Shown here: in pieces, positions 1 through 40,083 of the stretch
Layout of the letters: the number at the start of each line of letters is the position of its first letter
How positions within the stretch are numbered: position 1 is the first letter of the stretch
Assembly (NCBI GenBank): GCA_964435105.1
Contig: CAYSYJ010000001.1
Location: forward strand, 1 to 40,083
DNA from: an uncultured Elusimicrobiaceae bacterium
Lineage (GTDB): Bacteria > Elusimicrobiota > Elusimicrobia > Elusimicrobiales > UBA9959
Direction of reading: 5' to 3'
Length of the DNA stretch: 40,083 nt
Notes under the pieces: model-generated
The model's input: only the letters and a program-made list of their open reading frames with translations
What the model was told of the DNA's origin: nothing
The model's database searches: none
Program-made: the position numbers and the translations under genes

Positions 1-235
1 CCGCCATGGCCCAGAGGCGGAAAGCGGGGGCCTCCTGCCCGGCCGCGGGCCCCGGCGCGGCGCGGAGCGGCGCCCGGGCCCCGGCCAGCAGCTTGCGCGC
101 CCGGGCCTCGGCCCTGATCTCCTCCGGCAGGTGGAGTTTCTTGTAACAGGCCCCGCAGAACTCGCTGTCCAGCGGATTGGCCGCCCCGCAGTAGGGGCAG
201 GGCGCGTTCTCCGGCGTATCCAGGTTCTCCGCCAT
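1..235 (-). CDS. zinc-ribbon domain protein, N-terminal part (gene runs off the window start)
   Basis: Reverse complement from ATG at 235-233 reads MAENLDTPENAPCPYCGAANPLDSEFCGACYKKLHLPEEIRAEARARKLL... with CPYC-x10-CGAC zinc-ribbon spacing. It stays open to base 1. It is absent from the ORF track because it is truncated. Confidence 0.5.
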   Translation of the reverse strand, partial: MAENLDTPENAPCPYCGAANPLDSEFCGACYKKLHLPEEIRAEARARKLLAGARAPLRAAPGPAAGQEAPAFRLWAMA

Positions 236-297
236 AAGGGGAATTATAGTAAAAGCGGGTTTATAAACGCGCTTAAAAGTGGTTTAATGTCCCTAAT

Positions 298-2946
<2,649 letters not shown>

Positions 2947-2970
2947 GGCGGATACGGTCCGCCAGCCAGC

Positions 2971-3098
2971 GGACGGCAGGGTATGCCTTGCCGAGGGACA
3001 TCGCGCAGGACCGAGCTTGCGTAAGCGCGAGGTCCGAGCGAGAGGCGCGCGCACGGTGTGCGCGACGCCGTGCCCGAGGAAGGCATACCCTGTCGGCC
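2971..3098 (+). ncRNA. candidate structured RNA / structured repeat element, copy 1 (three helices)
   Basis: Outer helix is CAGGGTATGCCTT (2977-2989) with AAGGCATACCCTG (3080-3092). Inner helices are GGACC/GGTCC (3008-3012/3031-3035) and GGCGCGCGCAC-GGT-GTGCGCG-A-CGCC (3044-3069). It aligns over its full length with the reverse complement of 26363-26492, with compensatory changes. Confidence 0.55.
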
Positions 3099-3138
3099 GC
3101 TAAGGCGCTAACCTCCGCGCACGCTCGCTGAACGAACA

Positions 3139-4662
3139 GTGGATATGCCCGCTCCTGCCTCCAAGATGCCCAAGAAGATCCCGCCGATCATATTTCCCTT
3201 AGCCACTTCGGTACTGCTCGTCCTCGCCTATCCCAGGTTCGACCTGGGGTGGCTGGGCTGGGCGGCGCTGGGGCCTTTCTGCTGGTTCCTGCTCAACGCG
3301 CGGTCGCTGCGCGAGGCGGCGCTGGGCGGGCTGGTCTGCGGCTTCACGGCCTACCTCGGGCTGCTCTACTGGATCTATCCCACCATGCGGGCCGGCGGCG
3401 TGGGGCCGGCCGTCTCGCTGCTGGGGCTGCTGCTGCTGGCGCTGACGCTGGGGCTGGAGTTCGCGCTGGCCGGGCTGTACGGCTTCCAGCTGCGGCGCGC
3501 CGGGCACAAGGTCTGGCCCTACATGTTCGCGCTGGGCTGGTACCTGCTCGAATACGGCAAGGTCTGGCTGGCCATGAAGGCCGTCTGGTTCCCCTGGTTC
3601 ATGCTGGGCCATACCCAGTGGCGGTACACGGAGCTGATCCAGGTCTGCTCGGTCACCGGCGTCTACGGCCTCGGCGCCGCGCTGGCCTTTACCGCCGCGC
3701 TGGGCGCCGCGGCGCTGCTGCCCTGCGGGCCCGCCTGGCGGCGCCTGCTGCGCTTCGCCCCGGCGCCGCTGCTGCTGCTGGGGCTCTGGTATTTCGGCAA
3801 AGGCGAGCTGGCCCGGGCCGAGCCGCCGGCCCGCACGCTTAAGGCCGCCCTGCTGCAGCCGTCCATAGACCAGTACGCCAAGTGGGACAAAGGGCACGAG
3901 GAGGCCATCCGCGCCGTGATGGAGGAATTGTCCTCGCGGGCTGCCGGGGCCGACCTGGCCCTGTGGCCCGAGAACGCCCTGCCCTGCTGGATGGACGAGC
4001 CGGATTGCGAGGCCTGGGCCTCCACCGCCGCCGCGCGCGGCGCCGGGGCCAGCCTGCTGGGCTCGGTTTCCAAGGGCGGCGGCAGCCATGTCTCGGCCTT
4101 CCTGTTCGACGAGAAAGGGGCGGTAAAGGGCTCCTACGACAAACGGGTGCTGGTGCCCTTCGGCGAGTACGTGCCTTTCCGGGGGCTGCTGGGGCGCTGG
4201 ATAGAGCCGGTGGCCGCGCTGGGGGAATTCAGGCCGGGGCGGCCGGAGCAGCCGCTCCTCGAGGTGAGGGGCTTCAGGCTGGGCGCCGCCATCTGCTACG
4301 AATCCATCTTCCCGCCGCTCTTCGCGGCGGACGCCGCCCGGGGGGCGGACCTGTTCGTGAATATCACCAATGACGGCTGGTACCTGGACACCGCCGCGCC
4401 TTACCAGCACTTCGCGGCCAATGTCTTCAGGGCCGTGGAGACCCGCCGCGCCGTGCTGCGCGCGGCCAATAACGGGATCTCGGGGCTCATAGACCCCTGG
4501 GGCCGCGTCGTCGCGCGCACGGCCCTCGACGAGCGGCTGGTGCTGCCCGCCGAGGCGCCGGCCAATGCCGGGCAGAGCTTCTTCACGCTGTACGGCGGCT
4601 GGTTCGCGGTGGCGGCCCTGCTGGCGGTGGCCGCCTTCCTGATGGCGGTGCTGTTCGGATGA
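3139..4662 (+). CDS. lnt: apolipoprotein N-acyltransferase
   Basis: 507-aa ORF (GTG at 3139; ATG alternatives at 3145 and 3166). The N-terminal half is multi-TM. The C-terminal CN-hydrolase domain carries the Lnt-type block AAICYESIFP...NITNDGWY. Confidence 0.88.
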   Translation: MDMPAPASKMPKKIPPIIFPLATSVLLVLAYPRFDLGWLGWAALGPFCWFLLNARSLREAALGGLVCGFTAYLGLLYWIYPTMRAGGVGPAVSLLGLLLLALTLGLEFALAGLYGFQLRRAGHKVWPYMFALGWYLLEYGKVWLAMKAVWFPWFMLGHTQWRYTELIQVCSVTGVYGLGAALAFTAALGAAALLPCGPAWRRLLRFAPAPLLLLGLWYFGKGELARAEPPARTLKAALLQPSIDQYAKWDKGHEEAIRAVMEELSSRAAGADLALWPENALPCWMDEPDCEAWASTAAARGAGASLLGSVSKGGGSHVSAFLFDEKGAVKGSYDKRVLVPFGEYVPFRGLLGRWIEPVAALGEFRPGRPEQPLLEVRGFRLGAAICYESIFPPLFAADAARGADLFVNITNDGWYLDTAAPYQHFAANVFRAVETRRAVLRAANNGISGLIDPWGRVVARTALDERLVLPAEAPANAGQSFFTLYGGWFAVAALLAVAAFLMAVLFG

Positions 4663-5564
4663 AGATCGTCTTCCATAAAGGCTACACGGCCCGCCTGCCC
4701 GGGCATGTTTTCCGCCCGGACAAGTTCGAGGCCGCGCTGCTGCTGCTGCTGCGCGAAGGCGCCGTAAAGCGCGCCGACGTGCTGGAGCCTGAGCCGCCTT
4801 CGCGCGCCGACCTGCTGCTGGCCCATACCGCCGCCTGGACGGACAAGAACCTGGGCTTCAGGTTCACCCCGGCCGATTCTCGCCGCGCCGAACTGGAAAT
4901 AACCCCCGAAGTGGCCCGGGCGCACCTGCTGAACGTGGGGGGCACCCTGCTGGCGGCGCGGCTGGCGCTGCGCCAGGGCGTAGGGGTGAACTGCGGCGGC
5001 GGCTCCCACCACGCCTACCCTGGTCACGGAGAGGGCTTCTGCCTGCTCAACGACATCGCCGTGGCCTTAAGGCGGCTGCTCGCGGAGAAGCGGATAAAGC
5101 GCGCCTTCATAGCCGACCTCGACGCCCACCAGGGCAACGGCACCGCCGCGATTTTCAGGAAAGACCCGCGCGTCTTCACCTTCTCCATGCATAACGGCGC
5201 CGCCTACCCGGAACGCAAGGAGCGCGGCTCCCTGGACATAGAACTGGCGCCCGGCACGGGCGACGCCGCTTACCTGGCCGCGCTCGGCCGCGAGTTGCCG
5301 CTGGCGCTGGAGCGCTTCAGGCCCGACTTCCTGCTCTACGTGGCTGGCGCCGACGTCTATAAGGGCGACCTCATAGGCGGCCTCGCCCTGACGCGCGCCG
5401 GCATCCGCCGCCGCGACGCCCTGGTGCTGGCCGAATGCCGCCGCCGGCACCTGCCCGCCGCCGTGGTGCTCAGCGGCGGCTACGCCAGGAGATTCTCCGA
5501 CACCGTCCGCATCCACGCCGACACCGTCAAGGCCGCCCTCGCGTCCGCCAGCCTTAAAGCTTAG
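4659..5564 (+). CDS. histone deacetylase / acetoin-utilisation (HDAC) family deacetylase
   Basis: 301 aa with an ATGA start/stop overlap with lnt. Motifs are GGGSHHA, FCLLNDIAVA and DLDAHQGNGT. Confidence 0.85.
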   Translation: MKIVFHKGYTARLPGHVFRPDKFEAALLLLLREGAVKRADVLEPEPPSRADLLLAHTAAWTDKNLGFRFTPADSRRAELEITPEVARAHLLNVGGTLLAARLALRQGVGVNCGGGSHHAYPGHGEGFCLLNDIAVALRRLLAEKRIKRAFIADLDAHQGNGTAAIFRKDPRVFTFSMHNGAAYPERKERGSLDIELAPGTGDAAYLAALGRELPLALERFRPDFLLYVAGADVYKGDLIGGLALTRAGIRRRDALVLAECRRRHLPAAVVLSGGYARRFSDTVRIHADTVKAALASASLKA

Positions 5565-5576
5565 TCCCGACAAAAA

Positions 5577-5603
5577 GAACGGCCGGCCTAGGGCCGGCTG
5601 TTC
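5577..5603. terminator. bidirectional intrinsic terminator between convergent genes
   Basis: GAACGGCCGGCC-tag-GGCCGGCTGTTC stem. It is preceded by an A-run and followed by a T-rich stretch. Confidence 0.55.
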
Positions 5604-5626
5604 CTTGTTTGGAGCGCTCGCCGCTT

Positions 5627-6313
5627 TCAGCGGGGGCGCAGGTTTTCGCAGACTATCTCGGTGTCGGTCTTCCAGCCGAGGGCTTTCCGGACCTCGCCGG
5701 TCACGCGCACGGCGCTCAGGCCGCTGCGCAGGTCCAGTTCGGCCGAGCCGCGGGTGGACAGGCCGCCGTTGTTCTGCTCCTGGCAGCCCAGCGTGAGCAC
5801 AGCGCCGTCGAAGGAGGCGGCCGCGGGCCGGCAGAAGGCGGCTATGTCGCCGCCGGAGAGGTCCTTGAGGACGCCGAGCGTGGCCCTGCGGCCCTGGTCT
5901 TCCACATAAAGCACGGTGCCGTTAGCCCTGTTTTCGGCCTCCACCAGGCAGCCTTTGCCGTTGGTGTAGACGCCTTTCCGGATGACGGGGATCGCGGCGG
6001 CCTTGGGCGCGCCGGCGGGTACCATCACCATCAGGGCGCAGCCGCCGTTCTGGGCCACGGAGGAGTCGATCCTGGGGCGCTTGACGGTGGAGCCGTCCTT
6101 GCAGGCGAAGCTGCAGGTGTCGCCCTGCGAGCCGGCGAACTTGCAGACCTGCATGCCGGGGAAGGCGGCGCCGACGTTTATCATTTCGGCCCTGTCGGCC
6201 AGGCCGGCGCGCACATGGGCGGCGTCCATCGGCTGCAGCTGCGGGGCGGCGAGCTCGGCCGCCGCGGGGGCGCCGAGGGCGAGGATCAGCGTGAGGGTGA
6301 ATATGTTCTTCAT
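5627..6313 (-). CDS. secreted hypothetical protein with a C-x9-C-x3-C module
   Basis: 228 aa with SD AAGGAG upstream and signal peptide MKNIFTLTLILALGAPAAA. Cys module is CKFAGSQGDTCSFACKDGSTVKRP. Confidence 0.7.
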   Translation of the reverse strand: MKNIFTLTLILALGAPAAAELAAPQLQPMDAAHVRAGLADRAEMINVGAAFPGMQVCKFAGSQGDTCSFACKDGSTVKRPRIDSSVAQNGGCALMVMVPAGAPKAAAIPVIRKGVYTNGKGCLVEAENRANGTVLYVEDQGRRATLGVLKDLSGGDIAAFCRPAAASFDGAVLTLGCQEQNNGGLSTRGSAELDLRSGLSAVRVTGEVRKALGWKTDTEIVCENLRPR

Positions 6314-6545
6314 TTGTTTCTCCTTAGTCTTAGCCGTCTTGCGGCTACATACATAGTCTACGCCTTAAAGCCGCGCGGCACATGAGGCGGATTGCCCGGG
6401 AGCCCGCCGTATTCCTGCCTATCCGTTTTGCCCGCCCGGCTTACGAAGCGGCGGATTGCCCTTTCCCGCGTTTTAGTGATGCGGCGAGTCTCTAGTGCCT
6501 GGAAAAGTGTTAGAATAGGCGTGAAACTTTCTGGGAGGAAAGCGC

Positions 6546-7397
6546 ATGGCGACCGTTTTTTCCGAGACTTTGACGCGGCTGCGCAAGGAGGCCGGTTTCC
6601 CGACGGCCTATCGCTTTTTTCACGACAACGGCGGGGCCAAGTTCTTCTCTGTGTCCTACCGCAATTACCTTATGATGGAGCAGGGGCGCAACCTGCCGGC
6701 CCCCGCCAGGCTGCCGCGGCTCATGCTCGGCCTGCGCCAGCCGCAGGGCACGCCGCTGGCCAGTGAGCTGGTGAAGGCCTGGCTGCGCACCATGACCGGA
6801 GACGAGATCTATGCCGACCTGGTGGAGCCGCTGTTCGGCGCCGGTATCTCCGCCCCGGCCGGCTCGCCGGCCGAGGAGGCCCTGCGGCGGAGCATCGCCG
6901 AAAAGAAGTTCCACATGACCGAGGCCCATATCCTGGCCTCGGCGGCCAGCTTCGAGGCCTACAAGTGCTTCTTCGTGATGGAGTTCGACGCCGGCGTCTG
7001 GACCGCGGAGGCCATGGCCAGGGCGCTGCGCATAAAGAAGGCCGAGGCCGAGAAGGCGTTGAAGAGCTTTGTGAAGGCGGGGATGGCGCGGGTCGAGGGC
7101 AGGAAAGGCTACCGCTCGAAGATAGCTGGAATGATGGTGGAGTATCCGGCCGGGCCCGCCCTGCCGCCGGGCATGATGGATAAGCTGAGGGGCTATTTCA
7201 AAAGACTGGAGGCCGAGAGCCGGATAGAGTTCGCCACCGCGGGCATGCTGCGCGCCGACTCCGACGACCTGCGGGGCTACTTCCCCATGCTGAAGTCCAG
7301 CGTAGAGGCCTCTTACGCCTTCAATACCACGGTGAAGACGAAAAAGTCGGCCGGTTTCTTCGTGCTGGGCAGGGTGCTCCGCCTCTGGGACTTCTAG
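6546..7397 (+). CDS. hypothetical protein with an XRE-like N-terminal HTH
   Basis: 283 aa with SD GGGAGGA upstream. The N-terminus LTRLRKEAGFPTAYRFFHDNG...YRNYLMMEQGRNLP resembles a Cro/C1-type HTH. The remainder is not recognised. Confidence 0.6.
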   Translation: MATVFSETLTRLRKEAGFPTAYRFFHDNGGAKFFSVSYRNYLMMEQGRNLPAPARLPRLMLGLRQPQGTPLASELVKAWLRTMTGDEIYADLVEPLFGAGISAPAGSPAEEALRRSIAEKKFHMTEAHILASAASFEAYKCFFVMEFDAGVWTAEAMARALRIKKAEAEKALKSFVKAGMARVEGRKGYRSKIAGMMVEYPAGPALPPGMMDKLRGYFKRLEAESRIEFATAGMLRADSDDLRGYFPMLKSSVEASYAFNTTVKTKKSAGFFVLGRVLRLWDF

Positions 7398-7493
7398 AGG
7401 GGACGCTGATTACTTTATTACTTTTGCTTCGAGGAATGCCCGGTTAGCAAGGGGTAGGTAATGGCAAAAGTAATAAAGTAATCAGCGTCCCCT
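7398..7493. repeat. long perfect hairpin A (30-bp AT-rich arms, 36-nt loop)
   Basis: AGGGGACGCTGATTACTTTATTACTTTTGC (7398-7427) is the exact reverse complement of 7464-7493. It starts 1 nt after the TAG stop of the upstream gene. Confidence 0.9.
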
Positions 7494-7499
7494 AAAGAA

Positions 7500-7532
7500 A
7501 CAGCCGGCCAACTGGCCGGCTGTTCTCTTTTT
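7500..7532. terminator. bidirectional intrinsic terminator
   Basis: ACAGCCGGCC-aact-GGCCGGCTGT followed by TCTCTTTTT, with an A-rich run on the other side. It lies between convergent genes. Confidence 0.7.
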
Positions 7533-7543
7533 ACTGGCGGCGT

Positions 7544-8746
7544 TCAGAAGGGGAACACGATCTGGGGGCAGGCCACCTGGAACTCGTCCGCCGGGCTGGG
7601 GCGCTGGGCGGGCATGCTGTAGACGCTGCCGTTGGCGCACTTGTACAGGCAGGTATTGCCGGTCATGCCGGTCATGAGGCACATGGTCTTGCCGGCCTGG
7701 GCCTTCAGCGCGGGCAGGGGGATATTGATCTCGAGGCTGAGGTAGGAGACCGTGAAGGAATACTTATTGAAGCCCTCGCGGGACACTTCCATGGCCACCG
7801 GGTTCTTCTTCTGCAGGGCCAGGCTCTCGGCCATGCCGGCCATGGCTTCCTCGGCTTCCTCCGCGGTGCGGTACGCGCCGTCGTGGCGGTACACGCCCAG
7901 GGTCTGCAGCGAGCGGAACTTGACCTCGAAGGAGTAGCTGATGAGCGAGTTCTTGACGGTGCGGAAGTCCAGCGCCTTGGTGGCCTTCAGCGAGTTGAGG
8001 TTCTTGATGACCGAGTCCATGGCCTGGCGGGCCTGGCCTTCGGTGGCGTAGGAGCCGTAGCTGTTGAAGACCTGCTCTTTGCCGATAGTCACGGTGATGC
8101 CCTTGTTGGCCGCGCCGTCGAAGTAGCCGAGCACGAAGGAGTAGGAGCTGGGGCCGTCCTTGCGCACCTCGTGGATTACCACGGTGGCGCCGCGGCTCTC
8201 CAGGCGCTCGGCCGCCTCGAACATGCGCTCATAGGCGTCCAGGTCGCGCTGGTAGCTGGGGGAGGGCTCGGTGAGCAGTTGGCCCTTGGCGCGGAAGGAG
8301 ATCTCGTAGCGGTAATCGGCCAGGCCGTGCACCACTACCTTCTGGGAGACCACCTCGGCCTTGGCGAGCTTCAGGTCGTTTACGGCCCAGTTGAGGGCGG
8401 CGGAGGCCTCGGCGAAGGTGGGATAGTTGCCGTAGCTCTGGTAGGTCTGCGCGGCGGGCGCGGCCTTGTCTGCGGAGCGGTAGTCGCCGCCGCCGCATTT
8501 CTCGTAGACGCTGGCGGCTTCCGGCTTGACGGGCTTCACGGAGAAGGTCTCGCCGCTGCGGCATTTGAAGTTGCAGAGGCCGTCTTTCAGGCCGGTCAGG
8601 TAGCAGCTGTCGGGGCTGCCGGGGTTGGGGAAGGGGTTAACTTTAGGTATGCCCGCGGCGTTCAAGCCCTGCAGGCCGGCGAAATCCGCCGCGCCGGCCA
8701 GGCCGGACATCAGGGATACCGTTACAATGGTGAGGAAGGTTTTCAT
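7544..8746 (-). CDS. secreted repeat protein: Cys module, four ~55-aa alpha/beta repeats, Cys module
   Basis: 400 aa with SD AAGGAG and signal peptide MKTFLTIVTVSLMSGLAGA. CYLTGLKDGLCNFKCRSGETFSVKP lies near the N-terminus and CLMTGMTGNTCLYKCANGSVYSMP near the C-terminus. Four internal repeats each end in YSF-V-like strands. Confidence 0.75.
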   Translation of the reverse strand: MKTFLTIVTVSLMSGLAGAADFAGLQGLNAAGIPKVNPFPNPGSPDSCYLTGLKDGLCNFKCRSGETFSVKPVKPEAASVYEKCGGGDYRSADKAAPAAQTYQSYGNYPTFAEASAALNWAVNDLKLAKAEVVSQKVVVHGLADYRYEISFRAKGQLLTEPSPSYQRDLDAYERMFEAAERLESRGATVVIHEVRKDGPSSYSFVLGYFDGAANKGITVTIGKEQVFNSYGSYATEGQARQAMDSVIKNLNSLKATKALDFRTVKNSLISYSFEVKFRSLQTLGVYRHDGAYRTAEEAEEAMAGMAESLALQKKNPVAMEVSREGFNKYSFTVSYLSLEINIPLPALKAQAGKTMCLMTGMTGNTCLYKCANGSVYSMPAQRPSPADEFQVACPQIVFPF

Positions 8747-9049
8747 GCTTTAGCTCCTTATGTTTTCTCCGCTATGGTCAGAATATAAAAGAACCGGGCG
8801 GCCTCTTTAGAGGCCAAGGACCCCTTTTCACGCGGTAAAATGGCCTATGGCCTCTGGGCCGGCCGGCCGGACCTTAAGACCCATGGCCTGGGACCTTCAG
8901 CCGGGCCACGGGCCGGCCCCAAAAATCGGTTTTGAGCTGAATTGCCGCTGAAATAGGCCCCTCTCCTATGAAGCCTTGACAAGTCCATAGGACTTTGGGC
9001 CCAAAAAGCAATAGGCCCAAAGACCAGAAATGCCCTGGGTCCTATGGTC

Positions 9050-9077
9050 TTGATTGTAATCAAAGATAGATTAAACT
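9050..9077 (+). promoter_or_regulatory. putative sigma70-type promoter of peptidase paralog 1
   Basis: TTGATT (9050-9055), 16-nt spacer, TAAACT (9072-9077). The -35 lies inside the palindrome TTGATTGTAATCAA (9050-9063). Confidence 0.35.
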
Positions 9078-9126
9078 ATATAGGCAGCGCAGTACCGAGT
9101 CCACAAACAGCCGTATGGGAGGAGTA

Positions 9127-10395
9127 ATGTTAAGGAAAGCAGCCGCAGCGTTCGCGATTCTGTCCGTTACCGCAACCCTGGTGTCCGCCGAAATAAGCTT
9201 CGACACCCCCAACAAGTCCACCCTGCAGCAGGAGATAGCCGCCCTGGACATCAATGTCCCGGCCGTTCCTGTCATAGAAGAGGGGAACAAGGCCGCCGCC
9301 AAAGAGTGGACCATCATGGTCTTCCTCAACTCCAAGAACAACCTGGAGCGCTACGGCCTCCTGGACCTCAATGAGATGGAGAAGGTCGGCTCCTCCGATA
9401 AGGTGAACATAGTAGTGGAGATGGGCCGCATCAACGGCTACGCCACCAATGACGGCGACTGGAAGACCACCCGCCGCTTCCTGGTGCAGAAGGACAATGA
9501 CTTCTCCAAGGTGACCTCCCCCGTGCTCGCCGACCTCGGCAAGACCGACATGGGCGACTATAAGAGCCTGATCGCCTTCGTCAAGTGGGCCAAGGCGACC
9601 TACCCGGCCAAGAAGTACGCGCTGATCGTGTGGAACCACGGCTCCGGCTGGGACAAGGGCCGCGCCCTCGAGACCAAGGGCATCTCCTACGACGACGAGA
9701 CCGGCAACCACATCACCACCCCCCAGCTGGGCCTGGCCCTCAAGGAAATGGGCGGCGTGAACGTGTACGGCTCCGACGCCTGCCTGATGCAGATGCCTGA
9801 AGTCACCTACGAGATCAAGGACTATACCGAGTACATCGTGGGTTCCGAAGAGACCGAACCCGGCGACGGCTACACCTACGACCTGTGGCTCGGCCCCGTG
9901 GTCGCCAAGGGCAACATGAGCTCCTACGAGATGGGCAAGGCCGCCGTGGACGGTTACAGCAACCACTACCAGCAGATCGGCCAGGCCTCCACCCAGAGCC
10001 TGCTGAAGAGCTCCGCGCTGCGGGACTTCACGGTGCTGGTCAACGACTTTGTGACCTCCGCCATGGACACCGGCGAGAAGCAGCTGGTGAAGACCGCCGC
10101 TTCCGGCGCCCAGAGCTACGCCGTCTACGACAATAAGGACATGGGCCACTTCTTCGACCGCTACGCGGCTACCACCGCCAACGCGGACGTCAAGATGAAG
10201 GCCCTGGCCCTCAAGAGCTATATCGACGGCTCCCTGATCGTCCATAACCGCGTGAACGGCAACTTCGCCAACGGCAACAGCCACGGCATAGCGGCCTACA
10301 TGCCCGGTTATTCCTTCAACTCCGACTATATGGACCTCGCCTGGGCGCGGGACTCCCAGTGGGACGAGTTCGTGAAGTGGTACCAGGCCAAGTAA
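9127..10395 (+). CDS. secreted clostripain-like cysteine peptidase (MEROPS C11), paralog 1
   Basis: Start moved to ATG 9127 because of SD GGGAGGAG at 9117-9124. Signal peptide is MLRKAAAAFAILSVTATLVSA. The catalytic His block is LIVWNHGSGW and the Cys block is YGSDACLMQM. IVGSEETEPGDGYTY is also conserved. Confidence 0.85.
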   Translation: MLRKAAAAFAILSVTATLVSAEISFDTPNKSTLQQEIAALDINVPAVPVIEEGNKAAAKEWTIMVFLNSKNNLERYGLLDLNEMEKVGSSDKVNIVVEMGRINGYATNDGDWKTTRRFLVQKDNDFSKVTSPVLADLGKTDMGDYKSLIAFVKWAKATYPAKKYALIVWNHGSGWDKGRALETKGISYDDETGNHITTPQLGLALKEMGGVNVYGSDACLMQMPEVTYEIKDYTEYIVGSEETEPGDGYTYDLWLGPVVAKGNMSSYEMGKAAVDGYSNHYQQIGQASTQSLLKSSALRDFTVLVNDFVTSAMDTGEKQLVKTAASGAQSYAVYDNKDMGHFFDRYAATTANADVKMKALALKSYIDGSLIVHNRVNGNFANGNSHGIAAYMPGYSFNSDYMDLAWARDSQWDEFVKWYQAK

Positions 10396-10413
10396 TATAT
10401 AAAGCCTGAAAGG

Positions 10414-10447
10414 GAAGGGCCGGCTTAACCGCCGGCCCTTCTTTTTT
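10414..10447 (+). terminator. intrinsic terminator of peptidase paralog 1
   Basis: GAAGGGCCGGC-ttaacc-GCCGGCCCTTC followed by TTTTTT. Confidence 0.8.
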
Positions 10448-10471
10448 AAAGGGGACGAGGGGGACGACGAG

Positions 10472-10563
10472 GGGGACGTTGGTTAGTTGGTTAGTATTTT
10501 GGCTATGCCGACCGGTAAACCTGAACGCCAAGCGCAAATACTAACCAACTAACCAACGTCCCC
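10472..10563. repeat. long perfect hairpin B (28-bp arms, 36-nt loop)
   Basis: GGGGACGTTGGTTAGTTGGTTAGTATTT (10472-10499) is the exact reverse complement of 10536-10563. G-runs flank the left side and C-runs the right. Confidence 0.9.
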
Positions 10564-10622
10564 TATCCCCCCCTATCCCCCCTGTTCCCTTTGGGCCCAG
10601 GCGGCTCTGGGCCCAGCGCCCC

Positions 10623-10651
10623 TTGTGACAGGGGCGGGGTTCTCCTAGACT
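10623..10651 (+). promoter_or_regulatory. putative promoter of peptidase paralog 2
   Basis: TTGTGA (10623-10628), 17-nt spacer, TAGACT (10646-10651). The block AGACTATAGGCA resembles AAACTATATAGGCA upstream of paralog 1. Confidence 0.35.
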
Positions 10652-10690
10652 ATAGGCATGAGCATCAAGCGCAGCCTTACGGAGGACTCC

Positions 10691-12013
10691 ATGATACGCA
10701 AGCTCTCGCTGTCGGCCGTAGCGGTTTCCATGTTCGCCTCGCTGGTCTCTGCCGAGATCGGCTTCGACGGCGCCACCCGGGCGACCCTCTCGGACGAACT
10801 CTCCAATATCCAGGTAGCCGCCGCCGGCGCCCCCGAGGCCGCGCAGGACAAGGGCATTATCGATTGGCTGCTGGGCAAGAAGCAGCCCGCCGAGTGGACC
10901 ATCATGGTCTTCTCCAGCGCCAAGAACGACCTGGAGTCCTTCCTGCTCAAGGACCTCAACGAGATGGAGATGATAGGCTCCTCCGACAAGGTCAATATCG
11001 TGGCCGAAGTCGGCCGCATCGAGGGTTACGATTCCTCTGACGGCGACTGGAAGGGCGTGCGCCGCTACCTCATCACCAAGGACAACGACACTTCCAAGAT
11101 GGGCTCCAAGATGCTGCAGGACCTGGGCATGAAGGACATGGGCGACTACCGCTCCCTGGTGGACTTCGGCAAGTGGGCCAAGGAGAAGTTCCCGGCCAAG
11201 CGCTATATGCTGATAGTTTCCAACCACGGCTCCGGCTGGGAGAAAGGCGTGGAGCGCCCCATCATCACCAAGGGCATCTCCTATGACGAGCAGAGCGGCA
11301 ACCACATCAATACCCCTCAGCTGGGCCAGGCCCTGCGCCAGATCGGCAAGCTGGACGTGTTCAGCACCGACGCCTGCCTGATGCAGATGGCCGAGGTCGT
11401 CTACGAGATCAAGGATTCCGTGGATTACATAGTGGGTTCCGAGGAGACCGAGCCCGGCGACGGCTATACTTATAACACCTTCCTCGGCCCCGTGGTCGCC
11501 CGCCCCACCATGACCCCCAGGGAAGTGGGCAAGCAGACCGTGGACGCCTATAGCGACCATTATGACAGCATCCGCCAGGGCTATACCCAGGCCCTCGCCC
11601 GCGGCGGCGCGGCCGTGACCAACCTGCTGCCCGTGACCAACGCCTTCACCGACGCCGTGATGGCCGCCGGCGAGAAGGAGCTGGCCAAGAGCGCCCGCGA
11701 CGCGGCCCTCTCTTTCGCGATAGAAGAGAACAAGGACCTGTACGACTTCACCCGCCGCGTGGTGGAAGGTTCCCAGAACGCCGACGTGAAGGCCAAGGGC
11801 CAGGCCCTGATGAACTACATAACCGGCACCCTGGTGCTGCACAACCGCACCCGCGATTCCCAGGGCGGCTACTGGAGCGGCCCCGTGCAGTACACCCTGG
11901 CCAAGGGCATGGCGGCCTACTTCCCCAACGCCTCGCTGGGCGCCGGCTACACCGACCTGGCCTGGGCCAAGGCCTCCAAGTGGGACGAGTTCGTGGTGTG
12001 GCTCAACAACTAA
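10691..12013 (+). CDS. secreted clostripain-like cysteine peptidase (C11), paralog 2
   Basis: Start moved to ATG 10691 because of SD GGAGGA at 10681-10686. Signal peptide is MIRKLSLSAVAVSMFASLVSA. The catalytic blocks are LIVSNHGSGW and FSTDACLMQM; IVGSEETEPGDGYTY is also conserved. Confidence 0.85.
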   Translation: MIRKLSLSAVAVSMFASLVSAEIGFDGATRATLSDELSNIQVAAAGAPEAAQDKGIIDWLLGKKQPAEWTIMVFSSAKNDLESFLLKDLNEMEMIGSSDKVNIVAEVGRIEGYDSSDGDWKGVRRYLITKDNDTSKMGSKMLQDLGMKDMGDYRSLVDFGKWAKEKFPAKRYMLIVSNHGSGWEKGVERPIITKGISYDEQSGNHINTPQLGQALRQIGKLDVFSTDACLMQMAEVVYEIKDSVDYIVGSEETEPGDGYTYNTFLGPVVARPTMTPREVGKQTVDAYSDHYDSIRQGYTQALARGGAAVTNLLPVTNAFTDAVMAAGEKELAKSARDAALSFAIEENKDLYDFTRRVVEGSQNADVKAKGQALMNYITGTLVLHNRTRDSQGGYWSGPVQYTLAKGMAAYFPNASLGAGYTDLAWAKASKWDEFVVWLNN

Positions 12014-12030
12014 AAGATCGGGCTTAAGAA

Positions 12031-12067
12031 AGAAGGGCCGGCTTAACAGCCGGCCTTTCTTATTTTT
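12031..12067 (+). terminator. intrinsic terminator of peptidase paralog 2
   Basis: AGAAGGGCCGGC-ttaaca-GCCGGCCTTTCT followed by TATTTTT. It is clearly paralogous to the terminator at 10414-10447. Confidence 0.75.
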
Positions 12068-12074
12068 GTAAGAT

Positions 12075-13106
12075 TTGGCTATGAAAGTCCTGTTGCTGGG
12101 CGGAGGCGGGCTGTTGAGCGGGGCTGCGCGGGAGGCTTTTCTCGCGGCCGGCCACGATGTGACCGTGCTGACGCGCGGGGCGAGGGAGCTGCCGTCTGCG
12201 GACCGGCTGAGCGCGCTGCGGGCCGACCGCCGCGACCCGGCGGCGCTGGCCCGGGCGCTTTCCGGCAAGCGTTTCGATTTTACCGCCGATTTCCTGGCCT
12301 ACAACGGCGAAGACGTGGCGGGGCTTTTCGCCGCCCCGGGCTTCTCGCCCGGCCGCCTGGCCATGATCTCCACCGGCCAGGTCTACCTGGTGACCAGGGG
12401 GCAGAAGCCGCCTTTCAAGGAGGGCGACGCGGACGCGCCTGTCATACCCGAGCCGGCCCGGGGCACGCGGGACTGGGACAACTGGGCTTACGGCATGGGC
12501 AAGCGCGCGGCGGAGGCCGGGCTGCTGCGGCTGGCGGGGGAGAGGGGCGTAAAAGTTCTGGCCCTGCGGCTGCCGGTAGTGCAGGGCGAGGCCGACGGGC
12601 TGGCCTCGCGCCGGCTCTGGGCCTGGCTGCAGCGCATGCAAGACGGCGGGCCGGTGCTGCTGCCCGACGGCGGGTCGCAGCCGGTGCGCTTCGTCTACGC
12701 CGGGGACGCCGCCGCCGCGCTGCTGCGGCTGGCCGCGGGCGAGGGCTGGCCGGCGGGCCCCGCGCTGAACCTGGCCCAGCCGGGCGAGACTACCCTTAAG
12801 GAATTTTTGGAAATGGCCGCCGCCTGCGCCGGCCTCAAGCCCGGTTTCGTGCCCGTCGCGGGCGCCGAGCTGGAGCGGGCCGGGCTGGCCGACACTTGCG
12901 CCCCGTACTGGAGCCGCTGGTGCTCGCGGCTGGACCCGTCGGCGGCCTTCGCCCTGGGGTTTAAGACGCGCGGCCCGGAGGAATACCTGCCCGGCGTGGT
13001 GCGCGCCCACCTGGCCGGCCCGCCTCCCGCCCCGCACGAGGGTTACGCCCGCCGGGCCGGGGAATTGGCCCTCGCGGCGAGGCTGCGCGCCGGCGGTTCC
13101 GCTTAA
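12075..13106 (+). CDS. NAD-dependent epimerase/dehydratase (SDR) family protein
   Basis: 343 aa with N-terminal Rossmann motif MKVLLLGGGGLLSGAAREAFLAAGHDVTVLTRG. Confidence 0.75.
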   Translation: MAMKVLLLGGGGLLSGAAREAFLAAGHDVTVLTRGARELPSADRLSALRADRRDPAALARALSGKRFDFTADFLAYNGEDVAGLFAAPGFSPGRLAMISTGQVYLVTRGQKPPFKEGDADAPVIPEPARGTRDWDNWAYGMGKRAAEAGLLRLAGERGVKVLALRLPVVQGEADGLASRRLWAWLQRMQDGGPVLLPDGGSQPVRFVYAGDAAAALLRLAAGEGWPAGPALNLAQPGETTLKEFLEMAAACAGLKPGFVPVAGAELERAGLADTCAPYWSRWCSRLDPSAAFALGFKTRGPEEYLPGVVRAHLAGPPPAPHEGYARRAGELALAARLRAGGSA

Positions 13107-13122
13107 ACGGCCGTGTAATCCC

Positions 13123-15147
13123 CTATTCGCCGCGCCAGCGCAGTGTGCCGAAGAGATCGCTGAAATCGTCGGTCCAGGGGCGGCGCCCCGGCGGCGCCGG
13201 TATGGCCTGCGCCCGGCCCTTGAAGTCCGCGGCCGCGTAGAGGCCCGGCCTGCCGCCCACCAGCACCCAGGTGGCGCTGCTCGAGGCGTCCTCGGCCCGC
13301 TCGCCGCTGGAGATGGCAAAGGCCTTTTTGCCGGCCGCGTCGGCGGCCAGCCGCACCACGGGCTCCAGGTCCAGGTAGATGCTCGAGACGTGCACCGCCA
13401 GCACCCCGTCCGGCTTGAGATGCCGGAAATAAAGCTCGAAAGCTTCCTTCGTCAGCAAATGCACCGGTATGGAGTCGCCGGAGAAGGCGTCCACCGCCAG
13501 CAGGTCGAAATTCTGCGGCGGTTCGCGCTGCAGGGCCAGGCGGGCGTCGCCGTGCTCGGCTATCTCGACGCTCGCCGGCGTATCTCCCAGGAAGCTGAAC
13601 ATGCGCTCGGCCGTATCGGTGACCAGCGGGTTGATCTCGTAGAAGCGGAAAGCGTCGCCCGGCCGGCCATAGGCGGCCGCGGTGCCGGCGCCCAGGCCTA
13701 TCACGCCCACGCGCAGCGGGCCGCGCGCGCCCTCGGCCCGCAGGGCCAGGCCCAGGCCGCTCTCCCTGCCGTAATAGGTGGTGGGCACGCCGCGCTTCTC
13801 CGGTTTCTGGAACTGGGCCCCGTGCAGCACCGCCCCGTTGGTGAGGTAGCGCACGGCCTCCGGCCCGTCGGAGCCCTCCTGCGTCACCAGCAGGGTGCCG
13901 TAGAAATTTCGCTCGGCGCTGAGCAGGCGGCCGTCCACCTTGCGGGCCTCGTCCCAAAGTGAGACCGGCAGGCCGCAGAACAGTATCCCCAGCAGTATCC
14001 AGGCCGGCGAGGGCCGCGCCTCCTCGTCCCGGTAGAAAGCCCACCAGGTGAGCAGCACGAAAGCGCTTACCCCGATAGGCAGCTCGTAATAACCGTTAAA
14101 AAGCCGCGGGGCGAGCAGCCCCACGAACAGCCCGCCAGCCGCCCCGCCCAGCGACAGCGCCAGGTAGAACCAGGTCAGCCGCGATTCGTGGGGGCGCCGG
14201 CGGGCCAGTTCCCCGTGGCAGGTCAGGCAGGCGGTGAAAAGGCCGCCCAGCAGGAGCGGCAGCAGGTAGTTCAGGTCCATGTCGCCCATGTCCCTGTAAA
14301 GCGGCAGGGCCAGCGCCGCTGCGGCCAGCACCGGGAAGGGCAGGAAGGCGCGGCTCCAGGTCCAGCGCGCCGGGGCGAACACGAAAATGAAGCTGAGCAG
14401 GTACAGCGTAAGCGGCGCCAGCCACAGGAAAGGCACCGGGGCCACGCTCTGGGTGAGGTGGTTGGTCACGGCCAGCAGCAGCAGCGAGGGGCAGGCCGCG
14501 AGCAGCAGCCACAGGAGCAGCTGCCCGGGCCTCGGCGCCGGGCCCGCCGCGCCGGCGGCCGCCTGCGGGCGCCAGCCGGCCGCCTCACCGGCGGCCCTGG
14601 CGCAGAAAACGGCGAAGACCGCGTAGCCGGCGGCCCAGAGGCCTAGCTGCCACTTGAGCGGCAGCCAGGGCTCCACCAGCACCGGGTAGGCCAGCAGGGC
14701 CAGCAGCGAGCCGGCATTGGAGAGGGCGTAGAGGCGGTAGGGGGAAACGCTTCCGCCTTTGCGGGCCAGCCAGGCCTGAAGCAGGGGTCCCGTGGAGGAC
14801 AGCGTGAAATAGGGCAGGCCGGTCATCAGGAGCAGCAGGCCCAGCAGCGCCAAGGAGGGATCGGCCCCGCCCGGTCCGCGCGCGCGCAGCAACAGGAGCG
14901 GCAGGGCGGCCAGGCCGGCCAGCAGCAGCCGCCGGTGCAGGCGGGCCTGCGCCTCGGGCGCCGCCCGCACCGCCAGCAGGTGGGCGTAGAGGTAGCCCAG
15001 GAACAGCAGCGCCTGGAAGAAGACCATGCAGACCGCCCACACCGCCGCACCGCCCCCGAAAGAGGGCAGCAGCGCCTTGGCGATCATAGGCTGCAGCAGG
15101 AAAAGCAGCAGCGCGCCAAGGAAGACCGCAGGCGGGAAAGGGTTCAT
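13123..15147 (-). CDS. fused polytopic-membrane / spermidine-synthase-like methyltransferase-fold protein
   Basis: 674 aa. The N-terminal ~400 aa form many hydrophobic helices. The C-terminal part has VGVIGLGAGTAAAYG...FYEINPLV...DLLAVDAFSGDSIPVHLLTKEAF...LKPDGVLAVHVS, typical of spermine/spermidine-synthase-like folds. Confidence 0.75.
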   Translation of the reverse strand: MNPFPPAVFLGALLLFLLQPMIAKALLPSFGGGAAVWAVCMVFFQALLFLGYLYAHLLAVRAAPEAQARLHRRLLLAGLAALPLLLLRARGPGGADPSLALLGLLLLMTGLPYFTLSSTGPLLQAWLARKGGSVSPYRLYALSNAGSLLALLAYPVLVEPWLPLKWQLGLWAAGYAVFAVFCARAAGEAAGWRPQAAAGAAGPAPRPGQLLLWLLLAACPSLLLLAVTNHLTQSVAPVPFLWLAPLTLYLLSFIFVFAPARWTWSRAFLPFPVLAAAALALPLYRDMGDMDLNYLLPLLLGGLFTACLTCHGELARRRPHESRLTWFYLALSLGGAAGGLFVGLLAPRLFNGYYELPIGVSAFVLLTWWAFYRDEEARPSPAWILLGILFCGLPVSLWDEARKVDGRLLSAERNFYGTLLVTQEGSDGPEAVRYLTNGAVLHGAQFQKPEKRGVPTTYYGRESGLGLALRAEGARGPLRVGVIGLGAGTAAAYGRPGDAFRFYEINPLVTDTAERMFSFLGDTPASVEIAEHGDARLALQREPPQNFDLLAVDAFSGDSIPVHLLTKEAFELYFRHLKPDGVLAVHVSSIYLDLEPVVRLAADAAGKKAFAISSGERAEDASSSATWVLVGGRPGLYAAADFKGRAQAIPAPPGRRPWTDDFSDLFGTLRWRGE

Positions 15148-15168
15148 GGGCCTATCATAACAAAATCG

Positions 15169-15262
15169 GGGGTCAGGTCTTTACTTTTGACCTTTTCGGT
15201 CAAAAAAATACGGGTGGTCCCGTCCGGGGCTCCCAAAAGGTCAAAAGTAAAGACCTGACCCC
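15169..15262. repeat. long perfect hairpin C (28-bp arms, 38-nt structured loop)
   Basis: GGGGTCAGGTCTTTACTTTTGACCTTTT (15169-15196) is the exact reverse complement of 15235-15262. The arm sequence is the same as in hairpins D and E. Confidence 0.9.
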
Positions 15263-15351
15263 ATTCCCTTGATTGGAGACGGATAAATATAATAGTCTTG
15301 TGGAAGGTAACCCTATAAGGGGGCTCCCGCCCCCGTTTCTGGAGGCAGTTA

Positions 15352-16626
15352 ATGAAGAAGATAGCGATAGCGGTGTTCGCCCTCGCGTTTTCCGCCCAGG
15401 CCGCGCTGGCCGGCGTGAATTTCGACGGCGGCAGGTTCGACCTGAAGCAGGAAATCACTAACCTCGATATCTCCGTGCCCGCGCCCGCGGCCGCCAAGGC
15501 CCGCCCGGACAAGGAATGGACCGTGATGGTCTTCATCAACGCGAAGAACAACCTTGAGAAATACGGCCTCAAGGACATGAACGAGATGGAGATGATCGGT
15601 TCCGGCGACAAGTACAATGTCGTGGTGGAGCTCGCCCGCATCAACGGCTTCGACACCTCCGACGGCGACTGGAAGACCTCCCGCCGCTACCTCGTGCAGA
15701 AGGACAACGAGCCGGCCAAGGTCACCTCCCCGGTGGTGCAGGAACTGCCCTCCGTGGACATGGGCGACTACAAGCACCTCGTCGACTTCGTGAAGTGGTC
15801 CAAGGCCAATTACCCGGCCCGCAAGTACATGCTGATAGTCTGGAACCACGGCGCCGGCTGGATCAAGACCCCGCTGCGCTCCCCGGTGAAGGGCATCTCC
15901 TACGACGACCAGACCGGCAACCACATCACCACCCCCCAGCTGGGCCAGGCCCTCAAGGAAGCGGGCGGCGTGGACGTGTACGGCTCCGACGCCTGCCTGA
16001 TGCAGATGGCCGAGGTGGTCTACGAGCTCAAAGACCACGCCAAGTACATAGTCGGCTCCGAGGAGACCGAGCCCGGCGACGGCTACACCTATAACACCTT
16101 CCTGGCGCCGCTCGCGGCCAAGCAGGACATGGGCCCGGCCGAGCTGGCCAAGGTCACGGTGGACGCCTACAGCGACCATTACCAGCAGATCGGCGAAGGT
16201 TCCACCCAGAGCTATATCCGCACCTCCGCGCTGGCCTCCTACCTGGACGCCTCCAACGCCTTCGCCTTCGCGATAACGCAGGCCGGAGACAAGGAAGTGG
16301 CCAAGCAGGCCATGAGCCAGGCCCAGAGCTACGCCTACCCGGAGAACAAGGACGTCTACCACTTCGCGCAGCTGGTGGCCGGCGCCACCCAGAACGCCGA
16401 CGTGAAGGCCAAGGCCGAGGCCCTGATGGCGAACATCAAGACCAAGGTGGTGGCCCATAACCGCACCAATAACAGCGAGGGCGGCTGGTGGGGCCCCACG
16501 CTCTACGACGACTCCCACGGCATAGCGGCCTACCTGCCCGGTACCGCCGCCCCGGCGCACTACGCCGACCTGCAGTGGGCGCAGTACTCCAACTGGGACG
16601 AGTTCATCGCCTGGCTGGCGCAGTAA
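15352..16626 (+). CDS. secreted clostripain-like cysteine peptidase (C11), paralog 3
   Basis: 424 aa with SD GGAGG upstream and signal peptide MKKIAIAVFALAFSAQAALA. The catalytic blocks are LIVWNHGAGW and YGSDACLMQM; IVGSEETEPGDGYTY is also conserved. Confidence 0.87.
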   Translation: MKKIAIAVFALAFSAQAALAGVNFDGGRFDLKQEITNLDISVPAPAAAKARPDKEWTVMVFINAKNNLEKYGLKDMNEMEMIGSGDKYNVVVELARINGFDTSDGDWKTSRRYLVQKDNEPAKVTSPVVQELPSVDMGDYKHLVDFVKWSKANYPARKYMLIVWNHGAGWIKTPLRSPVKGISYDDQTGNHITTPQLGQALKEAGGVDVYGSDACLMQMAEVVYELKDHAKYIVGSEETEPGDGYTYNTFLAPLAAKQDMGPAELAKVTVDAYSDHYQQIGEGSTQSYIRTSALASYLDASNAFAFAITQAGDKEVAKQAMSQAQSYAYPENKDVYHFAQLVAGATQNADVKAKAEALMANIKTKVVAHNRTNNSEGGWWGPTLYDDSHGIAAYLPGTAAPAHYADLQWAQYSNWDEFIAWLAQ

Positions 16627-16635
16627 CGGGGGAAT

Positions 16636-16710
16636 GGGGTCAGGTCTTTACTTTTGACCTTTTACCCCTCGCAGCATATCTCGAAAGGTCAAAAGTAAAG
16701 ACCTGACCCC
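16636..16710. repeat. long perfect hairpin D (27-bp arms, 21-nt loop)
   Basis: GGGGTCAGGTCTTTACTTTTGACCTTT (16636-16662) is the reverse complement of 16684-16710. It is part of the 16627-16800 duplicated module. Confidence 0.9.
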
Positions 16711-16723
16711 TTAAAATAAAAGA

Positions 16724-16759
16724 AACCGGCCGGGGAGCGATCCCCGGCCGGTTCTTTTT
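16724..16759. terminator. bidirectional intrinsic terminator
   Basis: AACCGGCCGGGGA-gcga-TCCCCGGCCGGTT followed by CTTTTT, with AAAATAAAAGA on the other side. It lies between convergent genes. Confidence 0.8.
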
Positions 16760-16844
16760 GGCCTCTGCGGGAGGGGCTTAAACCCTTTCCTTGGCGGCCG
16801 GGTCCTCGACCTTGGCCTTCTTGGCGGCCGGCACGGCGGCGGGT

Positions 16845-19100
16845 TTAGCGCTGCGCGGCGTAGCTCGCGGCGCAGGCCCCGGGCGTGTCGAAGGCGCGGT
16901 TTTTCAGCCCGTCGGGCAGCGGCAGCCCCTCGAGGCCGCCGGGAGGAGCTTCCAGGCAATCTATCTCGTCCGCCGTGAAATACTTGAGCAGTTTTCCTTC
17001 CAAGTAGCAGCTGTCGCAGCCCGTTATCGCGTTCCATCCCGCGCGGCCGGCCGGCGGGGCCGCGCCCTTGTTGCGCAGGTTGCGTACATAGGCCAACGCC
17101 AGGTAGGCGGAGTAATCCGCCGGCGCTATTATGGTGTCGCCCCACTTCCGGACGGCAAGGTCCATGTCGCCGCCGGCATCCGCCACGGACCTGTAGCCGG
17201 AGGCGGGCGTGCCGTAGGAGCGCGCGGCCCAGGCGCGGCTGGAAATGAACAGCTGGTAATCCCCGTAAGCTTCGGCGCGGTTATTGTTGCCTATCCCGGA
17301 GAAAAGATAATCATAGGCGCCGTACAGGAGATCTTCTTCCTGGGGGGTGTTCGAAGAAGTGGAAAGTTTTATCCCGCTCAGGGCTTCCAGCTCCTTCGGC
17401 GCCAGGGCCATGCCGGCATCCAGCACGCGCTTGAGGCGTCTCTTGCCCAGGCGCATTATCACCGGCGGGGGTATGGCTTCCAGCTCCAGTAACAGGCGGG
17501 TTTCTTCGTCTGAAAGCCCGCCGGCGGCCCGCCTGTGCGAGGCCATGTTGTCAGAGGAAAGTTCTCCCACGCCGCGCCCGAGGCGCTCTTCGGCGGGATG
17601 CAGCCAGGTCCCGCGGCCGTCCTTAAGGTGACCCAACAGCAGTGCCGCGTAGGCGCGCGTGCCGGCCAGCTTGGCGGCCAGCCGCTGGTCGGCAAGGGAG
17701 ATGGCGGACACGGCTTTAAGGCCGCGCGGGTAATCCGTCACCAGGTAAGCCGTGGCCAGGGCCAGTTTCCGCGGTGAGCCGGAGTTGTGTCCGGCGACGG
17801 CGGCGGCCAGGCCGAAGCCCTCCACGTCTATGGTGGCGGCCTCGGCGGGCAGGGCCCGCAGGTAGGCCGCCGTTTCGGCGAGCGGGCTGGCGACGGCCTG
17901 GTGGCAGCCGGAGGAGCCGGGTGGCGCCAGCGGGTTGGGGATGAGCAGCTTCTCGCCGGAATCGCCGATATAGCAGTAGGGATAGGCGAAGGTGTACGGG
18001 GTGTGGTAGGCGAGGCTGCCGGCCGAGCCCGCGAAATAGAGTTCGTCGAACGAAACCCCTGACTTGAGCAGGGCGCTTACGGTGGCCCCGAGTATGTCCC
18101 CGTACCAGCTGTCTTCCGCCGCCACCGCCACATAGGTGGAGGTGCCTATCTCGGCCGAGAAGGCCTTGAAGCCTTTCCCGGACTTCTCTTTCTTTATATA
18201 AGGCGCGAACTCCTCGCGCAGTTCGCGGTAGTAGCCGAGCAGGAGGCCCCGGAAAGAGCGGGGCAGGCCGGACTCGAACGCGGCCAGCACGCCGGGGCAG
18301 GGCTTGGCGGGCGCGGGCCGCGCGTCCACCAGCACTTCGGGCTCAAGGCCGCGCTCCGCCAGCAGCAGGCCGTATACCCGCAGCACGTGAGCGAACCAGG
18401 AGGCGCCCGCGAAATCGCACAGGACCAGCGCGGGCTTTTTCCCGCCGGTGAGGTAGGCCTGGAAGCCGTAGGTGGAGCCGGGAACGCGCAGGGACCTGAC
18501 CTTGCCCTGCTCCGCGCCGGCCAGGGCCAGGGCGTCGGCGGCGGGCCCCCGGGAGAAGATGACGCGCGCCGGGGCGCTGCCGGGGCGCAGAAGCGCGCCC
18601 AGCGGGCCGGCCTGGGCGGCTACGTAGGAGGCGACGTCGTGCATGGGAAGCGTTTCGCCCGGCAGGGAGCGCACTTCGGGGGGAAAGCCGGCCGCCGCCG
18701 GGGGCGGGTCCGGCAGGCGGCCGGCGTTGGCCGGTTCCGCCAGGCGCTCGCCGGAAACGTAGAAATACGCGCCGGTATCCTTTACGGCGGAATCGAACGC
18801 CTGCCGGGCGCCGCCTTTAAGCCCGGCGCAGGAGGCGGCCTGCGAGCTTATCCGGCGCAGCAGGTCGTCCAGCCGGGGATTGCTCCCGGTTTTTTTAAGC
18901 GCTTTTTTCTCCGCCTCGGAGAAACAGTCGCGGGGGACCGCCGGCTCCCCGCCGGAATAGCGAGAGAGGTAGTACGATATGCTGCGCGAATAAGCCGCGG
19001 CCACGCCGGCAGCCACCCCCGGCGGCAGTCCGGCTTCCGAGGCGTGCGGGAGGGCGGGGAAAAGTAAAAGGACCGCGGCGGCTCGCAGGAGGCTTTTCAT
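16845..19100 (-). CDS. large secreted hypothetical protein (751 aa), function unknown
   Basis: Signal peptide is MKSLLRAAAVLLLFPALPHASEA. The central part weakly resembles a nucleoside phosphorylase/nucleosidase fold, with FAGSAGSL, IDVEGFGLAAAV and AYLVTDYP in the expected order. The C-terminal domain is not recognised. Confidence 0.7.
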   Translation of the reverse strand: MKSLLRAAAVLLLFPALPHASEAGLPPGVAAGVAAAYSRSISYYLSRYSGGEPAVPRDCFSEAEKKALKKTGSNPRLDDLLRRISSQAASCAGLKGGARQAFDSAVKDTGAYFYVSGERLAEPANAGRLPDPPPAAAGFPPEVRSLPGETLPMHDVASYVAAQAGPLGALLRPGSAPARVIFSRGPAADALALAGAEQGKVRSLRVPGSTYGFQAYLTGGKKPALVLCDFAGASWFAHVLRVYGLLLAERGLEPEVLVDARPAPAKPCPGVLAAFESGLPRSFRGLLLGYYRELREEFAPYIKKEKSGKGFKAFSAEIGTSTYVAVAAEDSWYGDILGATVSALLKSGVSFDELYFAGSAGSLAYHTPYTFAYPYCYIGDSGEKLLIPNPLAPPGSSGCHQAVASPLAETAAYLRALPAEAATIDVEGFGLAAAVAGHNSGSPRKLALATAYLVTDYPRGLKAVSAISLADQRLAAKLAGTRAYAALLLGHLKDGRGTWLHPAEERLGRGVGELSSDNMASHRRAAGGLSDEETRLLLELEAIPPPVIMRLGKRRLKRVLDAGMALAPKELEALSGIKLSTSSNTPQEEDLLYGAYDYLFSGIGNNNRAEAYGDYQLFISSRAWAARSYGTPASGYRSVADAGGDMDLAVRKWGDTIIAPADYSAYLALAYVRNLRNKGAAPPAGRAGWNAITGCDSCYLEGKLLKYFTADEIDCLEAPPGGLEGLPLPDGLKNRAFDTPGACAASYAAQR

Positions 19101-19179
19101 CGTTATCGGGCTCCGGTCGTCGGCGGTAAAATGCCGGCGTTCGGCCTGATCCTATATTATAGACAAAACCCGGGGGAAT

Positions 19180-19254
19180 GGGGTCAGGTCTTTACTTTTG
19201 ACCTTTTACCCCTCGTAGCATATCTCGAAAGGTCAAAAGTAAAGACCTGACCCC
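19180..19254. repeat. long perfect hairpin E (copy of D)
   Basis: Identical to hairpin D except for one loop base (C to T). It is part of the 19171-19344 duplicated module. Confidence 0.9.
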
Positions 19255-19267
19255 TTAAAATAAAAGA

Positions 19268-19303
19268 AACCGGCCGGGGAGCGATCCCCGGCCGGTTCTT
19301 TTT
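19268..19303. terminator. intrinsic terminator (copy of 16724-16759)
   Basis: Same AACCGGCCGGGGA-gcga-TCCCCGGCCGGTT stem with T-runs. It lies downstream of the minus-strand membrane protein gene. Confidence 0.8.
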
Positions 19304-19322
19304 CGCCCCTGGAAGGAGGGGC

Positions 19323-20819
19323 TTAGGCCCTTTCCTTGGCGGCCTCGGCGGCCTTGCCGCCGGCGGGCGCCTCGCAGGCGACTTCGCTGTCCTTCTCGGG
19401 CTCCACTTCGTGGGCCTTCGCCAGCTCGCAGGCGCGCTTCTTCTCGGAGCGGCCTATGAAGTAGATGGCCACGAACATCAGCACCAGGCCTATCCAGTCC
19501 TCGGTCTTGGGCATCTTCTGCCCGGGGATGAACCAGAACACGAACAGGGTGGCCACGGTGCCCGCGATGAGCGAGGTCAGGCGGTTCACCAGGCCGGCGA
19601 AGGTCGCAGTGCGTCCCTTGAACATGAACAGGAACACGGAGAAGAAGGCCGCGATACCGAAGGGCAGGCCGGAGAACATCACCAGCTTCCAGCGGTCGGG
19701 GGCGTGCTTGAAGGCGTTGGAGAACTGGAAGGCGAAGGAGCGGGTCACGTCCTTCACCGGCTTCTCCAGGGCCAGTTGGGCGGCCGCCAGGTCCTCGGCC
19801 TTGGCCTTCCTGGCGGCGAGCAGGGCCGCGGCGGAGGCGAGGGCCTCCTCGGTCTCGGCGCGCTGCTCCGGGGTGAACTTGGAGGTGTCCGAGGCCAGCA
19901 GGTCCTGGGCCTTCTGCATGGCGGCGGAGAGGGCCTGCTTCTCGGCCGGGGCGGCGGCCGCCGCGGCCACGGGCTCGGCGGCGGGCGCGAAGGGCAGCTC
20001 GGCCGGCTTATTGACCACATTGAAGAAGATGAAGCCCGCCAGGACCAGGGTCGTGAACGAGGTCACCTGCTCGATGGCGAAGAAGCCCTTGGTGTCGTAG
20101 ACGGCGCCCTTGGGCCGGGTGTTCTTGTAGTAGTTCATGATGTAGATGCGGATGGTGTAGGCGATGAGGTAGAAGGTAAGGATGGTCATCGCGGCCGCAT
20201 TGCCGATGAAGTCGAAGTTGGCCTTGTCTATCACGAACAGAGCCGAGAAGAAGGCCCCGGCGCCGGAGGCCTGCGCGGCGGCGGCCGCGCCCTTGAAGTT
20301 GAGCATCTGCAGGGCCACGGCGGCGAGCGCTATGACCACGGCGACGTTCTCCTCCCAGTAGACCTTCTTGGTCAGGATGCCCTGGCGGATCTGCACCTCG
20401 TCGATGGCGCGGCTGATGACGATGATGCTCGCCCGCATGATGATCATGGCGACCATCACCGAGATGGGCAGGGTGTACATCAGCGTGGTGGTGGGGATCA
20501 CCACCGCGGTGCAGATGCCCGAGGGGATTATATAGAGGAACTCTTTCGGCATGCTGACGCCGAGGATCTTGGTGTAGTTGGTGGACTGGAACTTGTACCA
20601 GCGCAGCAGCAGCACGATGCCGGTGGGGATGAGCATGCTGCCCATCGTGTTGAAGACGGTATAGGTGGTGCCGCCGATGCCGATGACCTTGTCGAAGTAC
20701 TTGGCCAGGAAGCCGGTGAGTACGTACAGGGAGAAGTAGCCGAAGGAGAGCTGCAGCAGCCGCTCCGTGGTGCCTTCATGGGTCTTGCTGGTGAAGACCG
20801 TTACCAGTGTCTTGATCAT
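19323..20819 (-). CDS. polytopic membrane protein with an Ala-rich soluble insertion, function unknown
   Basis: 498 aa with SD AGAGGA upstream. There are about 10 hydrophobic segments. They are interrupted by PAAEPVAAAAAAPAEKQALSAAMQKAQDLL...AARKAKAEDLAAAQLALEK. Confidence 0.7.
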   Translation of the reverse strand: MIKTLVTVFTSKTHEGTTERLLQLSFGYFSLYVLTGFLAKYFDKVIGIGGTTYTVFNTMGSMLIPTGIVLLLRWYKFQSTNYTKILGVSMPKEFLYIIPSGICTAVVIPTTTLMYTLPISVMVAMIIMRASIIVISRAIDEVQIRQGILTKKVYWEENVAVVIALAAVALQMLNFKGAAAAAQASGAGAFFSALFVIDKANFDFIGNAAAMTILTFYLIAYTIRIYIMNYYKNTRPKGAVYDTKGFFAIEQVTSFTTLVLAGFIFFNVVNKPAELPFAPAAEPVAAAAAAPAEKQALSAAMQKAQDLLASDTSKFTPEQRAETEEALASAAALLAARKAKAEDLAAAQLALEKPVKDVTRSFAFQFSNAFKHAPDRWKLVMFSGLPFGIAAFFSVFLFMFKGRTATFAGLVNRLTSLIAGTVATLFVFWFIPGQKMPKTEDWIGLVLMFVAIYFIGRSEKKRACELAKAHEVEPEKDSEVACEAPAGGKAAEAAKERA

Positions 20820-20921
20820 TTTTTCCTCTTTAACTAAAAATGCCGCCGGGGCGGCTATTAAAATATCTTATAAATTTGCCGGAGCCGCCGCAATGAGGGC
20901 CCCGGCCGGGGCGCGCGGGGG

Positions 20922-21338
20922 TCAGGGTTTCTTGGCGCGCTTGCGGGACAGTTCCGCGGCCTTGCGGATCTTGGCGGCCAGGGCGTCCAGGTCGAAGGGC
21001 TTCACCATGTAGTCCATGGCGCCGAAAAGCAGGGCGTCGTTCAGGGTGGCGGCGTCGTTGAGGCCGCTGACGGCGATGATCGGGATATGGGCCGCGGCGT
21101 CGCGGCCGCGGATGTCGCCCATCAGGCTGATGCCGTCCACGCCGGGCATCATGATGTCCATCAGGATCACGTCCGGCACCTCGCCGGGCTTGGCCGCGGC
21201 GAAGAACTCCTTGGCCTTCTTCGGCTCGGAGAAGGTGCGCACCTCGAAGCCCGCCGAGGCCAGGCCGGTCTCGTAGATCTCGAGGATGGTCTCGTCGTCG
21301 TCGACGGCGACTACTTTGATCCTGGATTCTTCCGTCAT
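20922..21338 (-). CDS. stand-alone response-regulator receiver (CheY-like)
   Basis: 138 aa. Receiver motifs are VAVDDDE, phospho-acceptor VILMDIMMPGVDG, AVSG and YMVKPF. There is no output domain. Confidence 0.9.
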   Translation of the reverse strand: MTEESRIKVVAVDDDETILEIYETGLASAGFEVRTFSEPKKAKEFFAAAKPGEVPDVILMDIMMPGVDGISLMGDIRGRDAAAHIPIIAVSGLNDAATLNDALLFGAMDYMVKPFDLDALAAKIRKAAELSRKRAKKP

Positions 21339-21368
21339 AGGGTTATTCTAACAAAAAAAGCCCGGCTT

Positions 21369-22181
21369 TCAGCGCCGGCCGCGCTTGGCGGGGGCCGGGG
21401 CGGCGGCGGGTTTTTTCCCCGCGGCGGCCGCGGCGCGGGCCGCCGTCACCACCTCGCAGCGGAAGGTCCCGCGGGTGCTGGGCAGGTAGAACTGGGTCAT
21501 CAGGCCCTGCAGGCGCTTCGAGGTGACGAACTCCTGCAGCACCTTCAGGTCTTCGGCCTTCTCCAGCGGGACCAGGCGGTGGGGCTCCTTGATGGCCGCC
21601 ATCAGCGGCTTGACCTTGTTGATCACGGCCGTTTCCACGTTCTTTACCTCGCCGTCCACGGCGGTCTTGGAGCGGAACAGTTCCAGTTCCTCGCCCTCCA
21701 CCGGCACGGCCCGCAGGAAGCCGGCCATGGCCTTCTCCTCCGGCAGCGCGGTCACGGCCTTGCGCACCTCGCCGAAGGCGTAGGAGAAGGCCTCGCCGAA
21801 ATTGTTGAGCGGGGCTTCCACGCGCTTGAGCTCCCCGCTGATATAGGCGGAGAGTTCCAGCATGTCGCCGCGGTAGAAGACCATCTTGCTCTCTTTCACG
21901 TTCTGGGAATTGACGATCTCGGAATTGTCTATCTCGCGGAAGAAATCCTTTACGACCTGCGGCTTGATGGAGCCGCGGCGGGTCAGTACCGTCTTGGCGG
22001 TCTCTTCGCGCAGCACGGCCTTGCCGTCCTGGGCCACCTCCAGGTAGAACGCCTGCCCGGTCTTGATGGAGGAGACCGTCATCCAGGCGGCCTTGGCCTT
22101 GGCCCCCTGGTTGTAGGGGCGGAAGGCGGCCAGCAGCAGGACGCAGCCGGCCGCGGCGAGGAGGGGCAGCCTATTTCGCAC
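21369..22181 (-). CDS. hypothetical exported protein / lipoprotein
   Basis: 270 aa. The N-terminus MRNRLPLLAAAGCVLLLAAF looks like a signal or lipobox sequence. The C-terminal tail is basic and Ala/Pro-rich. Confidence 0.6.
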   Translation of the reverse strand: MRNRLPLLAAAGCVLLLAAFRPYNQGAKAKAAWMTVSSIKTGQAFYLEVAQDGKAVLREETAKTVLTRRGSIKPQVVKDFFREIDNSEIVNSQNVKESKMVFYRGDMLELSAYISGELKRVEAPLNNFGEAFSYAFGEVRKAVTALPEEKAMAGFLRAVPVEGEELELFRSKTAVDGEVKNVETAVINKVKPLMAAIKEPHRLVPLEKAEDLKVLQEFVTSKRLQGLMTQFYLPSTRGTFRCEVVTAARAAAAAGKKPAAAPAPAKRGRR

Positions 22182-22653
22182 CGGCGGCCTCCGGGGGCTT
22201 GGCCTGCGAGAAATGGGCGTCCGCGGAATAGGCCCCGCCGAACTTGAAAGCCACCCAGGCGAGCAGCATCAGGCCCAGGTTCTGCAGGAATTCCTGCGGC
22301 GGCGTGCCGCTGGCGGCGCCGAAGCAGCCGCAGGAGGCTATATCCAGCCCCCGGGCCATGGCCTGGCCGAGTATGACCTCGAAACCGAAGAGCATGGCCA
22401 GCGCGGCCAGGGACATCCAGCGCGTGAAGACCCCGGCCAGCAGCAGCACGCCGGCGTACAGTTCCACCCAGGGCAGCGCCTGGGCCGTCAGCATGCCCAG
22501 CTGCGGGCCTACGAGCTGGTAGGATTCTATGGCGAAAGCGAATTCCTCCGGGGGGGCCATCAGCTTGATCACTCCTGAATAGACGAAAACGGCGCCCACC
22601 GTGACCCGCGCCAGCAGCCCGCCCAGCTTCCTGCCCGTTTCCCTGTCCATCAT
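22171..22653 (-). CDS. MauE/DoxX-family membrane protein
   Basis: Start taken at MMDRETG (ATG 22653), which gives an ATGA overlap with the upstream dsbA-like stop. It has four hydrophobic helices and the CGCFG motif (DIASCGCFGAASG). Confidence 0.75.
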   Translation of the reverse strand: MMDRETGRKLGGLLARVTVGAVFVYSGVIKLMAPPEEFAFAIESYQLVGPQLGMLTAQALPWVELYAGVLLLAGVFTRWMSLAALAMLFGFEVILGQAMARGLDIASCGCFGAASGTPPQEFLQNLGLMLLAWVAFKFGGAYSADAHFSQAKPPEAAGAK

Positions 22654-23291
22654 TTCTTCGCCGCCTTCCTGAGGATATTGTCGAACTTCATGGCCTGGTC
22701 CAGCAGCTGGGCCGAGCCGACGGCGCGCTTGCCGTTTATGAAGAAGGTCGGGGTGGCGCTCACCCCGCGCAGGTCGCCCTCGGAGATCTCCAGCTGCAGG
22801 CGCCGCAGGGTCTTCTGGTCCTCGGAGCAGGCCTTCATGGCCGGCCAGTCCAGCTTCAGCTGCTTCGCGTAGGCCTCGAACTCCGGCGGGAGGTCGCGGG
22901 CGCGGCCCCATTTCTCCTGGCCCTCGAACAGCAGGGCGGCGTATTCCTTGAACTTGCCCTGCTCGCCGGCGCAATCCGCGAAGGCGGCCGCGTGCAGCGA
23001 CCAGGGGTGGATGTTAAGCAGCGGGTAATGCTTGAAGCTGACCCGCAGGTTCCCGTCGAAGACGCGCAGCATCTCCTCCACCTTGCCGGCCGCGTGGCGG
23101 CAGGCCGGGCAGGCGAAATCGGTGTACTCGTCTATCTGCACGGGCGCGTCGGCGGGGCCGAAGACCCTGAAGGCCGGCACCTCGCGCGAGGGGGCGGAGG
23201 TGAACTGGCGGGCCAGCAGCACCGCCATGGTGGAAACGAAGATGAGGGCCGCGGCCACGGCCAGCAGCCTGGGATTTTTCCTGTCCGTCAT
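22650..23291 (-). CDS. DsbA-family thiol:disulfide oxidoreductase (membrane anchored)
   Basis: 213 aa with an N-terminal TM anchor and a thioredoxin-fold CPAC active site (DFACPACRH). Confidence 0.85.
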   Translation of the reverse strand: MTDRKNPRLLAVAAALIFVSTMAVLLARQFTSAPSREVPAFRVFGPADAPVQIDEYTDFACPACRHAAGKVEEMLRVFDGNLRVSFKHYPLLNIHPWSLHAAAFADCAGEQGKFKEYAALLFEGQEKWGRARDLPPEFEAYAKQLKLDWPAMKACSEDQKTLRRLQLEISEGDLRGVSATPTFFINGKRAVGSAQLLDQAMKFDNILRKAAKK

Positions 23292-23298
23292 AGGGTGA

Positions 23299-23517
23299 TT
23301 ATATCACTTTAACTATCTTGGCCGGCGAGGTCGCGCCCTTGATGAGCATGATCCTTTTGGCGTCCACGTCCAGCTGCAGGGAGAGCAGCCGGATAGCCGA
23401 GGCGTTGGCCAGGCCCCGCTCGGGCGGGGCCTTGGTCCAGACCTCGTAGGCGTCGGGCGCCTTTTTCAGGATCTTGTCGCGGCGCTCGCCCGGGTGCACC
23501 TTCAGCTTAATGAACAA
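23299..23517 (-). CDS. DUF167/YggU-family small protein
   Basis: 72 aa. KVHPGERRDKI...AKRIMLIKGATSPAKIVKV matches the UPF0235 pattern (V.P.A....I....G..SR.K.v.v). Confidence 0.7.
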   Translation of the reverse strand: MFIKLKVHPGERRDKILKKAPDAYEVWTKAPPERGLANASAIRLLSLQLDVDAKRIMLIKGATSPAKIVKVI

Positions 23518-25072
23518 GCAGCGACTCCGAGGTCATGTCGGCCGGCTTGGGCAGGCCCAGCACCTCCAGCACGGTCGGCGCTATGTCGGAGAGGATGCCG
23601 TGCGGGCGCAGCTTCACGCCGTCGGCCTTCTCCGCCACGTAGATGAATTCCACCGGGTTGGTGGTGTGGGAGGTCTTGGCCATGTCGATCTTGTAATCCC
23701 ACATCTCCTCGGCGTTGCCGTGGTCGGAGCTGATCAGAACGGTGTAGCCCTGCTTCAGGGCGGCGGAGACCAGCTGGCCCACGGCCTCGTCGGTGATCTG
23801 CACGGCCTTGACCGCGGACTCGTAGATGCCGGTATGGCCCACCATGTCGCAGTTGGCGAAGTTGACGAGGATGAAATCGTACTTGCCGGCGGCGATCTCG
23901 GCCAGGGCGCGCTCGCGCACGCGCGGGGCGTCCATCTCCGGGTGCTCGCCGAAGGTGGCCGGGTCCCAGCTGCCCTTGATCTCCACCTGGTCCTCGCCCG
24001 CGTAGGGCGCGGTGCGCTTGCCGTTGAAGAAGGAGGTCACGTGCTTGAACTTCTGGGTCTCGGCGAGGCGCAGCTGCCTGAGGCCCGCTTCGGAGATCAC
24101 CTGGCCCAGCAGCTTGTCCATGCCGCCGCCCTCGTCCATGGGCGGCAGGGCGCTGAACTTGAAGGCGTCGTAATAGCGGGTCAGGCCGCAGTAAACGATG
24201 TCGAGCTTCTTCCAGCGCTGGCCGGGGTATTCGTCCTCGACGAAGCACTTGGTCAGCTGTATGGCGCGGTCCTGCCGGAAGTTGAAGTGGATGACCGAAT
24301 CCCCGTCCTTGACTCCGGGATAATCCCCGATGACCGTGGGGGGGATGTACTCGTCCACTATCGGCTGGCCATTGGGGTTCTTGAGGGTCTCGTAGGCGGC
24401 GTTCAGCGCGGCCTCGGCGGAAGCGGCCTTAGCCCCTTCGGCCCTGGTGATGGTGTTGTAGGTCTGGTCCACCAGGCTCCATTTCTCGCCGCGGTCCATG
24501 GCATAGTAGCGGCCCATGATGGTGCCGATGGCGGCGTTGCCGCATTCCTTCACCACTTCCTCGAGCATGCGCACATAGGCCACGGCGGAGCGGGGCGGGG
24601 TGTCGCGCCCGTCGGAGAAGAAATGCACCCAGACTTTCTTTATGCCGCGCTTTTTGGCCTCGCGCATGATGGCGTAGAGGTGGTCCTGGTGGGCGTGCAC
24701 ACCCTCGTCCTGCACCAGGCCCATCAGGTGCAGCGCGGAGCCTTTGTTCACGCAGTTGTCGAGCGCCGTGGCCAGCGCCTTGGTGCCGAAGAAGGTGCCG
24801 TCCTCGATCATGTCCTTGATGCGCTTGAGTTCCTGTATCACTATGCGGCCGGCGCCTATGTTCAGGTGGCCGACCTCGGAGGAGCCCTGGTAGCCCTTGG
24901 GCAGGCCCACGGCCTCGCCGGCGGGCTCGAGCACGGAATTGGGGTACTGCTTGAGCAGGCGGGTCATCACCGGGGTCTTCGCGTTGCGCACGGCGTTGAA
25001 CTTATCGGGCTTGTACATGCCCCAGCCGTCGCGGATTATCAGGAGAACCTTGTTCTTGGCCATAATGGACAC
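23507..25072 (-). CDS. gpmI: 2,3-bisphosphoglycerate-independent phosphoglycerate mutase
   Basis: 521 aa. It has the N-terminal LLIIRDGWG block, the SSEVGHLNIGAGR phosphoserine block and the metal-site SSDHGNAEEM. Confidence 0.93.
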   Translation of the reverse strand: MSIMAKNKVLLIIRDGWGMYKPDKFNAVRNAKTPVMTRLLKQYPNSVLEPAGEAVGLPKGYQGSSEVGHLNIGAGRIVIQELKRIKDMIEDGTFFGTKALATALDNCVNKGSALHLMGLVQDEGVHAHQDHLYAIMREAKKRGIKKVWVHFFSDGRDTPPRSAVAYVRMLEEVVKECGNAAIGTIMGRYYAMDRGEKWSLVDQTYNTITRAEGAKAASAEAALNAAYETLKNPNGQPIVDEYIPPTVIGDYPGVKDGDSVIHFNFRQDRAIQLTKCFVEDEYPGQRWKKLDIVYCGLTRYYDAFKFSALPPMDEGGGMDKLLGQVISEAGLRQLRLAETQKFKHVTSFFNGKRTAPYAGEDQVEIKGSWDPATFGEHPEMDAPRVRERALAEIAAGKYDFILVNFANCDMVGHTGIYESAVKAVQITDEAVGQLVSAALKQGYTVLISSDHGNAEEMWDYKIDMAKTSHTTNPVEFIYVAEKADGVKLRPHGILSDIAPTVLEVLGLPKPADMTSESLLVH

Positions 25073-25177
25073 CTCGGAAAGCTGACTATGGGTATATTTT
25101 AGGAAATTTGGAGTGAACTTTCCGGGCCTGCCGGAGCACTAATGGTTGGACGGTTGAATTTACCCTTAGGAGGATGT

Positions 25178-25660
25178 ATGAACGACTTAAAGAAACTGCT
25201 CGCCGCGGCCGTACTGGTCCTGGGCGCCGGCTACGCCTGCGCGGCGGAGCTGGCCGTGCCGCCCGGCTACCGGGCTTCGGTGGTCCCCGTGTCGCAGGCC
25301 GACCTGGCCTTTATAAAGCCCGGCAGCAGGCTGGACGTGACGGTGACCTTCAGCGCCCTGCTCAAAGACGAGCGCAAGGAGCTGGTGACGGCCACCATCC
25401 TGCAGAACGTGCTGGTGCTCGACACGCTGGACAAGGGCGGGGTGCGCGCCCTGGTGCTGGCGCTTAACCCTAACGAGGCCCAGTACATGAACCTCTCCAT
25501 GTCGGAGGGCTACCGGATAAACTTCGCCATCCGCGGCAAGGGCGATACCGAGATGCACCCCATGGAGATAGCCTCTTTCCGCCGGCTCATACGCGGCGGT
25601 TCGGAAGAGAAGGCCGAGGAGAAAAAAGAGGAAAAGAAGGAGCCCGCCAAGGCGCCCTGA
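25178..25660 (+). CDS. small exported RcpC/CpaB-like domain protein
   Basis: Start taken at ATG 25178 because of SD AGGAGGA at 25168-25174. It has a signal peptide. The block ASVVPVSQADLAFIKPGSRLDVTVTF...ATILQNVLVLD...ALVLALNPNEAQ resembles the CpaB beta-clip/RcpC region. The C-terminal tail is KE-rich. Confidence 0.6.
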   Translation: MNDLKKLLAAAVLVLGAGYACAAELAVPPGYRASVVPVSQADLAFIKPGSRLDVTVTFSALLKDERKELVTATILQNVLVLDTLDKGGVRALVLALNPNEAQYMNLSMSEGYRINFAIRGKGDTEMHPMEIASFRRLIRGGSEEKAEEKKEEKKEPAKAP

Positions 25661-25745
25661 GTCCGCGAAGTCCAAAGTGAGCGGCGCTGCGCGCGGCCGC
25701 CGGGTCCCGAAGCGGTGGCCTGGCGGCCGCGGTTCCTTTCGCCCC

Positions 25746-25775
25746 TTGACAACTAGTTTAGAATATCATAAACTA
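25746..25775 (+). promoter_or_regulatory. putative promoter with an overlapping palindromic operator upstream of the arsR-family gene
   Basis: TTGACA (25746-25751), 17-nt spacer, TAAACT (25769-25774). The inverted repeat TAGTTTA-n8-TAAACTA (25754-25775) overlaps the -10. Confidence 0.5.
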
Positions 25776-25784
25776 CTATACAAC

Positions 25785-26087
25785 ATGAACAAAGCAATGC
25801 TCGCCAAGGCGGAGGGGATAGCCGGCACCCTGTCCTGCATTTCCCATCCCTTTCGCCTCATGATAATTTGTATGCTGTTGAAGAGGGAAATGTTCGTGCA
25901 CGAGCTGATAGAGAAGCTCGGCACGAGCAAGGGGAACATCTCGCAGCATCTGCGCGTTCTTGCCGACCGCGGGCTCATACAGAAGCGCCGCGACGGCAAC
26001 CGCATCTTCTACAGCATCAAGGACCCCAACCTGGCGGACCTCATCGGCCGCATCAAGAAGCTGTATTGTCCCAACTTCGACCTGTAA
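25785..26087 (+). CDS. ArsR/SmtB-family transcriptional repressor
   Basis: Start taken at MNKAML (ATG 25785). The wHTH block is HPFRLMIICMLLKREMFVHELIEKLGTSKGNISQHLRVLADRGLI. Cys residues lie in helix 2 and near the C-terminus (LYCP). The ELCVC arsenite site is absent. Confidence 0.85.
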   Translation: MNKAMLAKAEGIAGTLSCISHPFRLMIICMLLKREMFVHELIEKLGTSKGNISQHLRVLADRGLIQKRRDGNRIFYSIKDPNLADLIGRIKKLYCPNFDL

Positions 26088-26104
26088 GCGTTTAGGAGGA
26101 TACT

Positions 26105-26350
26105 ATGGACCTTAGCCAGATAAAACCCGCTAAAACGGTGGACGCGCGCTCCATGGCCTGTCCGGGCCCCCTGCTCGAGGCCAAAAAGGGCATAGCCGGC
26201 GTGCCGGTGGGCGGCGTGCTGGAGATCATGTCCGGCGACAAGGGCAGCCGCGAGGATATCCCGGCCTGGTGCGGCAAGTCCGGCCACGAGTACCTGGGCG
26301 TGCTCGAGCGCGACGGCTACGACAGCCTCTTCGTCACCCGCAAAAAGTAA
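26105..26350 (+). CDS. tusA: TusA/SirA-family sulfur carrier
   Basis: 81 aa with SD AGGAGGA upstream. The CPxP active-site block is DARSMACPGPLL. Confidence 0.85.
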   Translation: MDLSQIKPAKTVDARSMACPGPLLEAKKGIAGVPVGGVLEIMSGDKGSREDIPAWCGKSGHEYLGVLERDGYDSLFVTRKK

Positions 26351-26362
26351 CCGGGTGTCGCG

Positions 26363-26492
26363 GCCCGACCGGGGTATGGGGTCTTCGGGCACGCGGTCGG
26401 CAACACCGTTGCCGCCGCTTGTCGCTCGGGCTCGGCGCTTACGTAAGCCTCGCCCTGCGCTACATCCCTCCGCCCCCATACCCCGGCCGGGC
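26363..26492 (-). ncRNA. candidate structured RNA / structured repeat element, copy 2 (opposite orientation)
   Basis: Its reverse complement aligns with 2971-3098. The outer 13-bp helix is 26369-26381 with 26474-26486. Single-stranded blocks are conserved and all three helices covary. Confidence 0.55.
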
Positions 26493-26512
26493 CTTTAGGA
26501 TCGCAGGACTTT

Positions 26513-26899
26513 TTGCGCATGACTCAGAAAAAAATATTAATAATTACCACTAATCACAGTTCCTATCCCGGCGCGGACGCCGTGGGCCAGGCCCGCCTGG
26601 CTTACAGCGCCAACACCTACGTTATACGCGTCCCCGACCCCGTCATGTTCCCCGAGGACTTCTACCTCAGGGCCTTCGACAAAGGCATAGGCGGCATCAT
26701 CATCATGTCTTCCGGCTCCGACTGCCCCTACGAAGGTGCCTATGAGCGCCTCTCCAAGCGCGTGGCCCGTGTCTACGAAAAAATGAAGGCCAAGGGTATC
26801 GCCGTCAACCGCCTCAAGCTCACTACCATCTGCACCGTCTGCCGCGCGGCCTTCCTCAAAGAAATTTCCGAAATGGAAAAGGCGGTGGCGGCGGTATGA
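26513..26899 (+). CDS. MvhD/FlpD-like protein with degenerate cluster ligands
   Basis: 128 aa (TTG at 26513 or ATG at 26519). It has the FlpD-like layout KILIITTNHSSYPGADAVG...VIRVPDPVMF...GIIIMSSGSDCPYEGAY, but most canonical Cys positions are replaced. Confidence 0.6.
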   Translation: MRMTQKKILIITTNHSSYPGADAVGQARLAYSANTYVIRVPDPVMFPEDFYLRAFDKGIGGIIIMSSGSDCPYEGAYERLSKRVARVYEKMKAKGIAVNRLKLTTICTVCRAAFLKEISEMEKAVAAV

Positions 26900-28185
26900 A
26901 GACCATAGAAAAGATAGAAGTCGACGCGCTCGTGGTGGGCTCCGGCATAGCCGGCCTGCAGAGCGCGCTGGACCTGGCCGACCAGGGCTATTCCGTCGCC
27001 GTCGTGGAGAAGAATCCCAGCATCGGCGGCAAGATGATCAGCCTGAGCAAAGTTTTCCCGACGCTGGACTGCGCCAGCTGCATCACCACCCCGCGCATGG
27101 CCTCCGTGTCGCATCATCCGCGAATCACCACCCTCACCTACAGCACCGTGGACGCCATCAAGCGCGAGAACGGCGTTTTCACCGCCGCCGTCACCCGCAA
27201 GCCGCGCTACATAGACGAGAAGGAATGCATCTCCTGCAAGCGCTGCGAAGAGGTGTGCCCCGTCTTCCTGCCCGACGAGTACGAGCAGGGCCTGGGCGCC
27301 AAGAAGACCATCTCCATACCTTTCACCAACGCCATACCGCAGTACCCGGTGATGCACCCCGAGCACTGCATACGCTGCGGCGCCTGCGCCCGCGCCTGCC
27401 CCAAGGACTGCATAGAGTTCCTGCAGGAGCCCGCGCCGGTGGAGATCAAGGCCAAGGCGGTCATACTCGCCACCGGCTACGAGACCACGCCCATGACCGC
27501 CAAGAAACAGTATGGCCTGGGCAAGCTCCCCAATGTGATCTCGCCCATGGCGGCCGAGCGCCTGCTCGCCCCGCACGGCCCTTACGGCCGCGTGTTGCGG
27601 CCCTCCGACGGCATGACGCCGGGGTCCATAGCCTACGTGCAGTGCGCCGGTTCGCGCGACAAGAGCATAGGCATACCTTATTGTTCCCGCGTCTGCTGCA
27701 TGTACGCCATCAAGCAGGCCATACTGCTGTCCGGCTCGCTGCCCATAGCCGACATCACCATCTACTACATGGACATACGCGCCTTCGGCAAAAGCTACGA
27801 GCAGTTCTATAACAATGCCCGGGCCATGGGCATCAACTTCGTGAAGGCCAAGGTGGCCCGCATCACCGAGGACGAGAAGCATAACCCGATAGTGCGCATA
27901 GAGAAGCAGGAGGGCACTTCCGGTCCCGAGGAGATAAAGCACGAACTCGTGATCCTCTCGCAGGGCCTCGTGCCCGGCTGCGATACCACGAAGTTCGGTC
28001 TCGGAGTGGCCAATAACGACTTCGGCTTCGTGAAACTCTCCGACGAAACGGTCTCCTCCGCGGTGACCGACGGCGCCGGGGTGTTCGCGGCCGGCACCGC
28101 CAAAGGGCCGCGCGATATCCCCGACTCGGTGGTGGACGCCGGCTCCGCGGCCATGGAAGCCGCCGCCTATATAAGGAGGCTGTGA
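26896..28185 (+). CDS. HdrA/QmoA-like FAD and FeS oxidoreductase subunit
   Basis: 429 aa. The FAD fingerprint is DALVVGSGIAGLQSALDLADQGYSVAVVEK. Two ferredoxin motifs are present, CISCKRCEEVCP and CIRCGACARACP. The HdrA core block is YVQCAGSRD...YCSRVCC. Confidence 0.85.
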   Translation: MKTIEKIEVDALVVGSGIAGLQSALDLADQGYSVAVVEKNPSIGGKMISLSKVFPTLDCASCITTPRMASVSHHPRITTLTYSTVDAIKRENGVFTAAVTRKPRYIDEKECISCKRCEEVCPVFLPDEYEQGLGAKKTISIPFTNAIPQYPVMHPEHCIRCGACARACPKDCIEFLQEPAPVEIKAKAVILATGYETTPMTAKKQYGLGKLPNVISPMAAERLLAPHGPYGRVLRPSDGMTPGSIAYVQCAGSRDKSIGIPYCSRVCCMYAIKQAILLSGSLPIADITIYYMDIRAFGKSYEQFYNNARAMGINFVKAKVARITEDEKHNPIVRIEKQEGTSGPEEIKHELVILSQGLVPGCDTTKFGLGVANNDFGFVKLSDETVSSAVTDGAGVFAAGTAKGPRDIPDSVVDAGSAAMEAAAYIRRL

Positions 28186-29975
28186 TGGAAGAAAAACTGA
28201 AAGACGAAGCCTCCAAGGATAATTTCCGCCAGGAACCCAAGGTCGGCGTGTATGTCTGCCATTGCGGCGGCAATATCTCCGATATCATAGACGTGAAGGC
28301 CGTGGCCGGGGCGCTGGCCAAGTACCCCGGCGTCACGGTGGCCCGCGAGTACGCCTTCATGTGCTCGTCCAACGGCCAGGACCTCATCACCGAAGACATT
28401 AAAAAGCTGGGCGTGAACCGCACGGTGGTCGCGGCCTGCTCGCCCAGCCTGCACGAACTCACCTTCCGCGGCGTGCTGCAGCGCGCCGGCGTGAACCCCT
28501 ACCTGCACGAGCACGTCAATATCCGCGAGCAGGCGAGCTGGGTGCATAAGCTCGACAAGGCCGGCGCCACCGCCAAGGCCATAAAGCTCGCCCAGGCCGG
28601 CGTGGAGAAGGTGCTGCGCAAGGACGCGCTCAACGCCATAAGGGTGGCGGCCGAGCAGCGGGTGGCCGTGATAGGCGGCGGCGTTTCCGGCATGCGCGCG
28701 GCGCTGTCCGCCGCGGGCAAGGGCCTCGAGGCCGTCATAATAGAAAAGGGCCCGCGCCTGGGCGGTAAACTGCTCGAGCTCGGCAAAATGTATCCATCCG
28801 GGGAGGAGGGCCCCGCCATAGCGAAGAAACTGGAAGACATGGTGCTCTCGGAGAAGAAGATAACAATCCACACCGGCGCGGAGATAGACTATGTCAGCGG
28901 CTTCGTGGGCAATTTCTTCGTCAACTTCAAGAAACCAGACGGCAGTTCCGCGCAGGTGAAGGCCGGCGCCATAGTGATGGCCACCGGCTACGAGCATTAT
29001 AAGCCCGCGAAAGGCGAGTTCGGCTACGGCGAGGACGCCAATGTGGTGACCCTGCCGGAGTTCGTCTCGCTGCTCAAGAGTTCCCCGGCCGGCCGGCTGG
29101 AATATTCCGGCAAGGAAATAAAAAGCCTCGCGCTGATACACTGCGTGGGTTCGCGCCAGGTGGAGGGCGTGCACGCGCCCCAGGCCGACGGCAAGATCAA
29201 CGATTATTGCTCGCGCGTCTGCTGCACCGCCGCGCTGCACACCGTCAACCAGCTCAAGGACAAATATCCCGGCGTGCGCGTTTACGACGTGTACCGCGAC
29301 ATCCGCACCTACGGCATGAAGCACGAGGAGTATTATGACAAGGCCTCGAAGGACGGCGTGCTGTTCATGCGCCACAACGAGGCCGACCAGCCCGCGGTAA
29401 CCTCGGACCGCACCGGCCACACCATAAAGGTGAAGGACGTGCTGACCTGGGGCGAGGAACTGGAGTTCAAGGCCGACCTCGTGGTGCTGGTCACCGGCAT
29501 GATGCCGGCCGACATTTCGCTCATCAAGTCGCAGCTCAAGCTGCCGTCGAGCGCCGACCGCTTCCTGCAGGAAGTGCACCCGAAACTGCGCCCGGTGGAG
29601 CTGGCCAACTCCGGCATCTTCGTGGCCGGCGCGGCCCAGTACCCGATGGATTCCACCGAGGCCATGGCCTCGGCCGGCACCGCCGCGGCTAAGGCCGCGA
29701 TCCTGCTGGCCGAGCCGGACATCCCGCTCGAACCTTTCGTGGCCGTGGTGGACGAACATAAATGCACCGGCTGCGGCCTCTGCCCGCCGGAATGCTCCTA
29801 TGACGGCGCCCTCATGATGGGCGAGAAGAACGGCAAGAAAGTGGCCGTGGTGAACCCGGCGCTCTGCAAGGGCTGCGGCGCCTGCGTGGCGGTCTGCCCG
29901 GTCCGCGCCATAAACGTGGCCGGCTGGACCCTGGACCAGTTCGACGCGATGGTGGACGCCATCGCCAAGGAATAA
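28185..29975 (+). CDS. HdrA/QmoB-like FAD and FeS oxidoreductase subunit (no C-terminal MvhD domain)
   Basis: ATG 28185 follows SD AAGGAGG (28173-28179); a GTG alternative is at 28182. The N-terminal block is VYVCHCGGNI and the FAD fingerprint is VAVIGGGVSGMRAAL. Also present are HCVGSRQ...YCSRVCC and C-terminal CTGCGLCPPEC plus CKGCGACVAVCP. Confidence 0.85.
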   Translation: MEEKLKDEASKDNFRQEPKVGVYVCHCGGNISDIIDVKAVAGALAKYPGVTVAREYAFMCSSNGQDLITEDIKKLGVNRTVVAACSPSLHELTFRGVLQRAGVNPYLHEHVNIREQASWVHKLDKAGATAKAIKLAQAGVEKVLRKDALNAIRVAAEQRVAVIGGGVSGMRAALSAAGKGLEAVIIEKGPRLGGKLLELGKMYPSGEEGPAIAKKLEDMVLSEKKITIHTGAEIDYVSGFVGNFFVNFKKPDGSSAQVKAGAIVMATGYEHYKPAKGEFGYGEDANVVTLPEFVSLLKSSPAGRLEYSGKEIKSLALIHCVGSRQVEGVHAPQADGKINDYCSRVCCTAALHTVNQLKDKYPGVRVYDVYRDIRTYGMKHEEYYDKASKDGVLFMRHNEADQPAVTSDRTGHTIKVKDVLTWGEELEFKADLVVLVTGMMPADISLIKSQLKLPSSADRFLQEVHPKLRPVELANSGIFVAGAAQYPMDSTEAMASAGTAAAKAAILLAEPDIPLEPFVAVVDEHKCTGCGLCPPECSYDGALMMGEKNGKKVAVVNPALCKGCGACVAVCPVRAINVAGWTLDQFDAMVDAIAKE

Positions 29976-29976
29976 T

Positions 29977-30267
29977 ATGGCCGACGCTAAGAAACTCGCC
30001 GAACAGCTGAAAAAACTGAACGAGCTCCGCGGCCCGGTGCCGCAGGAATTGCGCGACCGGGTGGCCGCGCAGAACAAGGCGCAGAAAGCCATACTCGACG
30101 CGCTCAAGGCCGGCCAGAAGACCGTGCCGGAACTTGCCGCCGCGGCCGGCCTGCCTCATGACCAGGCGCTCTGGTACGTAGCCGGCCTGCGCAAGTACGG
30201 CCGTATCGCAGACGTGCCAGGCAAGGGCGACTATCCCAAGTACGAGCTCAAGGGGGAAGCGAAATGA
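29977..30267 (+). CDS. small winged-helix-like hypothetical protein
   Basis: 96 aa. AILDALKAGQKTVPELAAAAGLPHDQALWYVAGLRKYGRI looks like a wHTH. It is tightly packed between the two flanking genes. Confidence 0.55.
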   Translation: MADAKKLAEQLKKLNELRGPVPQELRDRVAAQNKAQKAILDALKAGQKTVPELAAAAGLPHDQALWYVAGLRKYGRIADVPGKGDYPKYELKGEAK

Positions 30268-31358
30268 AGGTGAACCCCGAACTCATCGACGAGATAAAGA
30301 AATACGGCGCTTTCGACATCTCCGCCTGCTTTAACTGCGGCAACTGCACCGCGGTCTGCCCGCTTTCCAAAGAGGACGCCTCTTTCCCCCGCAAGCTCAT
30401 CCGCGCCGGCCATGTCGGGATGGAGGAGAAGATCGGCTCCGCCCTCGAGCCCTGGCACTGCTACTATTGCGGGGAGTGTTCCGCCACCTGCCCCCGCGAG
30501 GCCCAACCCGGCGAGTACATGATGGCACTGCGCCGCTATCTCATCGCCAAGTACGATATCACCGGGCTCTCCAAGATCTTCTATAAGACCGGCTGGCTGC
30601 AAACCTGGCTGGCGCTCGGCCTGCTGGGTTTCTTCTACTGGCTCTACGCCTCCTATACCGGCGACTTCGGCGCGCTGGCCGGAAAGATAGAGCTGGCCTT
30701 CCCGGTGTATGTCACCATCGCGCTGGGCGGCTATGTTCTCAATATGTACCGGCACGCCATCATAAAGCCGCTTGGCGGTATAAAGGCGTCGCTCAAGCCG
30801 GCGCATATCTACGAGACCCTGGTGCACGGCTTCACGCAGAAGAACTTCAATGGCTGCGAGGAGACCGACCTGGTAAGGTGGGGCGCCCACCTGCTCGTCA
30901 TGAGCGGCTATGTGCTGACCCTCGTTATCTCCAACCTGCACCTGCTCTCGCCGCTGGATAAGCATTACGGCGCTTTCCACCCGGTGAGCCTGCTGGTGTG
31001 GTACGCGGGCTTCGGCATCCTTATAGGCGGCGGCCTGATGTCCCTGCGCCGGGTGTTCAAGAGCGCCGAGTCCAGCAAATTCTCGCACCCGAGCGACTGG
31101 CTGTTCGTGATGACTATGTTCCTCATAGGCGCGAGCCTGCTTTTCACGCATTACCTCAATGTGGCCCATGGCCCGCAGGACCCGCTGCTGGCCAAGGTGT
31201 ACCGGCTCAATATCGCCATAGAGACGGTGTGGATCATCCTCATCGTGCCTTTCACGAAGTGGATACATATCTTCTTCAGGCCGCTGGCCGTCTATTTCCA
31301 GCATACCCGTAAAGAGGTTGAGGCCGGCACGGCCTTCACCCTGCAGTTCGGTAAATAA
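30264..31358 (+). CDS. QmoC-like subunit: HdrC-type 2x[4Fe-4S] domain fused to an HdrE/NarI-type membrane domain
   Basis: 364 aa with ATGA coupling to the upstream gene. The motifs CFNCGNCTAVCP and CYYCGECSATCP are followed by about six hydrophobic helices. Confidence 0.8.
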   Translation: MKVNPELIDEIKKYGAFDISACFNCGNCTAVCPLSKEDASFPRKLIRAGHVGMEEKIGSALEPWHCYYCGECSATCPREAQPGEYMMALRRYLIAKYDITGLSKIFYKTGWLQTWLALGLLGFFYWLYASYTGDFGALAGKIELAFPVYVTIALGGYVLNMYRHAIIKPLGGIKASLKPAHIYETLVHGFTQKNFNGCEETDLVRWGAHLLVMSGYVLTLVISNLHLLSPLDKHYGAFHPVSLLVWYAGFGILIGGGLMSLRRVFKSAESSKFSHPSDWLFVMTMFLIGASLLFTHYLNVAHGPQDPLLAKVYRLNIAIETVWIILIVPFTKWIHIFFRPLAVYFQHTRKEVEAGTAFTLQFGK

Positions 31359-31366
31359 GGAGACTT

Positions 31367-31918
31367 ATGGCTGATATAAAAGAACTGGAAGCGCAGATCG
31401 CGGCCCTCAAGGCCGACGTGGAAACGCTGAAGGCCAACGCCCCGCAGGATAAGCTCTCGATGGTGGTCATGAGCGGCGACATGGACAAGCTGCTCGCCTC
31501 TTTCATCATCGCCACCGGAGCGGCCGCCATGTACGAGAAAGTGGTTATGTTCTTCACTTTCTGGTCCATCCCGGCGCTGAAGGACCCCAAGAAGACCGTC
31601 TCCAAGGACACGGTCTCCAAGATGTTCGAGCTCATGCTGCCCAACGGCGCGGCCGGCACCAAGCTCAGCAAGATGAACATGGGCGGCATGGGCAAGGCCA
31701 TGATCAAGGCCATCATGAAGAAGCATAACGTGATGTCGCTCGAGCAGCTCATCAAGACCGCGGCTGATTCCGGCGTGGAGATCTATATCTGCCAGATGAG
31801 CATGGACCTGATGGGCTACAAGTTCGAGGAGATGGTGGACTACCCCAACCTCAAGAGCGCTGGCGTGGCCAAGTTCCTCGCCGAGGCCGGCACCAGCAAG
31901 GCCTCGCTGTTCATATAA
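31367..31918 (+). CDS. DsrE2/DrsE_2-family (DsrE/DsrF-like) protein
   Basis: 183 aa with SD AAGGAG upstream. Diagnostic blocks are LSMVVMSGDMDKLLASFIIATGAAAM, FFTFWS and IYICQMSMDLMGY. Confidence 0.75.
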   Translation: MADIKELEAQIAALKADVETLKANAPQDKLSMVVMSGDMDKLLASFIIATGAAAMYEKVVMFFTFWSIPALKDPKKTVSKDTVSKMFELMLPNGAAGTKLSKMNMGGMGKAMIKAIMKKHNVMSLEQLIKTAADSGVEIYICQMSMDLMGYKFEEMVDYPNLKSAGVAKFLAEAGTSKASLFI

Positions 31919-31944
31919 TTTTCGGTGAATCTAACGGAGGATCA

Positions 31945-33144
31945 ATGAAAAACGGAAAACTGCTAGCGGCGGTGTTAGTGTCCGCTTTCGCGGCCAACGG
32001 TTCCGCCACCAACGGCGACAACCTCATCGGCGTGGGCCCGGCTTCCCGCGCCATGGGCGCCACCGGTATGGCTGCCCCCCAGGACGCCATCAGCGCCATC
32101 TTCGCCAACCCGGCCGGCCTAAGCCAGCTCGCGGGTTCTCAGTTCAACTTCGCCGGCACCTACTTCGCCCCCACGGTGAAGGCCGAAGTGGTGCAGCCCG
32201 GCGCCTTCGGCGGCAATTGGAAAGCCGAGAGCCAGGACGAGGCCTATGCCGTGCCGGCCATCGGCCTCTCCACCCCGGTCAACGACAAGGTGACCTTCGG
32301 CATCGCCGCCTACGGCGTGTCCGGCATGGGCGTGGATTACCGCGGCAAGGATCCGAGCAAGACCAATACCAAGCTCTCCGTCATGAAGTTCGTGCCGGCC
32401 TTCGCCTACAAGAGCGGCGCTTTCTCCTACGGCGCCGGCCTCGACATAGACTACCAGGCCGCCGATTTCGGCGCCGGCCTGTCCCATAACTACGCCCTGG
32501 GCGCGCGCCTTGGCGCGGGCTATGAGTACGGGGCCTGGAACTTCGGCCTGACCTACGTGACCCCGCAGAACGTCGAGCACGAGCGCATCTACGACTTCGA
32601 CGGCACCGGCGGCCCCTCGCAGACCTTCAACGGCTTCGACGACCTGAAGCTGGAGAACCCGGCGCAGTACGGCGCGGGCGTGTCCTACAAGGGTTTCGGC
32701 AAATGGGTGCTCTCCGCCGACGTGAAGTACGTGGACTGGGCCAATGCCGACGGCTACAGCGACTTCGACTGGGAAAGCCAGACCGTGGTCGGCCTGGGCG
32801 TGCAGAACAAGACCACCGACAAGCTGACGCTGCGCGCCGGCTGGAACTACGGCAAGAACCCGGTGAAAAAGCACGACGCCTTCGATATCGGCGGCGGCGC
32901 GGCCACCACCATGGTGCAGGGCAAGGCCATGAGCAAGTTCGGCTACGAGTATTTCCGCATCGTCGGCTTCCCCGCGGTGAGCGAGCATCACCTGACGCTG
33001 GGCGCCGGCTACGAGTTCAGCCCCAAATTCGCCCTGAACGTGGGCTACAAGAAGGCCTTCGCCAAGAGCATCAGCCAGACGGACAGCACCGGCACCGTCA
33101 GGCTCAAGTCCGAGCTCTCCGAGGAGCCTACGACCTCGGCCTGA
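31945..33144 (+). CDS. FadL/OmpP1/TodX-family outer-membrane channel (apparent frameshift before the C-terminal beta-signal)
   Basis: 399 aa with SD GGAGGA upstream and a signal peptide. The N-terminal hatch block is NGDNLIGVGPASRAMGATGMAAP. The ORF ends ...SELSEEPTTSA, whereas the -1 frame from about 33126 reads AYDLGLTFRF-stop (33158). Confidence 0.75.
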   Translation: MKNGKLLAAVLVSAFAANGSATNGDNLIGVGPASRAMGATGMAAPQDAISAIFANPAGLSQLAGSQFNFAGTYFAPTVKAEVVQPGAFGGNWKAESQDEAYAVPAIGLSTPVNDKVTFGIAAYGVSGMGVDYRGKDPSKTNTKLSVMKFVPAFAYKSGAFSYGAGLDIDYQAADFGAGLSHNYALGARLGAGYEYGAWNFGLTYVTPQNVEHERIYDFDGTGGPSQTFNGFDDLKLENPAQYGAGVSYKGFGKWVLSADVKYVDWANADGYSDFDWESQTVVGLGVQNKTTDKLTLRAGWNYGKNPVKKHDAFDIGGGAATTMVQGKAMSKFGYEYFRIVGFPAVSEHHLTLGAGYEFSPKFALNVGYKKAFAKSISQTDSTGTVRLKSELSEEPTTSA

Positions 33145-33174
33145 CCTTCAGGTTCTAAGCCGGGACTTGGCATG

Positions 33175-33206
33175 GAAAGGGCGGCAAGAGCCGCCCTTTC
33201 TTATTT
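33175..33206 (+). terminator. intrinsic terminator after the porin gene
   Basis: GAAAGGGCGGC-aaga-GCCGCCCTTTC followed by TTATTT. Confidence 0.8.
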
Positions 33207-33218
33207 ATATAATCAGGC

Positions 33219-33244
33219 TAAACCCGCCAGGCGGGTCGCGCGTC
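33219..33244 (+). promoter_or_regulatory. possible ECF-type autoregulated promoter
   Basis: TAAAC (33219-33223), 17 nt, CGTC (33241-33244), about 22 nt upstream of the sigma factor ATG. This fits the generic AAC-N16/17-CGT ECF pattern. Confidence 0.3.
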
Positions 33245-33265
33245 AGTATAAATGTGGGAAACTTA

Positions 33266-33841
33266 ATGGAGAACGAAAAAAAGACCGGGCACAAAGGTCC
33301 TGCCGGGAGCGATCCCGAAAGCGCCTTCGCCCTGCTCATAGAAGAGCACCAGCGCCTGGTCTTCGCCGTGGCCTTCAGGCTGACAGGCAGCGCGGACGCC
33401 GCCGAGGACATAACCCAGGAAACCTTCCTGGCGGCCTGGAAGCACCTTAAGGATTTCCGCGGCGAGAGCTCTTTGAAGACCTGGCTGCTGCGTATCGCGG
33501 CCAATAAAAGCCGCTCCTGGTGGCGCTGGAAGCGGCTGCGCAACTGGGTGGGCCTGGGCAGGGGCGAGGGTCCGGAGGACGCGCCTGCCCTGGAAGACCT
33601 CCTGCCGGACAGGCCGGGGGAGAGGCCCGAGCAGGCGGCCCTGGCCGCCGACTTGGAGCGCCGGGTGCAGGCGGCCATAGCCCTGCTGCCGCAGCGCCAG
33701 CGCGAGGTGGCCGTCCTGCGCGCGCAGGAACTTTCCGTGGCGGAGATAGCCGTGGCGCTGGGCATGGCTGAAGGTACGGTGAAAGCCCACTGGTTCGAGG
33801 CCCGCAAGAAACTCGAGGCCTCCCTGGGGGAATACTTATGA
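33266..33841 (+). CDS. ECF-family RNA polymerase sigma factor
   Basis: Start taken at MENEKK (ATG 33266). Region 2 is DAAEDITQETFLAAWKHLKDFRGESSLKTWLLRIAAN. Region 4 is LSVAEIAVALGMAEGTVKAHWFEARKKL. Confidence 0.88.
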   Translation: MENEKKTGHKGPAGSDPESAFALLIEEHQRLVFAVAFRLTGSADAAEDITQETFLAAWKHLKDFRGESSLKTWLLRIAANKSRSWWRWKRLRNWVGLGRGEGPEDAPALEDLLPDRPGERPEQAALAADLERRVQAAIALLPQRQREVAVLRAQELSVAEIAVALGMAEGTVKAHWFEARKKLEASLGEYL

Positions 33842-34134
33842 ACGAAGAGAAAGAAAAAGAATTGCTGTCGCTTCTGGCGGTGAAACGCCATGAGGCCTTC
33901 TGGCAGCGCCAGAAACGGGAGATACTGGCCCGTGCTGGCGCCGCCCCCTCGCACCGCAAGGCCTGGCTGCTGGCCTCCGCCGCTGCGGCCGCGGCCCTGT
34001 TCTTCTTTATCTCAAGGCCCCAGGCCCCGGCGCCCGTTCCGGAGGCCCAGTTGGTGAGCACCGCTTTCCTGGAGCATTTGGATATGCTGGACGATATGGA
34101 CGTGCTGGAAGCCGTCCCGGAGAACGAATTATGA
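33838..34134 (+). CDS. single-pass membrane protein, candidate anti-sigma factor
   Basis: 98 aa with an ATGA overlap with the sigma gene. It has one TM segment (WLLASAAAAAALFFFI) and no zinc anti-sigma HxxxCxxC motif. Confidence 0.5.
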   Translation: MNEEKEKELLSLLAVKRHEAFWQRQKREILARAGAAPSHRKAWLLASAAAAAALFFFISRPQAPAPVPEAQLVSTAFLEHLDMLDDMDVLEAVPENEL

Positions 34135-34385
34135 AACGCAGGAAGATCATAGCCGGCCTGGTGCTGGCTATGGCCGCCGGGGTCATGGCCGCAGTAACTG
34201 CGCCGGCCGAGGTCATAGATAACCTGGATTTCTTCAGCGATCTCGAACTGTTGAGTAATTTGGAAGTGCTGGAAGGCGAAACCGACAACGCCGCGGTGGA
34301 GACTTCCACCAATACGGCCTCGGCGGCGCTGGCTAAGTCCACGGAAACAGTGAAAGCTTCCACCACTACGGCGGAGGGGTTATGA
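34131..34385 (+). CDS. small exported acidic protein
   Basis: 84 aa with an ATGA overlap and signal peptide MKRRKIIAGLVLAMAAGVMAAVTA. The motif is IDNLDFFSDLELLSNLEVLEGE. Confidence 0.5.
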   Translation: MKRRKIIAGLVLAMAAGVMAAVTAPAEVIDNLDFFSDLELLSNLEVLEGETDNAAVETSTNTASAALAKSTETVKASTTTAEGL

Positions 34386-34813
34386 AGACGATGAAATATA
34401 TCCTTATACTGGCGGCCTTCATGGCCGCGGCCCTCCCGGCCAGCGCCGCGGACGATCCCGGCAAGGCCGAGCGGGCCGCCGCCTGGGAAAAACTGCCCGA
34501 CGCTGAAAAAGCCCGGGTACTGGCCAATTACGAGAAATGGAAGAAACTGGACCCGGGAAAAAAGGCGCAGCTTGCCTCCAAGTTCGAGCGTTTCCGCGCC
34601 ATGCCGGAAGCCCGCCGCCAGGAACTGCGTGTCCGCTGGGCCCGTTTCCAGGCCATGCCGGAGGGGGAGCGCAATAAGCTCATAAAGAAGTTCCAGAAAT
34701 GGCAGAAGCTTTCCAAGGAACGCCGCGAGGAGCTGCGCCGCGAGTACCGCCAGGACCGCAAGGGCGAGCGTCGCGGCGGCGGCTCCGGCGGCGGCAGGGG
34801 CGGGCGCCGCTAG
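34382..34813 (+). CDS. exported DUF3106-like repeat protein
   Basis: 143 aa with an ATGA overlap and a signal peptide. It has repeated W/F-x-K/R-L/M-x-P-x-x-R units (WEKLPDAEKAR, WKKLDPGKKAQ, FRAMPEARRQE, FQAMPEGERNK, WQKLSKERREE) and a Gly/Arg tail. Confidence 0.6.
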   Translation: MKTMKYILILAAFMAAALPASAADDPGKAERAAAWEKLPDAEKARVLANYEKWKKLDPGKKAQLASKFERFRAMPEARRQELRVRWARFQAMPEGERNKLIKKFQKWQKLSKERREELRREYRQDRKGERRGGGSGGGRGGRR

Positions 34814-34880
34814 GCTAAACCTTATGGCCCCGGGCCGCGTCAGCATGTAGAGCGGCAATGGCCGCCATCAAGGAGGAGTT

Positions 34881-35387
34881 ATGAAGACCAAGACGATGAT
34901 GATAGCCGCCCTCAGCCTGGCTTCCGCTGTTTTAATGACGGCCGCCGTGAACGCCGAGGACGCCGTGAAGGAGCAGGACAAGCTGCAGACCATGGACCAG
35001 CTTAAGACCCAGGACAAGCTGCAGACCGGGGAAAAGCTGCGGGAAAAAGAGCAGCTGCGCCTCAAGGACGGCGCCGGTGAAGAAAAAAAGACCGGCCTGG
35101 ACCGGGCCGATGAGGCCGCCGGGGAGCATGGCCAGCAGGGCCGCGAGAAGGCCCGCGAGATGCAGGGCGCCGATAAGCCCAAGGGCGAAGCCGTGAGGGA
35201 GATGGCCGAGAATGCCGGCGAAGAGAAGGCCCTGAAAAACGCCGAGAAGGCCAAGAGGGGCGAAGGCGAACTGAAGCAGGAGCGCAAGCAGGAGAAGAAG
35301 CAGCTCCGCAAGAAGGAGCATGCCGGGGAGCGCGGGGCCCGTTACGAGCGCCGCGGCGGCGCCGGCGGCGGCAAGCGCGGCAAGTAA
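34881..35387 (+). CDS. exported Lys/Glu-rich low-complexity protein
   Basis: 168 aa with SD AAGGAGGAG upstream and a signal peptide. It has DKLQT repeats and a charged, helix-like composition. Confidence 0.55.
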   Translation: MKTKTMMIAALSLASAVLMTAAVNAEDAVKEQDKLQTMDQLKTQDKLQTGEKLREKEQLRLKDGAGEEKKTGLDRADEAAGEHGQQGREKAREMQGADKPKGEAVREMAENAGEEKALKNAEKAKRGEGELKQERKQEKKQLRKKEHAGERGARYERRGGAGGGKRGK

Positions 35388-35449
35388 GACTGAATGCCAG
35401 GACCGGCCGCCGCCCCCCGGAGGGGCGGCGGTCTCTATACGGGGCAACT

Positions 35450-36319
35450 ATGAAATACGCTGTTTTTTCCGTACTCTTCCTGATCTTTGCCGGCTCCGCC
35501 GGGGCCTATACCGACGCCGGCGGTCGCTACACCTCCGGGCCAGACGGCTACACGGGCGTTAACGCCTTCGCCGAATGGGGCGAAGACGACTATTATTTCC
35601 GGCCCTCGCTCAACACCTACAAGAGCGACCTCTCCGACAGGGTGTCGGCCTATTCCCTGGGCGCGGGCCTGGACCGGGAGGCCTGGAGCGCCGGGGCGGA
35701 ACTTTCGGTCACACCGGAAACCAACGGCTACAGGAATACCGGCCTCTATGCCGACTTCACGTACAACCTCCTGCGCTCGCCCGCAGAGGACGCGGCGCTG
35801 CAGGACGCCACGCTGGGCGTTTTCGCCGGGCTAACCATGCACGAGGACCTTTACGCCGCCTCCACCGCAACGATCTCCGTCGGCCGGCGCGGGACCTCCA
35901 CCGTCACCCTTACAGACGCTTTCAAGCTGAACCAGACGGATTACGGCGTCAGCGCCGCAGTAAAGATCTACGGCTTGCGCGCCAGCGGCCGCTTCACGAA
36001 AACGGCCTACAACAAGGATATCACCGCCGAGGCCCGCGAGCTGCCGCTCGATATAGGCGGTATCGGGACCAGCGGGTTCCCGGACACGGCCGTTTCCGCA
36101 AGGCTGCGCGTTCCCGGCCTGCCCGTGGTGCCGGAAGCCGGCTACGCCCGCACCAATTACCTGCTGGACCAGCCTTCTTCGGAAAGTTTCACCCTGGGGC
36201 TGAGCGTTAAACTGGCCAAGGCCGAAATTTCAGCCGGTTGGGAAAATTTCAATCCCGGCGGCGGGCTGCCCAAGAGCGATTACTGGTCGCTGGGTTTGAC
36301 CTTTTTCTTCCAGGACTAA
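35450..36319 (+). CDS. outer-membrane beta-barrel protein, function unknown
   Basis: 289 aa with signal peptide MKYAVFSVLFLIFAGSAGA. It shows alternating hydrophobic beta-strand patterns. The beta-signal-like end is YWSLGLTFFFQD. Confidence 0.65.
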   Translation: MKYAVFSVLFLIFAGSAGAYTDAGGRYTSGPDGYTGVNAFAEWGEDDYYFRPSLNTYKSDLSDRVSAYSLGAGLDREAWSAGAELSVTPETNGYRNTGLYADFTYNLLRSPAEDAALQDATLGVFAGLTMHEDLYAASTATISVGRRGTSTVTLTDAFKLNQTDYGVSAAVKIYGLRASGRFTKTAYNKDITAEARELPLDIGGIGTSGFPDTAVSARLRVPGLPVVPEAGYARTNYLLDQPSSESFTLGLSVKLAKAEISAGWENFNPGGGLPKSDYWSLGLTFFFQD

Positions 36320-36335
36320 AAAGGCATAGGCAAAG

Positions 36336-36364
36336 AAAAGGCCCCGCGCAGGCGGGGCCTTTTT
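36336..36364. terminator. bidirectional intrinsic terminator
   Basis: AAAA-GGCCCCGC-gcag-GCGGGGCC-TTTTT between convergent genes. Confidence 0.8.
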
Positions 36365-36380
36365 ATCGGCGGCGGCCGCG

Positions 36381-36572
36381 CTACTCCTTAAGACCGAGTT
36401 TGCGGAAGGCCCAGATGGCCGGGCACCAGCCGGTGAAGGCCGACTGCAGCAGGTTCAGGCCCACGAATACCGTCAGCCACACCCAGCGCGGGTCTTGGTA
36501 GAGCGTCAGCGTCACGCTCAACAGCACCATCACCCCCGCCAATAACCTCAACGCCTCATTCAGTTTCATCAT
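36381..36572 (-). CDS. DUF2892 (YgaP C-terminal-like) small membrane protein
   Basis: 63 aa with SD AGGAG upstream. It has two hydrophobic helices and the characteristic GWCP motif (FTGWCPAIW). Confidence 0.75.
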   Translation of the reverse strand: MMKLNEALRLLAGVMVLLSVTLTLYQDPRWVWLTVFVGLNLLQSAFTGWCPAIWAFRKLGLKE

Positions 36573-36580
36573 CTCTCCTA

Positions 36581-36689
36581 AAATAGGGACGGAGCCCTAT
36601 TTCCATGTTTTGTATCCCCAAAATTATCCTTGTTTTATAAGGATATTTGTCTTTGCGACCGGGGAATAAATAGGGCTCCGTCCCTATTT
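36581..36689. repeat. long perfect hairpin F (22-bp arms, 65-nt AT-rich loop)
   Basis: AAATAGGGACGGAGCCCTATTT (36581-36602) is the reverse complement of 36668-36689. The right arm overlaps the RND stop codon. The left arm ends 2 nt from the SD of the next gene. Confidence 0.9.
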
Positions 36690-39600
36690 ATTCGCCGGTG
36701 GCGCCGAGGAGGTCCTCGCGGACTTCCGGCTCGGGCCGGGCGGGCCTGAGCTGGTGCTCCTTGTCCTTGAAGGCCAGGTAGTAGAGCACCGGCACCGCCA
36801 CGCGGCTCAAGAGCGTGGCCGCTATCTGCCCGGCTATGAGCGAGATGGCCAACCCCTGGAAGATAGGGTCGAACAGGATCACGCCCGCGCCCACTATCAC
36901 GGCGAGCGCCGTCAGCAGCATCGGCCTGAACCTGACCACGCCGGCCTCTATCACGGCCTCCCGGAGCGGCATGCCCTCGCGCACTTTCAGGTTCACGAAA
37001 TCCACCAGGATGATGGAGTTGCGCACCACGATGCCCGCCGAGGCGATAAAGCCTATCATCGACGTGGCGGTAAAGAAGGCGCCCATGCCCCAATGCGCGG
37101 GGATGATGCCGATGAGCGCCATGGGGATGGCCGCCATGATGACGAAGGGCGTCAGGAAGCTCTCGAACCACGCCACTACGAGGATGTAGATGAGCACCAG
37201 CACCATGGCGAAGGCGAGGCCCAGGTCCCGGAACACCTCGTAGGTGATATGCCACTCGCCGTCCCACTTCACGGCCGTCTCGGCGGCGCTGGCCGGCTGG
37301 CGGGTGAAATACTGCTTTATGCCGCCGCCGCGCGCCTTGGAGAGCGCGTCTATCTTCTTCTTGAGGTCCAACACGGCGTAGACGGGGCTCTCGGTGCCGC
37401 CGGCTATGTCCGCCGTGACATAGGCCACCCGCTGCAGGTTCTTGCGGTAGATGGGGCGGTTCTCCAGGCCGTCTTCGGCCTTCACGAAGCTGGCCATGGG
37501 GATGGCCGTGCCGTTGGGGGAGAAGAACTTTATTTCCTTGAGCGTGGCGAGCTCGCGGCGCTTCTCCGGCGACAGGCGCAGCCTTATGTCCACCGCCTCG
37601 TGCTCCTCGGCCACATGGGCCGCGTCTATGTCCGCGCCGGCCAGCGACATCGCGGCGGTCTGCGCTATCTCGGCCGCGGCCACGCCGTTCAGGGTGGCCT
37701 TCTGCCGGTCCACCAGCAGGCGCGTCACCGGCTGTACGTCGGGGATATAGGAATCCACGTCCACTATGCCCTCGGTGCCTTTGAGCAGGTTCTTTATCTC
37801 CTCGGCCAGCTGGCGCTGGTTCTCGGGATTGGGGTCGAACACCTCGACGAGCAGGGTGGCCATGACCGGCGGGCCGGGGGGGACTTCCGCCACCTGCACG
37901 CGCGCCCCGTATTTATCCGCTATCTCCTTCAGCTTCGGGCGGGCGGCCAGGGCGATGTCGTGGCTCTGGCGCTTGCGGTCGCGCTTGTCCGACAAGTTCA
38001 CCTGTATGTCGGCCTGCCAGGGTTCCTTCCTCATGAAGTAATGACGCACCATGCCGTTGAAGTTATACGGCGCGCTGGCCCCGGTGTAAACCTGCAGGTC
38101 GCGCACCTCGGGCACGGTGGCGAGATAAGCCGCCATCTCGCCCGCCGCGCGCTCAGTGCGGGCCAGCGAGGAGCTCTCCGGCATATTGATGATCACCTGG
38201 AACTCGTTCTTATTGTCGAAGGGCAGCGTCTTGAAGATCACCAGCCGACCGGCCACCATGGCGAGCGCCCCGGCCAGCAGCGCCGCCGTGAACCACAGGA
38301 ACTTCTTGCCGTTGGCCGGCGCGTAGATGAGGCGCTTCATGAGGCTGCGGTAGTTGCGGTCCAGGAAACCCTCGTTCTTGTTCTCGCAATGCTTGAGCGG
38401 CCATTTCTCCACCACGCGGGCGTACAGCCACGGGGTGAAGGCGAAAGCCACGCCGAGCGAGAACAGCATGGCCACCGACGCGCCTATGGGGATGGGGCGC
38501 ATATAGGGCCCCATCAGGCCGCTGACGAAGGCCATGGGCAGGATGGAGGCGATCACCGTCCAGGTGGCGAGTATCGTCGGGTTGCCCACCTCGTCCACGG
38601 CGTTGAGGATATTGCGGAACAGCGAGTTCTTCTTGTTCGCGGCGCAGTGGCGGTTGATGTTCTCCACCACCACTATGGCGTCGTCCACCAGGATGCCGAT
38701 GGAGAAGATGAGCGCGAACAGGGTGATGCGGTTGAGGGTGTAACCGTAGAGATAATAGACCAGCATGGTCAGGGCGAGGGTGACCGGTATGGCCACCAGC
38801 ACCACCGCGGCCTCGCGCAGGCCGAGCGTCAGGGCGATCAGCAGCGTGACGGAGAGCGTGGCCAGCAGCATATGCCAGATGAGCTCGTCCGATTTGGCCT
38901 TGGCGGTCTCGCCGTAATTGCGGGTCACGGTCACGTTGACGCCGTCGGGGATCTCGCGCCCCTTCATCTTCTCCACCTTGGCCAGGATGTCGCGGGACAC
39001 CTCGGTGGCGTTGGCCCCCCGGCGCTTGGCCACGGAGAGCGTGACCGCCGGCGAGGCGGAGGCGGCCTTTACCGGGGAGGCCGGGCCCTGCAGCATGGTG
39101 ACGGAGCGCTCCTCCTCGTCGGGCCCGTCCTTGACGGCGGCCACCTCGGAGAGCCGCACCGGGCGGCCGTCGTAGACGCCCACCACGATGTTCTTCAGGT
39201 CCTCGGCGCTGCGGATGAAGGCGTCGGTGGCGGCCAGCAGCACCGTGTCGCCCTTATTGTAATGGCCGGCGGGCAGGCTGGTATTGGACATTTTGATGAT
39301 GCCGGCGAGCATCTGCGGCGTCAGGCGGTGGCGGGCCAGGGAGGCCGGGTCGAAATGGACGATGAACTGCCGCTTATGGCCGCCTATGACGCGGGTCTCG
39401 GAAACATTGGCGACGGAGTTGATCTCGGTCTGGATGCGGGCCGCGGCGCGGCGCAGGGCGTAGCCGTCCTTGCCCTCGCCCCAGAGGGTGAGGGCCAGCA
39501 CGGGCACGTCGTCGATGGCGCGGAACTTGATGAGCGGTTCGCCGGCGCCCTTCGGGAAGAGGTCCCTGTTGTCGAAGGTCTTGCTGTAGATGCGGTTCGC

Positions 39601-39942
39601 GGCGGTGTCGGGCTCGGTGCCCACCTTGAAGCGCACCGTGAACATGGCGAAGTGGGGATAGGCGATGGAATAGATATATTCCACGCCCGGGATCTCCCAG
39701 AGCTTGCGCTCGCCCACCTCGACCAGGTGCTTCTCTATCACGCGCGGCTCGGCGCCGTAGAAGGGCACCATCACGTCGAACATGGGCACGTTGATCTGCG
39801 GCTCCTCCTCGCGCGGCAGCTTGAAGGTGGAGAAGACGCCCAGCAGGATGAAGGTGACGATCAGGATGGGGGTCAGGCGCGAGCCGATGAAGCCCTCGGC
39901 CAGCCGGCCGGCCATACCGTATTTGTGTTCGGGGTTCTGCAT
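36688..39942 (-). CDS. RND-family efflux transporter permease (AcrB/CzcA-like)
   Basis: 1084 aa with the 12-TM pseudo-duplicated architecture and two large periplasmic loops. Typical blocks are ALIFSIGILVDDAIVVVENI and ASAGIVVRNSIILVDF. Confidence 0.92.
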   Translation of the reverse strand: MQNPEHKYGMAGRLAEGFIGSRLTPILIVTFILLGVFSTFKLPREEEPQINVPMFDVMVPFYGAEPRVIEKHLVEVGERKLWEIPGVEYIYSIAYPHFAMFTVRFKVGTEPDTAANRIYSKTFDNRDLFPKGAGEPLIKFRAIDDVPVLALTLWGEGKDGYALRRAAARIQTEINSVANVSETRVIGGHKRQFIVHFDPASLARHRLTPQMLAGIIKMSNTSLPAGHYNKGDTVLLAATDAFIRSAEDLKNIVVGVYDGRPVRLSEVAAVKDGPDEEERSVTMLQGPASPVKAASASPAVTLSVAKRRGANATEVSRDILAKVEKMKGREIPDGVNVTVTRNYGETAKAKSDELIWHMLLATLSVTLLIALTLGLREAAVVLVAIPVTLALTMLVYYLYGYTLNRITLFALIFSIGILVDDAIVVVENINRHCAANKKNSLFRNILNAVDEVGNPTILATWTVIASILPMAFVSGLMGPYMRPIPIGASVAMLFSLGVAFAFTPWLYARVVEKWPLKHCENKNEGFLDRNYRSLMKRLIYAPANGKKFLWFTAALLAGALAMVAGRLVIFKTLPFDNKNEFQVIINMPESSSLARTERAAGEMAAYLATVPEVRDLQVYTGASAPYNFNGMVRHYFMRKEPWQADIQVNLSDKRDRKRQSHDIALAARPKLKEIADKYGARVQVAEVPPGPPVMATLLVEVFDPNPENQRQLAEEIKNLLKGTEGIVDVDSYIPDVQPVTRLLVDRQKATLNGVAAAEIAQTAAMSLAGADIDAAHVAEEHEAVDIRLRLSPEKRRELATLKEIKFFSPNGTAIPMASFVKAEDGLENRPIYRKNLQRVAYVTADIAGGTESPVYAVLDLKKKIDALSKARGGGIKQYFTRQPASAAETAVKWDGEWHITYEVFRDLGLAFAMVLVLIYILVVAWFESFLTPFVIMAAIPMALIGIIPAHWGMGAFFTATSMIGFIASAGIVVRNSIILVDFVNLKVREGMPLREAVIEAGVVRFRPMLLTALAVIVGAGVILFDPIFQGLAISLIAGQIAATLLSRVAVPVLYYLAFKDKEHQLRPARPEPEVREDLLGATGE

Positions 39943-39957
39943 TGTAGGGTCCTTCCT

Positions 39958-40083
39958 TTATTTGGACAGCCTGGCGGACATTTCGCGCACCGCGGCTTCG
40001 TCGAGCTTTTCCGCCGCCAGCAGGGCCTGCGCGTGGAAGAGGTTCAGTTTATAGAGGGTTTCGTAATAGGCGGCCTCGGCCAG
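39958..40083 (-). CDS. efflux-system component, C-terminal 41 codons (probably a TolC/CzcC-like outer-membrane factor)
   Basis: Reverse complement reads LAEAAYYETLYKLNLFHAQALLAAEKLDEAAVREMSARLSK-stop. This resembles the last helices of outer-membrane factors, but the fragment is too short to exclude an adaptor protein. Confidence 0.4.
   Translation of the reverse strand: MAEAAYYETLYKLNLFHAQALLAAEKLDEAAVREMSARLSK

Follow-up and report, generated by a model that had tools for sequence, protein, structure and literature searches.

A dispersed family of branched, strand-specific intergenic repeats in Elusimicrobia

Two related elements in spacers of the window

The window, that is, the whole stretch of 40,083 nucleotides analysed from an uncultured Elusimicrobiaceae bacterium, contains two copies of a structured element, each located in a spacer between two genes (Table 1). 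Copy 1 starts 19 nt past the stop codon of secA and ends 36 nt ahead of lnt, and it is sense to both genes. Copy 2 occupies the spacer between a tusA-family sulfurtransferase gene, which has 2185 homologues, and an flpD/mvhD-like gene, and is antisense to both of them; 9 nt separate it from the tusA stop, and it is 22 nt away from the flpD ATG at 26519 and 16 nt away from the listed alternative TTG start of flpD at 26513. The tusA-flpD gene order is kept in three other loci (L058, L059 and L062). When the window was scanned with the family covariance model described below (R1), just these two copies were returned.

Table 1. Positions of the two element copies, their helices and the flanking genes in the window.
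Feature	Position	Strand	Basis or description
secA	298-2946	+	5' side of copy 1; SecA Pfam domains, represents the SecA cluster
Copy 1	2966-3102	+	cmsearch with model R1 (116.9 bits, E 1e-20); MFE fold; alignment
Copy 1, outer stem P1	2968-2989 / 3080-3101	+	MFE structure; P1 pairs covary family-wide
Copy 1, P2	2995-2999 with 3070-3075	+	GGGAC in the 5' strand; MFE structure
Copy 1, P2b	3001-3004 with 3038-3041	+	UCGC with GCGA; MFE structure
Copy 1, hairpin P3	3008-3035	+	GGACC-GA-GC / GC-GA-GGUCC, tandem G.A/A.G
Copy 1, hairpin P4	3044-3069	+	GGCG-CGCGCAC [GGU] GUGCGCG-A-CGCC
lnt (apolipoprotein N-acyltransferase)	3139-4662	+	3' side of copy 1; Pfam LNT_N and CN_hydrolase
tusA-family sulfurtransferase	26105-26350	+	Pfam PF01206; stop abuts the 3' end of copy 2
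Copy 2	26360-26496	-	cmsearch with model R1 (118.1 bits, E 5.6e-21); MFE fold
Copy 2, P1	26493-26474 with 26381-26362	-	
Copy 2, P3	26455-26428	-	
Copy 2, P4	26418-26393	-	
flpD/mvhD-like gene	26519-26899	+	Pfam FlpD; start adjoins the 5' end of copy 2

The end-to-end alignment of the two copies that a first-pass annotation of this DNA had proposed was borne out, with 80% column identity between positions 2950-3120 (+) and the reverse complement of 26340-26515. All the conserved blocks named there are present and co-occur in the window at these two sites only, and patterns derived from them match only the two copies in 40 kb, shuffled sequences giving expectations of 0.02 and 0. Both copies adopt a common fold, made up of an outer stem and two internal hairpins, with energies of -90.8 kcal/mol for copy 1 (z = -7.1) and -92.0 kcal/mol for copy 2 (z = -6.6), and none of 200 shuffles folded as well. 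DNA parameters agree with this fold, and under both RNA and DNA parameters the stability of the modelled strand exceeds that of its complement by 6-9 kcal/mol. The three-helix architecture described at first therefore stands, while its extent of ~130 nt proved slightly short, the element measuring ~135 nt. In a similar way, the pairing of the second helix is retained with a revised extent, this being better read as a 9-bp helix (P3) with tandem G.A/A.G and a 10-nt loop, UURCGUAAGC.

In copy 1, A2973 and G3096 are unpaired within P1, which contains one G.U pair (G2976.U3093). P2 and P2b are the junction-proximal helices of a three-way junction (family pairs 29-38/72-76/107-110). Hairpin P3 carries the invariant tip GCUUGCGUAAGCGC at 3015-3028, with a GUAA tetraloop at 3021-3024, and hairpin P4 carries the invariant tip CACGGUGUG at 3052-3060 and a bulged A, A3065, which corresponds to A26397 in copy 2. 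On the family structure, the copies differ from each other by nine in-register double (compensatory) changes, and further ones are masked because the register of the outer stem is shifted by 1 nt, so the initial estimate of about ten was right. Identity is found in 25 of 31 unpaired columns and in 60 of 106 paired ones. Because the changes are located in stems and are compensatory, a recent duplication carrying random differences is excluded. The element is also neither coding, nor a simple terminator, nor a chance palindrome, as had been stated from the outset.

The family, its anatomy and the covariation of its stems

Although it was originally described as an element with two copies, it belongs to a dispersed repeat family. 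A scan with the exact pattern, in which each species was represented by one genome, returned 56 loci, about 40 of them with the 26-nt spacing of the element. These spacing-matched loci sit in 14 MAGs, with a maximum of nine copies per MAG, and those MAGs are labelled Elusimicrobia, Elusimicrobiales, Elusimicrobiota or unclassified 'bacterium'. The covariance model R1, whose seed comprised 19 full-length copies, identified 52 copies in the loci of the genome scan; the pattern scan of metagenomes returned at least 120 loci, and the model found 96 copies in 80 metagenome loci, among the matches listed. Including the extra copies in loci retrieved via neighbouring proteins, the family amounts to about 150 copies from Elusimicrobia MAGs and metagenomes, among the matches listed, and these further homologues keep the pairs proposed for the window copies rather than break them. 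In sequence not selected for the element, copies occur roughly once per 20-60 kb, which by rough extrapolation to an assumed genome of ~3 Mb would give on the order of 50-150 copies per genome. The family inhabits the intergenic spacers of a GC-rich Elusimicrobia clade (Elusimicrobiales), and no copy was found in the viral contigs scanned.

A search of the whole window with the Rfam 15 models returned no match at the gathering threshold, nor did a search at four related loci, while a permissive search (E<=10) around each window copy gave only chance-level hits (E 0.9-9), far below gathering. This negative result includes SRP RNA, 6S RNA, RNase P, riboswitches, known ribozymes, HEARO and IS605-related RNAs; the first four of these had already been set aside by the first reading, and neither copy matched any Rfam family. 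Resemblances to SRP Alu, hammerhead and twister RNAs were supported neither by the sequences nor by Rfam. The literature search yielded no description of such an element in Elusimicrobia. The existence of a dispersed, structured and strand-specific repeat family, which matches no Rfam model and is undescribed in the literature searched, is thus firm.

From the perspective of its anatomy, the unit of ~135 nt consists of an outer stem of ~22 bp (P1) closing a three-way junction with two hairpins. P1 is conserved in its inner half within each subtype, and the outer ~10 bp of the stem vary per copy yet remain complementary. The consensus P2 has 4 bp. P2b and P3 are stacked on each other, and P3 comprises 9 bp, including the tandem G.A/A.G, the position of which shifts by one among variants. 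It is capped by the invariant GCUURCGUAAGCGC, which contains both the GUAA tetraloop and the self-complementary UURCGUAA. This tip is invariant in the 19 seed copies and near-invariant in the 96 metagenome copies, the latter not being an independent test because the scan pattern required that block. The P4 consensus shows a 7-bp stem and a GGU loop, with CACGGUGUG as invariant tip, followed by an invariant bulged A and 2-4 further pairs, and its pairs 83-89/93-99 covary.

Three subtypes can be distinguished: subtype A (GGGUAUGGGUUCGGCGGG ... GUGCCCGAC), subtype A' (AUGCCUUCG ... AAGGCAU, with CGUACCCGG) and subtype B (GGGUUAGCAAAACC ... GUUUUGCGUUCC), in which AAAA/UUUU takes the place of the whole of P2. 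Copy 1, whose inner outer stem reads AUGCCUU/AAGGCAU, has an A'-like P1, and its P3 and P4 match exactly those of the B copy of locus L054. Some copies present an optional extra hairpin, at one fixed internal site 3' of P3. The outer helix is extended in ~8% of copies; bar these, the flanks pair no better than mismatched partners, so that the unit is truly ~135 nt long, and a first estimate of a longer hairpin reaching into the flanks (median span 203 nt) had arisen artefactually from chance pairing. The possibility of a G-quadruplex in the 5' arm, which is rich in G, was also discarded, given that the motif is found in subtype A only and in neither copy 1 nor subtype B.

The three-way-junction fold is maintained by compensatory changes. 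In the 19 seed copies, 87.5% of the cells are paired vs 74.6% in shuffled controls, double changes are found at 31 of 53 pairs and the covariation score is 0.32 vs ~0.06 for slid partners. The corresponding values for the 96 independent metagenome copies, among the matches listed, are 88.1% vs 62.9% (somewhat inflated, as this alignment was fitted to the model), 46 of 51 pairs and 0.52 vs 0.06-0.09. The numbers of pair types and double changes lie far outside every control. Furthermore, the fold belongs to a single strand: in the 52 genome copies, G.U outnumbers A.C (142 vs 53) and G.A outnumbers C.U (151 vs 11).

Such a pattern might in principle arise from mutation and not from selection, if the copies were neutral or selfish palindromes without a recognised fold, in which template switching at quasi-palindromes and arm-to-arm conversion generate the 'compensatory' changes and gene conversion between copies spreads the modules. 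Quasi-palindrome correction is an established mutational mechanism, and this explanation gains from the homogenisation of paralogues within genomes, from the swapping of whole helices between orthologous copies (the secA-lnt spacer of the window vs L188) and from modules that cross subtypes, as illustrated by copy 1 and the B-type copy of L054. However, templated correction should erase imperfections, and yet those of the element (the bulged A, the tandem G.A, the U.G wobbles and an asymmetric junction) persist throughout ~150 copies and in three subtypes. The tips and junction strands are near-invariant though unpaired, which is also reflected in the identities given above for the window pair, and the strand asymmetry is unexpected from a symmetric DNA process. 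For these reasons, a purely mutational origin is improbable.

A double-stranded site is less probable still. According to this proposal, the 12-bp palindrome GCTTACGTAAGC and the blocks near it would be bound as operators by a dimeric DNA-binding or nucleoid-associated protein, following the model of BIMEs, which bind IHF and gyrase, and the inverted repeats would be incidental or promote cruciforms. About half of the copies indeed have a P3 tip that is perfectly palindromic over 12 bp, but in the other half the palindrome is imperfect (GCTTGCGTAAGC). The location of copies in spacers near gene starts or ends, in either orientation, would suit an operator, whereas neither the compensatory changes in four separate helices nor the preference for G.T over A.C on one strand finds a reason in a duplex site.

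Spacers, orientation and turnover

All copies are intergenic, and many of them reach within 2-20 nt of both genes, which leaves no room for transcription signals of their own. Their recurrent neighbours, according to ORF clustering and Pfam, are housekeeping genes, including those for MacB, TypA, FliG-like, AcrB, PorP and radical SAM proteins. Two all-against-all clustering rounds of the neighbouring ORFs, together with Pfam, revealed no recurrent mobile gene, and a single IS30 transposase lies beside one copy. In ~1.4 Mb of flanks, no RAYT/HUH/Y1-like ORF was detected by motif search and no small ORF recurs beside the copies. The ORFs between flanking copies in L108, L123 and L118 correspond to a membrane protein and unrelated genes, with no associated gene among them. 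No target-site duplication was evident, since direct repeats flanking the hairpin are no more frequent than expected by chance (k>=2 in 11 of 132). The outermost stem differs among copies, and shared termini (CGGCAGGY...RCCTGCCG) are limited to 5-6 of 134 copies, a subfamily of ~4%. A DDE-type MITE was rejected on both these grounds, the lack of a target-site duplication and the few copies with conserved termini.

With respect to transcription, the AT profile upstream of the copies is flat, with no positional AT-rich box. TANNNT is found within 30 nt upstream of 48 of 135 copies and downstream of 36 of 137, and runs of four or more T within 40 nt downstream of 32 of 137 copies and upstream of 43 of 135. 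An intrinsic terminator was discarded, since no T-run characterises the 3' side of the hairpin. Ordinary terminators with U-runs occur elsewhere in the window (I2 and I13). An independent small-RNA gene was rejected as well, as neither promoter nor terminator signals lie at a fixed distance, although promoters of an unfamiliar type are possible.

With respect to orientation, among the 117 unpaired copies the direction of the gene on the 5' side is unbiased (39 vs 33), whereas the gene on the 3' side is convergent in 54 vs 27 cases (p=0.004). In co-directional spacers, the element is antisense in 19 cases and sense in nine, copy 2 belonging to the antisense class and copy 1 to the minority sense class. 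This antisense excess may be due to host selection against the most stable hairpin in mRNAs, or to strand-specific insertion. The 14 adjacent pairs found among the matches listed are all head-to-head, (-) then (+), with gaps of -2 to 129 nt, an outcome with a chance probability of 0.25^14, and they usually mix subtypes. The relation between GC skew and copy orientation was borderline (51 vs 72, p~0.05-0.07) and was left out of the argument.

Orthologous spacers may contain different states of the element. In the tusA-flpD spacer, an antisense copy of equal orientation is present in the window and in L010, L035, L058 and L059, while in L062 a decayed 3' half alone remains. At secA-lnt, both the window and its closest relative, L188, have a (+) copy in the spacer; between these two, P2b, P3 and P4 differ and the inner outer stem is common to both. 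In L064, the L188 subtype appears inverted as a whole unit, 5' leader included, whereas L065 and L066 present an unrelated hairpin of ~190 nt, and L067 has no copy and only a small terminator. Of the asnB-spoU spacers, those of L064 and L066 contain a copy, whereas that of L065 is empty, its 33 nt holding a 14-nt perfect palindrome. Many copy positions are common to several species. The copy of L035 is 88% and 85% identical to paralogues from its own MAG, vs 81, 76, 73 and 61% to its orthologues, and a 23-nt insert is common to it and its own-MAG paralogue L014. From these spacer states and the likeness of L035 to its paralogues, it follows that copies are gained and lost, flip their orientation and become homogenised within genomes.

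These data bear on whether the family could be one of structured non-coding RNAs, such as small RNAs that bind proteins or dimerise, elements for processing or stability, or self-cleaving ribozymes of a new kind. Such RNAs would be made by read-through or from unrecognised promoters, and their multi-copy genes would be homogenised by gene conversion like those of rRNA and tRNA. In favour of an RNA are the very strong covariation in every helix, the wobble-rich strand-specific pairing, in which G.U is 2.7 times as frequent as A.C, two tandem U.G pairs conserved in the commonest subtype, the GUAA tetraloop, the tandem sheared G.A motifs and the conserved junction nucleotides. In addition, the P3 tip UURCGUAA, where variation between A and G keeps an A-U or a G.U pair, would by its sequence fit a kissing dimer, many copies occupy the same site across several species, and the optional hairpins have loops of the C(GAA)G and UUCG types, as in the ordinary terminators of these genomes. 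Nevertheless, conserved promoter- or terminator-like signals at a fixed distance are absent, and certain copies are so close to both genes (2-20 nt) that signals of their own would have no room. Antisense placement of the modelled strand is twice as frequent as sense placement in operon-like spacers, and most copies located there would therefore give rise to its complement when transcribed. Head-to-head pairs with gaps down to -2 nt, presence or absence and whole-unit inversion in orthologous spacers and the lack of a match to an Rfam family also argue against a set of RNA genes, and we consider the non-coding RNA explanation unlikely, though by no means negligible.

The first-pass annotation had concluded that selection acts on an RNA fold. 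Conservation of the fold far above chance is upheld, but its assignment to RNA is not, because compensatory changes are also common in REPIN hairpins, which are predicted for single-stranded DNA (PMC3116915), and covariation alone is thus no proof of RNA. The family has not been established as one of 'RNA genes', a status that is improbable for many of its copies.

Related systems and the nature of the folded strand

By analogy, the element would work most like REP/REPIN and ERIC-type repeats, although it fails defining features of each, and it is best filed under interspersed palindromic repeats. Its unusual traits are the branched core with invariant tips, the variable but complementary stem feet and the strict head-to-head rule. 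As in REPs and REPINs, the copies are extragenic, GC-rich imperfect palindromes in high number, which form families within genomes, bear strand-specific imperfections and preserve the hairpin through compensatory changes (PMC3116915). Singlets and inverted doublets are found in both, and the adjacent pairs of the element are all inverted. However, the element is a three-way junction of 135 nt and not a hairpin of 20-40 nt. REPINs carry conserved 16-mers at the base and a variable spacer, whereas here the inner tips are conserved and the foot is the most variable part. Moreover, the element has no GTAG/CGTC tag, and no RAYT gene was found in ~1.4 Mb of its flanks.

ERIC, BOX, Correia and MITE-like repeats are imperfect palindromes of 100-200 nt located in intergenic, often co-transcribed spacers. 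They appear in both orientations, with modular inserts at fixed internal sites, and their positions are often shared by related genomes. The element resembles them in size, placement, use of two orientations, fixed-site inserts and shared positions. It differs in having neither a target-site duplication nor conserved terminal inverted repeats (bar the ~4% subfamily), and in its branched core, invariant loops and strict head-to-head rule. It also comes from a different phylum and has no Rfam match, this separation being based on the descriptions of those families.

The ends of the IS200/IS605 group are imperfect hairpins in which a base is bulged, and they are strand-specific, recognition taking place on one DNA strand. 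These elements have neither inverted terminal repeats nor target duplication, and have given rise to multi-copy structured derivatives (PATEs, and the omega-RNA scaffolds of TnpB/IscB). The strand-specific bulged hairpin of the Elusimicrobia element is similar, and orientation-specific insertion could explain the head-to-head pairs. In contrast, no tnpA, tnpB or iscB gene adjoins any copy, one closed hairpin spans the unit in place of separate left and right end hairpins, and the Rfam families of such RNAs do not match. An autonomous IS200/IS605 element or an omega-RNA locus was therefore rejected, the neighbours being housekeeping genes and none of these three.

Two further systems share certain structural traits. 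The inverted terminal repeat of AAV is a GC-rich, T- or Y-shaped hairpin of ~125-145 nt, with a long stem and two small arms, which acts as folded ssDNA and exists in two mutually inverted orientations. It constitutes the telomere of that virus, the genome of which is linear ssDNA, and works together with a Rep protein and a nicking site. The likeness is one of shape only, an analogy and not a homology, since the element is chromosomal, intergenic and multi-copy, with no copy in the viral contigs and no Rep gene. The attC sites of integrons are also recombination sites set by the structure of a folded strand, with extrahelical bases and sometimes a branched variable tip. Unlike them, the aligned copies lack RYYYAAC/GTTRRRY core sites and do not form same-orientation arrays after cassette ORFs, but lie between core housekeeping genes in both orientations. 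An integron attC site was rejected, as core sites were not seen and the copies are dispersed between core genes.

The explanation that we favour, albeit tentatively, is that of a REPIN/MITE-like non-autonomous repeat, the functional form of which would be a folded single strand, probably of ssDNA. The identity of the folding molecule is less firm than the existence of the repeat family. Single-stranded DNA is preferred because the modelled strand often cannot be transcribed with the neighbouring genes and because there is neither room for nor sign of an own promoter. In addition, the pair rule, the turnover and the concerted evolution typify REPIN-like or IS200/IS605-like elements, and the REPIN hairpins predicted for ssDNA carry compensatory changes as well (PMC3116915). 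GNA triloops had also been regarded as an argument for DNA, which was dropped because C(GAA)G loops also cap the ordinary terminators of these genomes.

Under the REPIN/MITE-like explanation, a trans-encoded enzyme would recognise the invariant tips and the bulged-A hairpin, the most likely candidate being an HUH/Y1-type or similar single-strand recombinase. This enzyme would move or copy the element, inserting it in a set orientation beside existing copies, which would result in head-to-head pairs. Arm-to-arm templated correction and gene conversion may help to maintain the complementarity of the stems. The copies would be mostly passengers at the ends of host genes, and selection on their orientation may act against the most stable hairpin in the mRNA. 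Several findings count against a REPIN/MITE-like repeat: no recurrent mobile gene adjoins the ~150 copies, among the matches listed; no target-site duplication was found, and conserved termini are confined to the ~4% subfamily; the conserved part is the interior of the hairpin and not its ends, the reverse of REPINs and MITEs; and positions shared across species fit a host function too. With regard to ssDNA in particular, the three-way junction with its conserved purines, the GNRA tetraloop, the tandem G.A and the conserved tandem U.G wobbles are more typical of structured RNAs than of the ssDNA recombination sites known so far.

It is also conceivable, though again unlikely, that the family represents a system that has not been described before, being either a new class of structured RNA (a protein scaffold, a kissing dimer formed through UURCGUAA or a self-cleaving ribozyme carried by a repeat) or a new ssDNA recombination site. 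The latter version would consist of a T-shaped three-way junction with invariant tips, served by a novel Elusimicrobia enzyme.

Whichever molecule folds, the element constitutes a large and cleanly defined structured repeat family in a phylum known almost solely from metagenomes, and the covariance model and the ~150 aligned members, among the matches listed, are available as a resource. If the ssDNA reading is true, the tips and the bulged-A hairpin imply an undiscovered recognition enzyme, and the element, in contrast to REPs, would be a branched substrate for recombination; under the RNA reading, it would be an abundant new RNA class. For RNA discovery, the family is a caution, as textbook covariation, with 46 of 51 pairs doubly changed, is seen here in an element that behaves as repeat DNA. 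Finally, at least nine contigs terminate inside a copy, as expected of repeats that break assemblies, and knowledge of these repeats aids the binning and scaffolding of Elusimicrobia genomes.

A second hairpin family and the modular build of the three-way-junction repeat

The three-way-junction repeat may carry optional hairpins of 20-45 nt, all of them inserted at a single fixed site after P3, one of its two internal hairpins with invariant tips, so the family is modular in build; the table gives six examples. Several of these hairpins have the form GUG-GA-GC(GAA)GC-GA-CAC, which combines tandem G.A with a C(GAA)G triloop, and UUUCUUG comes after them.

The window also contains a second, distinct family of hairpin repeats, represented by five intervals located downstream of gene ends. 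These consist of AT-rich arms of 25-36 nt enclosed by the clamp GGGG(A/T)C ... G(A/T)CCCC, and the sequence of the arms varies from copy to copy (e.g. GGTCTTTACTTTTGACC). Two of the copies lie within a 141-nt direct repeat (98% identity between its copies), which is found on either side of the gene at 16845-19100 (-) and which additionally includes a terminator-like hairpin (AAAAGAAACCGGCCGGGGAGCGATCCCCGGCCGGTTCTTTTT).

In L002 (425-692), a locus from outside the window, an insert of ~255 nt whose terminal inverted repeats are perfect over 33 bp (AGTGTAGCGTCTCGCAAATGGCTTTACTTTTGA) interrupts one copy of the three-way-junction repeat at the optional-hairpin site. As the arms of this insert share CTTTACTTTTGA with the second family of the window, the latter looks to be mobile and able to nest inside the three-way-junction repeat.

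Features of the window and of loci from other genomes or metagenomes
Feature	Locus	Interval
Second-family hairpin	window	7392-7499
Second-family hairpin	window	10472-10563
Second-family hairpin	window	15169-15268
Second-family hairpin	window	16630-16710
Second-family hairpin	window	19174-19254
141-nt direct repeat, copy 1	window	16627-16767
141-nt direct repeat, copy 2	window	19171-19311
Clostripain-family (Peptidase_C11) gene	window	9115-10395
Clostripain-family (Peptidase_C11) gene	window	10658-12013
Clostripain-family (Peptidase_C11) gene	window	15352-16626
Repeat with optional hairpin after P3	L013	5906-6065
Repeat with optional hairpin after P3	L014	3495-3652
Repeat with optional hairpin after P3	L029	2383-2558
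Repeat with optional hairpin after P3	L034	398-553
Repeat with optional hairpin after P3	L039	6813-6971
Repeat with optional hairpin after P3	L050	5114-5274

Orthologous spacers without the repeat

The secA-lnt spacer of two related genomes is occupied by a different long hairpin of ~190 nt (L065 12640-12850 and L066 12630-12800; GGCGCCGTCATGCTCCCTGT ... ACAGGGAGCATGACGGCGCC), conserved between both, which returned no match in an Rfam search and may represent a third repeat or RNA family. The empty asnB-spoU spacer of L065 (940-975) presents a perfect 14-nt palindrome, GGTCCGGCCGGACC, at the exact site of the three-way-junction repeat in related genomes; the palindrome may be a footprint left by excision, or else a target.

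Neighbouring genes and the tusA-flpD operon

The three clostripain-family genes of the window are paralogues (DNA 70-80% alike), and L064, L065 and L188 have comparable tandem sets. The sole transposase gene adjoining any copy of the repeat seen, of the IS30 family (L108 96-1103), ends 78 nt from the copy at 1182-1319, probably by coincidence.

A tusA-flpD-hdr-like operon is present in L062, a contig labelled Rectinemataceae (Spirochaetota). The TusA of this operon is 90% identical to that of the window, and the contig holds a decayed remnant of the repeat as well (10247-10416), which suggests either that the contig was mis-binned or that the operon was transferred horizontally.

Follow-up and report, generated by a model that had tools for sequence, protein, structure and literature searches.

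What are the long, perfectly paired hairpins that recur in the intergenic spacers of an otherwise GC-rich Elusimicrobia chromosome, and how did they come to be there? We addressed this question in a 40,083-nucleotide stretch of DNA from an uncultured Elusimicrobiaceae bacterium (contig CAYSYJ010000001.1; here, the window), in which a first-pass annotation made from the sequence alone had described six such hairpins (A to F). The window is chromosomal, has a G+C content of ∼64%, and is placed in the Elusimicrobia by related loci; its genes encode SecA, Lnt, a deacetylase, three clostripain (C11) paralogs, and an AcrB-type pump. As detailed below, hairpins A to E are probably nonautonomous, head-to-head TIR doublets of RAYT-like Y1/HUH tyrosine transposase genes (TIRYTs, TnpA-REP subclass 2.1). 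Their arms form dispersed multicopy families, flank a Y1 gene, are present or absent at orthologous sites, and lack target-site duplications.

Six perfect hairpins lie in intergenic spacers, four of them beside separate terminators

No inverted repeats in the window are stronger than the six hairpins, and a separate scan for perfect inverted repeats returned the same loci (Table 1). Both scans recovered the arms and loops of the first-pass annotation without a single mismatch in arms of 22 to 30 bp, with stems of ∼55 to 60% A+T. Whereas the window contains six perfect inverted repeats with arms of at least 20 nt, none was obtained in 100 dinucleotide shuffles, in which the longest arm was 14. 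RNA folding of both strands, as the annotation had proposed, predicted the long stem for each of A to F, at −47 to −61 kcal/mol (z scores, −8 to −11.5). Folded as DNA, hairpins A and D reached −35 and −30 kcal/mol, respectively.

Table 1. Coordinates and descriptions of hairpins and neighboring features in the window
Feature	Position	Strand	Description
Hairpin A, putative class 2 TIR doublet	7398..7493	.	Arms 30 bp (7398-7427 / 7464-7493), loop 36 nt (7428-7463); arm AGGGGACG-CTG-ATTACTTT-ATTACTTT-TGC
Intrinsic terminator beside A	7499..7534	+	GC-rich AACAGCCGGCC-AACT-GGCCGGCTGTT followed by a T-run
Terminator of first clostripain paralog	10409..10449	+	Kept in orthologs; host sequence; left edge of the B insertion site
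Partial heads GGGGACGAG and GGGGACGACGAG	10451..10471	+	Directly left of hairpin B; missing from L088; may be footprints of past insertion or excision, judging from the sequence
Hairpin B, putative class 2 TIR doublet	10472..10563	.	Arms 28 bp (10472-10499 / 10536-10563), loop 36 nt; arm GGGGACG-TTG-GTTAGTTG-GTTAGT-ATTT
C-rich repeats TATCCCCCCC TATCCCCCC TGTTCCC	10564..10588	+	Right of hairpin B; mostly missing from L088
Hairpin C, putative class 1 TIR doublet	15169..15262	.	Arms 28 bp (GGGGTCAGGTCTTTACTTTTGACCTTTT), loop 38 nt
Hairpin D, putative class 1 TIR doublet	16636..16710	.	Arms 27 bp, loop 21 nt
Bidirectional GC-rich terminator beside D	16723..16754	.	Host sequence; ortholog present in L088
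Hairpin E	19180..19254	.	Copy of D with one loop substitution; arms 27 bp, loop 21 nt
Bidirectional terminator beside E	19267..19298	.	Within the 141-nt direct repeat 19171-19311
Hairpin F, separate family	36581..36689	.	Arms 22 nt (AAATAGGG-ACGGAG-CCCTATTT), each an 8-bp stem-loop by itself; loop 65 nt

All six hairpins are intergenic. The annotation had placed every one of them at a gene end, which does not hold for hairpin C; this one lies in a divergent promoter region, between the starts of a minus-strand gene (13123-15147) and a plus-strand gene (15352-16626). Hairpins A and D lie between convergent genes, with A between the stop codon of 6546-7397 (plus strand) and a terminator; B and E are found 3′ of a terminator and 5′ of the next gene; and F separates the stop codon of the AcrB-like pump gene from a gene for a 63-amino-acid membrane protein. 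D and E, together with their terminators, are contained in the two copies of a 141-nt direct repeat (16627-16767 and 19171-19311; 98% identical). On a larger scale, hairpins bound two segments of 2.5 and 3.2 kb; hairpin C forms the right edge of the 3.2-kb segment, which is missing from the closest relative, L088.

Separate canonical GC-rich terminators adjoin A, B, D, and E, confirming the earlier view that the hairpins are distinct from them. An intrinsic-terminator reading was rejected, given stems that are AT-rich and 22 to 30 bp long and true terminators that adjoin the hairpins and are kept in orthologs without them. Since the terminator at 7499..7534 is retained in orthologs that lack hairpin A, it is host sequence outside the element. 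Likewise, although a GC-rich hairpin and a T-run follow many single arms, a composite element consisting of all three was rejected, since the same stereotyped terminator is repeated many times at each locus away from arms. Known noncoding classes did not account for the hairpins: a scan of the whole window against Rfam 15 gave no matches at the gathering threshold, a tRNA/tmRNA scan of the window found none, a CRISPR array was dismissed because the repeats come as inverted pairs scattered over separate loci, and an attC reading was ruled out on defining features.

The arms of A to E have a common anatomy, in which a G-rich head (GGGGTCAG in C, D, and E; GGGGACG in A and B) is followed by 3 nt of linker and then by an AT-rich tail, specific to each family, that consists of two tandem 7- to 8-mers. 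We refer to the C/D/E type as class 1 and the A/B type as class 2.

Class 1 arms are dispersed in Elusimicrobia and flank a Y1 transposase gene

The first-pass annotation had concluded that structure rather than sequence is conserved among the hairpins. In contrast, the class 1 24-mer GGGGTCAGGTCTTTACTTTTGACC is identical across about 25 MAGs: in a one-genome-per-species collection, we detected 86 exact-match stretches in ∼25 MAGs, all but two labelled Elusimicrobia. Class 1 arm occurrences (n = 111) included 36 inverted doublets and 47 singles. Twenty of the doublets were perfect over 24 nt, nine had 1 or 2 mismatches, and seven had 3 to 6, with loops ranging from 1 to 59 nt. The head GGGGTCAG fits the published TIRYT motif GGGG[AT][CG]A[CG] exactly; the window as a whole shows no enrichment of this motif by itself (12 observed versus 14.8 expected).

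The same arms are associated with a transposase gene. At two loci (L041 and L069), inverted class 1 arms ∼930 nt apart enclose an open reading frame of 284 amino acids; at a third (L065), likewise with both arms, an 82%-identical reading frame adjoins a class 1 arm; and in a Neomarinimicrobiota locus (L012), the arm overlaps the 3′ end of a transposase homolog with 54% identity. The 284-amino-acid product matches the Pfam model Y1_Tnp (E values, 4e-10 to 3e-12), carries the HUH motif NHYHLV, and ends in codons (SKVKT*) that are themselves encoded by the class 1 arm. With the NCBIfam equivalog model NF047646, named "REP-associated tyrosine transposase," the L041 protein scores 83.7 bits, above the cut-off of 80. 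A PDB sequence search with the transposase returned nothing at an E value of ≤0.01.

The arm-associated Y1 proteins of both classes, at 284 to 334 amino acids, are long relative to the Y1 core of ∼120 amino acids. C-terminal matches to HTH_3 (E values, 9e-4 to 2e-3) and HTH_23 (E value, 5e-3) fell below the Pfam cut-offs on the proteins scanned, and PF08299 (Bac_DnaA_C) is precomputed on the close homologs P0027, P0030, P0075, and P0117. In all, homologs number roughly 8,000. The annotation had suggested looking for a RAYT/TnpA-like gene elsewhere in the genome. Such genes, flanked by class 1 arms or by class 2 heads, were found in relatives and on metagenomic contigs; tblastn detected no Y1 transposase in the 40-kb window. 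From these relatives, we infer that the organism encodes a cognate transposase.

Class 2 arms share a head, vary in their tails, and recur in metagenomes

Hairpins A and B had been described as having unrelated arms. However, both carry the head GGGGACGYTG and the same layout of head and tandem octamers. Across all collected hairpins, the class 2 arm consists of GGGGACG, 3 nt, and two tandem 7- to 8-mers, the repeated units including ATTACTTT, GTTAGTTG, ATTCCTA, CTTCCTAT, TTGACTAT, and TTTAGTTC. The class 2 head GGGGACG[CT] departs from the motif GGGGWSAS at position 7.

The A/B arm pattern had no matches in the species-level genome collection. Exact A and B arms were recovered from 16 metagenome contigs, 12 or 13 of them from one metagenome, so that here too sequence and not only structure recurs. 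In metagenome Ga0302238, both arms are multicopy with differing flanks. Perfect B-type doublets number ten on the metagenome contigs and A-type doublets two or three, no two of them at one locus; the hairpin A arm recurs on contigs L129 and L136. The A and B arm families are lineage specific, with matches on metagenome contigs only. A sister tail, ATTCCTA in two copies, is multicopy in five Elusimicrobia MAGs; matches to it outside the Elusimicrobia are (ATTCCTA)n microsatellites and were set aside as irrelevant.

Class 2 heads are also found beside transposase genes. On metagenomic contigs (L138, L147/L148, and L150), the head GGGGACGCTGAT flanks, in inverted orientation, Y1 genes of 330 to 334 amino acids that bear the database name "REP element-mobilizing transposase RayT." These flanking repeats have only a 12- to 14-nt head in common with hairpin A, and their tails differ. 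A further Y1 homolog, L149, lacks class 2 heads in its flanks. With respect to novelty, the annotation had anticipated that arms belonging to ordinary high-copy REP/MITE families with a cognate transposase would be known biology; multicopy repeat families with a cognate transposase are what we observed.

Hairpins are present or absent at orthologous sites and carry unrelated loops

Hairpin A is missing from all eight orthologous loci compared (50 to 72% protein identity), each of which keeps the stop codon and, ∼20 nt after it, the same terminator. Neither L089 nor L090 has a hairpin at the B site. In L088 (∼82% nucleotide identity), a 90-nt hairpin with the same head and a different tail and loop lies exactly at the B site, and D/E are missing from the orthologous site. 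The empty A and B sites indicate that arm, loop, and arm arrived as one block. For B, the possibility that the loop is prior host spacer between two independently acquired arms was rejected, since the empty sites in L089 and L090 contain no loop-like sequence. No target-site duplication was detected in the flanks of more than 50 doublets. Class 2 elements end as A|GGGGACG...CGTCCCC|T, and TA follows many copies.

Copies that share an arm carry unrelated loops, which gave no matches in BLAST and had no more k-mers in common than shuffled sequences. The likeness proposed between loops A and B (ATGCC...CCGGT) does not exceed chance either, no loop k-mer surpassing the shuffles. Loop similarity was confined to orthologous copies, the D/E pair, and short similar loops of one MAG (L014 and L017). 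No source for the loops emerged from 1.07 Mb of fetched DNA, including the transposase-carrying element and the flanks of single arms as candidate donors, in which the only matches were orthologs. The resemblance of loop A to ortholog spacers was not significant (184 of 2,000 shuffles), and the B-site loops of the window and L088 showed only a weak inverted match (24 of 2,000 shuffles) that is not decisive for common ancestry. A 16-nt match to loop B in L133 is best read as chance, lying inside a coding region that by eye resembles ribosomal protein L4.

Several doublets are orthologous between species (L028/L061/L043, L039/L051, and L026/L052), with arms that are 100% identical and loops that have diverged. 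The 3-nt linker covaries in both arms, reading TAC versus CTG at one orthologous site where the loops are homologous.

These distributions bear on whether the hairpins are instead host RNA elements selected in place, such as 3′-untranslated region (3′UTR) stabilizers, RNase III sites, or attenuators, the arm families then reflecting shared function and not mobility. Consistent with such roles, A, D, and F lie within or directly behind the ends of transcribed genes, either strand gives a very stable RNA stem, class 1 arms are fully retained at orthologous sites with diverging loops, and Escherichia coli REPs are established to influence mRNA stability (PMC3733652). However, the hairpins are present or absent at orthologous sites at which the true terminators are conserved; C occupies a divergent promoter region, and terminators precede both B and E; and the same arms flank a transposase gene and occur as singles as commonly as in doublets. 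Moreover, the palindromes are strand symmetric, which leaves no orientation bias to exploit. We therefore consider selection in place an unlikely origin.

The long vertical persistence of the doublets, with identical arms in orthologous copies from several species, would also be expected if the Y1 protein had been domesticated and the repeats served it as sites for binding or structuring the chromosome, in a long-term symbiosis of the REPIN/RAYT kind and not through active transposition; conversion or selection would keep the copies uniform. The concerted linker change (TAC versus CTG) around homologous loops fits this account, and a published argument treats RAYTs as domesticated genes present in single copy (PMC5581495). 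Movement is nevertheless still required by insertions that are fresh in comparison with close relatives (A and D/E), and we assign domestication a low probability as the explanation of the hairpins. It is compatible with the TIRYT interpretation, and the two are not mutually exclusive.

Hairpins A to E resemble TIRYT repeats, and F belongs to a separate family

RAYT-like genes flanked by long TIRs and not by REPs have been described under the names TIRtrons and TIRYTs (Di Nocera, De Gregorio, and Rocco, 2013; PMC3733652). Many of these TIRs carry GGGGWSAS, and they make up families of moderate abundance in which singles and dimers occur (PMC3733652); most TIRYTs belong to TnpA-REP-like subclass 2.1, with C-terminal HTH domains (Quentin et al., 2018; PMC6006769), the extension being of the Bac_DnaA_C, HTH_23, or HTH_28 type. 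Although the first-pass annotation knew of no established class for the hairpins, this literature supplies one. Because C, D, and E fit the TIRYT description exactly and A and B fit it at all but one head position, we file A to E as TIR repeats of the TIRYT kind. From their sequences, they appear to be members of this known group, a sister of REPIN/RAYT, here in the Elusimicrobia. In relatives and other genomes, though not within the window, class 1 arms and class 2 heads flank Y1 genes as inverted copies, and the repeats are dispersed as moderately abundant singles and dimers. As in TIRtrons, non-self-complementary inverted repeats of ∼25 to 30 nt bracket a RAYT-like Y1 gene with a putative C-terminal HTH extension; at its 3′ end, this gene is overlapped by the downstream repeat. 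The system described here differs in its phylum, with one 24-mer conserved in ∼25 species; in a second head type, GGGGACGY, that is off the published motif; in tails resolved as two tandem 7- to 8-mers that vary by family; and in loops unrelated between copies and the absence of the transposase gene from the window. To our knowledge, the TIRYT literature (PMC3733652, PMC6006769) holds no biochemical proof that a TIRYT moves its TIRs.

The analogy with REPIN-like doublets drawn in the annotation was essentially right. As in REPIN/RAYT systems (Bertels and Rainey, 2011, PMC3116915; Nunvar, 2010, PMC2817692; Ton-Hoang, 2012, PMC3333891), a long hairpin arises from inverted doublets that are extragenic and multicopy, a Y1 transposase flanked by these repeats passes the NCBIfam model for REP-associated tyrosine transposases, no target is duplicated, and orthologous copies last long. 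In contrast to REPs, the arms of A to E are not small palindromes, and class 2 arms have no self-structure whatsoever: single arms folded as DNA gave 0 kcal/mol for A and B, −3.4 kcal/mol (z = −2.8) for C/D/E, and −5.0 kcal/mol (z = −4.5) for F. With a folding energy of 0, single class 2 arms behave as TIRs and not as REPs. Neither form of the unpaired GTAG or CGTC tag that belongs to the REP definition (PMC3733652) was observed, GTAG being absent and CGTC occurring only in the paired head CGTCCCC. Furthermore, the spacer is not conserved among copies of A to E, and self-pairing, REP-like units are seen only in F. On these three grounds (arms without a fold of their own, no GTAG/CGTC tag, and spacers that are not conserved), strict REP/REPIN membership was rejected for A to E.

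Self-pairing arms set hairpin F apart: it is a REPIN-like doublet of REP-like units with a 65-nt AT-rich spacer. Its exact 22-mer was found on three contigs of a Planctomycetia MAG and in an Omnitrophota MAG, and variants of the arm center occur in Elusimicrobia (L064 and L112). The outer end of the F arm does not fit GGGG[AT][CG]A[CG], and no transposase was found near F-type arms in the Planctomycetia and Omnitrophota loci. F is a distinct family of the same general kind that is not demonstrably part of the A-to-E system.

Two further groups of small mobile elements offer comparisons. IS200/IS605 ends and PATEs share with A to E the Y1 HUH enzyme family, a presumed single-strand mechanism, and seamless insertion. 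However, IS200/IS605 elements have small, differing subterminal hairpins and no terminal inverted repeats, whereas here both ends are perfect inverted copies that pair together. Bacterial MITEs (Correia/NEMIS, ERIC, RUP, and Nezha, and the Tn3-derived TIMEs) are similar in their size of 75 to 110 bp, terminal inverted repeats, location beside genes, and stable RNA hairpins. A derivation of A to E as MITEs from a DDE transposon, either of the Tn3 family, whose inverted repeats start with GGGG, or of the IS630 type, which targets TA, would account for the terminal inverted repeats around a short core, the GGGG termini, and the TA next to many class 2 copies. We nonetheless regard this derivation as highly improbable: no consistent target-site duplication is seen on both sides, the only gene found bracketed by arms is a Y1/HUH and not a DDE transposase, and, unlike in MITE families, the internal sequence is not conserved between copies.

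The remaining alternative, that the hairpins are palindromic assembly chimeras, has a negligible probability: although assembly errors can create perfect palindromes and the assembly behind the window is of metagenome type, these arms recur in ∼25 MAGs assembled independently and in several metagenomes, and hairpin A is base-identical in two further public assemblies of the same organism (ENA ERZ27257504 and Logan SRR8476232), made with different pipelines from raw reads possibly in common with the window, which speaks against a chimera.

Proposed mode of movement

By analogy with related Y1 enzymes, hairpins A to E would be mobilized by a transposase encoded elsewhere in the genome, acting in trans on single-stranded DNA, where the two arms would pair into a long hairpin. 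Cleavage would take place at the outer boundaries of the heads, at the consensus ends given above, and the element would be reinserted seamlessly, as by IS200/IS605 and REP enzymes. The tail's tandem octamers would be recognized by a putative C-terminal helix-turn-helix domain of the transposase. Consequences for the host, namely, a 27- to 30-bp duplex in 3′UTRs or promoter regions and the provision of recombination substrates, would be by-products.

Identical arms around unrelated loops are unexpected for a simple copy-and-paste element. We have considered, as a speculative and rather doubtful extension of the TIRYT interpretation, a templated step that perfects arm complementarity while each new copy gains a new loop. 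Such a step might proceed by fold-back synthesis, by conversion within the hairpin, or by transposase-mediated replacement of arms at resident sites. It would explain identical arms with unrelated loops, the complementary covariation of the linker at one orthologous site, and the differing tails at the identical B site in two relatives. If this is true, the tandem-octamer tail would serve the HTH domain as a recognition code that diversifies rapidly, and HUH-associated repeats would have a new way of arising and of evolving their specificity.

Implications for Elusimicrobia and the TIRYT family

At the strength given above, a conspicuous feature of these Elusimicrobia genomes is explained as the footprint of a RAYT/TIRYT-type tyrosine transposase, and a new class of structured element is no longer suggested. 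The interpretation extends the little-studied TIRYT/TIR system to another phylum. It also provides a natural data set in which one arm family is frozen in ∼25 species, alongside sister families whose head stays constant and whose tandem-octamer tails are swappable, and orthologous sites both filled and empty; this data set could guide the biochemistry of end recognition. For genome annotation, the hairpins mark the boundaries of indels and rearrangements, and duplexes of 27 to 30 bp in 3′UTRs or promoter regions may affect the expression of the neighboring clostripain-like and efflux genes.

Arms at transposase genes

In two of the loci from other MAGs and metagenome contigs (L-numbers), the stop of the Y1/HUH transposase ORF falls within the downstream inverted repeat (L041, 3871-3894 / 3875-4729; L012, 1075-1098). 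The class-1 arm (the terminal inverted repeat of hairpins C, D, and E) encodes the final transposase residues SKVKT and the stop codon. We also observed a partial tandem duplication of the 5' end of a transposase unit in L138 (minus strand, ~1400-1540), with the arm, leader, and first 17 codons duplicated upstream of the intact copy.

The exact class-1 arm of the Elusimicrobia was also detected in a Neomarinimicrobiota MAG (L012), where the transposase is 54% identical, and in a Patescibacteria MAG (L078). These occurrences in other phyla reflect either horizontal transfer or mis-binned contigs. Intergenic (ATTCCTA)n heptamer microsatellites were recovered across many unrelated phyla, with hosts including Acidobacteriota, Bacteroidales, Clostridia, cyanobacteria, and Patescibacteria (L095, L097, L099-L101, L104, L106, L108, L110, L113, L115, L116, L118, L121-L124, and L126); these are accidental matches to the tail search pattern.

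Arm arrangements and terminators

Many Elusimicrobia loci (e.g., L066, L055, L031, and L023) carry an intrinsic terminator of highly stereotyped sequence (AACCGCCGGGGAAGCCCGGCGGTTTT, with close variants), which is repeated several times within an 8-kb locus and does so independently of the arms. Such a terminator lies immediately downstream of 13 of the 47 single class-1 arms. In L078, a whole terminator sits inside the doublet loop (2429-2533), and in L072 (~4485-4570) a class-1 arm is followed by a terminator and then by the end of a class-2 arm (the A/B type, a GGGGACG head with a tandem 7-8-mer tail). The two arm classes adjoin in L029 (~3700-3800). Recurring hetero-doublets of a class-1 arm and the variant arm GGGGTCAGGTCTTGAATCTTGACC were observed in several MAGs (L005, L019, L021, L057, and L071), a pairing that gives the hairpin a mismatched center.

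Besides the hairpins, we observed a second intergenic structured repeat family of ~135 nt per copy, with an outer stem (GGCAGGGTATGCCTTC...GAAGGCATACCCTGYC) enclosing inner palindromes (GGCCACACCGTGGCC and GCGCTTACGTAAGCGC). In the window, as in two orthologs, one copy lies directly 3' of secA. Rfam gave no match to this family.

Coordinates of repeats, genes, and segments
Feature	Sequence	Position
~135-nt repeat	window	2968-3101
~135-nt repeat	window	26362-26493
~135-nt repeat	L087	334-447
~135-nt repeat	L091	4887-5000
~135-nt repeat	L088	~15140-15300
Clostripain-family paralog	window	9115-10395
Clostripain-family paralog	window	10658-12013
Clostripain-family paralog	window	15352-16626
141-nt direct repeat (hairpin D)	window	16627-16767
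141-nt direct repeat (hairpin E)	window	19171-19311
3.2-kb segment	window	12066-15267
2.5-kb segment	window	16627-19170

Hairpins at indel boundaries

Three consecutive clostripain-family (Peptidase_C11) paralogs, with ~70-80% DNA identity, form an array that is kept in relatives. To the left of hairpin B lie two additional GGGGACG half-heads (10451-10471), and TATCCCCCC repeats follow on its right (10564-10588); the orthologous hairpin in L088, the closest relative, lacks these.

Beyond the 141-nt direct repeat, likeness between the D and E sides continues at lower identity (16768-16800 versus 19312-19345). The E-side extension reaches the 3' coding end of the gene at 19323-20819, and the D-side extension looks like a non-coding remnant in a frame other than that of the ORF at 16845-19100.

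Two segments of the window are missing in L088: one of 2.5 kb, containing the gene at 16845-19100, and one of 3.2 kb, containing two genes. The former is bordered by the 141-nt direct repeat, which carries hairpin D or E together with a terminator, and hairpin C forms the end of the latter. Since both missing segments are edged by hairpins, the hairpins fall on indel boundaries.

Follow-up and report, generated by a model that had tools for sequence, protein, structure and literature searches.

Hairpins with identical arms in an Elusimicrobiaceae genome as probable doublets of the terminal inverted repeat of a REP-type Y1 transposase

Genes and hairpins of the locus

The locus lies within a 40,083-nucleotide stretch of DNA (here called the window) from an uncultured Elusimicrobiaceae bacterium (genome G000), in which three hairpins, C, D and E, alternate with genes. 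To the left of hairpin C, and to the right of the pep2 terminator, there is a lineage-specific pair of open reading frames of 419 and 674 aa (12060 to 15147, minus strand). Between hairpins C and D lies the gene for peptidase 3 (pep3; 15352 to 16626, plus strand), a clostripain-family C11 peptidase (Pfam Peptidase_C11 PF03415, E = 9e-55) and the third of three tandem paralogues. Between hairpins D and E lies a 751-aa ORF (16845 to 19100, minus strand) of no recognisable family and with no match in Pfam or PDB. The conserved right-hand neighbour of the locus is a 498-aa gene (g498; 19323 to 20819, minus strand), also without a family match, followed by a response-regulator gene.

The arm GGGGTCAGGTCTTTACTTTTGACCTTT was found at exactly six sites in the window, each with 0 mismatches, and 100 shuffles yielded 0 matches (0 expected by chance). 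The six sites pair to form three hairpins: C (15169-15195 on the plus strand with 15236-15262 on the minus strand; loop of 32 nt), D (16636-16662 with 16684-16710; loop of 21 nt) and E (19180-19206 with 19228-19254; loop of 21 nt). An earlier note on this DNA had described both the shared arm and the order C, peptidase 3, D, 751-aa ORF, E, and the arm sites and gene coordinates agree with it on both counts. The stems are perfect over 27 to 31 nt, and as single-stranded DNA the hairpins fold at -38 to -54 kcal/mol (z = -10 to -12). Hairpin C as a whole (15169 to 15268, not assigned to a strand) is a doublet of a terminal inverted repeat (TIR) with 31-nt arms and the 32-nt loop. The arm copies carry no GTAG tag at either end; about half of them have a GGGAAT 5' flank instead, and ATTCCC, its reverse complement, stands 3' of the right arm of hairpin C. 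One arm alone can form only a 6-bp stem (CAGGTC/GACCTG, 9-nt loop).

The same note had pointed to two further hairpins, A (7398 to 7493) and B (10472 to 10563, between pep1 and pep2), as likewise following single genes. Both are real hairpins and TIR doublets, neither assigned to a strand, but their arms differ from the arm of C, D and E: hairpin B belongs to another family, GGGGACGTTGGTTAGTTGGTTAGT, with 11 doublets in the genome, and hairpin A to a third, GGGGACGCTGATTACTTTATTACTTTT, with 6. The site of hairpin B is occupied in G017, the closest relative, by a doublet from a different family. Five doublets lie inside 12 kb, far above the genome density (Poisson P of about 2e-6), and such a cluster would reflect tolerance of, or co-arrival with, recent insertions rather than dedicated cassette machinery.

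The D/E direct repeat and gene content in relatives

Hairpins D and E form the first part of an ~173-nt direct repeat (16627-16799 and 19171-19345, plus strand) that brackets the 751-aa ORF with a period of 2544 bp. Each copy starts with CGGGGGAAT and continues through its hairpin (D, 16636-16710; E, 19180-19254) into a terminator hairpin (16718-16759 in copy 1; 19262-19303 in copy 2); copy 2 holds the true 3' end and stop codon of the 498-aa gene, and copy 1 ends in a diverged 3' tail of that gene. The left edge of the repeat and the outer edge of the TIR unit differ by no more than 2 nt, and on the other side the repeat extends ~100 nt beyond the doublet, into the terminator and gene tail. 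Nowhere else in the genome are the loop and terminator sequences found. There is 1 difference between the copies, a loop substitution, in the first 133 nt versus 7 in the following 40 nt (Fisher p = 5e-4). The decayed tail in copy 1 is prolonged by a remnant (16800 to 16844, minus strand) that reads like an Ala/Lys-rich stretch from inside the 498-aa gene; positions 16793-16842 match 19782-19831 at 84% (repeat family D8).

As judged from sequence, D and E are a single doublet copied along with the adjacent terminator and 498-aa-gene tail, around the 751-aa gene. The independence of D and E that the earlier note had implied does not hold, and their identity would stem from one segmental duplication and not from two site insertions. 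Either a segmental duplication or a recombination of the Campbell type may have produced the repeat, gene conversion may later have homogenised its first 133 nt, and the repeat would permit RecA-type precise loss of the 751-aa gene. That the duplication is a metagenome-assembly artefact, in which two strain variants were chimerically joined at a repeat common to both, is very improbable: although the assembly comprises 347 contigs and the copies are near-identical over 133 nt, they differ by the loop substitution, and beyond that stretch each continues into different, homologous, ~18% diverged sequence, so that both junctions must exist in real DNA.

In G017, pep2, pep3 and g498 are contiguous, without the 751-aa gene, without the 419/674-aa pair and without a hairpin at the pep3/g498 junction. 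At the position of the pair, G017 has an ~190-bp GC-rich repeat, and homology to the pep3 promoter of G017 restarts 6 nt past the right arm of hairpin C. The indel borders relative to G017 fall at hairpins C, D and E. The 751-aa ORF was missing at the locus in all relatives examined and is lineage specific there; any homologue was present in 16 of 43 genomes of the genus, and the best, 48% identical, belongs to a different locus of G016. Only one side of the inserted 419/674-aa pair carries a TIR, and the closest homologues that other genomes have for the 674-aa gene (62%) and the 751-aa gene (48%) lie next to no TIR. In every same-genus locus compared that has it, peptidase 3 stands with the other C11 peptidase genes, upstream of the 498-aa gene. 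The proposal that gene units vary among relatives at the hairpins finds some support in the 751-aa gene and the 419/674-aa pair, both missing in G017 with borders at C, D and E, but none in peptidase 3, which keeps its fixed place and is not a mobile unit. Peptidase 3 is, in these comparisons, a syntenic gene that by chance has a doublet in each flanking spacer.

The repeat family and its Y1 transposase

The genome contains 37 core copies of the repeat, versus 0 for a reversed control, arranged as about 12 hairpin doublets plus singlets, and the core is present in 21 of the 43 genus genomes. All 26 doublet arms are perfect to the core; singlets have 0 to 4 mismatches. TIR copies are spread over tight spacers between genes, most of them a short way past a stop codon; doublets sit 3 to 13 nt past stop codons, and their loops (1 to 41 nt) are unrelated among copies. 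Between orthologous doublets the arms differ by 0 to 1 change per 48 nt, and the loops are no more alike than shuffled sequence. Doublet arms are kept identical within and between species as the loops drift freely; a doublet is two inverted TIR copies around a free spacer.

At five of five other doublet loci, the genes on either side are direct neighbours in each of the five relatives checked, and the doublet there is therefore a plain 80- to 95-bp intergenic insertion; no target-site duplication was seen at doublet insertions. Some sites with doublets in G000 hold other insertions, of 0.5 to 2.7 kb, in relatives (the C9 site in G031; the C37 site in G018, G031 and G011), and composite modules of TIR plus terminator are repeated as units. 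In G053, a relative, two doublets bracket a core operon gene, that for arginine decarboxylase, in the same manner as peptidase 3, which speaks against taking bracketed genes for cassettes. The earlier note had named a genome-wide spread of hairpins without relation to gene-unit boundaries as evidence against its cassette-like arrangement. Such a spread is largely what we found, and with peptidase 3 syntenic and D and E products of one duplication, the cassette interpretation is for the most part unsupported.

A further suggestion of the note, that the hairpins might be REPIN-like elements and that a Y1 transposase should be sought, was borne out: three Y1_Tnp genes in the genome score over the Pfam cut-off, and one lies beside the C/D/E arm. 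On contig C282, an exact arm stands 45 nt upstream of the ATG of this gene, the product of which scores 42 bits against Pfam Y1_Tnp (cut-off, 23) and 79.7 bits against NCBIfam REP_Tyr_transpos (cut-off, 80). Its sole PDB match is E. coli TnpA-REP (4ER8, E = 1e-4), and the alignment places NHYHLIL at the HUH region and RYVVLNPV at the Tyr region. The gene runs off the contig end, and its 3' TIR is not seen in G000 because contig C282 ends inside the gene. Orthologues (65 to 66% identical) in G048, G053 and G045 have the exact core on both sides, inverted, 954 bp end to end, and these elements lie in different genomic contexts; orthologues in G032 and G038 have co-varying TIRs. No close transposase orthologue was found in G042 (19 core copies) or G017 (11 copies), both of which are incomplete assemblies.

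Transposases of the IS200/IS605 type work on folded single-stranded DNA, and the enzyme encoded here, acting on such DNA, is a putative agent of the spread and/or maintenance of TIR copies. Our preferred reading, to which we give a probability of roughly 0.8, is that C, D and E are doublets of the 24- to 28-nt TIR of a REP-type Y1/HUH transposase (TIRYT/RAYT, in a 954-bp "TIRtron") and not cassette boundaries. They lie in a locally variable region, yet they are not recombination sites defining gene cassettes.

TIR repeat families and TIRtrons with TIRYT transposases were described by Di Nocera, De Gregorio and Rocco (2013, BMC Genomics 14:522, PMC3733652), whose TIR motif, GGGGWSAS, matches the arm start, GGGGTCAG. 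Like a TIRtron, the element has a RAYT-like Y1/HUH gene between long terminal inverted repeats starting in this way, moderately many copies of its TIR are dispersed, singly, in dimers or in groups, and there are several transposase/TIR pairs per genome. The system thus has the features that define TIRtrons and TIRYTs: a Y1 HUH/Tyr transposase, flanking TIRs, the GGGGWSAS start and dispersed copies. It differs in that the dimers are long perfect hairpins with unrelated loops of 1 to 41 nt and in that the host phylum, Elusimicrobia, is not among the phyla named in those parts of the text of PMC3733652 that we consulted; a further difference is that arms are here shown to be conserved at orthologous sites across species. 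With REPINs and RAYTs (Nunvar et al. 2010, PMC2817692; Bertels and Rainey 2011, PMC3116915), the family shares inverted, hairpin-forming, extragenic doublets that are better conserved than singlets, a repeat flanking its cognate Y1 transposase gene and persistence at orthologous sites in related species. Unlike REPINs, however, it lacks the GTAG tag, its single unit is not a strong palindrome, its copies number in the tens and not hundreds, and its transposase element lies at different loci in each species. Moreover, a REPIN in the sense of Bertels and Rainey is replicated as a doublet with its spacer and at a characteristic length, as in SBW25, whereas here neither spacing nor spacer is fixed, loops being unrelated between copies and, at orthologous sites, between species. 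The doublets also resemble IS-derived MITEs, as short noncoding elements whose TIRs are those of a parent element that encodes a transposase, but their internal sequence is not common to copies, no target-site duplication accompanies them, and the parent transposase is a Y1/HUH enzyme and not a DDE enzyme.

Other possible roles of the doublets

It is unlikely that the doublets take part in local rearrangements and become de facto borders of gained or lost gene units, either through mobilisation of TIR-flanked or adjacent DNA by the Y1 transposase (peel-and-paste or one-ended transposition) or as preferred substrates for homologous or slippage events. The borders of the two lineage-specific insertions relative to G017 coincide with C and D/E, the left edge of the D/E repeat is the edge of a TIR unit, and doublets are locally enriched (P of about 2e-6); the repeats may therefore have had a causal role. 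The other insertions at the C9 and C37 sites in some relatives and the repetition of TIR plus terminator composites as units point the same way. On the other hand, the TIR of the 419/674-aa insertion is one-sided, the D/E repeat passes the doublet by ~100 nt, which a cut set by the TIRs would not produce, the closest homologues of the 674-aa and 751-aa genes elsewhere have no neighbouring TIR, and all five other loci show plain insertions in conserved synteny.

Equally unlikely in our estimate is that the doublets are kept as RNA or DNA structures used by the host (for example, as 3'-end mRNA stabilisers, as modulators of translation or decay just past stop codons or as protein-binding sites), their link to the transposase being historical. 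E. coli REPs reportedly have such roles, according to Liang, Rudd and Deutscher in 2015 and to work on the malEFG REP. Consistent with host use, arms are conserved at orthologous sites across species where neutral intergenic DNA has been randomised, the distance from the stop codon is a constant 3 to 13 nt in co-directional gene pairs, and copies persist in genomes in which no cognate transposase was detected. However, sequence identity is conserved beyond pairing, whereas a role in structure only would need pairing alone, and the copies are few and their sites patchy between species.

That the hairpins are attC-type folded sites for a site-specific recombinase encoded elsewhere, and the genes integron-like cassettes, is largely refuted and now very unlikely: there are no attC boxes and no IntI, and peptidase 3 is syntenic. 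The likeness of the hairpins to integron attC sites and CALIN arrays is one of looks only, namely, of foldable palindromes between single genes, and the attC analogy drawn in the earlier note fails on stem structure, boxes, polarity and integrase. The stems are perfect over 27 to 31 bp, without extrahelical bases, R and L boxes or the RYYYAAC/GTTRRRY sequences; the hairpins are symmetric and therefore give no array polarity; and the bracketed genes differ in strand. The best matches to the integron integrase model (TIGR02249; cut-off, 265) scored 68 bits in G000 and 102 bits in five relatives and are Xer-like genes on other contigs, so that no IntI reaches the cut-off in these genomes. A real cassette array on contig C26 does have arm singlets in some junctions, but its constant junction is a different sequence, and the arm lies in variable filler and is missing from most junctions.

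Finally, there is a slight chance that TIR doublets, or modules of TIR plus terminator, are working borders of gene units, the Y1 enzyme copying or moving the TIR with neighbouring DNA as it acts on folded single strands in the manner of IS200/IS605 transposases. We know of no recombinase for the rpsJ-linked cassette arrays of this genus. If the doublets did work as borders, this would account for the D/E module around the 751-aa gene and for the doublet that borders the 419/674-aa insertion, and it would also explain the TIR singlets found inside junctions of those rpsJ-linked arrays.

Transposase linkage of the hairpin arm

Six mismatch-free copies of the 27-nt arm GGGGTCAGGTCTTTACTTTTGACCTTT are present in the window (compared to 0 in 100 shuffles), so the identity of the arms pointed out in the earlier note is real. 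The copies form three hairpins with perfect stems of 27 to 31 nt, namely, C (15169-15262, 32-nt loop), D (16636-16710, 21-nt loop), and E (19180-19254, 21-nt loop), whose folding as single-stranded DNA gave values of -38 to -54 kcal/mol (z = -10 to -12). The layout claimed for them also matches our gene calls: C and D enclose the plus-strand gene for peptidase 3, a clostripain-family C11 peptidase (15352-16626; Pfam E = 9e-55), and D and E enclose a minus-strand open reading frame (ORF) of 751 aa (16845-19100) without a family or PDB match. No significant match in Pfam or PDB was found for the 751-, 674-, and 498-aa proteins of this region.

A genome-wide search for Y1 transposases, as the earlier note had proposed, was informative. 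The assembly (G000; 2.62 Mb, 347 contigs, 65% GC) contains three Y1_Tnp genes above the Pfam cutoff, all of them flanked by repeat families that form hairpins elsewhere too. The repeat is GGGACGTAGATGAA... at the gene on contig C81 and AAATAGGGACGGAGCCCTATTT at the gene on C173; at the third gene, on C282, it is the arm of C, D, and E, located 45 nt upstream of the ATG. Doublets of the C173-associated family (two inverted copies around a spacer, or loop) also occur in the window at 36581-36702. The C282 protein scored 79.7 bits against the NCBIfam model for REP-associated tyrosine transposases (cutoff, 80), and its sole PDB match was Escherichia coli TnpA-REP (4ER8), in an alignment that covers the HUH and Tyr regions. 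The C282 gene is incomplete in G000, extending off the contig end; orthologues (65 to 66% identical; full-length protein of 297 aa in G048 and G053) in G048, G053, and G045 carry the exact core of the arm on both sides in inverted orientation, making an element of 954 bp end to end that lies in different genomic contexts. A Y1 transposase gene is thus bounded by the arm of C, D, and E as its terminal inverted repeat (TIR). Orthologues in G032 and G038 have a variant TIR. The start of the arm, GGGGTCAG, agrees with GGGGWSAS, the motif of the TIRs of RAYT-like "TIRYT" genes (Di Nocera et al., PMC3733652), and in this motif the element resembles the TIRtrons described in that study.

Two further features of these genes were observed. 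A small conserved hairpin, CCCGACA-N5-7-TGTCGGG, separates the upstream TIR from the start codon in all three Y1 genes (C81:940-990, C173:960-1010, and C282:625-665) and in the relatives' orthologues (L042 to L044); it could serve the TIRtron in regulation or recognition. On C282, a 284-aa ORF (662-1516, minus strand) runs into the TIR, which provides its last 11 codons and stop (C terminus ...GNGVRSLLLTF*).

Dispersal and maintenance of the TIR

The 22-nt core occurs in 37 copies in G000 (≤1 mismatch; reversed control, 0) and is present in 21 of the 43 genomes of the genus. In G000, the copies are arranged as singlets and as about 12 doublets, whose loops (1 to 41 nt) are unrelated. All 26 doublet arms are perfect matches to the core, and mismatches are found in the singlets, an asymmetry of conservation that is the same as in REPINs (Bertels and Rainey, PMC3116915). 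Doublets sit in tight spacers, mostly of co-directional gene pairs, 3 to 13 nt past the stop codon and 0 to 44 nt ahead of the next start. For all six TIR-type families together, we counted 42 doublets genome-wide, five of them within 12 kb of the window (Poisson P of about 2e-6, with D and E being non-independent). Neither a target-site duplication nor a fixed target was seen at TIR copies.

Synteny at five other doublet loci was compared with that in five relatives. The flanking genes were adjacent in every relative at all five loci. At three sites (C20, C34, and C37), the doublet was simply absent from the relatives; at the other two, G017 (C9 and C3) and G011 (C3) have a doublet at the orthologous position. 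The arms of orthologous doublets differed by 0 to 1 change per 48 nt, whereas the 40-nt flanks were 62 to 85% identical and the loops had an identity of 0.44 to 0.54, compared to 0.43 to 0.49 for shuffled sequence. Since the arms are near-identical across species in which neutral intergenic DNA has been randomized and the loops drift, the arm sequence itself must be maintained, beyond what pairing demands. TIR copies are dispersed in intergenic spacers, with conserved arms and free loops. In G053, the gene for a pyruvoyl-dependent arginine decarboxylase in an agmatinase operon (L154; G053:C19 800-1510) lies between two same-arm doublets with very short loops (8 to 9 nt), so core genes are bracketed as well.

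Several other identities for the doublets were considered. Matches to known RNA families (Rfam, E ≤ 1) were limited to subthreshold plant and animal microRNA precursor models, which we discounted because any long hairpin fits such models. An invertible promoter can be dismissed, as the 1- to 41-nt loops lack both conserved content and the length needed for inversion. Loops made of trapped host DNA found no convincing match in the empty sites of relatives. The doublets themselves were also rejected as intrinsic terminators, since they lack a T-run past the stem, and D and E precede a separate canonical terminator.

Synteny of the peptidase locus and the D/E direct repeat

The genomes compared, here and at the other loci, are all incomplete metagenome assemblies. 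Same-genus loci have a common frame, g400-pep1-pep2-pep3-variable gap-g498-response regulator, in which pep1 to pep3 are three tandem C11 paralogues (9115-16626 in the window; pairwise identity, 50 to 58%) and g498 encodes the 498-aa protein. Relatives (L022 to L034) have two to four C11 copies, and these peptidases are a small expanding gene family next to the variable gap. In the closest relative, G017, and in two similar metagenome contigs, pep1-pep2-pep3-g498 are contiguous, and the 751-aa gene, the gene pair for 419- and 674-aa proteins (12060-15147, minus strand), and the doublet between pep3 and g498 are missing. Homology with G017 ends at the pep2 terminator and restarts 6 nt past hairpin C. 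In other relatives, the gap between pep3 and g498 contains different genes, and the 751-aa gene was found in none of them. This synteny indicates two lineage-specific insertions, bordered at C and at D/E. Peptidase 3, in contrast, stays in the frame. A metagenome scan with peptidase 3 yielded no same-species contig; its best match (83% identical) had the G017-like arrangement.

The 419/674-aa insertion has a TIR on just one side. The closest homologues in other genomes of the 674-aa (62%) and 751-aa (48%) genes have no TIR nearby, which speaks against a TIR that travels with these accessory genes.

Other spacers of the locus also contain repeats. Directly past the pep1 terminator, the pep1-pep2 spacer has a doublet in both G000 (10472-10563) and G017 (L022), with arms of different families (GGGGACGTTGGTTAGTTGGTTAGT and GGGGACGTTCATTCCTAATTCCTAATTC, respectively); this represents either two separate hits or arm replacement. 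Where G000 has the 419/674-aa pair, the pep2-pep3 spacer of G017 (L022) has a GC-rich structured repeat of ~190 bp (…CCGAGCTTGCGTAAGCGCGAG…), a family also found at 2968-3101 of the window and in many copies in G000.

The 751-aa gene is flanked by a direct repeat (16627-16799 and 19171-19345) and so lies within a 2,544-bp repeat period. The repeat opens with CGGGGGAAT, one base past the peptidase 3 TAA, and comprises the hairpin, a canonical terminator hairpin (AAACCGGCCGGGGAGCGATCCCCGGCCGGTTCTTTTT), and the end of the 498-aa gene (final codons plus stop). D and E are therefore a single thing copied as a segment, not two sites; their loop and terminator sequences have no further occurrence in the rest of the genome. 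The copies have 1 difference in the first 133 nt (in the loop) and 7 in the next 40 nt (Fisher p = 5e-4). The tail of copy 1 is decayed (...AAKERV* versus the real ...AAKERA* of the 498-aa gene) and is followed by a stretch like an internal Ala/Lys-rich part of that gene. This step in identity suggests an older duplication of gene tail and terminator; the TIR-plus-terminator part may later have been homogenized or copied. That the repeat extends ~100 nt past the doublet argues against a TIR-defined cut as its origin. The left edge of the repeat and the outer boundary of the TIR unit are ≤2 nt apart, a coincidence that is the sole hint in favor of the cassette idea. The near-identical 133-nt direct repeat is predicted to favor precise, RecA-type loss of the 751-aa gene.

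Cassette arrays and the proposed role of the transposase

The proposal that the hairpins are recombination sites of gene cassettes was largely not borne out. Every sequence-readable attC feature is missing from C, D, and E (there are no boxes, and the stems are perfect), no integron integrase was found at the curated cutoff in G000 or five relatives, and synteny was kept at 5/5 other loci. The other recombinases of G000, two Xer-like tyrosine and three serine enzymes, are all encoded on other contigs.

G000 does contain a cassette array, on contig C26 (L001, 1-14500), with about 20 small, same-strand, unrelated genes (judged on visual inspection to be glyoxalase-, ICMT-, CMD-, and MBL-like); such an arrangement is also seen on C18 (L002, 3300-6000). 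The constant junction module on C26 is (G)AACCGCCGGGGnnGCCCGGCGG-TTTTGTTTTG(G)TAGAAT, 5 to 9 nt, and ATG and includes a terminator-like hairpin. In relatives, individual cassettes reappear in shuffled order (identity of about 80%) within arrays of 15 to >75 kb that begin beside rpsJ in G037 and G043, and no integron integrase was found for this type of array in G000 or the five relatives. In one cassette aligned across five genomes, homology runs from the constant module to just past the stop codon, and since it starts at this different terminator/promoter module, the TIR is not the constant recombination site of the array. TIR singlets of the array occupy the variable filler that separates the stop codon from the module, and most junctions lack them, which makes the TIR a lodger there.

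Every array singlet has a GGGAAT flank, as does one arm in five doublets. At L001 2133-2193, the order is a truncated TIR (GGGGTCAGGTCTTTACTTTC), GGGGAATGGC, GGGGAATG, and a complete TIR, as though one TIR unit had inserted into another; this suggests that GGGGAATG is part of the mobile unit or its target. GGGAAT, a TIR singlet, a CTAGCGAT..ATCGCTAG hairpin, and a CCGCCGGGG terminator also make up a composite repeat of ~90 nt (L001 260-345, 817-915, and 6109-6200; G000:C18:15953-16036 and 17010-17104; C44:14524-14605; and C212:3017-3106), whose copies are 87 to 91% identical and are found in G017 and G042 too. Here, TIR and adjoining terminator seem to have been copied as one module, like D/E.

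We propose that recognition of the TIR by the transposase takes place on folded single-stranded DNA and that the enzyme spreads or maintains TIR copies, with doublets being the favored, maintained state. The variable peptidase block would have accumulated doublets because these are tolerated in, or arrived with, recent insertions. The conservation of the arms would also fit a role of the hairpins for the host, as RNA or DNA structures. A minority reading is that the Y1 transposase moves TIR-bordered DNA.

In these Elusimicrobia genomes, identical-arm hairpins around single genes should be annotated as TIR/REP-type repeats linked to a transposase rather than as cassette sites, and the two can be distinguished by testing synteny at several copies together with the sharing of loops and flanks between neighboring copies. 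If Y1-driven movement of TIR-bordered DNA does occur, the cassette arrays of this group, which lack an integrase, would have a candidate enzyme in the transposase.
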